NCBI GenBank assembly: GCA_025999455.1
Contig: AP024683.1
Location: forward strand, 2,520,451-2,544,450
Source: Geminicoccaceae bacterium
GTDB lineage: Bacteria; Pseudomonadota; Alphaproteobacteria; Geminicoccales; Geminicoccaceae
Length of the DNA stretch: 24,000 nucleotides
Reading direction: 5' to 3'
Shown here: one piece after another, positions 1 to 24,000 of the stretch
Layout of the letters: each line of letters starts with the position of its first letter
Numbering within the stretch: position 1 is the stretch's first letter
Made by a program: the position numbers and the translations under genes
Notes under the pieces: model-generated
What the model was told of the DNA's origin: nothing
Databases searched by the model: none
Seen by the model: the letters and a program-made list of their open reading frames with translations, nothing else

Positions 1-21
1 GACCGAAGCCATTCAGGAGGC

Positions 22-498
22 TTGCGCGCGGATCCGCGCCCATCTCGGGCGCAACACCTGAGACTGCGAGCCTTGGAGCCGCGCATCTCGGTCGTGACGC
101 TGGGCGTGGCCGACCTCGCCCGCGCCCGTGCCTTCTACGAGCGGATCGGCTTCCGGCCGAGCGGCGCGAGCAAGCCCGAGGTCGCGTTCTACCGCGCCGG
201 TGGCGTGGTCCTCGCGCTCTGGAGCCGCGCCGCACTCGCGGCCGAGCTCGGCCGGGCCGATCCCGGGGACGCCCCCACGGCCGTCCTGCTCTCGCACAAT
301 GTCCGCACGCGCGAGGAGGTCGCTTCGGTCACGGAAGCCTGGGAGGCGGCGGGCGGGCGTGTCGTGAAGGCGCCGGCCGACACGCCCTGGGGTGGCCGGG
401 TCGCCTGGCTCGCCGACCCCGACGGGCACGCGTGGGAAATCGTCTGGAACCCGCGTTGGCCGCTCGCGGCCGACGGGAGCCTCCTCCTCCCGCCTTGA
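22..498 (+). CDS. VOC (glyoxalase/bleomycin-resistance/dioxygenase) family protein
   Basis: 158-aa ORF. 'ISVVTLGVADLARARAFYERIGF' near the N-terminus and 'PWGGRVAWLADPDGHAWEIVWNP' near the C-terminus are typical paired VOC-fold signatures. Start uncertain: TTG at 22 lies only 1 nt after AGGAGG (15-20), and in-frame TTG at 73 is an alternative. Confidence 0.7.
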   Translation: MRADPRPSRAQHLRLRALEPRISVVTLGVADLARARAFYERIGFRPSGASKPEVAFYRAGGVVLALWSRAALAAELGRADPGDAPTAVLLSHNVRTREEVASVTEAWEAAGGRVVKAPADTPWGGRVAWLADPDGHAWEIVWNPRWPLAADGSLLLPP

Positions 499-608
499 GC
501 GGTCGACGAAATCCGCAGCGACGTCACGGTCTTGTCGCGCGGCGCGCCTAGCACCATTCCCAAGGGGGTCGGCGGTTTCCCGTTCGGCCGGCGACCTGGG
601 GAGGGGCC

Positions 609-1739
609 ATGCCGCTCGAAGCCCTGGCATCCGGAAGCTGCGCGGTGGGTGCGCTCGCGCATTTCGCGAGCACCGGGCTCGTCGCCTGGCGCGCCGCGCG
701 CGATCGGCGCCGACCGGCGGCCCCGCCGACGCGTCCGCCCGTCACGCTCCTGCGCCCGGTCCGCGGCCTCGAGAACCATCTCGAAGACGCGCTCGCCTCG
801 AGCTTCGCCCTCGATTGGCCCGAATACGAGGTCCTCTTCTGCGTCGCCGATGCCGACGATCCGGTCGTACCCCTGGTCGAGCGGTTGATCGCCGCCCACC
901 CGCACGTCCCGGCACGGCTGTTGATCGGCGACGATCCGATCAGCATCAACCCGAAGCTCAACAACACCGTCAAAGGCTGGCGGGCCGCGCGATTCGACCA
1001 CGTCGCCATGGTCGACAGCAACGTCGTCCTGCCGCCCGACTTCCTCGCCCGGTTGCTCGCCGCCTGGAAGCCCGGGACCGGCCTGGTCTGCGCCCCGCCG
1101 GTCGGCGCGCGGGCGGAGAATTTCTGGGCCGAGCTCGAGGTCGCCTTCTTGAACACCTACCAGACCCGCTGGCAGCTCTTCGCGGACCTCGTGGGCACCG
1201 GCTTCGCCCAAGGCAAGGTCATGCTCTATCGCCGCTCGATCCTGGAGCCCTTGGGCGGGATCGAGGCCCTCGCCGCCGAGCCGGCCGAGGACGCCGCCAC
1301 GACCAAGCTCCTGCGCCGCGCCGGCTACCGCATCCGGCTCGTGCCGCGGCCCTTCGAGCAGGCGCTCGGTCGGCGGACCTTCCGCGAAGTGTGGAACCGC
1401 CAGGTCCGCTGGGCGCGGCTCCGGCGCGAGACTTTCCCGCATCTCTACGCCGCCGAGATCGGCTCCGGTGCCGTCCTGCCCTCCCTCGCCTGTGGGCTCT
1501 GGGCCTGGGCCGCGGGCATGCCCGTCCTGCCGGCGCTCGGCCTCCTGCTCGCGTTCTGGTACGCGGCCGAGATCGCGCTCGCCCGCAGTGCCGGCTGGCC
1601 GGTCGGCCGCTGGAGCGTGCCCGCCATGCTCCTCCGCGACCTCGCGATCCCCGTGCTCTACCTCCAGGGCTGGCTCGGCAACCGGTTCGTCTGGCGCGGC
1701 AACGCGATGTCGCTCGCCGAGCCGGCGGGCGGCGGCTGA
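609..1739 (+). CDS. GT2/GT21 family glycosyltransferase (ceramide-glucosyltransferase-like)
   Basis: 376-aa ORF with GGAGG 4 nt upstream of ATG 609. N-terminal TM helix. GT-A acidic motifs 'LFCVADADDP', 'MVDSNV', 'AEDAATT' and the (Q/R)xxRW motif 'NRQVRWARLRRE'. Hydrophobic C-terminal helices. Confidence 0.8.
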   Translation: MPLEALASGSCAVGALAHFASTGLVAWRAARDRRRPAAPPTRPPVTLLRPVRGLENHLEDALASSFALDWPEYEVLFCVADADDPVVPLVERLIAAHPHVPARLLIGDDPISINPKLNNTVKGWRAARFDHVAMVDSNVVLPPDFLARLLAAWKPGTGLVCAPPVGARAENFWAELEVAFLNTYQTRWQLFADLVGTGFAQGKVMLYRRSILEPLGGIEALAAEPAEDAATTKLLRRAGYRIRLVPRPFEQALGRRTFREVWNRQVRWARLRRETFPHLYAAEIGSGAVLPSLACGLWAWAAGMPVLPALGLLLAFWYAAEIALARSAGWPVGRWSVPAMLLRDLAIPVLYLQGWLGNRFVWRGNAMSLAEPAGGG

Positions 1740-1753
1740 GCGGGCCGCCGCTC

Positions 1754-2716
1754 GTGCGCGCGCTCGCCGATCCCGCCGCGATCCCGACCCGCGCCAATCT
1801 CGTCGCGATCGCCGCGACGAGCGGGCTTTCGCTCGGGTTGTTCGTGGGCTTACCGGTCCTGCTCGACGGCCGGATCGGCCCGCTCGCCCTGCTCGCGCTG
1901 CTGCCCGTGCTCGCGATCGTGCCGCATTGGGCGCTCGTCCACGAGGCGGTCCACGGCCATCTCCTGCCCGACCGCCGCGCCGACGCGATCGCCGGCCGGC
2001 TGCTCGCGATCCTCTTCCTCGCCCCGTTCGCGACCCTCCGCTTCGGTCATCTCTCGCACCACAGCTTGAACGCCCGGGCGACCGAGCGGCCCGAGCCCTA
2101 CGATCCCGCGACCACGAGCTGGCGACGCGCGGCTTTCCTCTATTATCCGCGGCTTTTGGGCGGGCTCCACCTGGTCGAGGTGGCGAGTGGTCCCTCGAGC
2201 TTCGTGCCGCGCCGGCTGCTCCGGCCGCTCGTCCGCCGGCTCTTCTACGAGGGCTCGCCGGAGGCGATGGGCATGGCCGAGCGCGCCGAACGCCGCCTCC
2301 TCGACCCCGCGGCGTTGCGCTCGATCCGGCTCGACGCCCTCGCGATCCTGGCCCTGCTCGTCCTCGCCTTCGCGCTTTACGGCACGGCCTGGCCCGTGCT
2401 CGCCGCCGCCCTCATCGGCCGGGCCTTGCTCGTCTCGCTCATGGACGATGCGCCCCATCACGGTGGGCCCCTCGCCGATCCCGGGCAGGGTTACGACATG
2501 CGCGCCCCGCGTCTCTTGGGCCTGCTCGTGCTGCACACCAACCTGCACGGGACCCATCACCGCCATCCGGGCCTGCCCTGGACCGCCCTCCCCGCCGCCT
2601 TCGTGGCCGAAGGTGGCCGCTACGAAGGCCACTATCTCCTGCGGCCGTGGCGCCAGCTCCTGGGCCCGATCCCGCTCGATCGGCTGGCGCCGGCCCGAGC
2701 GGAGGCCGGTCCTTGA
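1754..2716 (+). CDS. membrane di-iron fatty-acid desaturase/hydroxylase/ketolase superfamily protein
   Basis: Three His boxes 'HEAVHGH', 'HLSHH', 'HGTHHRH' separated by hydrophobic segments. GTG 1754 lies 14 nt after the glycosyltransferase stop (1737-1739). The upstream part of the 774-aa ORF (392-1753) is Arg/Pro-rich out-of-frame read-through of the previous gene. Exact start is uncertain. Confidence 0.72.
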   Translation: MRALADPAAIPTRANLVAIAATSGLSLGLFVGLPVLLDGRIGPLALLALLPVLAIVPHWALVHEAVHGHLLPDRRADAIAGRLLAILFLAPFATLRFGHLSHHSLNARATERPEPYDPATTSWRRAAFLYYPRLLGGLHLVEVASGPSSFVPRRLLRPLVRRLFYEGSPEAMGMAERAERRLLDPAALRSIRLDALAILALLVLAFALYGTAWPVLAAALIGRALLVSLMDDAPHHGGPLADPGQGYDMRAPRLLGLLVLHTNLHGTHHRHPGLPWTALPAAFVAEGGRYEGHYLLRPWRQLLGPIPLDRLAPARAEAGP

Positions 2717-3396
2717 GCCGCGCCCGGTCGATCGACGGCGGCGAGGAAGAGCTCGGCGGGCTCGTCGAGGCGCAAGCGCGCGAGGTCTTGCGCGCCTACG
2801 AGCGGATCGCGCCGATCTACGACCTCCTGGACGGCCTCTACGAGTGGAGCTGGAAGCGACGCCTTCGGGCCGAGCTCTTCGCCCACGCCTTGCCGGGCCG
2901 CCTCCTCGACGTTGGCGTCGGCACCGGCTGCAACATGCCCTTCTATCCGAAGGACGCCGAGATCGTCGGGATCGATGCGAGCCCGGCCATGCTCGAGCGC
3001 GCGCGGACCCGCGCCCGCCGGCTCGGCCGAACGGTCGAGCTCCGGCGGATGAACCTCCTGGAGCTCGCCTTCCCGGACGGCGCGTTCGACACGGTCGTCG
3101 CGACCTTCGTGCTGCTCTGCCTGCCGGACGAGCTGCAGCTCCCGGCCTTGCGCGAGCTCGCCCGCGTGACCCGGCCGGGCGGGCGGATCCTGCTCCTCGA
3201 CTATCACCGCTCCTCGCGGACCGCGGTGCGGTGGTGGATGCGGCTCCTCTCGGCCTGGCTGCGCTGGGCTTTCGCCGCCCGGTTCGACCCGACGACCGAG
3301 CAGCATCTGGCCGAGGCCGGGCTGCGGCCGCTCGTCCGGGCGCAGCGCATGGGCGACGGCGTCACGCTCCTCGTTCTCGAGCCCGACGCCCGATGA
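2713..3396 (+). CDS. class I SAM-dependent methyltransferase (Methyltransf_11/UbiE-like)
   Basis: SAM-binding motif I 'LLDVGVGTGCN', then 'IVGIDASPAML', 'FDTVVATFVLLCLPD', 'RPGGRILLLD'. TTG 2713 overlaps the desaturase stop TGA 2714-2716 (cTTGA), implying coupling. The upstream part of the 642-aa ORF is spurious. Confidence 0.8.
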   Translation: MSRARSIDGGEEELGGLVEAQAREVLRAYERIAPIYDLLDGLYEWSWKRRLRAELFAHALPGRLLDVGVGTGCNMPFYPKDAEIVGIDASPAMLERARTRARRLGRTVELRRMNLLELAFPDGAFDTVVATFVLLCLPDELQLPALRELARVTRPGGRILLLDYHRSSRTAVRWWMRLLSAWLRWAFAARFDPTTEQHLAEAGLRPLVRAQRMGDGVTLLVLEPDAR

Positions 3397-3400
3397 CGAA

Positions 3401-3422
3401 ACGGCGGCCCCGAGGCCGCCGT
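3401..3422. terminator. candidate bidirectional hairpin terminator between convergent genes
   Basis: Perfect 9-bp stem ACGGCGGCC (3401-3409) / GGCCGCCGT (3414-3422) with loop CCGA. It lies between the methyltransferase stop (3396) and the minus-strand SMP-30 gene stop (3452). Flanking T-tracts are weak (cccgttct, and ttcgtc on the other strand). Confidence 0.45.
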
Positions 3423-3451
3423 CCCGTTCTCGCCTCCTCGATGGCGCGCGC

Positions 3452-4591
3452 TCAGGTGATGTGGGCGCCGCGGGTCTCGACGAACACCGAATAGAGCGAC
3501 TGCGAAGCGGCCATGAAGAGCTGGTTCCGCTTCGTGCCGCCGAAGCAGATGTTGCCCACGATCTCGGGCATGCGGATCATGCCGATCCGGGTCCCGTCGG
3601 GGGCGAAGCAGTGGACCCCGTCGTAGCCGTCGCCGACCCAGCCCATGCCGGCCCAGACATTGCCGTCCTCGTCGCAGCGCAGACCGTCGGCGAAGCCCAC
3701 CTTGCCGTTCATCTCCATCGAGGCGAAGGTCCGCGGGTTCTTGAGCTTCTCGCCGTCGACGTCGTACACCCAGATGATCGACTTGGCGCCCTTGTCGGCA
3801 TAGTGCGACAGGCCCGTGTCGGCCACGTAGACCTTCTTGTAGTCGTGGCTGAAACACATGCCGTTCGGCTTGAAGGGCTCGTCGGCGACCTTGGTGATCT
3901 TGCCGGTCTTGGCGTCGATCCGATAGATCGCCTCTCTGCGGAAGGGGCGCGGATCCTGGTTGTAGCGCTTGCCCTCGTAGTTCATGAGGGCGCCGTAGCC
4001 CGGGTCGGTGAACCAGATCGAGCCGTCGTCGGGGTGCACCATCCCGTCGTTGGGGGCGTTGAAGCGCTCACCCTCGAAGGTCTCGGCCAAGACCGTGATC
4101 TCGCCGTTCCACTCGTAGCGGATGACGCGCGCCGGCTCGTGGCAGAAGCTGATCTGCCGGCCCTGGAAGTCGAAGGTGTTGCCGTTGCTGTGGCCGGAGG
4201 GGAAGCGGTGCCGGCGGGAGACGTGCTCGTCCTCCTCGACCCAGCGCAGGACCTCGTTGCGCGGGATGTCCGACCAGACGAGATAGCGGCCCACACCGCT
4301 CCACGCACAGCCCTCGGCCCAGAGCGTGCCCTTGTAGTGCCGGCGGATCGGCGTGTTGCCGAGCTTGTAGCGGAACCGCTTGTCGAGCACGACGACGTCC
4401 GGCTCGGGATAGCGGACGGGCTCGGCGTCCGGATCGAAATTGCGCGCGAAGGCCTCGCTCGACATGCCGGTGAGCGCGGCGAGGGTGGCGGCGGATTTGA
4501 GGAAGTTCCGGCGCGCCGGCGAGTCCGGGTCGTCCTTGCGCACGACCGGCTTGGCGAGGTCGATGAAGCGGTGCAGCTGGATGCGGGCCAT
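3452..4591 (-). CDS. SMP-30/gluconolactonase/LRE family protein, Tat-exported
   Basis: 379-aa ORF with GGGAGGA RBS 7 nt upstream of ATG 4591. Twin-arginine signal 'SPARRNFLKSAATLAALTGMSSEAFA'. Beta-propeller-type repeats including 'NAPNDGMVHPDGSIWFTDPGYG' and 'PNGMCFSHDYKKVYVADTG'. Confidence 0.85.
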   Translation of the reverse strand: MARIQLHRFIDLAKPVVRKDDPDSPARRNFLKSAATLAALTGMSSEAFARNFDPDAEPVRYPEPDVVVLDKRFRYKLGNTPIRRHYKGTLWAEGCAWSGVGRYLVWSDIPRNEVLRWVEEDEHVSRRHRFPSGHSNGNTFDFQGRQISFCHEPARVIRYEWNGEITVLAETFEGERFNAPNDGMVHPDDGSIWFTDPGYGALMNYEGKRYNQDPRPFRREAIYRIDAKTGKITKVADEPFKPNGMCFSHDYKKVYVADTGLSHYADKGAKSIIWVYDVDGEKLKNPRTFASMEMNGKVGFADGLRCDEDGNVWAGMGWVGDGYDGVHCFAPDGTRIGMIRMPEIVGNICFGGTKRNQLFMAASQSLYSVFVETRGAHIT

Positions 4592-4749
4592 GAGGCCGTC
4601 CTCCCTGTCGTGATCCCCCGATCGGGTCGGACGAACCCCTTCGCGCGGCCGCTCGCCGCCACGTCTTTCGCCTCCCCGATCGCGAGGATCTTAAGCTGCC
4701 GTCATGCGCGCGCAACGCCAGCGCACGCGGGTCCGATCCGCGTCGCGCG

Positions 4750-7700
4750 CTATTCCGCGGCGAGGGCTACCGGCTCGCGCGCCCGCCAGCGGTCGAGGAG
4801 CCGGGCCCAGCGCTCCCGCACCCGGGCGAGGTTCGCTTCCTTGACGTGGCCGAAGCCGCGGATCCCCTCGGGCAGGCTCGCGAGCTCGACCGCGAGCGGC
4901 AACCGCTCGGCCGAGAGACCTTCGAGGACCTCGTCCAAAAGCGCTTCGTACGCGCCGATGAGCGCCCGCTCCGTGCGCCGTTCGGCCGTCCAGCCGAACG
5001 GATCGAAGATCGTGCCGCGCAGCCGCCTGGCCTTCGCGAGCCAGCGGAAGGCGGTCATCGCCCAGGGCCCGTAGCGGCGCTTGCGCAGATGCCCGCTCGT
5101 CGGGTCGCGCTCGGCCAGAAGCGGCGGGGCGAGATGGAATTCGAGCCGGCCCCAGCGCTCGAACTCGCGGACCAATTGGGCGCGGAACGCGTCGCCCGAC
5201 ATGAGCCGCGCGACCTCGTACTCGTCCTTGTAGGCCATGAGCTTGAAGAGGTTCTTCGCGACCGCGAGGGTGAGCGCCTCGCTCCCCGGGGCGACCCGCC
5301 GCTCGGCCTCGCGCACCCTTTCCACGGTCCGGCGATAGCGCTCGGCCCAGGCGGCGTCCTGATAGTCGGTCAAGAAGGCCATCCGGTCGGCGATCGTCTC
5401 CTCGAGCGAGAGGGGCCTGCGCCGCTCGGCCAGGCCCGCGATCCGCCGCACCGCATCCAGGTCGAAGGCGGCCCGCCGGCCCCAGAGGAAGGCGCGCTTG
5501 TTGAAGTCGACGGCCACCCCGTTGATCTCGATCGCGCGCAGGATCGCCGCCTCGGAGAGCGGCAAGAGCCCCTTCTGCCAAGCGTAGCCCACGAGGAGGA
5601 GGTTGGCGCCGATCGCGTCCCCCAGAAGGGCGGTCGCGAGCCGGCTCGCCTCGACGAGCTCGACGTTGTCGGGACCTGCCGCCTCTTCGAGCGTGCGGCG
5701 GAGTTGGGCCGCGGGAAAGGCGAGGTCGGGTTCGCGGGTGAAGGCGCCGGTGAGCACTTCCTCGCTGTTGGCGACGATCCGCGTAAGACCCTTGGCGACG
5801 GTCGGCAGCGCGGTGCGGCCGGCCGCGACTAAAAGATCGCAGCCCAAGACGAGCCGTGCTCCGCCCGGTGCGACCCGGGGCGCTCCCACGCTCTCGGGCG
5901 TGGGCGCGATCTTCAAATGGGTCACGACCGCCCCGCCCTTCTGGGCGAGGCCGATCATGTCGAGGGCGACGAAGCCCTTGCCCTCGAGATGGGCCGCCAT
6001 GCCGAGGAGGGCCGCGATCGTGACGACGCCCGTGCCGCCGATCCCGGTCACGACGATCCCGTAGGCCCGCTCGAGCGCCGGCAGCGCGGGCTCCGGGAGC
6101 ACCGGGAACGGCACGTCACGGGCGCCGACGGCGGCTCTTTTCGGGACCGCCCCCTTCACGCTCACGAAGGACGGGCAGAAGCCCTTGATGCAGGAGAAGT
6201 CCTTGTTGCAGGCGGATTGGTCGATCCGTCGCTTGCGACCGTATTCGGTCTCGACCGGCTGGATCGCCACGCAGTTCGACTGCACACCGCAATCGCCGCA
6301 GCCCTCGCAGACGAGCTCGTTGACGACGACCCGCTCGTCCGGATCGGGGAACTGGCCGCGCTTCCTGCGCCGCCGCTTCTCCGCGGCGCAGGTCTGGTCG
6401 TAGACGATCGCGGTGACGCCTTCGATCTCGCGCATGCGCCTCTGCACCACGTCGAGCTCGTCGCGGTGGTGGACTGTCACGCCCGGCGCGAAGCCCGAGG
6501 GGATCGGGTATTTCTCCGGCTCGTCGGTGACGACCGCGATCGCCTTCACGCCCTCGGCCTCGAGCAGCCGGGTGATCTGCGGCACGGTCAGGTTCGCGGT
6601 CTCCATCTTCTGACCGCCGGTCATGGCGACCGCGTCGTTGTAGAGGATCTTGAAGGTGACGTTGGCGCCAGAGGCGACCGCCGCGCGCACGGCGAGCGAG
6701 CCCGAATGGTAGAAGGTGCCGTCGCCGACGTTCTGGAAGACGTGCGGTCGGGTGGTGAAGGGCGCCTGGCCGATCCAGGATGCCCCCTCGCCGCCCATCT
6801 GGGTCCAGCCCAGCGTGTCGCGGCCCATCCAGGTCACCATGAAGTGGCAGCCGATGCCGGCGACCGCGCGCGAGCCCTCGGGCACTTTCGTCGAGCTGTT
6901 GTGCGGGCAGCCCGGGCAGAACCAGGGCAGGCGCACGAGCCCGGCCGCGGCCTGCGGGAGTGCGGCGCGGCGGACGCGGAGCTCCTCCACCCTGGCGGCG
7001 AGGGCCGGGTCGCCCGTGCGTTCGAGGAGCCGCTCACCGAGCGCGATCGCGATCTGCAGCGGCTCGAGCTGGCCCCAGGAGGGGAAGAGCGTCTCGCCGC
7101 GCTCGTCGCGCTTGCCGAGGACGAGCGGCCGTTCGCGCAGATCGTAGAGGATTTCCTTGGCCTGGCTCTCGATCAGGCCGCGCTTTTCCTCGACGACGAG
7201 CAGGAGCTCGCTGCCGCGGACCGCCTCGCGCAGCGCTTCGGGCTCGAGCGGGAAGGTGAGCCCGACCTTGTAGACGGCGAGCCCGAGCCGGCGGGCGCGT
7301 GCCTCGTCGATGCCGAGCTCGTCGAGCGCGACGACCACGTCCTGCCAGGATTTGCCCGTGGTCGCCACGACGAGCCGCGCACCCGGCTCGCCGAGCACGA
7401 TGCGGTCGAGCCGGTTGGCCCGGGCGAAGAGCCGGGTCGCCTGCATCCGCACCGTGTGCAGCCGCCGTTCGACTTCGAGCGCCATGGGCGGCCAGGGCAT
7501 CTCGGGCGGGATCTCGACGTGCCGGCGGATCGGCGGGAGGAGCGACGCGTCGGGCAGGACGATCCGCGGCCGGTCGGGGGCGACCGCGATCGAGGCCGTG
7601 CTCTCGACCGTATCGTGGATGCACTTCAAGGCGACCCAGGCGCCGGAAAAGCGCGAGAGCGCGATCCCCAGAAGACCGTATTCGAGGATCTCCTGCACGC

Positions 7701-8226
7701 CCGAGGGGTTGAGGACCGGCACCATGGCATCGACCATGGCGTATTCGGATTGGTGCGCGGTCGTGCTCGATTCGCAGATGTGATCGTCGCCCAAGAGCAA
7801 GAGCACGCCACCCTTGGGATCGGTGCCGAACAGATTGCCGTGGCGGATCGCGTCGCCCGAGCGGTCGACACCGGGCCCCTTGCCGTACCAGATCGCGAAG
7901 ACGCCGTCGAAGCGCCCCTCGCCGGTGAGGTTCACCTGTTGGGTGCCCTGGCAGGCGGTCGCGGCCAGATCCTCGTTGACCGCCGGTTGGTGGACGACGT
8001 CGTGGGCGGCGAGGAGCGCCTTGGCCGCGGCGAGCTGTTGGTCGTAGCCGCCGAGCGGCGAGCCGCGATAGCCCGTGACGTAGCCTGCCGTCCTGAGCCC
8101 GGCGCGGCGGTCGCGACGCACCTGCTCGAGCGGCAAGCGGACGAGCGCCTGCACGCCCGTGAGGTAGATGCGGCCCTCCTCGAGCCGGTACTTGTCGTCG
8201 AGCGAGACGGAGAGGAGCTGCGTCAC
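4750..8226 (-). CDS. indolepyruvate:ferredoxin oxidoreductase family protein (fused IorA/IorB type 2-oxoacid oxidoreductase)
   Basis: 1158-aa ORF with GTG start at 8226. N-terminus 'LSVSLDDKYRLEEGRIYLTGVQALVRLPL'. TPP motif 'GDGTFYHSG'. Ferredoxin-like cluster 'CEGCGDCGVQSNC'. C-terminal gamma-like domain 'GIVVTGIGGTGVVT'. Confidence 0.9.
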   Translation of the reverse strand: MTQLLSVSLDDKYRLEEGRIYLTGVQALVRLPLEQVRRDRRAGLRTAGYVTGYRGSPLGGYDQQLAAAKALLAAHDVVHQPAVNEDLAATACQGTQQVNLTGEGRFDGVFAIWYGKGPGVDRSGDAIRHGNLFGTDPKGGVLLLLGDDHICESSTTAHQSEYAMVDAMVPVLNPSGVQEILEYGLLGIALSRFSGAWVALKCIHDTVESTASIAVAPDRPRIVLPDASLLPPIRRHVEIPPEMPWPPMALEVERRLHTVRMQATRLFARANRLDRIVLGEPGARLVVATTGKSWQDVVVALDELGIDEARARRLGLAVYKVGLTFPLEPEALREAVRGSELLLVVEEKRGLIESQAKEILYDLRERPLVLGKRDERGETLFPSWGQLEPLQIAIALGERLLERTGDPALAARVEELRVRRAALPQAAAGLVRLPWFCPGCPHNSSTKVPEGSRAVAGIGCHFMVTWMGRDTLGWTQMGGEGASWIGQAPFTTRPHVFQNVGDGTFYHSGSLAVRAAVASGANVTFKILYNDAVAMTGGQKMETANLTVPQITRLLEAEGVKAIAVVTDEPEKYPIPSGFAPGVTVHHRDELDVVQRRMREIEGVTAIVYDQTCAAEKRRRRKRGQFPDPDERVVVNELVCEGCGDCGVQSNCVAIQPVETEYGRKRRIDQSACNKDFSCIKGFCPSFVSVKGAVPKRAAVGARDVPFPVLPEPALPALERAYGIVVTGIGGTGVVTIAALLGMAAHLEGKGFVALDMIGLAQKGGAVVTHLKIAPTPESVGAPRVAPGGARLVLGCDLLVAAGRTALPTVAKGLTRIVANSEEVLTGAFTREPDLAFPAAQLRRTLEEAAGPDNVELVEASRLATALLGDAIGANLLLVGYAWQKGLLPLSEAAILRAIEINGVAVDFNKRAFLWGRRAAFDLDAVRRIAGLAERRRPLSLEETIADRMAFLTDYQDAAWAERYRRTVERVREAERRVAPGSEALTLAVAKNLFKLMAYKDEYEVARLMSGDAFRAQLVREFERWGRLEFHLAPPLLAERDPTSGHLRKRRYGPWAMTAFRWLAKARRLRGTIFDPFGWTAERRTERALIGAYEALLDEVLEGLSAERLPLAVELASLPEGIRGFGHVKEANLARVRERWARLLDRWRAREPVALAAE

Positions 8227-8379
8227 GTCGGCCTCGATTCCTGATCCGCGGGCGCCTTAGCACGAGATGGTGGCGCGGTCAGGCGCGGGCGAGCCGTGCT
8301 CGGTGCGCGTGCCACCGCACGAGGCGCATGGCCGAGCTGTGGCATCCGTGCTACAGGTGCGGTGACCCGGAGGTGGCCC

Positions 8380-8817
8380 GTGACCAGCGACGACGTCGTC
8401 GACCTGCGCCTTCTGGGCGAGCAGACACGGCGGCTTTTGCAGAAGGTCGATCCGATGGCCGAGCAGCTGCGGCTCCTGGCCACCGAACTCAGCCATTTCC
8501 GCCAAGCGATCAACGTCCAGTTCCAGAGCATCGAGATCGCGCTCAACCAGGTCCGCGTCCAGACCAACGCGGTCGACGCGCAGCTCGCGATCCAGCAGCG
8601 CACGCTCGACGAGCTCCTCGCTCGCCAACACAAGGTCGAAGAGCGACTCGACGGGATCGAGGGACGGCTCGACCGGGTCGACGATCAGCTCGTCCGGGTC
8701 GACGAGCGGCTCGAGCGGGTCGAACAGCGGCTCGACGGTCTCGAACGCCGATTCGATGGTCTCGACCAGCGGTTCGACGAGCTGCGCACCTTTCTCGTCG
8801 CCAAGCTCGGCGGCTGA
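8380..8817 (+). CDS. hypothetical coiled-coil protein with seven perfect heptads (xRLDxxE)
   Basis: Strong third-position GC bias in this frame. GGAGG (8369-8373) lies 6 nt before GTG 8380. C-terminal half reads 'RLDGIEG RLDRVDD QLVRVDE RLERVEQ RLDGLER RFDGLDQ RFDELRT'. No family recognised. The ORF track begins at 8296, but that start lacks an RBS. Confidence 0.6.
   Translation: MTSDDVVDLRLLGEQTRRLLQKVDPMAEQLRLLATELSHFRQAINVQFQSIEIALNQVRVQTNAVDAQLAIQQRTLDELLARQHKVEERLDGIEGRLDRVDDQLVRVDERLERVEQRLDGLERRFDGLDQRFDELRTFLVAKLGG
8644..8790 (+). repeat. 7 x 21-bp in-frame tandem repeat encoding heptads
   Basis: Units start at 8644, 8665, 8686, 8707, 8728, 8749 and 8770, each resembling CGGCTCGACnGGnTCGAnnnn. 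The repeats are degenerate and sit inside the coiled-coil CDS. Confidence 0.8.
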
Positions 8818-8871
8818 GGCGCGGTTCGTAACGCCGATCGGCGGGCCGGGCCGCGGGCGGCCGCTCGGTCC

Positions 8872-9762
8872 TCAGCGCGGGCTTTCGCCCAACAGGATCC
8901 GCCGGAACGCCTGGGCCGGCGGCGGCAGCCGACGATGGGCGCGGTAGACGAGGTACCAGACCCGGAGGATCGGGAAGCCCTCGACCGGTAGGACGACGAG
9001 CCGACCGGTGGCAAGCTCGAGCTCCACCGTCTGGGCCGAGATCACGGCGAGACCGAGGCCGGCCTGGACGGCCTGTTTGACCGCCTCGTTCGTCTCGAAC
9101 ACGCAGGAGGTTTCGAAGCCGAGCCCGTGGGCGGCGAAGAGCCGCTCCATCGCCGCTCGGGTCCCGGAGCCTTGTTCGCGGACGACGAGCGGCTCCCGCA
9201 CGAGCCGGGCGAGCGGGATCGGCGCCCGGGCCAGGAGCGGATGGCCGGGCGGGGCGATGACGACGAGCGGGTTGTCCTTGAACCGCTGGGCCACGAGCTC
9301 GGCGTCCTCGGACGGCCGGCCGGTCACCGCGAGATCGGCCTCGCCGGCTTCGAGGGCGGCGAGCACGCTGTCGCGATTGGCCACCTGCAGTGCCACGGCG
9401 ATGCCGGGATATTGGCGGCGATAGGTGGCGAGGATGGGGGCGAGGAAATAGTTCGCGGTCGACACGACGGCGAGCCGCAAGACGCCGCGCTCGAGACCGC
9501 GCATCTGCCCGGCCGCCTCCTCGAGATCGGCCGTCGCCTGGACGATCCGGCGGGCATGCTCGGCGAGCTCGCGACCGGCCGGGGTCAAGACGATCCGCCG
9601 CCCGATCCGCTCGAGGAGCGGCAGGCCGAGGCTCTCCTCGAGATGGCGGACCGACATCGACACCGCCGGCTGCGTGAGATGCAGCTCCTGAGCGGCGCGG
9701 GTGATCGAGCCGTGCCGAGCGACCGCGTCGAGGACCCGGATCTGGCGGAAATCCGGCGGCAT
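8872..9762 (-). CDS. cbbR: LysR-family transcriptional regulator CbbR
   Basis: HTH 'IRVLDAVARHGSITRAAQELHLTQPAVSMSVRHLEESLGLPLLER' plus a LysR substrate-binding domain. Divergent from cbbL across 137 bp. Start taken as the internal ATG 9762 ('MPPDFRQIRVL'), which gives the usual position of the HTH. The ORF-track start at 9870 would extend into the AT-rich intergenic region. Confidence 0.85.
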   Translation of the reverse strand: MPPDFRQIRVLDAVARHGSITRAAQELHLTQPAVSMSVRHLEESLGLPLLERIGRRIVLTPAGRELAEHARRIVQATADLEEAAGQMRGLERGVLRLAVVSTANYFLAPILATYRRQYPGIAVALQVANRDSVLAALEAGEADLAVTGRPSEDAELVAQRFKDNPLVVIAPPGHPLLARAPIPLARLVREPLVVREQGSGTRAAMERLFAAHGLGFETSCVFETNEAVKQAVQAGLGLAVISAQTVELELATGRLVVLPVEGFPILRVWYLVYRAHRRLPPPAQAFRRILLGESPR

Positions 9763-9899
9763 GGACGATGGATAAACCGGCCTTATGTTAGCTGCAACGA
9801 ATTCTGATTGGTCCGGCGCCGCGCCGGGCGCTACCAGCTTCGCCGAGCGAAGTTCGACAAGAGCCCGCATGGGCGGGCCGGAGCGAGGCGGAGGGTGCG
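9763..9899. promoter_or_regulatory. cbbR-cbbL divergent control region with LysR-type T-N11-A box
   Basis: The only AT-enriched stretch in the window. ATAAACCGGCCTTAT (9772-9786) has inverted arms ATAA/TTAT and contains T-N11-A (TAAACCGGCCTTA). GGAGGG (9890-9895) precedes the cbbL GTG at 9900. No confident -35/-10 could be assigned. Confidence 0.45.
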
Positions 9900-11321
9900 G
9901 TGGCCCCCAAGGCGTACGAAGCTGGCGTCAAAGATTACGCGAAGACCTATTGGGTTCCCGACTACGTCCCGCTCGACACGGACATCCTCGCGATCTTCAA
10001 GGTCGTGCCGCAGCCGGGCGTGCCGCGCGAAGAAGCCGCGGCGGCGGTCTGCGCCGAATCGTCGACCGGTACGTGGACGACGGTGTGGACCGACCTCCTC
10101 ACCGATCTCGATTATTACAAGGGACGCGCCTACCGGATCGAGCCGGTGCCGGGCGATCCGAACGCGTTCTACGCCTACGTCGCCTATCCGATCGACCTCT
10201 TCGAAGAGGGCTCGGTCGTCAACGTCCTCACCTCGCTCGCCGGTAACGTCTTCGGCTTCAAGGCGGTGCGCAGCCTGCGACTCGAGGACGTGCGCTTCCC
10301 CCTCGCCTACGTGAAGACCTGCGGCGGGCCGCCCAACGGCATCCAGGTCGAGCGCGATCGGCTCAACAAATACGGCCGGCCGCTGCTCGGCTGCACGATC
10401 AAGCCGAAGCTCGGGCTTTCGGCCAAGAACTACGGACGCGCGGTCTACGAAGCGCTCCGCGGTGGTCTCGACTTCACCAAGGACGACGAGAACGTCAACA
10501 GCCAGCCCTTCATGCGCTGGCAGCACCGCTTCGAGTTCGTCATGGAAGCGGTCCGCAAGGCCGAAGAAGAGACGGGCGAGAAGAAGGGGCATTATCTCAA
10601 CGTCACCGCGCCCACGCCCGAGGAGATGTACAAGCGCGCCGAGTTCGCCAAGCAGCTCGGCTCGCGGATCATCATGCACGACTTCTTGACGGCGGGCTTC
10701 ACCGCACATACCGGGCTCGCCAATTGGTGCCGTGAAAACGGAATGTTGTTGCACGTGCACCGGGCGATGCACGCGGTGATCGACCGCAATCCCCTGCACG
10801 GCATCCATTTCCGCGTGCTCGCCAAATGCTTGCGCCTTTCCGGTGGTGACCATCTCCACTCCGGCACGGTCGTGGGCAAGCTCGAGGGCGACCGCGAGGC
10901 GACGCTCGGCTGGATCGACCTCATGCGCGAGCCCTACGTCCCCGAGAACCGCGCCCGCGGCATCTTCTTCGAGCAGGATTGGGGCTCGATGCCCGGGATG
11001 TTCCCGGTCGCCTCGGGCGGCATCCACGTCTGGCACGTCCCCGCGCTCGTCACGATCTTCGGCGACGACTCGATCCTCCAGTTCGGCGGCGGCACGCTCG
11101 GCCATCCTTGGGGCAACGCCGCCGGCGCGCACGCCAACCGCGTCGCGCTCGAGGCCTGCATCGAAGCCCGCAACCAGGGCCGCCAGGTCGAGCGCGAGGG
11201 CCGCGACATCCTCATGGAAGCCGCCAAGCACAGCCCGGAGCTCGCGATCGCGCTCGAGACCTGGAAGGAGGTCAAGTTCGAGTTCGACGTGGTCGACAAG
11301 CTCGACGTGCAGCGCGCCTGA
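9900..11321 (+). CDS. cbbL: RuBisCO large subunit, form IA (green-type, carboxysomal)
   Basis: 473 aa. '[19 protein letters not shown]' (carbamylated Lys), '[13 protein letters not shown]', '[10 protein letters not shown]', '[15 protein letters not shown]', '[11 protein letters not shown]', '[14 protein letters not shown]'. N-terminus '[17 protein letters not shown]' and C-terminus '[16 protein letters not shown]' match form IA. GTG start. Confidence 0.97.
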
Positions 11322-11360
11322 GGCCCATCGACGAGCGGTTGCTGAGCAGGAGATCGAGTC

Positions 11361-11699
11361 GTGCCGGAGATGCAAGCTTACGGGGCGGGTAAACAACGCT
11401 TCGAGACGTTCTCCTACCTGCCGCAGATGACGCCCGAGCGGATCACCAAGCAGGTGACGTACCTGATCAATCAAGGTTGGACACCGGCGATCGAACATTG
11501 TGAACCCGAGCGAGCGCATCTTACCTATTGGTACATGTGGAAATTGCCGATGTTCGGAGTTTATTCGGTCGAGAAAGTCCTCGCCGAAGCCGAAGCTTGC
11601 CACCGCGCCCATCCTGGCCATCTCGTGCGGCTCGTGGGCTACGACAATTTCAGCCAGTCGCAGGGTACCGCTTTCGTCGTCTATCGCGGCGGGCGTTGA
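11361..11699 (+). CDS. cbbS: RuBisCO small subunit (form IA)
   Basis: 112 aa. '[15 protein letters not shown]', 'GWTPAIEH', '[11 protein letters not shown]', 'VRLVGYDN', 'FVVYRG'. AGGAG lies 8 nt upstream of GTG 11361. Confidence 0.95.
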
Positions 11700-11727
11700 G
11701 ATCGTCGGTGCGGGGGAGGCCTTGGTG

Positions 11728-13686
11728 ATGAGTGCCGGAGCGATCGTGCCGACCGGCCGCGCGGCGTCGATGGAGCGTCGCCGGGCGCTCTCGCAAGGTA
11801 AACGCGCTCTTCCACCGCCTCGGGAGCGGGTGCGGACCGGCTTCCGCGAGGCCGCATTGCCGACCGTCGACGCCCGTCCCACCTCGCAACCCGTGAGCGC
11901 GCCCACGGTCTTGGCCGCGTCCGTGGCGACGGCGGTGTCGGTTCCGGTCGCGGTCGGCCGCCGGGCCTCGATGCTGCGCCGTCAGGCCCTCGTGCGCGGC
12001 AAGTCGGCGCTCGTTCCCGACGGCGCCGCGACCTCCTCGTCCGTACGCAACGGCTCCGCTCCCTCCCCCGATCGTGGGAAGATCGAAATCCTGCCGCCCG
12101 AGCGTGGCGAGGAGGAGAACTGCACCTCCTGCCGGGCCATCGCCAAAGCTCGCCGCGCCGAGCTCGCGCGCTTCGGGCGTGGCTCGGCCGAGCAATCGAA
12201 CGGGAGCAACGCCCATCGCCTGCGCTACGCTCCCAAGGTCGTGGCCGTGACGACCGAGGGCGAGCAGCGTGTCACGGGCATCCGGATCGGCCACGCGGCA
12301 CGCGTCACCGGCGTCGAGGCGGGGCTCGGTAAGCCGATCTCCGGTACACCCTACATCGGCCCGGACGAGGGGGCGACGACCCGCGGCACCGCACCCAAAG
12401 TCGGCGTGGCGCGCACCGAGGGGGGGCAGATCGTCTCCGGAACCCTCGTGCGCAGCCGGGTCGCGATCACGGGTGACGAAGCGGGTGCGCGGATCAAGAT
12501 CACGGGCGAAGTCGACCCGCGTCCGGACGACGACCTCACCCCGCGCGAGCGCGTGAGCGGGTTCGGACTGGCCCAGTTCCAGCGGCAAGCCGACCCGCAC
12601 GGTCACTCGGTGTTCGGGACCAATCTCGGCCGGTCGGCGCGGATCGTGGGCTCGCGATCGCGCGACCGCGAAAGGCCCGTCGAGGTGACGCTCGGTGGCC
12701 AGCCGGTGACGGGTACCGCGGTCGGGCGCAGCCCGAGGGTGACCGGTGACGAACCGGGCTCCTGTCGGATGCTGACCGGTACGCAATACCTCGCCCCCGC
12801 GCGCGCCGTCCTCGCCTGTGCGCCGGACGGGCAGGCCGATGGCGCGCTGTTGCCGCGACCGGACCCGGTGACCGGCGGCAAGGTGCGCGAGGCGCTCACC
12901 TGGCGGGGTCAGCGCGTCACCGGTCCGGAGTTCGAACAGGAAGAGCTCGTCACCGGGACCGAGCCCGGGACTTGCAGCCCCGTCACCGGCACCCCCTATC
13001 AGGGCCCGATCTCGGTCGCCCGTTGGTGCGCGCCGCGCACGGCCGGTGCGATCGCGCAGCGCCTCGTCCGCAACGGCCCCGTGCGGATCACGGGCGACGT
13101 GCCGCTGAGCGCACCCGAACGGGTGAGCGGGATCGAGCGCGGCGCCGACCGGTTCGTGAGCGGCACGCCTTATTACGAGGTCCCCGCTCTTCCCGCACCG
13201 AACGGTGAGACACCGGCCCTGCCCGCGCCGAGCGGCTTCTCGATCACGACACCGCACCGCCAGGCGATGCTCGAGGCCCCCGAACGAGCGGCGCGGCGAC
13301 CCAAGATCACGGGCTCCTTCGCGATCGGCGAGGGCAAGGTCACGGGCCATCTCGACTTCGGCTTCCGCCCGCGGCTCCTCGTTTCCGACAATCCCGGCCA
13401 CCGTGTCGGCGAGCGTCCGCGGATCACGGGCGAAGGCCGGACTCAGGGTTTCCGCATCACGGGTGACGCTTGGCGCGACGATCCGCGCGTGACCGGCACC
13501 GAGGGGACGAGTGCCGCGGTGCGCAATCCGAGCGAACGCGACGGCGAGCGCAAGACCTTCGCCCACAGCTCCGTCTTCAAGAGCAAAGGTAAGGACGAGC
13601 CGCCGCGCAAGCTCGTCACCGGTGTGATCGGCTGGACGCCGAAGTCCGCCGCGATCGTGACGCTCTCGGGCGGGGCGCAGGGATGA
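11728..13686 (+). CDS. csoS2: carboxysome scaffold protein CsoS2
   Basis: 652 aa from ATG 11728 (GGAGG at 11714-11718). Three basic N-terminal RuBisCO-binding-type motifs: 'GRAASMERRRALSQGKRAL', 'GRRASMLRRQALVRGKSAL', 'CRAIAKARRAELARFGRGS'. The middle and C-terminal regions are full of V(T/S)G triads ('RVTGIRIG', 'RVTGVEAG', 'ISGTPYIG', 'RVTGDEPGSC', 'PVTGTPYQG', 'ITGEGR', 'RITGDAW', 'RVTGTEG'). Lies immediately after cbbS. Confidence 0.9.
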   Translation: MSAGAIVPTGRAASMERRRALSQGKRALPPPRERVRTGFREAALPTVDARPTSQPVSAPTVLAASVATAVSVPVAVGRRASMLRRQALVRGKSALVPDGAATSSSVRNGSAPSPDRGKIEILPPERGEEENCTSCRAIAKARRAELARFGRGSAEQSNGSNAHRLRYAPKVVAVTTEGEQRVTGIRIGHAARVTGVEAGLGKPISGTPYIGPDEGATTRGTAPKVGVARTEGGQIVSGTLVRSRVAITGDEAGARIKITGEVDPRPDDDLTPRERVSGFGLAQFQRQADPHGHSVFGTNLGRSARIVGSRSRDRERPVEVTLGGQPVTGTAVGRSPRVTGDEPGSCRMLTGTQYLAPARAVLACAPDGQADGALLPRPDPVTGGKVREALTWRGQRVTGPEFEQEELVTGTEPGTCSPVTGTPYQGPISVARWCAPRTAGAIAQRLVRNGPVRITGDVPLSAPERVSGIERGADRFVSGTPYYEVPALPAPNGETPALPAPSGFSITTPHRQAMLEAPERAARRPKITGSFAIGEGKVTGHLDFGFRPRLLVSDNPGHRVGERPRITGEGRTQGFRITGDAWRDDPRVTGTEGTSAAVRNPSERDGERKTFAHSSVFKSKGKDEPPRKLVTGVIGWTPKSAAIVTLSGGAQG

Positions 13687-15242
13687 CGGCACCGATCCCG
13701 CTCGGACGCCCGGGCGCGTTCGGCCGGAGCCGGTTCCGGCCCGCTTCGCGGCCCGTCGCCCCGGTCGCTCCACGCATCCGGTCCGTCGCGAACGGGCGGG
13801 CGCCGCTGTTCGCCCCGAGCGGCCATCCGCTCGCCGAGCCCGCGATCAGCGCCGCCCTCGCCCGCCGCGCCGAGGAGATCGATCGAGCCTTCGCGGCGAT
13901 CGAGCCGGTGCTCGTCACGCTCGCCCCGCGCCAGTTCGAGCCGGGCTTCGCCGAGCGGGCCGCGGCCGAGATCGCGAGCGTGCTCGGGGTCGGCGTCGAG
14001 CCGGCGCGCCTCGAGGCCACGTGGAACCGGCCGCTCGACATGGTGGCCCTCCAGGCGAGCCTCGTCCTCCGCACGTTCGCCCGGCTCGTCGAACGCACCG
14101 CCGCGCGGCCGCCCGCGGTCGAGGAGGGGGAGCCCGTGGCGGAGGTCGTCCGCCGCTTCGGCTTCCACGGGGTCGACGTCTCGACCTGCGCCGACGGCAG
14201 GCTCGGCGGGCTGCTCGACCACGTGCTGCGGGTCCCGCCGGCGATCGTCGTCGCCCGCAAATCCTTCGCGGGGGCGATGTTCGACGTCGAGGAGGCGATC
14301 GCCCGGTTCGAGCGCGTCGAGCTCGGCCGCTGGCGCGAGGGTCGCCCGAACCCGGCGAGCGAGCCGACCCGCTATCTGAAGCTCGGCGTCTACCATTTCT
14401 CGAGTCTCGACCCGCAGCACGAGGGCTGCGCCGCGCACGGCAGCGACGAGCGGCGGGCCGCCGCCGCGCTGCTCGCTCGGCTCCACGACTTCGCCGAAGC
14501 CGTGGCGCGACGGCACGGTGAAGCTACGCGGCCGGCGATCTTGCTCGTGGGCGTCGACACCGACACCGATTCGATCCGGGTCCACGTGCCGGATCCGGCC
14601 GGGGAGATCGATCTCGACCGGTACCTGTCGAGCGCCGAGCTGCACGCCGCGACCCGCGAGCTTTCGCGCGAGGCGGCCAAGGAGGAGATCCGCCGGCGCG
14701 TGGCCGCGTCGATCGGGGTCGCCCCGGACGATCCCGCGACCGAGGGGATGCGCTGGTTCTGCGGGTATCTCTTGAAGAACAACATCGCCCAGGTCGAGGC
14801 GGTGCTCGCCCGCTTCGGCGGTCCCTATCCCGACCGCGGCCACGAGGAGCGGCTCGTCGTCGTGGGCGACCCGATCGACGACGTCCAGCTCCGCAACCTC
14901 GCCTTCCAGGCGCAGATGCGCTCGATCGAAGAGGGCGAAGGTGACCTCGCGGTCGGCATCCGGATCTTGGGCGAACGGCTGGCACCGGCCGGGCTCGCGG
15001 TGCCGATCCTGGTGCTGCGGACCTTCGAGGGCGGCCTGCCCGGAGCGGCCGATCGCGCCGCGGAACGGGCACAGCTCATGCGGCGGGCCGTCGAGCGACG
15101 CTTTTCCGGCACGGGCAGCGCGCCGCGGATCCTGGTCGAGGCCGCGATCCGCGCGGCCGAAGGCGGGTCGCTCCGCTTCCTGTCGCGTGACGTGGTCCGG
15201 GCGAACGGGTGCTCTTGCGCTCAGCGAGAGGGGATCGGATGA
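13683..15242 (+). CDS. csoS3: carboxysome shell carbonic anhydrase CsoSCA (CsoS3)
   Basis: 519 aa. ATG overlaps the csoS2 stop (ATGA 13683-13686). Zinc/catalytic motifs 'STCADGRLGG' (CxDxR; Cys codon 14187-14189) and 'YHFSSLDPQHEGCAAHGSD'. Canonical position after csoS2. Confidence 0.9.
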   Translation: MTAPIPLGRPGAFGRSRFRPASRPVAPVAPRIRSVANGRAPLFAPSGHPLAEPAISAALARRAEEIDRAFAAIEPVLVTLAPRQFEPGFAERAAAEIASVLGVGVEPARLEATWNRPLDMVALQASLVLRTFARLVERTAARPPAVEEGEPVAEVVRRFGFHGVDVSTCADGRLGGLLDHVLRVPPAIVVARKSFAGAMFDVEEAIARFERVELGRWREGRPNPASEPTRYLKLGVYHFSSLDPQHEGCAAHGSDERRAAAALLARLHDFAEAVARRHGEATRPAILLVGVDTDTDSIRVHVPDPAGEIDLDRYLSSAELHAATRELSREAAKEEIRRRVAASIGVAPDDPATEGMRWFCGYLLKNNIAQVEAVLARFGGPYPDRGHEERLVVVGDPIDDVQLRNLAFQAQMRSIEEGEGDLAVGIRILGERLAPAGLAVPILVLRTFEGGLPGAADRAAERAQLMRRAVERRFSGTGSAPRILVEAAIRAAEGGSLRFLSRDVVRANGCSCAQREGIG

Positions 15243-15523
15243 AGATCTTCCAAGTCGAGCGGACGTTGGTCGCGACCGCGCGCATCAGCCAACTCGAGAA
15301 CCGGCGGCTCCTCGTCGTCAAGGAGCGCGGCGGCGGTCGCCAGGTCGCGGTCGACCCGGTCGGCTGCAAGCCGGGTGACTGGGTCATCGCGGTGGGCAGT
15401 TCGGCGGCCAAGGACGCCGCCGGTCACAAGGACTATCCGAGCGATCTGACGATCGTCGGCATCATCGACTACTGGGAAGAAACACCGCCGACGACGCCGG
15501 CCCGGGTCAAGGAGTTCGCCTGA
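15239..15523 (+). CDS. csoS4A: carboxysome vertex pentamer protein CsoS4A (EutN/CcmL family)
   Basis: 94 aa, 'MKIFQVERTLVATARI...VAVDPVGCKPGDWVIAVGSSAA...LTIVGIIDYW'. ATGA overlap with the csoS3 stop (15239-15242). Confidence 0.9.
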   Translation: MKIFQVERTLVATARISQLENRRLLVVKERGGGRQVAVDPVGCKPGDWVIAVGSSAAKDAAGHKDYPSDLTIVGIIDYWEETPPTTPARVKEFA

Positions 15524-15783
15524 TGCACATCCACCGGGTCGTCCGCGATCTCGTGACCACGAAGCGTCTCGGCACCTTGCAGGCCAAGAAGCTCAAGGTG
15601 CTGGTCGACGCCAAGGGCGAGTACGACGTCGCGGTCGATCCGATCGGCTGCAAGCCCGGCGATTACGTCATCAGCATCGGCTATTCGGCGGCGCGCATCG
15701 CCGCGGGCGATCCGCGCATCACGACCGATCTCACGATCGGCGGCATCATCGACCACTGGAGCGAGGAAGAGTGGCGAAGGTGA
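15523..15783 (+). CDS. csoS4B: carboxysome vertex pentamer protein CsoS4B (EutN/CcmL family)
   Basis: 86 aa, 'VAVDPIGCKPGDYVISIGYSAA...LTIGGIIDHW'. TGATG overlap with csoS4A (15521-15525). Confidence 0.9.
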   Translation: MHIHRVVRDLVTTKRLGTLQAKKLKVLVDAKGEYDVAVDPIGCKPGDYVISIGYSAARIAAGDPRITTDLTIGGIIDHWSEEEWRR

Positions 15784-15848
15784 CCGATCCGCCGGCGCCC
15801 GCGGGGCCGCCGGCCGAAATCCAGCGGAGCGAGGAAAAGGAGCGAACC

Positions 15849-16148
15849 ATGGCCAGCGAGAGAACCGGCATCGCCTTGGGGATGATCGAGACGCGCGGGC
15901 TCGTCCCGGCAATCGAGGCGGCCGATGCCATGACCAAGGCTTCGGAAGTGCGGCTCATCTGCCGCCAGTTCGTGGGCGGCGGCTACGTCACGGTGATGGT
16001 CCGCGGTGAGACGGGTGCGGTCAACGCCGCGGTCCGGGCCGGGGCGGACGCTTGCGAGCGGGTCGGTGACGGTCTCGCCGCCGCGCACATCATCGCCCGC
16101 CCGCACGCCGAGGTCGAGCAGATCCTTCCGACCACGCCCACGCTTTGA
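15849..16148 (+). CDS. csoS1: carboxysome major shell hexamer protein CsoS1 (BMC-H), copy 1
   Basis: 99 aa from ATG 15849 (AAGGAG 6 nt upstream). 'GIALGMIETRGLVPAIEAADAMTKASEVRLI...GGGYVTVMVRGETGAVNAAVRAGA' is the BMC domain. The ORF-track start at 15771 adds a non-conserved Pro/Ala leader that copy 2 lacks. Confidence 0.92.
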   Translation: MASERTGIALGMIETRGLVPAIEAADAMTKASEVRLICRQFVGGGYVTVMVRGETGAVNAAVRAGADACERVGDGLAAAHIIARPHAEVEQILPTTPTL

Positions 16149-16190
16149 GGAGGGTCGGTCGCATCGTTCGCGAACGGGGGAAAGCTCTCG

Positions 16191-16535
16191 ATGGCTACGA
16201 GCGAAAGGAACGGTATCGCTTTGGGGATGATCGAGACGCGCGGGCTCGTCCCGGCGATCGAGGCGGCCGATGCCATGACCAAGGCTTCGGAGGTGCGGCT
16301 CATCTGCCGCCAGTTCGTGGGCGGCGGCTACGTCACGGTGATGGTCCGCGGTGAGACGGGTGCGGTCAACGCCGCGGTCCGGGCCGGGGCGGACGCCTGC
16401 GAGCGGGTCGGCGACGGCCTCGCTGCGGCGCACATCATCGCCCGCCCGCACCCCGAGGTCGAGCAGATCCTGCCCAAGAGCCCGACGCTCGACGGCGGCG
16501 GTCGCGACAGCGAGGTGACCGGCATCCGCAGCTGA
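16191..16535 (+). CDS. csoS1: carboxysome major shell hexamer protein CsoS1 (BMC-H), copy 2, with about 15-aa C-terminal tail
   Basis: 114 aa. BMC domain is identical to copy 1 except 'HPEV' in place of 'HAEV'. Extra tail 'LDGGGRDSEVTGIRS'. Confidence 0.92.
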   Translation: MATSERNGIALGMIETRGLVPAIEAADAMTKASEVRLICRQFVGGGYVTVMVRGETGAVNAAVRAGADACERVGDGLAAAHIIARPHPEVEQILPKSPTLDGGGRDSEVTGIRS

Positions 16536-16539
16536 GACG

Positions 16540-16569
16540 GGAGCGGTCGGCCTCCGGGCCGACCGCTCC
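16540..16569 (+). promoter_or_regulatory. intercistronic GC-rich stem-loop after the shell genes
   Basis: Perfect 13-bp stem GGAGCGGTCGGCC (16540-16552) / GGCCGACCGCTCC (16557-16569) with loop TCCG. It starts 5 nt after the csoS1 stop. No U-tract follows. The next gene's GGAGG (16579-16583) and ATG (16590) follow. Confidence 0.6.
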
Positions 16570-16589
16570 GCGCGACGGGGAGGGGCCCC

Positions 16590-16859
16590 ATGGCGACGAG
16601 TGACGAGCCCGAGGGCTGGGAACGGATCGGCCGCAACCGATCCCTCTTCCGGCGGTTCGAGTTCAGCGCCTACAGCGAGACGCGGCTCTTCTTGGAGCGG
16701 CTCGCGGCCCTCTCGGAGCGGACCGGCATCCATCCCGATCTGAGCTTCGGGCCGAAGCACGCCAACGTCACCGTGCACGGCGCTCGAGGCGAGCCGGGTG
16801 CCGAGGAGGTGGCCTTCGCTCGCGAGGCCACCCGGCTAGCCCGGCCCGACGAGCCGTGA
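16590..16859 (+). CDS. pterin-4a-carbinolamine dehydratase-like protein (acRAF-type alpha-carboxysome RuBisCO assembly factor)
   Basis: 89 aa PCD/DCoH fold pattern 'FEFSAYSETRLFLERLAALSERTGIHPDLSF...ANVTVH'. The PCD catalytic 'HHP' reads 'IHP' and the later 'THD' is lost, as expected for the non-catalytic carboxysome-associated PCD-like proteins. Location directly after csoS1 is typical. Confidence 0.78.
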   Translation: MATSDEPEGWERIGRNRSLFRRFEFSAYSETRLFLERLAALSERTGIHPDLSFGPKHANVTVHGARGEPGAEEVAFAREATRLARPDEP

Positions 16860-17758
16860 ACCGCGTCGCACCGCTCGAGGTCGCCGTCGCGGTCGTCCGT
16901 GACGGCGCCGGGCGGGTGCTCGTGGCGGAGCGGACACCGCGACAGATCGCGGGCGGCTATTGGGAGTTGCCCGGCGGCAAGATCGAGGCCGGGGAGACGC
17001 CGGAGCAGGCCGCGCGCCGTGAACTCTTCGAGGAAGCGGGGTTGCGCGCCGAAATCCTGCGTCCTTGGATCTCCTACGACTACGCGTTCCCCACGCGGTC
17101 CGTCCGGCTCCACATTTTCTCGGTCGAGCGCTATTCGGGCACGCCCGAAGGGCGCGAGGGCAACCGGCTCGCCTGGGTCGATCCGGCGCGGCCCGCGGTC
17201 GGCCCGATCCTCCCCTCCAATCGACGCGCCTTCGCCTTGTTGGCGCTGCCGTCGGTCTTCGTGCGGGTGTGTCCCGGCGACGCCGCGCTCGCCGCGGTCC
17301 GCGGTTTCGAGCCCGGCGAGGGTCTCCTCCTCGGTCGGAGCGGTAGTCCCGGCCAACGTGTGCAAACCGCCCGGCGGCTCGCGGCCGGTGGGGCTCGGGT
17401 CCTCCTCGAGGGTACGCCGCTCGAGGCGATCCAAGCGGGTGCGAGCGGGCTCGTGAGCCCCTGGCCGGAGTGGCACCGCTTCGCCGGCCGGCCGCCGGTC
17501 GATCTCTGGGCGGTTCGGTGCGCCGGGCCGGCCGAGCTCGACCTGGCCGCCCGGCTCGACGCCGACTTCGGGATCCTTCCCTCGGCCGCGGCCCGCGACT
17601 TGGCGCCACCGGGGGCTCCCTTGCCCGTCTTCCTCGAAGGTACGGATCTGCGATCGGTCGAGCGCGCCCGCGCCCTCGGCGTGTTCGGTGTGGTCCTCGA
17701 CGGAACCGCTCCGGCGACCGCCCGGAGCGTCGGCGATTGGCAGGAATCCAGGCGATGA
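16856..17758 (+). CDS. Nudix hydrolase (MutT-like) fused to a TenI/ThiE-like C-terminal domain
   Basis: 300 aa. Intact Nudix box 'GGKIEAGETPEQAARRELFEEAGL' (Gx5Ex7REUxEExGU). The C-terminal 170 aa or so follows the layout of the MutT-TMP-synthase-like fusions of proteobacteria (linker 'LPSVFVRVCPG', 'DADFGILPSAA', 'PVFLEGT'). GTG 16856 overlaps the acRAF stop (GTGA), and the stop overlaps the SulP ATG (ATGA). Confidence 0.8.
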   Translation: MNRVAPLEVAVAVVRDGAGRVLVAERTPRQIAGGYWELPGGKIEAGETPEQAARRELFEEAGLRAEILRPWISYDYAFPTRSVRLHIFSVERYSGTPEGREGNRLAWVDPARPAVGPILPSNRRAFALLALPSVFVRVCPGDAALAAVRGFEPGEGLLLGRSGSPGQRVQTARRLAAGGARVLLEGTPLEAIQAGASGLVSPWPEWHRFAGRPPVDLWAVRCAGPAELDLAARLDADFGILPSAAARDLAPPGAPLPVFLEGTDLRSVERARALGVFGVVLDGTAPATARSVGDWQESRR

Positions 17759-20034
17759 GCGACGGAACCGTCACGGCCGTCCGCCGCACCGCGCTCGAGC
17801 TGCCCGCGAGCGGCCTCGCCGGGCTCAAACATTGGCGCTACGATCTCGTGGCCGGGCTGCAGGTGGCGCTCCTTTGGACGCCCTTCTCGCTCGGTGTCGC
17901 CCTCGCTTCCGGTGCGCCCGCGGTCGCCGGACTCATTTCGGCGATCGTCGCCGGGCTGTTGTTCCCGTTCCTGGGCGGCTCGCACGTCACGGTCAGCGGG
18001 CCGGCCGCCGCCCTCGCACCCATGGTGCTCTGGGGTATCCTGACCTTGGGTCACGGCGACCTCGCCGCCGGTTACCCGCTCGTGCTCGTGGCGATCGTGC
18101 TCACCGGTGTGCTGCAGATCGTCTTGAGCCTGTTCCGCGCCGGCCAGTATGCGGCGCTCCTGCCGACGACGGTGGTCGAAGGGATGCTGGCGGCGATCGG
18201 AATCATCATCATCGTCCGCCAGATCCCACCGCTTCTGGGCGCCGAATCGGTCGCCGCCAAATCGGTCCTCGTCGCGATCCTCGCGCTCCCCCAGCAGCTC
18301 GCGACCGCGAAGCCCGTGATCGCCCTCGTCGGCATCACGAGCCTCGCGCTCATGTTCTTGTTGAATCTGCGCTCGAGCGGCTTCTGGAAGCGGGTGCCGG
18401 CGGCCATCATCGTCACCGTCTTCGGTATCGCCGTGGGCTTCCTGCTCGATCTCGACGCGAGCCTGCGGATCCGGATGCCCGAGAGCTTCCTCGACGCGCT
18501 GCATCTGCCGGACTTCGCCGGTATGCTCGCCCGCCCCGACCTCTGGGGCTCGCTCTTGATCGTGGTCGTGACCTTCACGTTGATCGACGGGGTGGAATCG
18601 GTCGCGAGCGTCAAGGCCGTCGACCGGCTCGATCCGTGGCGGCGCGTCTCCGACCCGAACAAGACCTTGCGCGCCATGGGCGTGTGCAACCTCTGCTCGG
18701 GCATGCTCGGCGGGCTCACGATCATCCCGAACGCCGTGCCCTCGCGGGCCAACATCGACGCCGGCGCCCGCACGCTCTGGTCGAACCTCTTCAGCGGGCT
18801 CTTCCTTTTGCTGTTCACCCTCGCCCTGCCCTGGTTGCTCGCCCGCATCCCGCTCGCCTCGATCGCCGGCGTGCTCGTCTACATAGGTTGGCGGCTGTGC
18901 GAGCCCGCCCTCTTCGCCCGGATGCGCGCGCTGGGGCTCGATCGGTTCATCGTCTTCGTCGGCACCGTGGTCGCGATCTTGATGACCGACCTCCTGGTCG
19001 GGATGCTCGTCGGCATCGCGATCGAGCTCCTCCTGCTCGTCTATCTCTTGATGCCGTCCTTCCGCTACGTGCTCACCGGCCGGCTCGAGCTCGGCACGGC
19101 GATGGGCCTCCTCGCCCGCAACTTCGCCGGCCTCTTCAAGAGCCCGATCATCAAGGCGCGGGTCGAGGGTGACGGCCCGGATCGCCAGCACGTGCTGACG
19201 ATGGGCTCGCTCGTCGGCTTCAACCTCCTGCCCTTCGAGAAGACGGTGAAGGCGATCCCGCCGCGCGAGCCGCTCACGCTCCGTTTCACCGAGTCGGCGC
19301 GGATCGTCGACCACACGGCGGTCGAGTTCCTCCAGCATCTCGAAGAGGAATCCGCGACCGCCGATCGCCGGTTCACGATCGAGGGGCTCGAGAGCTTCTT
19401 CCGCTTCTCGTCGCACCCGGCCGCGACCCGCATGCAGGACACCCGGATCGGCCAAGTGCGTGCCGAATGCGACGCGCGCGCCCGCGAGATGGCCGAACTC
19501 GCCGCCCGCCTCGGCCTCGCCTTCGAGGGCGAGACACGCGCCACGATCAACCGCTGGGATTTCATCTATCTGCGCCGCGGCGAGCAGCGGCAGGACACCA
19601 ACGTGCTCACCGGCCCCTGGGGCGGCGGCCGGATCCGCATCGTCGATTACGGCCACACGGCCGCGCCCGACTATCACGTGGTCCACCGCCACACGCTCTT
19701 GATCTTCGAGCCGGCCGAGGGTGCCGCGCGCGAGCCCGATCTCGTGATCACGCCGGGCCACTACATGGAGCGCTACATGACGCTCCTCGAGGAACGGCCG
19801 GTCGCCGCTCTGCCCCCGCCGCACCGGCTCTACCTCGCCCCGGGGCTCCCGGCCGAGGCGGTCGCGATCCCGCCCGCCTGGCGGAGTGCGCTCGCGGAGC
19901 TCGGTCCGCTCTACCTCGAGCGGCGGCGCGGCTCGCTCCTCGTCTTCGCCCCGTTCCGGGCGCTCGAGCCGGTCGAGCGGATCGAAGCCCTCGCCCGCGC
20001 CTTCCGCGCCGAGCGCGAGGCCGCCGCGGCCTGA
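17755..20034 (+). CDS. SulP/SLC26-family anion transporter with STAS-like domain and about 200-aa uncharacterised C-terminal extension (candidate bicarbonate transporter)
   Basis: 759 aa from ATG 17755. SulP core: 'DLVAGLQVALLWTPFSLGVALASGAP', 'GGSHVTVSGPAAALAPMV', 'LIDGVESVASVKAVD', 'NLCSGMLGGLTIIPNAVPSRANIDAGART'. STAS-like segment at about residues 465-560 ('LTLRFTESARIVDHTAVEFLQHL'). Residues from about 563 to 759 (19441-20031) match nothing I recognise. The longer 854-aa ORF start at 17470 is out-of-frame overlap with the Nudix gene. Confidence 0.85.
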   Translation: MSDGTVTAVRRTALELPASGLAGLKHWRYDLVAGLQVALLWTPFSLGVALASGAPAVAGLISAIVAGLLFPFLGGSHVTVSGPAAALAPMVLWGILTLGHGDLAAGYPLVLVAIVLTGVLQIVLSLFRAGQYAALLPTTVVEGMLAAIGIIIIVRQIPPLLGAESVAAKSVLVAILALPQQLATAKPVIALVGITSLALMFLLNLRSSGFWKRVPAAIIVTVFGIAVGFLLDLDASLRIRMPESFLDALHLPDFAGMLARPDLWGSLLIVVVTFTLIDGVESVASVKAVDRLDPWRRVSDPNKTLRAMGVCNLCSGMLGGLTIIPNAVPSRANIDAGARTLWSNLFSGLFLLLFTLALPWLLARIPLASIAGVLVYIGWRLCEPALFARMRALGLDRFIVFVGTVVAILMTDLLVGMLVGIAIELLLLVYLLMPSFRYVLTGRLELGTAMGLLARNFAGLFKSPIIKARVEGDGPDRQHVLTMGSLVGFNLLPFEKTVKAIPPREPLTLRFTESARIVDHTAVEFLQHLEEESATADRRFTIEGLESFFRFSSHPAATRMQDTRIGQVRAECDARAREMAELAARLGLAFEGETRATINRWDFIYLRRGEQRQDTNVLTGPWGGGRIRIVDYGHTAAPDYHVVHRHTLLIFEPAEGAAREPDLVITPGHYMERYMTLLEERPVAALPPPHRLYLAPGLPAEAVAIPPAWRSALAELGPLYLERRRGSLLVFAPFRALEPVERIEALARAFRAEREAAAA

Positions 20035-20089
20035 GGGCGCGCTCGCGCGGCGCGGAGATCGACGAGACGATCGATCGGCGGTCGACGCC

Positions 20090-20743
20090 TCAGTCCTTCG
20101 GCCGGAGCGCGGCGATCGCCTGCGCGTAGGGCGGACGGCCGAAGACCGCGGAGCCGGCCACGAGCACGCTCGCGCCCGCCTCGATCACGAGCGGGGCCGT
20201 CTCGGGGGTGATCCCGCCGTCGACTTCGATCCGGATCGGCCGATCACCGATCATGGCCCGGACCCGACGGATCTTGTCGAGCTGAGAGGCCAGGAACTTC
20301 TGGCCGCCGAAGCCCGGGTTCACCGTCATGACGAGCACGAGGTCGATCTGATCGAGGACGTAGGCGACGGCAGACTCCGGGGTCGCCGGGTTCAGCGACA
20401 CCCCGGCCGCCTTGCCGAGACCGCGGATCACCTGGAGCGTGCGATCCAGATGTTTACACGCCTCGGCGTGGACGATGATCCGATCGGCGCCGGCTTTGGC
20501 GAAGGCCTCGAGATAGGGATCCGCCGGCTCGATCATCAAATGGGTGTCGAAGCATTTCTTCGACCAGGGCCGGATCGCCTTCACGACGTCCGGCCCGAAG
20601 GTGATGTTGGGCACGAAATGGCCGTCCATCACGTCGAGATGGATCCAATCCGCCCCGGCCTCGTCGACCGCGCGGACCTCCTCGCCGAGCCGGGCGAAGT
20701 CGGCGGAGAGGATGGAGGGTGCGATCAGGACCTCGCGTCTCAC
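20090..20743 (-). CDS. rpe: ribulose-phosphate 3-epimerase
   Basis: 217 aa. '[17 protein letters not shown]', '[16 protein letters not shown]', '[12 protein letters not shown]', 'IEVDGGI'. GTG start 20743 overlaps the cbbX stop (GTGA). Confidence 0.93.
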
Positions 20744-21636
20744 GCGGCGCGCTCCCCGGGGCTGGCGGCGAGGACCCGGCTCGCCAGGATCTCTTCGGGT
20801 CCGATCGTCTGCGGATCCTCGACGGTCAAGGCCTTGCCGTGGCTCTCGAAGAGCCGGACGGCTCGGCGCAGCCGCGCCCGGTCGAGGGCGTTGCGGACCG
20901 ACCGGGCGTTGGCGAAGTGCGGTTGCCGCATCCGCGCGTCGAGATAGCGCGCGAAGGCGGCCCGTCCCTCCGGGCTGAAGCGGTAATTCTGTTCGGCGAG
21001 CATGAGCTCGGCGATCGCCAGGAGCTCGTCCTTGGTGTAGTCGGGAAACTCGACGTGGTGGGCGATGCGCGAGCGCATCCCGGGATCGGCCCGGAAGAAC
21101 CGCTCCATCCGGACGGGATGCCCGGCCAAGATCACGACGAGATCGTCGCGCTTCGTCTCCATCACCTGGAGCAGGAACTCGATCGCCTCTTTGCCGTGGC
21201 CGGGCTCGTCCTCCGGTCGGTCGAGGTGACAGGCCTGGTCGACGAACAGCACCCCGCCCATCGCTTTTTCGAGCAGCTCCTTGGTCTTGGGTGCCGTGTG
21301 GCCGCCAGGCTGGCCGACCAGATCCTCGCAGGCGACCGAGACGAGGCGGTTCGTTCGGACGTAGCCGAGCCGGTGCAGGATCTCGGCCATCCGCTGGGCG
21401 ACCGTCGTCTTGCCGGTGCCAGGATTACCGATGAAGGCCATGTGCAAGCTCGGCGGGCGGCTCGTGAGGCCGAGCTCGCGCCGCAGCTTGTCGACCAGGA
21501 GAAGGGCCGCGATCTCGCGGATCCGCCGCTTGACGGGGGCGAGCCCGACGAGCTGGCGATCGAGCTCGTCGAGCACCTCCCCCACGCCCGAGGAGCGGAA
21601 CGCCGCTTCGAGGTCGACCGTCGCGATCGAGGTCAC
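20740..21636 (-). CDS. cbbX: CbbX-type AAA+ protein (red-type RuBisCO activase family) with atypical Walker B and pore loop
   Basis: 298 aa from GTG 21636 (GAGGGG upstream). '[28 protein letters not shown]', Walker A '[11 protein letters not shown]', '[11 protein letters not shown]', '[10 protein letters not shown]', '[13 protein letters not shown]', '[20 protein letters not shown]'. Walker B reads '[10 protein letters not shown]' rather than the family 'LFIDEAYYL'. The upstream 104 codons of the 402-aa ORF have no CbbX-like sequence. Confidence 0.88.
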
Positions 21637-21806
21637 CGTCGGATTCCCCTCTCGAAAACGGCCCGTGCGCCGCTCGCTCGGGCTTCGGGCGCCGCAGCAC
21701 CACCCGGCCGGCCGGATCGATACCGTCGCCCCGTGGCGCCTCGCCGGAGTTGCCACCCGGGCGCTCGGCGACCGATCCGCCCTCGACCCCTTCCCCGATC
21801 GACGGC

Positions 21807-22892
21807 TCAGGCGGCCATGGCGCGGACCGGGGTGATCTTCGGGTCGAGCTCGCCCGAGGCGTAGCGCTTGGCCATGGCCGAGAGCGGCAAGGGCTTGATC
21901 TTCGGGGCTTGACCGGCCGTGCCGAACTCCTCGAAACGCTGTGCGCACAGCTTCGTGAGCGCCGCCATCGCGGGCTTCAAGAAGTTGCGCGGGTCGAACT
22001 CGCTCTTCTTCTGCATCGCCACGCGGCGGAACTCGGCGGTCATGGCGATCCGGCAGTCGGTGTCGATGTTCACTTTCCGCACGCCGTGCTTGATGCCGAG
22101 CTGGATCTCCTCGACCGGAACCCCCCAGGTCTGGGGCATCTCGCCGCCGAACTCGTTGAAGAGATCCTGGAGCTCCTGCGGCACCGAGCTCGAGCCGTGC
22201 ATGACGAGATGCGTGTTCGGCAGCCGCTCGTGGATCGCCTTGACGACGTCCATGGCGAGGATGTCGCCCGTGGGCTTGCGCTTGAACTTGTAGGCGCCGT
22301 GACTCGTGCCGATCGCGACCGCGAGCGCGTCCACACCGGTGGCGGCCACGAACTCGCGGGCCTGGTCGGGGTCCGTCAGAAGCTGCTTCTTGTCGAGCTT
22401 GCCGGTCGCCCCGTGGCCGTCCTCGGCCTCACCCTCGCCGGTCTCGAGGGAACCCAGACAACCGAGCTCGCCCTCGACCGAGACGCCCACCCAATGCGCC
22501 ATTTCGACGACCCGGCGGGTCACGGCGACGTTGTACTCGTAGGAGGCCGGCGTCTTGCCGTCCTCCTCGAGGCTGCCGTCCATCATCACGCTCGTGAAGC
22601 CGTGCTGAATGGCGGAAAGGCAGGTCGCGGGCTTGTCGCCGTGGTCGAGATGCAGGCAGACGGGGATGTCGGGCCAGGTCTCGACGGCCGCCTTCACCAT
22701 CGCCGCCAAGATCGTGTCGCCGGCATAGGCGCGCGCCCCGCGCGAGGCTTGCAGGATCACGGGCGAGGCGGTCTTGGCGGCCGCCTCCATGATCCCCCGC
22801 AGTTGCTCCATGTTGTTGATGTTGAAGGCCGGGACCCCGTAGCCGTGCTCGGCGGCGTGGTCCAGGAGCTGGCGCAGCGTGATGAAGGCCAT
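21807..22892 (-). CDS. fba: class II fructose-1,6-bisphosphate aldolase (Calvin-cycle type, CbbA)
   Basis: 361 aa from ATG 22892 (GGAGG 6 nt upstream). '[30 protein letters not shown]', 'PVCLHLDHG', '[10 protein letters not shown]', '[10 protein letters not shown]'. The longer 596-aa ORF upstream part is spurious overlap with tkt. Confidence 0.93.
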
Positions 22893-22909
22893 GACGATCC
22901 TCCGAATGA

Positions 22910-24000
22910 TCAGGCGGCCGGAGCGAGCCCGAGCTTGCGCTCGGCCAGGCTCACGAGCGCGTCGACGGTGATGCCGTAGGCGCGGAAGAGGTCGGCGGCG
23001 GGCGCCGAGGCACCGAAGCTGCGCACGGCGACGACGTCCTCCTCGCTGCCGACGTAGCGGGCCCAGCCGAAAGGCGAGGCCGCCTCGATCGCGATCCGCG
23101 GCGCCTCCCCCAGCACCGTGGCGCGGTAGGCGGGCGGCTGGGCGTCGAACAGCTCGAAGCAGGGCAAGGAGACGACCGCGGTCGGCACGCCGCGCGCTTC
23201 GAGCCGCGCCCGCGCCTCGAGCGCCAGATGGACCTCCGAGCCGGTCGCGAGGATCGTGAGCGCACGCGCGCCACCGGTGGCCTCGGCCAAGACGTAGCCG
23301 CCCTTGGCGCAGAGGTTCCCCTCGCTCGGCTCGGTCCGCACGGCCGGCACGTTCTGGCGCGTGAGCGCGAGGATCGAGGGGGTCTTGCGCTGCGAAAGGG
23401 CCAGTTCCCAGCACTCCGCCGTCTCGACCGCATCGGCCGGGCGGAAGACCAAGAGGTTCGGGATCGCCCGGAGCGAGGCCAGATGCTCGACGGGCTGATG
23501 CGTCGGCCCGTCCTCTCCGAGGCCGATGCTGTCGTGGGTCATGACGTAGACGACCCGCAGCCCCATGAGTGCCGAGAGCCGGATGCTGTTGCGGCAATAG
23601 TCCGAGAAGACGAGGAAGGTGCCGCCGTAGGGCACGAGCCCCTCGTGCAGCGCGATGCCGTTCATGATCGCGGCCATCGCGTGCTCGCGCACGCCGTAAT
23701 GGACGTAGCGGCCGCCGAATTCCCCCGGGCGGATCGGCTTCGTGGCCTTGGTGATCGTGTTGTTCGAATGGGTGAGGTCGGCCGAGCCGCCGACGAGCTC
23801 GGGCACCGCTTCCGTCAAGGCCTCGAGGGCCGCCTCGGACGCCTTGCGGGTGGCCATCGTGGGCTTGCTCGCGAAGAGCTTGGCCTTGTGGGCGGCGATC
23901 GCGGCTTCGACCTCGGCCCCGATCTCGCCCGCGATCGCCTTGACGAACGCCGCCCGGACCGCGGCCGGTGCCGCCTCGAGCCGCGCCTTCCAGGCGGCCC
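22910..24000 (-). CDS. tkt: transketolase (C-terminal about 360 aa; 5' end lies beyond the window)
   Basis: '[31 protein letters not shown]', '[21 protein letters not shown]', '[18 protein letters not shown]', '[30 protein letters not shown]'. The frame stays open and transketolase-like upstream of the ORF-track Met (23857) to position 24000. The stop lies 17 nt before the fba start. Confidence 0.9.

Follow-up and report, generated by a model that had tools for sequence, protein, structure and literature searches.

The window, the whole 24,000-nucleotide stretch of DNA that was analysed, carries an alpha-carboxysome operon on the forward strand (9900-16859) in which Pfam matches and open reading frames identify cbbL, cbbS (11361-11699), csoS2, csoSCA, csoS4A, csoS4B, two csoS1 genes and a pterin-4a-dehydratase-like gene. 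A CbbR-like regulator of the LysR type is encoded divergently on the reverse strand (8872-9870; Pfam HTH_1 and LysR_substrate). Downstream of the cso genes lie a NUDIX-family gene (16856-17758, forward strand; Pfam NUDIX E 7.4e-23, with a PRK08999-like NCBIfam match under its cut-off) and a complete gene for a SulP/SLC26 protein with a C-terminal extension (17755-20034, forward strand). The carboxysome gene order of the window is repeated in Geminicoccaceae loci L007 and L008.

Translation of the SulP gene from ATG 17755 to the stop codon at 20032-20034 gives 759 residues, and its start overlaps the stop codon of the NUDIX gene (17756-17758) as ATGA, confirming the start, overlap and protein length given in an earlier note on this DNA as well as its placement of the gene at the end of the carboxysome operon. 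The ATGA overlap is also kept in a Geminicoccaceae relative whose DNA is alignable over the gene (mean column identity 92% where aligned). Full-length alignments were obtained for more than 120 homologues (49-92% identity), the best 120 of which span 95-100% of the 759-residue query, save one truncated entry. The 3' part is not a separate gene joined on by an assembly error, an outcome that the note had allowed for: an assembly or fusion artefact was rejected given the fusion of the extension to SulP in all 70 of 70 testable genomes, the full-length homologues and a Ka/Ks of about 0.2. Measured against the same three orthologues, Ka/Ks is 0.18-0.23 for the extension, 0.16-0.27 for the STAS domain and 0.09-0.16 for the membrane domain, and the extension evolves under purifying selection.

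The membrane transport domain (residues about 20-460; 17812-19134, forward strand) shows the 14-helix, 7+7 inverted-repeat fold of SLC26 proteins in the full-length AlphaFold model (pLDDT 88.3, pTM 0.80), with Foldseek TMt values of 0.88 for the BicA membrane domain 6ki1 (rmsd 2.9) and 0.83 for SLC26Dg. Its match to Pfam Sulfate_transp (PF00916; residues 29-394, E 1.9e-51, 175.5 bits, cut-off 23.2) makes the protein a SulP/SLC26 member by its membrane domain. Searched with the family profile, the closest PDB sequence is again 6ki1 (E 1.6e-38), with the fumarate transporter SLC26Dg at E 1e-26 in the same comparison. In its membrane domain the protein most resembles BicA, the Na+/bicarbonate symporter of cyanobacteria. 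The NCBIfam sulP, BicA and DauA models all score far under their cut-offs, the first two aligning to the membrane part only (141.4 bits for BicA, NF050096, whose cut-off is 880).

The compact STAS-like domain (residues about 461-545; 19135-19389, forward strand) was recognised at the level of the fold. Strands at 465-471 and 478-483, a helix at 488-500, a strand at 507-511, a helix at 520-535 and a strand at 540-543 form a STAS-type beta-beta-alpha-beta-alpha-beta unit (465-543) in the model, and Foldseek alignments to complete SLC26 structures that include STAS extend over 534-616 columns. Its sequence is very divergent, and a Pfam scan of the 759-residue protein gave no STAS match. A linker follows (residues about 546-572, including a stretch at 564-571 with pLDDT below 50; 19390-19470, forward strand), and then a separate domain from about residue 574 to 758. 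Because the AlphaFold model shows this succession, the boundaries proposed from the letters alone (core about 1-460, STAS-like segment about 465-560, then the extension) are about right.

The extension itself (residues about 573-759; 19471-20031, forward strand) is a TtfA/DUF3137-like alpha/beta domain according to AlphaFold, Foldseek and hhalign. No Pfam or NCBIfam model recognises it, and Pfam at E<=1 over residues 516-759 gave no match of any kind; the extension is thus as free of placeable library motifs as first described, yet it folds confidently when modelled alone (pLDDT 94.2, pTM 0.89) and is conserved, with 22 positions invariant in a 121-sequence alignment. The cytoplasmic module is genuine, both folded and conserved. 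Two motifs characterise the subfamily. The first, D631-Y-x-H634-T-x-x-P638-D639-Y640-x-x-x-H644-R645-H646-T647 (19645-19695, forward strand), lies on a beta-hairpin and is invariant or nearly so in four alignments; its three histidines are replaced in a family of stand-alone relatives, whose consensus reads FDYxYTTGxGK...THxQTV. The second, T666-P667-G668-H-Y670-x-E-R673-Y674 (19750-19776, forward strand), was found by sequence alignment, with P667, G668, Y670, R673 and Y674 invariant across 120 sequences, and recovered 100 relatives when used as a scan pattern. The full-length model keeps its pTM of 0.80 in spite of the flexible linker, which suggests that the predicted domain docks in a defined way on the rest of the protein.

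SulP proteins fused to a beta-carbonic anhydrase, such as M. tuberculosis Rv3273, are believed to have a role in the handling of bicarbonate and are an established architecture, reportedly treated by Felce and Saier in 2004. Like the present protein, they have about 760 residues and an extra C-terminal cytoplasmic domain, but their appended domain has an unrelated fold and its beta-carbonic anhydrase motifs are missing here. A fusion of this kind was rejected in our case, there being no beta-carbonic anhydrase (Pro_CA) match at E<=1 in residues 516-759, in agreement with the earlier note. It is highly improbable that the extension is nevertheless catalytic, for instance as a new metal-dependent carbonic-anhydrase-like or CO2-hydrating domain analogous to the SulP-beta-carbonic anhydrase proteins. 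Such a role would fit the precedent of those fusions and the conserved H-x-H on a beta-strand with other His, Asp and Tyr residues that are invariant and confined to the SulP-fused clade; some JGI records also label members 'carbonic anhydrase', but these names are most likely inherited from orthology groups of the fusions. Pfam detects no carbonic anhydrase domain, CsoSCA is already encoded in the operon, and H634 should not adjoin H644 and H646, as estimated from the hairpin register rather than from coordinates. Moreover, a CO2-concentrating mechanism is short-circuited by carbonic anhydrase in the cytoplasm.

The only significant PDB neighbour of the extension is TtfA, the trehalose-monomycolate transport factor A (MSMEG_0736/Rv0383c; PDB 6T84), with a Foldseek E of 1.8e-4, probability 1.00, TMq 0.56 and TMt 0.64 over 189 columns; the next match has an E of 0.22. 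At 15% identity the likeness is structural only (TM 0.56-0.64), and neither of two profiles searched matched the 6t84 sequence at E<=10; the fold that the extension shares with mycobacterial TtfA is one predicted by modelling. In TtfA a transmembrane helix at the N-terminus precedes the cytoplasmic domain; the protein binds MmpL3, and transport depends on it (PMC6593404). Both would be cytoplasmic domains that work with a transporter at the membrane, but TtfA stands alone, carries its own anchor and partners an RND lipid transporter of mycolate-producing Actinobacteria, whereas the domain described here is fused after STAS, has no anchor of its own and occurs in Proteobacteria, lacking the N-terminal anchor and MmpL3 partnership that define the TtfA family.

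Further relatives emerged from profile comparison. The extension aligns by hhalign with a family of stand-alone proteins (50 relatives; 99.7%, E 5e-27, 180 columns, from extension position 24) that are about 220 residues long and consist of an N-terminal transmembrane helix followed by the domain. Pfam DUF3137 (PF11335) matches 11 of these 50 weakly and does not match the extension itself even at E<=1, leaving its gathering score unreached. In the other direction, the extension profile finds two DUF3137 proteins, P0151 (E 4.6e-12) and P0157 (E 2.8e-11), which score 39.4 and 34.1 bits with the DUF3137 model, above its cut-off; in P0157 the match takes in the DUF3137 region, and in P0151 it lies within the same repeat unit. 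The extension and its DUF3137-like relatives have the motifs RG..R...N..G and FDYxYT in common, and the extension differs in lacking an N-terminal anchor and in its own His/Arg-rich motifs. DUF3137 members often adjoin LemA, not transporters, and have no assigned function. Judged by these profiles, the extension is part of a broader superfamily, which overlaps DUF3137 and whose members are membrane-anchored and about 220 residues long. The structure prediction, Foldseek search and profile comparison suggested earlier have yielded a confident fold, a TtfA neighbour and a superfamily, and the description of the module as novel holds in part: it is unseen by domain libraries, but it has relatives in the stand-alone proteins, DUF3137 and the TtfA fold.

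Nor is the extension peculiar to this gene; it is the hallmark of a SulP subfamily that spans about 100 chemolithoautotrophic species of Proteobacteria, with hosts such as Thiobacillus, Thioalkalivibrio, Nitrosomonas, Hydrogenophaga, Gallionellaceae and Geminicoccaceae. Its phylogenetic profile, also asked for beforehand, was examined in a scan of species-representative genomes. Among the best 80 extension-bearing loci, at least two cso genes lie within 10 kb in 30, and the fraction is 22/31 among well-flanked loci (at least 8 kb on both sides), so the carboxysome link extends far beyond the window; nine of the 31 have no cso genes nearby. The linked SulP genes occur in at least three different arrangements, homologues 65%, 63% and 51% identical being found at the start of the cso operon, at its end or directly downstream of the last cso gene. 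An SbtA-family gene (Sbt_1, E 3.5e-113) follows in 21 of the 80 loci at a median distance of 155 bp, and a LysR gene is present in 40.

Since the cso linkage holds beyond the window in several arrangements, a transporter of dissolved inorganic carbon (DIC) is the most economical reading. Like BicA (PDB 6KI1, 6KI2), which is its best sequence match among solved structures at about 25% identity, the protein combines the 14-helix 7+7 fold with a cytoplasmic domain, STAS-like in the present case, and a link to a carboxysome CO2-concentrating mechanism; BicA ends after STAS at about 564 residues, whereas the protein here continues with its 190-residue domain. E. coli lacking carbonic anhydrase is rescued by a carboxysome-adjacent SulP of Thiomicrospira pelophila (SulP-CS), which accumulates DIC (PMC12628692). 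What SulP-CS shares with the present protein is the SulP family and a gene position beside an alpha-carboxysome locus, both in autotrophic Proteobacteria, and the 80 best extension-bearing loci include none from Thiomicrospira or Hydrogenovibrio. The substrate and Na+ site of BicA comprises T69, D258, T262, G300, A301 and T302 (PMC13249358). T69 aligns to A84 and G300-A301-T302 to P325-N326-A327, so a BicA-like bicarbonate site is not conserved at TM3 and TM10, and D258 and T262 of TM8 pair plausibly with D278 and S282 only once the alignment is shifted by two residues. The earlier proposal of a candidate DIC transporter is accordingly upheld by the genomic linkage and not by these site residues.

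The unconserved TM3 and TM10 residues, the low NCBIfam scores, the many sulfur oxidisers among the hosts and the 9/31 well-flanked loci without cso genes would all suit a transporter of another anion (sulfate, thiosulfate-derived sulfate for export or another oxyanion), whose carboxysome adjacency would reflect co-regulation with autotrophy while the extension remained an accessory. SulP substrates are diverse. We regard this as unlikely, given that members are also present in oxidisers of ammonia, hydrogen and iron (Nitrosomonas, Hydrogenophaga, Gallionellaceae), that the cso linkage survives several rearrangements, that the bicarbonate transporter SbtA is encoded directly downstream in 21/80 loci, and that BicA is the closest solved relative. 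Bicarbonate is probably the imported substrate, on the evidence of sequence and gene neighbourhood.

For the extension, two further roles were considered. It might dock the transporter to the carboxysome shell, RuBisCO or CsoSCA and so channel imported bicarbonate, which the strong cso linkage would favour, as would the contact of its only structural relative, TtfA, with a transporter; we hold this to be improbable, because the extension shows no likeness to known carboxysome-targeting peptides, CsoS2-like or RuBisCO-binding motifs and no Pfam match, and because carboxysomes have, to our knowledge, no membrane attachment. Stand-alone homologues are also present in non-autotrophs, for example Kiritimatiellia and Omnitrophota, which makes the ancestral function one unconnected with carboxysomes. 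Alternatively, by analogy with SbtB, which senses nucleotides for SbtA, the extension might sense a nucleotide or nucleoside-diphosphate-X as a signal, its level being governed by the NUDIX hydrolase encoded alongside. The same MutT-like NUDIX gene lies upstream of the SulP gene in 11 of the 80 loci, overlapping the SulP start here, a non-orthologous one lies divergently upstream in 10, and one stand-alone homologue overlaps an upstream NUDIX gene. This idea appears decidedly improbable with 59 of the 80 loci lacking NUDIX, a NUDIX neighbour in only one of six independent stand-alone contexts, and no nucleotide-binding motif or fold (Foldseek rows for ADP-ribose pyrophosphatase have E>1 and TM<0.2). 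Metabolite sensing and carboxysome tethering, both raised in the earlier note, are unsupported by the evidence here.

We consider it somewhat probable that the gene encodes a transporter of inorganic carbon that is associated with carboxysomes and has an accessory or regulatory domain of the TtfA/DUF3137-like kind built in. The SulP/SLC26 protein would act as a secondary anion transporter importing bicarbonate to feed the alpha-carboxysome of its own operon, its minimal STAS domain being followed by a flexible linker of about 10 residues and the 190-residue domain. Superfamily relatives appear to sit at the cytoplasmic face of the membrane through their N-terminal transmembrane helix, and TtfA, the one protein of this fold to have been studied, is needed by the transporter that it binds; in this subfamily the accessory domain is instead permanently fused in cis and would be placed under the membrane with the STAS and transport domains at its side, where it could stabilise or gate the transporter dimer as a built-in module. 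It may also respond to a small ligand at a putative site formed by the subfamily-specific His/Arg/Tyr/Asp cluster (D631-Y-x-H634, D639-Y640, H644-R645-H646-T647 and P667-G-H-Y-x-E-R673-Y674). A broader possibility, which we think doubtful, is that the TtfA/DUF3137-like fold is a general accessory or gating module of transporters, recruited independently in trans (the RND protein MmpL3) and in cis (SLC26), and here a ligand-responsive switch. If so, bicarbonate, a metabolite of the Calvin cycle or a nucleotide on which the adjacent NUDIX enzyme acts would be candidate ligands, and the domain would exert post-translational control of inorganic-carbon uptake in chemolithoautotrophs, a counterpart of SbtB for SbtA.

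Lacking annotation, the extension is the mark of an entire SulP subfamily among CO2-fixing bacteria. Outside the cyanobacteria, the DIC transporters of autotrophs have been little characterised, and predicting bicarbonate specificity in SulP proteins needs more biochemistry according to reviews (PMC10880623). The fusion in cis makes a clean truncation test possible. The extension would provide the first functional context outside mycobacteria for the TtfA fold and a first hint of function for DUF3137-like proteins. As the subfamily is recognisable by two short motifs and tracks alpha-carboxysome loci in Alpha-, Beta- and Gammaproteobacteria, it offers a concrete marker and candidate for engineering CO2-concentrating mechanisms.

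The SulP gene that ends the carboxysome operon reads as the earlier note had described it: translation from the ATG at 17755 to the stop codon at 20032-20034 gives 759 residues, and the start overlaps, as ATGA, the stop codon of the preceding MutT-like NUDIX-family gene (16856-17758). Its surroundings form a complete alpha-carboxysome operon, with a divergent LysR regulator preceding cbbL and the order cbbL, cbbS, csoS2, csoSCA, csoS4A, csoS4B, two csoS1 genes, a pterin-dehydratase-like gene, NUDIX and SulP, after which come convergent rpe and cbbX. Because the mechanically listed csoS2 reading frame (11500-13686, 728 aa) overlaps cbbS (11361-11699, 112 aa), the true csoS2 start must lie downstream of about 11700. 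Metagenome-assembled genomes of Geminicoccaceae (Alphaproteobacteria) are the closest relatives and have an identical gene order. Elsewhere in the window, at 4750-8244, two long reading frames of 775 aa (+) and 1158 aa (-) overlap on opposite strands, the 775-aa frame having no match in a Pfam scan.

The sole Pfam match of the SulP protein, at residues 29-394 (E 1.9e-51), is the Sulfate_transp membrane domain, and the NCBIfam models sulP, BicA and DauA likewise match only the membrane part, with scores far under their cut-offs. Scans of the extension against Pfam and NCBIfam were empty, so that the claim of a segment without any placeable motif holds at the level of domain libraries. Even at E<=1, residues 516-759 gave no Pfam match, STAS and carbonic-anhydrase models included, in agreement with the absence of carbonic anhydrase claimed in the earlier note; for want of any such domain in Pfam we rejected the carbonic-anhydrase reading, and a catalytic, carbonic-anhydrase-like extension seems very improbable. 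Several members of this SulP subfamily (P0008, P0031, P0033, P0040 and P0045) are labeled ‘carbonic anhydrase’ by JGI with no detectable domain of that kind, and these names are probably carried over from orthology groups of SulP-carbonic anhydrase fusions.

Sequence comparison shows that the extension genuinely belongs to the protein, is conserved and is under selection. The best 120 homologues share 49-92% identity with the query and, except for one truncated entry, are 720-840 aa long and cover 95-100% of it, with conservation running on to the C-terminus in the alignments. Invariant positions of the extension include N599, Y605, R608, G609, D631, Y632, H634, P638, T647, P667, G668, Y670, R673, Y674, Y720, E722 and F731. 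Against three Geminicoccaceae orthologues, Ka/Ks is 0.18-0.23 for the extension, 0.16-0.27 for STAS and 0.09-0.16 for the membrane domain. The earlier note had also considered that the 3′ part might be a separate gene created by an assembly error. Across a scan with one genome for each species, every one of the 70 loci with sufficient upstream sequence has the SulP membrane domain ahead of the extension and on its strand, and a DNA alignment of the window with locus L007 spans the whole SulP gene, which together exclude both an assembly error and a two-gene arrangement.

A motif-based scan of 185,579 species genomes found 100 relatives, with hosts that are nearly all chemolithoautotrophic Proteobacteria (Geminicoccaceae, Hydrogenophaga, Rhodocyclaceae, Tepidimonas, Thiobacillus, Thioalkalivibrio, Nitrosomonas, Gallionellaceae, Chromatiales and Thiotrichaceae). 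At least two cso genes lie within 10 kb in 30 of the 80 loci kept, and in 71% (22 of 31) of those flanked on each side by 8 kb or more; the other nine well-flanked loci have no cso genes nearby. That the extension tethers the transporter to the carboxysome we consider rather improbable. The SulP-extension gene is the last of the cso operon in the window and in L004, directly 3′ of the last operon gene in L002, and first, between cbbR and cbbL, in L001 and L013, while in other arrangements it precedes a divergent cbbR or is encoded on the opposite strand. Unbiased clustering of neighboring genes revealed a bicarbonate-transporter gene of the SbtA family (Pfam Sbt_1, E 3.5e-113; for example, L059 10814-11845 (+)) that lies downstream, at a median distance of 155 bp, in 21 of the 80 loci, all among L005-L084 and nearly always on the same strand. 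The two genes look like a tandem pair of putative dissolved inorganic carbon (DIC) transporters; the window has no SbtA-family gene.

Two loci have features of their own. In L002 (Polaromonas sp. SLM_MC1B_02-E07), a conventional SulP-STAS gene of 693 aa (12428-14509) directly follows the SulP-extension gene, and a called 833-aa gene between cbbS and csoSCA (2946-5447) with AAA, AAA_lid_6 and CsoS2_M matches represents a merged gene call or else a fusion of a CbbX-like ATPase with CsoS2. Another SulP-extension contig (contig_6555; L032 / L003) comes from a metagenome-assembled genome labeled ‘uncultured Halobacteria archaeon’, and is probably mis-binned given its bacterial-looking content (CHASE/PAS histidine kinases and a DEAD helicase).

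The AlphaFold model of the extension alone, computed with the 120 homologues supplied as the alignment, has a pLDDT of 94.2 and a pTM of 0.89, and in it long hairpins form an antiparallel sheet, accompanied by a long helix at the N-terminus, a short helix and another helix at the C-terminus. In the full-length model (pLDDT 88.3, pTM 0.80), a 14-helix core is followed by a minimal STAS-type unit (465-543), a low-confidence linker (564-571) and the extension. Foldseek with the full model retrieved SLC26 structures, among them the BicA membrane domain (TMt 0.88, rmsd 2.9), and BicA is also the top solved sequence relative by family profile (E 1.6e-38); none of the solved SLC26 proteins bears anything resembling the extension. 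With the extension alone, exactly one PDB neighbor was significant, TtfA (6T84; E 1.8e-4, probability 1.0, TM 0.56/0.64 over 189 columns at 15% identity), the next-ranked having an E of 0.22. Sequence searches of the PDB with profiles of the extension and of its stand-alone relatives returned only chance matches (such as NADase, CobT and mNeonGreen, all E>=0.009). Mycobacterial TtfA, which had no recognisable domains, pairs an N-terminal membrane anchor with a cytoplasmic domain, binds the MmpL3 transporter and is needed for the transport of trehalose monomycolate (PMC6593404).

When the extension alone served as the query of an exhaustive profile search, 655 representatives scored E<=1e-3, but just 41 reached E<=1e-10. 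SulP fusions or their fragments rank first, followed by a large set of 215-240 aa proteins, annotated as ‘hypothetical’ in Kiritimatiellia, Omnitrophota and others, in which an N-terminal transmembrane helix precedes a domain matched across nearly its whole length. By hhalign, the extension alignment matches 50 of these stand-alone proteins with 99.7% probability (E 5e-27, 180 columns). Weak DUF3137 matches occur in 11 of the 50, and two tandem-domain relatives, P0151 and P0157, pass the DUF3137 cut-off and are both matched by the extension profile at about 1e-11; the matched stretch includes the DUF3137 region in P0157, and both fall within one repeat unit in P0151. The hhalign result and these two relatives place the extension, as a divergent member, in a DUF3137/TtfA-like group of cytoplasmic domains close to the membrane; its His-rich motifs (H634, H644, H646 and ‘TPGHYxERY’) are specific to the SulP-fused clade. 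As to the earlier question of whether it is confined to cso-linked SulP genes or also exists separately, fusion was constant (70/70), 22/31 well-flanked loci were near cso genes, and homologues of the domain also stand alone. The giant repeat proteins P0142 and P0148 are spurious despite their high profile rank, which was built from many sub-threshold repeats at positions 44-93 only. A word-indexed protein search with the extension returned just two fragments and is uninformative on stand-alone relatives, since its pre-filter evidently misses long fusion proteins. The stand-alone DUF3137-like homologues in L089-L093 form tandem sets of two or three paralogues, with a LemA-family gene after them.

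Three forms of NUDIX gene recur beside extension-type domains. The MutT-like form, which is longer at its C-terminus by about 170 aa, overlaps the start of SulP in the window and is upstream of the SulP-extension gene in 11 of 80 loci (L005, L007, L008, L014, L016, L019-L021, L023, L024 and L079). In 10 of 80 loci (for example, L069 7143-7721 (-)), a NUDIX of another type, about 190 aa long, lies divergently some 350 bp upstream, and P0152, a stand-alone homologue, overlaps the NUDIX gene upstream of it (L085 4448-5014). That two different types flank 21 of 80 SulP-extension loci would suit an extension acting as a nucleotide sensor tied to its NUDIX neighbor; however, such a neighbor appears in just one of six independent stand-alone contexts, which rules out the partnership as a general rule and leaves the sensor idea as a minor and quite improbable rival.

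On the best-supported reading, the gene encodes an SLC26-type transporter devoted to the CO2-concentrating mechanism, with a TtfA/DUF3137-like accessory domain fused at its cytoplasmic STAS end. Its substrate is most likely bicarbonate, which it would import. The carboxysome-adjacent SulP of Thiomicrospira pelophila (SulP-CS) rescues carbonic-anhydrase-free Escherichia coli and accumulates DIC (PMC12628692), and is likened here by its carboxysome adjacency, not as a known carrier of the extension. A point for caution is that the substrate residues which BicA has in TM3 and TM10 are not conserved here. Transport of a different anion seems unlikely. By analogy with TtfA and the membrane-anchored stand-alone relatives, the extension would lie under the membrane, against STAS or the transport domain, where it could stabilise or gate the transporter, and it may respond to a ligand at a putative site formed by the clade-specific His/Arg/Tyr/Asp cluster. 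The data thus show architecture, fold, superfamily link, conservation and linkage, whereas substrate, regulatory role and ligand site are inferred.

Neither the searchable literature nor Pfam or NCBIfam yielded a description of this architecture; one candidate, PMC4050266, matched nothing more than ‘sulph...’ words. Carboxysome-linked SulP transporters are already known, so the system is new not in kind but as a distinct variant, hitherto unremarked, whose added domain is new. For the TtfA fold and the DUF3137-like proteins it offers a second context open to experiment, and its interest would grow if the extension were a ligand-responsive switch for DIC uptake.

Follow-up and report, generated by a model that had tools for sequence, protein, structure and literature searches.

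CbbX is the best-understood RuBisCO activase and has been described as always accompanying red-type RuBisCO. In CbbX, the pore-loop substitution Y114A leaves a working ATPase and abolishes activase function (PMC5437159, Table 1). The red alga Cyanidioschyzon merolae has a nuclear-encoded isoform (CmN) and a plastid-encoded isoform (CmP). In CmN, the Walker-B substitution E138Q abolishes both ATPase and activase activity; CmP tolerates E138Q and plays a mostly structural role; and Y114A in either isoform inactivates the red-algal activase (PMC5437159). The RuBP pocket of CbbX sits in the alpha-helical subdomain of the protein (PMC5437159, PMC5385338). Form IA and form II RuBisCO usually go with a MoxR-type system, CbbQ/CbbO (PMC5437159). 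CbbQ/CbbO would be the activase expected with a form IA or carboxysomal RuBisCO; it belongs to an AAA+ clade unrelated to CbbX.

The window, by which we mean the whole stretch of 24,000 nucleotides analysed here, carries a CbbX orthologue in a cbb operon, next to a set of alpha-carboxysome genes. Its relevant features are as follows.

8872-9870, minus strand: LysR-type regulator, divergent from the carboxysome operon
9900-11321, plus strand: form IA (carboxysomal) RuBisCO large subunit, with the C-terminus '...DKLDVQRA' and no red-type tail
11370-20034, plus strand: remainder of the alpha-carboxysome operon, intact, with cbbS, csoS2, csoSCA, csoS4A/B, two csoS1, Pterin_4a-like, NUDIX and SulP genes (gene calls, Pfam)
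20090-20743, minus strand: rpe, ribulose-phosphate 3-epimerase (TIGR01163, 293 bits)
20740-20743, minus strand: GTGA, in which the stop of cbbX overlaps the GTG start of rpe, a translational coupling architecture read from the sequence
20740-21636, minus strand: cbbX-derived open reading frame of 298 aa with a GTG start, CbbX orthologue
21637-21806, minus strand: 170-nt filler in place of cbbL, cbbS and the beginning of cbbX (the first ~9 codons), which supplies a new Shine-Dalgarno sequence and start
21807-22892, minus strand: cbbA (fba), class II fructose-bisphosphate aldolase (TIGR01521, 618 bits), directly upstream of the deletion scar
22910-24000, minus strand: cbbT, transketolase, 3' part, truncated at the window end (profile match and gene call)

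The top family of the cbbX product in a profile search is TIGR02880, CbbX (E 1.4e-132, 441.2 bits, against 236 bits for SpoVK), a score that does not reach the curated cut-off of that profile, 459.25 bits. The protein matches the Rhodobacter sphaeroides CbbX (RsCbbX) structures 3SYL and 3ZUH over residues 3-291 (E 4e-111), with RsCbbX residue numbers equal to window numbers plus 4, and it is 79-87% identical to canonical CbbX. A confident AF2 model (pLDDT 83, pTM 0.72) predicts the standard AAA+ layout. With R. sphaeroides CbbX (3SYL, 3SYK, 3ZUH) it shares the family, the fold, Walker A, the Walker-B Asp, 'RSRIAHH', the lid motifs and a position in a cbb operon. It differs in that RsCbbX has Tyr114, Ile115, Glu138, 'DEAYYLY', the 'AGY' tyrosines and the canonical pore-loop-2, whereas the window protein has none of these and starts from a new N-terminus and start codon. 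The adjacent form IC cbbLS pair of R. sphaeroides is likewise absent.

The loss of a form IC pair from this operon is visible from synteny. In one set of relatives (L007-L012, L017-L019 and L040-L043), the operon reads fba-cbbL(form IC, 484 aa)-cbbS(141 aa)-cbbX(303 aa, YIG/DE)-rpe, while in the window, L001-L006, L013-L016 and L023 it reads fba-filler-cbbX-rpe. The window cbbX occupies the same operon slot as canonical cbbX in close relatives (cbbS/rpe, with the 4-nt rpe overlap), as expected of an orthologue. The suggestion in a first-pass annotation of this DNA that the gene had lost a red-type RuBisCO partner is borne out by this comparison. Four lineages bear the deletion, represented by the window, L005, L013 and L023, the last obtained from a scan of GTDB genomes; a metagenome scan returned no further pore-less CbbX members. 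In L022 and L046, a canonical cbbX adjoins fba and no cbbLS genes are found within 10 kb.

The filler is unrelated in sequence to the relatives' cbbLS region, and homology to them picks up again at about codon 10 of canonical cbbX. Across the four deletion lineages the filler is homologous, and its 3' part and the GTG-ACC start are common to all of them, which indicates a single origin of the deletion. The new Shine-Dalgarno sequence, GAGAGGGGA, lies at 21653-21645 on the minus strand, within the last 55 nt of the filler, a part that is identical in the window and L013; the part upstream of it has 16 mismatches between the two. A search of the filler for a terminator found none. The filler has diverged by 0.10-0.29 per site and carries at least 4 indels over ~175 nt. 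Within cbbX there are no indels in 894 nt in the crown, and a single in-frame 2-codon deletion in L023. At the other end of the gene, gene calls show the same 4-nt cbbX/rpe overlap in L023 and in the canonical relatives; rpe has a GGGGAG Shine-Dalgarno sequence within the 3' end of cbbX.

Several functional elements of the protein itself have changed, and others are intact:

21406-21429, minus strand: Walker A, G70-N-P-G-T-G-K76-T77, intact, with K76 invariant in 125 of 125 aligned close-homologue domains
21301-21309, minus strand: pore loop 1, P110-G111-G112 against canonical Y-I-G, at the position of RsCbbX Tyr114
21235-21240, minus strand: Walker B, D133-Q134 (GAC CAG) against canonical Glu, at the position of RsCbbX Glu138
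21190-21231, minus strand: residues 136-149, the short helix after Walker B and the pore-loop-2 segment, replaced (canonical YYLYRPENERDYGQ)
21112-21120, minus strand: H173-P174-V175 right after strand beta4, against canonical Y-A-D, with the family-wide 'AGY' tyrosine lost
21067-21075, minus strand: R188-S189-R190 of 'RSRIAHH', kept, the arginine-finger region as in RsCbbX

The first-pass annotation had assigned the protein to the CbbX family, and had singled out Pro at residue 110 and Gln at residue 134 as changes at positions it took to be invariant in the family. Direct reading confirms the family and both codons (CCT at 21309-21307, equivalent to RsCbbX Tyr114, and CAG at 21237-21235), and an alignment of the 124 closest homologues upholds the conservation: the YIG pore loop and Walker-B DE are present in all 120 canonical homologues, and Y110, I111, E134, Y136, Y137, Y147 and Y173 each occur in 120 of the 120 outside the clade. 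RsCbbX Ile115 is a Gly in the window protein; the 'GHTAPKTKE' motif is present. Across 550 family-wide AAA+ domains from 150 diverse representatives, which were giant multi-AAA proteins, Glu accounts for 90% of the residues at position 134, and Tyr, Phe and His for 63%, 9% and 7% of those at position 110; positions 136 and 173 are Tyr in 87% and 89%, and R190 is Arg in 93%. Neither Pro110 nor Gln134 is among the eight commonest residues listed for those domains.

Both changes are real, but a framing around two residues captures only the most visible of 29 clade-specific (stem) replacements. These are concentrated in residues 87-196 (22 of the 29, p 3e-5), and 17 fall at columns that never vary among 120 canonical CbbX. 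Stem changes at codon positions 1-2 comprise 22 from AT to GC against 4 from GC to AT. Eight derived residues are identical in all four deletion lineages, which have in common the loss of pore loop 1, of the post-Walker-B/pore-loop-2 block, of Tyr136 and of Tyr173; pore loop 1 reads A-D-G in the L023 lineage. Walker-B Gln occurs only in the window and L013 lineages, with Glu kept in L005 and L023. Judged from this distribution, the Glu-to-Gln replacement is a late change (two lineages of four), not the one that defines the clade. In the lid (residues 197-290) almost nothing has changed, and constraint there is at background level.

By analogy with the characterised variants, the window CbbX would neither thread nor reactivate RuBisCO, and in this lineage it probably does not hydrolyse ATP. 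The Walker-B change resembles that of engineered 'substrate-trap' AAA+ mutants, being a single-nucleotide GAG-to-CAG change at the catalytic Glu. Unlike those mutations, it is natural, is found in two of four lineages and is accompanied by loss of the pore loops, and a substrate trap needs pore loops to hold its substrate. CmP of C. merolae is alike in being a natural CbbX that can do without hydrolysing ATP itself (PMC5437159). CmP differs in still needing its pore-loop Tyr and in working on a red-type RuBisCO beside an active partner, in the CmN/CmP hetero-hexamer; the window protein has lost the pore loop and has no known partner or red-type substrate.

The single RuBisCO within the window is form IA, and cbbLS(IC) is not adjacent to cbbX. 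The large subunit has its top PDB match in 1SVD, at 939.9 bits; the form IC structure 1BXN scores 623.9 bits. RbcL in the relatives' fba-cbbLS-cbbX-rpe operon is form IC. A comparison of C-termini finds the '...DTPDFVPTPTVL' tail in form IC RbcL only. The two modules sort reciprocally: lineages with cbbLS(IC) deleted have an intact carboxysome locus (window, L005 and L023), and those that keep cbbLS(IC) and canonical cbbX have a frameshifted one (L007 and L011) or none. No cbbQ or cbbO was found in the window or in the 20-kb loci, and a literature search on Geminicoccaceae and carboxysomes found no papers. Adaptation of the window CbbX to form IA RuBisCO was considered and is unlikely, given that the pore aromatic is gone, the form IA tail is short and no omega above 1 is seen.

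A dN/dS estimate, proposed in the first-pass annotation as a check on its reading, shows that constraint in cbbX is relaxed and also that omega = 1 is rejected. An ML branch model, resting on four lineages only, gives omega of 0.02 for the background, 0.13-0.16 for the stems, 0.09 for the crown and 0.12 for L023. The tests reject a common omega with the background (p 5e-5 to 5e-7) and, for both the crown (2dlnL 72, p 2e-17) and the most eroded lineage, L023 (2dlnL 87.5, p 8e-21), omega = 1; their single-tree assumption is violated by evident recombination within cbbX. Absolute omega is method-dependent, with NG86 values of 0.21-0.27 for the crown and 0.4-0.55 along paths to L023. Counts in the crown are 23 nonsynonymous against 33 synonymous changes (p 8e-9). 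Flanking fba and rpe show no rise in omega on the same branches, so the relaxation is specific to cbbX, and the level of constraint on codons 5-86 and 197-298 matches that of canonical cbbX (p 0.13).

Verified pseudogenes in relatives have path omega of 0.17-0.34, and the stem estimate by itself therefore cannot tell relaxed from neutral evolution. Lack of stop codons was rejected as evidence of selection, since simulations of this GC-rich gene escape stops with a probability of 0.39 in the window lineage and 0.16 in L023. Intactness of the reading frame gives weak support, as the relatives' pseudogenes carry only ~0.8 disruptions per kb; the indel rate of the filler is a better yardstick. cbbX has no frameshift in any of the four lineages, and its nonsynonymous sites evolve at about a tenth of the rate of the filler. 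The very long ML stem branch of the central segment had suggested a foreign or mosaic origin for it, which was rejected: central dS is higher in all pairs, and the synonymous excess on the stem is not significant by counts (Fisher p 0.16). Taken on sequence comparison, cbbX in the window is not a neutral pseudogene (omega ~0.1-0.16, omega = 1 rejected, no frameshifts), and its constraint is relaxed ~5-fold relative to canonical cbbX.

We conclude, with a probability of about 0.8, that this is an orphaned cbbX, an activase by descent that is predicted no longer to thread and is still under selection after the loss of cbbLS(IC). A sequencing or assembly artefact would be conceivable for a protein whose source is a metagenome-assembled genome. 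Its probability is negligible, however: the exact protein occurs in four assemblies (one NCBI MAG and three independent Logan SRA assemblies), and the changes, including that of the pore loop, are shared with further divergence by three other lineages among JGI, Logan and GTDB sequences, which also disposes of the base-call error raised in the first-pass annotation. That annotation had offered a decaying relic as one reading, and the ~5-fold, cbbX-specific relaxation agrees with it in part, as does an AT-to-GC drift typical of released sites. A neutrally decaying pseudogene that has so far been spared a disrupting mutation could also draw on the rarity of new stop codons at this composition and on the similar path omega of the verified pseudogenes. 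Neutral decay is nonetheless very improbable, given the rejection of omega = 1 (p 2e-17 for the crown, p 8e-21 for L023), and given a cbbX with no frameshift in four lineages beside an indel-bearing filler that evolves ~10 times faster than its nonsynonymous sites. Scarcely better placed is a passive subunit that forms a hetero-oligomer with a second, canonical CbbX and serves a form IC RuBisCO elsewhere, in the manner of the red-algal plastid isoform. The tolerance of CmP for E138Q and its mostly structural role (PMC5437159) offer a precedent, and L022 and L046 show that canonical cbbX can stand next to fba with no cbbLS within 10 kb. Yet Y114A in either CmN or CmP inactivates the enzyme (PMC5437159), so a pore-less partner would poison the hexamer, and the reciprocal decay of form IC and carboxysome loci argues for a switch of RuBisCO form and not for coexistence. 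No second cbbX was seen among the sequences covered, in which the GTDB representatives do not include this genome.

Two further explanations concern why the gene has been retained. The protein may have been repurposed as a pseudo-AAA+ that keeps ATP binding and the RuBP-binding lid, and serves Calvin-cycle or carboxysome physiology as a switch, sensor or scaffold that does no threading, a reading that we regard as tentative. Consistent with it are domain-specific purifying selection that has lasted through four lineages, along a branch as long as ~4.4 neutral substitutions per codon; retention of Walker A, the Walker-B Asp, R190 and the lid block; the placement of the RuBP pocket in the alpha-helical subdomain (PMC5437159, PMC5385338); and a translation start region that was rebuilt and conserved. 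Against it, Glu in two lineages and Gln in two mean that ATP hydrolysis is not consistently kept or lost, so that no single mechanism is obvious, and the clade is tiny and rare in public data. It is somewhat unlikely that the protein is functionless, its reading frame being kept for indirect reasons, namely translation of rpe through the GTGA overlap and a product that is soluble and non-toxic. Rpe is an essential Calvin-cycle gene; the 4-nt overlap is conserved in all lineages, and the rpe Shine-Dalgarno sequence lies in the cbbX 3' end. The absence of frameshifts despite an indel-rich adjoining filler fits this explanation as well, and invariant columns have been struck about as often as chance predicts (17 of 29 replacements in the stem and 10 of 22 in the crown, where 53% of columns are invariant), the crown replacements at such columns being mostly conservative. 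Coupling alone, however, predicts omega near 1, against the ~0.1 observed. Constraint on the N-domain and lid equals that in working CbbX, both are conserved even in L023 after 103 replacements, and the constraint appears to exceed what misfolding avoidance usually gives. A pseudo-enzyme co-translated with rpe, the other reading in the first-pass annotation, fits these data better than a relic does, and the GTGA overlap it invoked is conserved.

For the orphaned, non-threading activase, the following course of events is proposed. A deletion of ~2 kb would have taken the form IC genes cbbL and cbbS, together with the first ~9 codons of cbbX, out of the fba-cbbLS-cbbX-rpe operon. The lineage would then have relied on the form IA RuBisCO of the adjacent alpha-carboxysome, whose large subunit lacks the tail that CbbX threads. 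With the activase no longer needed, pore loop 1 may have changed from YIG to PGG, along with changes to the post-Walker-B/pore-loop-2 block and loss of Tyr136 and Tyr173, through replacements that were mostly AT-to-GC at codon positions 1-2; in the window and one sister lineage, the Walker-B Glu would later have become Gln. The gene has nevertheless stayed open and translatable, with a rebuilt ribosome-binding site and start and a stop still overlapping the rpe start, and Walker A, the arginine-finger region, the N-domain and the alpha-helical lid are still under purifying selection. It may have been retained for ribosome passage to rpe, with an abundant product kept folded and harmless. An alternative or additional reason may be a residual non-motor role, such as nucleotide or RuBP binding or assembly.

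Among close relatives, the locus is a clean case of alternative CO2-fixation modules that have been sorted between lineages: the sister lineages, in which form IC and canonical CbbX are kept and the carboxysome has decayed, are the mirror image of this clade. For the CbbX family, the clade amounts to a natural knock-out series, in which deletion has taken the substrate genes, the pore loops and catalytic residues have been lost and the remainder is conserved over long divergence. It thereby distinguishes the regions of CbbX that are there for activation from those kept for another purpose. It is possible, if speculative, that CbbX has a second activity that needs neither threading nor hydrolysis and works through the N-domain, nucleotide binding and the RuBP-binding lid. 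The protein would then be a natural AAA+ pseudo-enzyme, a RuBP- or ATP-responsive switch or scaffold, and this activity would account for long-lasting selection on a pore-less CbbX in Geminicoccaceae that exchanged form IC RuBisCO for an alpha-carboxysome. If instead coupling to rpe is all that retains cbbX, the locus would be an example of operon architecture preserving a dead gene. With four natural variants at hand, the question of whether CbbX does anything beyond threading becomes testable.

The open reading frame that overlaps rpe is CbbX by descent, with TIGR02880 (CbbX) as its best family at 441.2 bits, just under the curated cut-off of 459.25 bits. Its product matches the Rhodobacter sphaeroides CbbX (RsCbbX) structures 3SYL/3ZUH (E 4e-111), a match from which window residue numbers are converted to RsCbbX numbers by adding four. 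It keeps the Walker A sequence GNPGTGKT, 'GHTAPKTKE' and one further 13-residue motif. The two replacements reported by the first-pass annotation, Walker-B Glu to Gln and pore-loop Tyr to Pro, are confirmed at the codon level; both codons and the rpe overlap were read from the sequence.

20740-21636, minus strand: cbbX-derived open reading frame, 298 residues, GTG start
21237-21235, minus strand: Walker-B codon 134, CAG (Gln), equivalent to RsCbbX Glu138
21309-21307, minus strand: pore-loop codon 110, CCT (Pro), equivalent to RsCbbX Tyr114
20743-20740, minus strand: GTGA overlap of the cbbX stop and rpe start
21637-21806: 170-nt filler in place of about 2 kb, without similarity to cbbLS
21653-21645: new Shine-Dalgarno sequence GAGAGGGGA, within the filler

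Of the 124 closest homologues, when aligned, the 120 that lie outside a cluster of five sequences all carry Y110, I111, E134, Y136, Y137, Y147 and Y173. Over the wider family, sampled as 550 AAA+ domains of 150 diverse representatives, Glu occupies position 134 in 90% of domains, and Tyr136 and Tyr173 are kept in 87% and 89%. Base-call error is excluded as the source of Gln134 and Pro110, because exactly this protein recurs in an NCBI MAG (GCA_037478955.1, Geminicoccaceae bacterium) and in three Logan assemblies that are independent of one another.

The altered residues are explained by their genomic context. The operon reads cbbR / cbbF-prk-tkt-fba-cbbX-rpe, with no RuBisCO genes between fba and cbbX. 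The neighbouring alpha-carboxysome operon is intact and convergent with it (cbbL, cbbS, csoS2, csoSCA, csoS4A/B, two csoS1, a Pterin_4a-like gene, NUDIX and SulP); for its RbcL, the best structural match is 1SVD, a form IA enzyme from carboxysomes. Close relatives have the same flanking genes and a cbbX 79–87% identical to that of the window, with fully canonical motifs, in the order fba-cbbL(484 aa)-cbbS(141 aa)-cbbX(303 aa)-rpe; their operon RbcL best matches form IC structures (1BXN, 5NV3). The suspected loss of a red-type RuBisCO partner was therefore correct. CbbX acts by drawing the RbcL C-terminal tail into its pore (PMC5437159, PMC5385338). In Y114A CbbX, ATPase activity is retained and activation abolished, and RuBisCO with tail deletions is non-activatable (PMC5437159 Table 1, PMC5385338). 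The extended tail '...DTPDFVPTPTVL' occurs only in form IC RbcL; window RbcL ends in '...DKLDVQRA'. Adaptation of the protein to the form IA RuBisCO encoded beside it is a less likely explanation of its changes.

Towards its end, the carboxysome operon carries the Pterin_4a-like gene and that of the NUDIX hydrolase, 300 residues long (16590-17758), the latter an unusual passenger for alpha-carboxysome loci; the stop and start codons of these two genes and the SulP gene overlap. The SulP-type transporter that follows (17755-20034) has a C-terminal region of ~285 residues (19177-20031) without a Pfam match. The window is 100% identical to L001, an NCBI MAG contig, from its end (24000) back to ~19723, and diverges from it inside SulP. 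It is identical to L002, a Logan contig (SRR34265296), across this boundary (16367-23673); the pattern suggests recombination between strains or another source assembly. In L005, a related locus, the carbonic anhydrase of the carboxysome (csoSCA, 13683-15242) departs from that of the window lineage at 48 of 519 residues (dS 0.22, omega 0.25), whereas neighbouring carboxysome genes differ at only 0–11.

Homology to the relatives ends two bases past the fba stop codon and restarts at canonical cbbX codon ~10. The intervening filler also provides the new GTG start and first four codons of cbbX. No source of its sequence was detectable, and no terminator-like site was found on its coding strand. 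Between the window and the related locus L013, the last 55 nt of filler, including the Shine-Dalgarno sequence, are identical and the upstream part has 16 mismatches, which suggests that translation initiation of cbbX itself is conserved. The filler evolves fast, with indels of 1–8 nt between lineages, and is ~85 nt shorter in L023.

The scar is carried by four lineages: that of the window (identical protein in L001–L004, P0121 and P0122), that of proteins P0001/P0123 (loci L005, L006 and L014–L016), that of P0124 (locus L013), these three forming the crown, and the much more diverged L023, a GTDB MAG (Geminicoccaceae bacterium BQF270218_bin_130; cbbX at L023:9989-10891). All four share a homologous 3' part of the filler, the GTG-ACC start and eight identical derived residues (Q60R, S67A, T69I, K123E, I132V, Y139D, Q182R and G269A), which speaks for one common origin. 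The pore-loop Tyr-Ile, Tyr136/137/139, Tyr147 and Tyr173 are likewise gone from all four, sometimes with different replacements. L023 is far more eroded: Walker A Thr has become Asn (GNPGNGKT), pore loop 1 reads 'GPADGYG', two codons are absent from the pore-loop-2 segment, and replacements total 103. Its reading frame is open, with a 4-nt overlap with rpe and a strongly conserved lid. The Walker-B Gln is confined to two lineages, those of the window and L013; L005 and L023 keep Glu. E-to-Q is thus a late step, taken within particular lineages after the motor had already been disabled. At synonymous sites, the window groups with L013 in codons 10–57 and with L005 from codon 85 on; because of this switch, the distribution of Gln134 is put down to recombination or homoplasy. 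Synonymous differences between window and L005 are themselves a mosaic, with 13 of 15 in codons 5–57 and none in codons 197–298.

The mirror image is found where form IC cbbLS and a canonical cbbX have been kept. In L007 (11600-19300) and L011 (5400-14700), the adjoining carboxysome locus, compared with window 9900-20034, has broken up: form IA cbbL is spread over three reading frames and SulP over two or three, NUDIX is also split, L011 has CsoS2 in two frames, and L007 lacks shell genes. In L009 the carboxysome locus is absent altogether. The locus is intact in L005, L023 and the window. From these reciprocal patterns among close relatives it follows that the ancestor had both CO2-fixation modules, of which descendants retained one or the other. 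In two further loci (L022:8801-12346 and L046:4801-8346), a canonical cbbX (YIG, DE) directly follows fba, and cbbLS is absent from the 10 kb on either side. Separation from cbbLS is not by itself sufficient for erosion.

Under a GY94-F3x4 branch model, in which recombination inside cbbX breaks the single-tree assumption, omega is 0.02 on canonical branches, 0.13–0.16 on the stems, 0.09 in the crown and 0.12 in L023, and equality with background is rejected for each class (p 5e-5 to 5e-7). On the same branches, fba+rpe show no rise (0.017 and 0.013 vs 0.027, not significant). The relaxation is thus real and specific to cbbX. Stem replacements concentrate in residues 87–196 (22 of 29; binomial p 3e-5), which in an AF2 model (pLDDT 83) extend from the end of beta2, through both pore loops and the intervening Walker B, to the loop following beta4. 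Seventeen of the 29 fall at columns invariant in 120 canonical sequences (53% of all columns are invariant). At codon positions 1–2, 22 AT-to-GC changes stand against four GC-to-AT, the drift expected where sites are released from constraint and the genome is 70% GC.

The proposal of a decaying relic therefore stands as regards relaxed constraint, but not as neutral decay. Stem values alone are compatible with a fully neutral episode, because verified pseudogenes in relatives give a similar path omega (NG86; 0.17–0.34, vs 0.24–0.27 for cbbX, window against L011), and the lack of stop codons is uninformative at this composition. Neutral decay is nevertheless less likely, and a neutral pseudogene is rejected: omega=1 is rejected in the crown (2dlnL 72; central region p 0.0015) and in L023 (2dlnL 87.5), and the crown has 23 nonsynonymous and 33 synonymous changes where neutrality predicts ~77% nonsynonymous (p 8e-9). 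Against the independent yardstick of the non-coding filler, where the three crown lineages differ by 0.10–0.29 substitutions per site and by at least four indels over ~175 nt, cbbX has dN 0.016–0.030 among them and no indels in 894 nt. The mean filler distance (0.21) agrees more closely with the neutral distances from ML than NG86 dS does, and the ML omega scale is thus the better calibrated. For the N-terminal and lid regions, constraint matches that of canonical CbbX (omega 0.062 vs 0.031, p 0.13).

Comparative evidence thus identifies a cbbX orthologue, orphaned when the form IC genes for its substrate were deleted, whose predicted product is without the residues defining a working red-type activase and whose reading frame, still open and with a conserved start region, is under purifying selection. 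The protein probably no longer activates RuBisCO and, in the window lineage, would bind ATP but not hydrolyse it. Two reasons for retention are rated about equal. The product may be functionless, harmless and necessarily translated, retained via translational coupling to rpe, or it may have a residual non-motor role involving nucleotide binding, the N-domain and the RuBP-binding lid. A passive subunit of a second CbbX encoded elsewhere in the genome is less likely. The nearest natural analogy, the plastid-encoded red-algal isoform, has a dispensable ATPase of its own; unlike the window protein, it still needs the pore Tyr and an active partner (PMC5437159).

In its working, the window protein is unlike any described CbbX, failing on pore loop, Walker-B Glu, form IC linkage and curated score. 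In the literature searched, no natural pore-less or Walker-B-Gln CbbX was described, the closest published case being a mild Y-to-F pore variant in Nannochloropsis. According to a review, cbbX invariably accompanies form IC genes (PMC5437159); the scar clade is an exception to this rule, as are the canonical L022 and L046 loci. Beyond the first-pass annotation, this relic has been selectively retained in four lineages, and is therefore a moderately interesting natural pseudo-enzyme.
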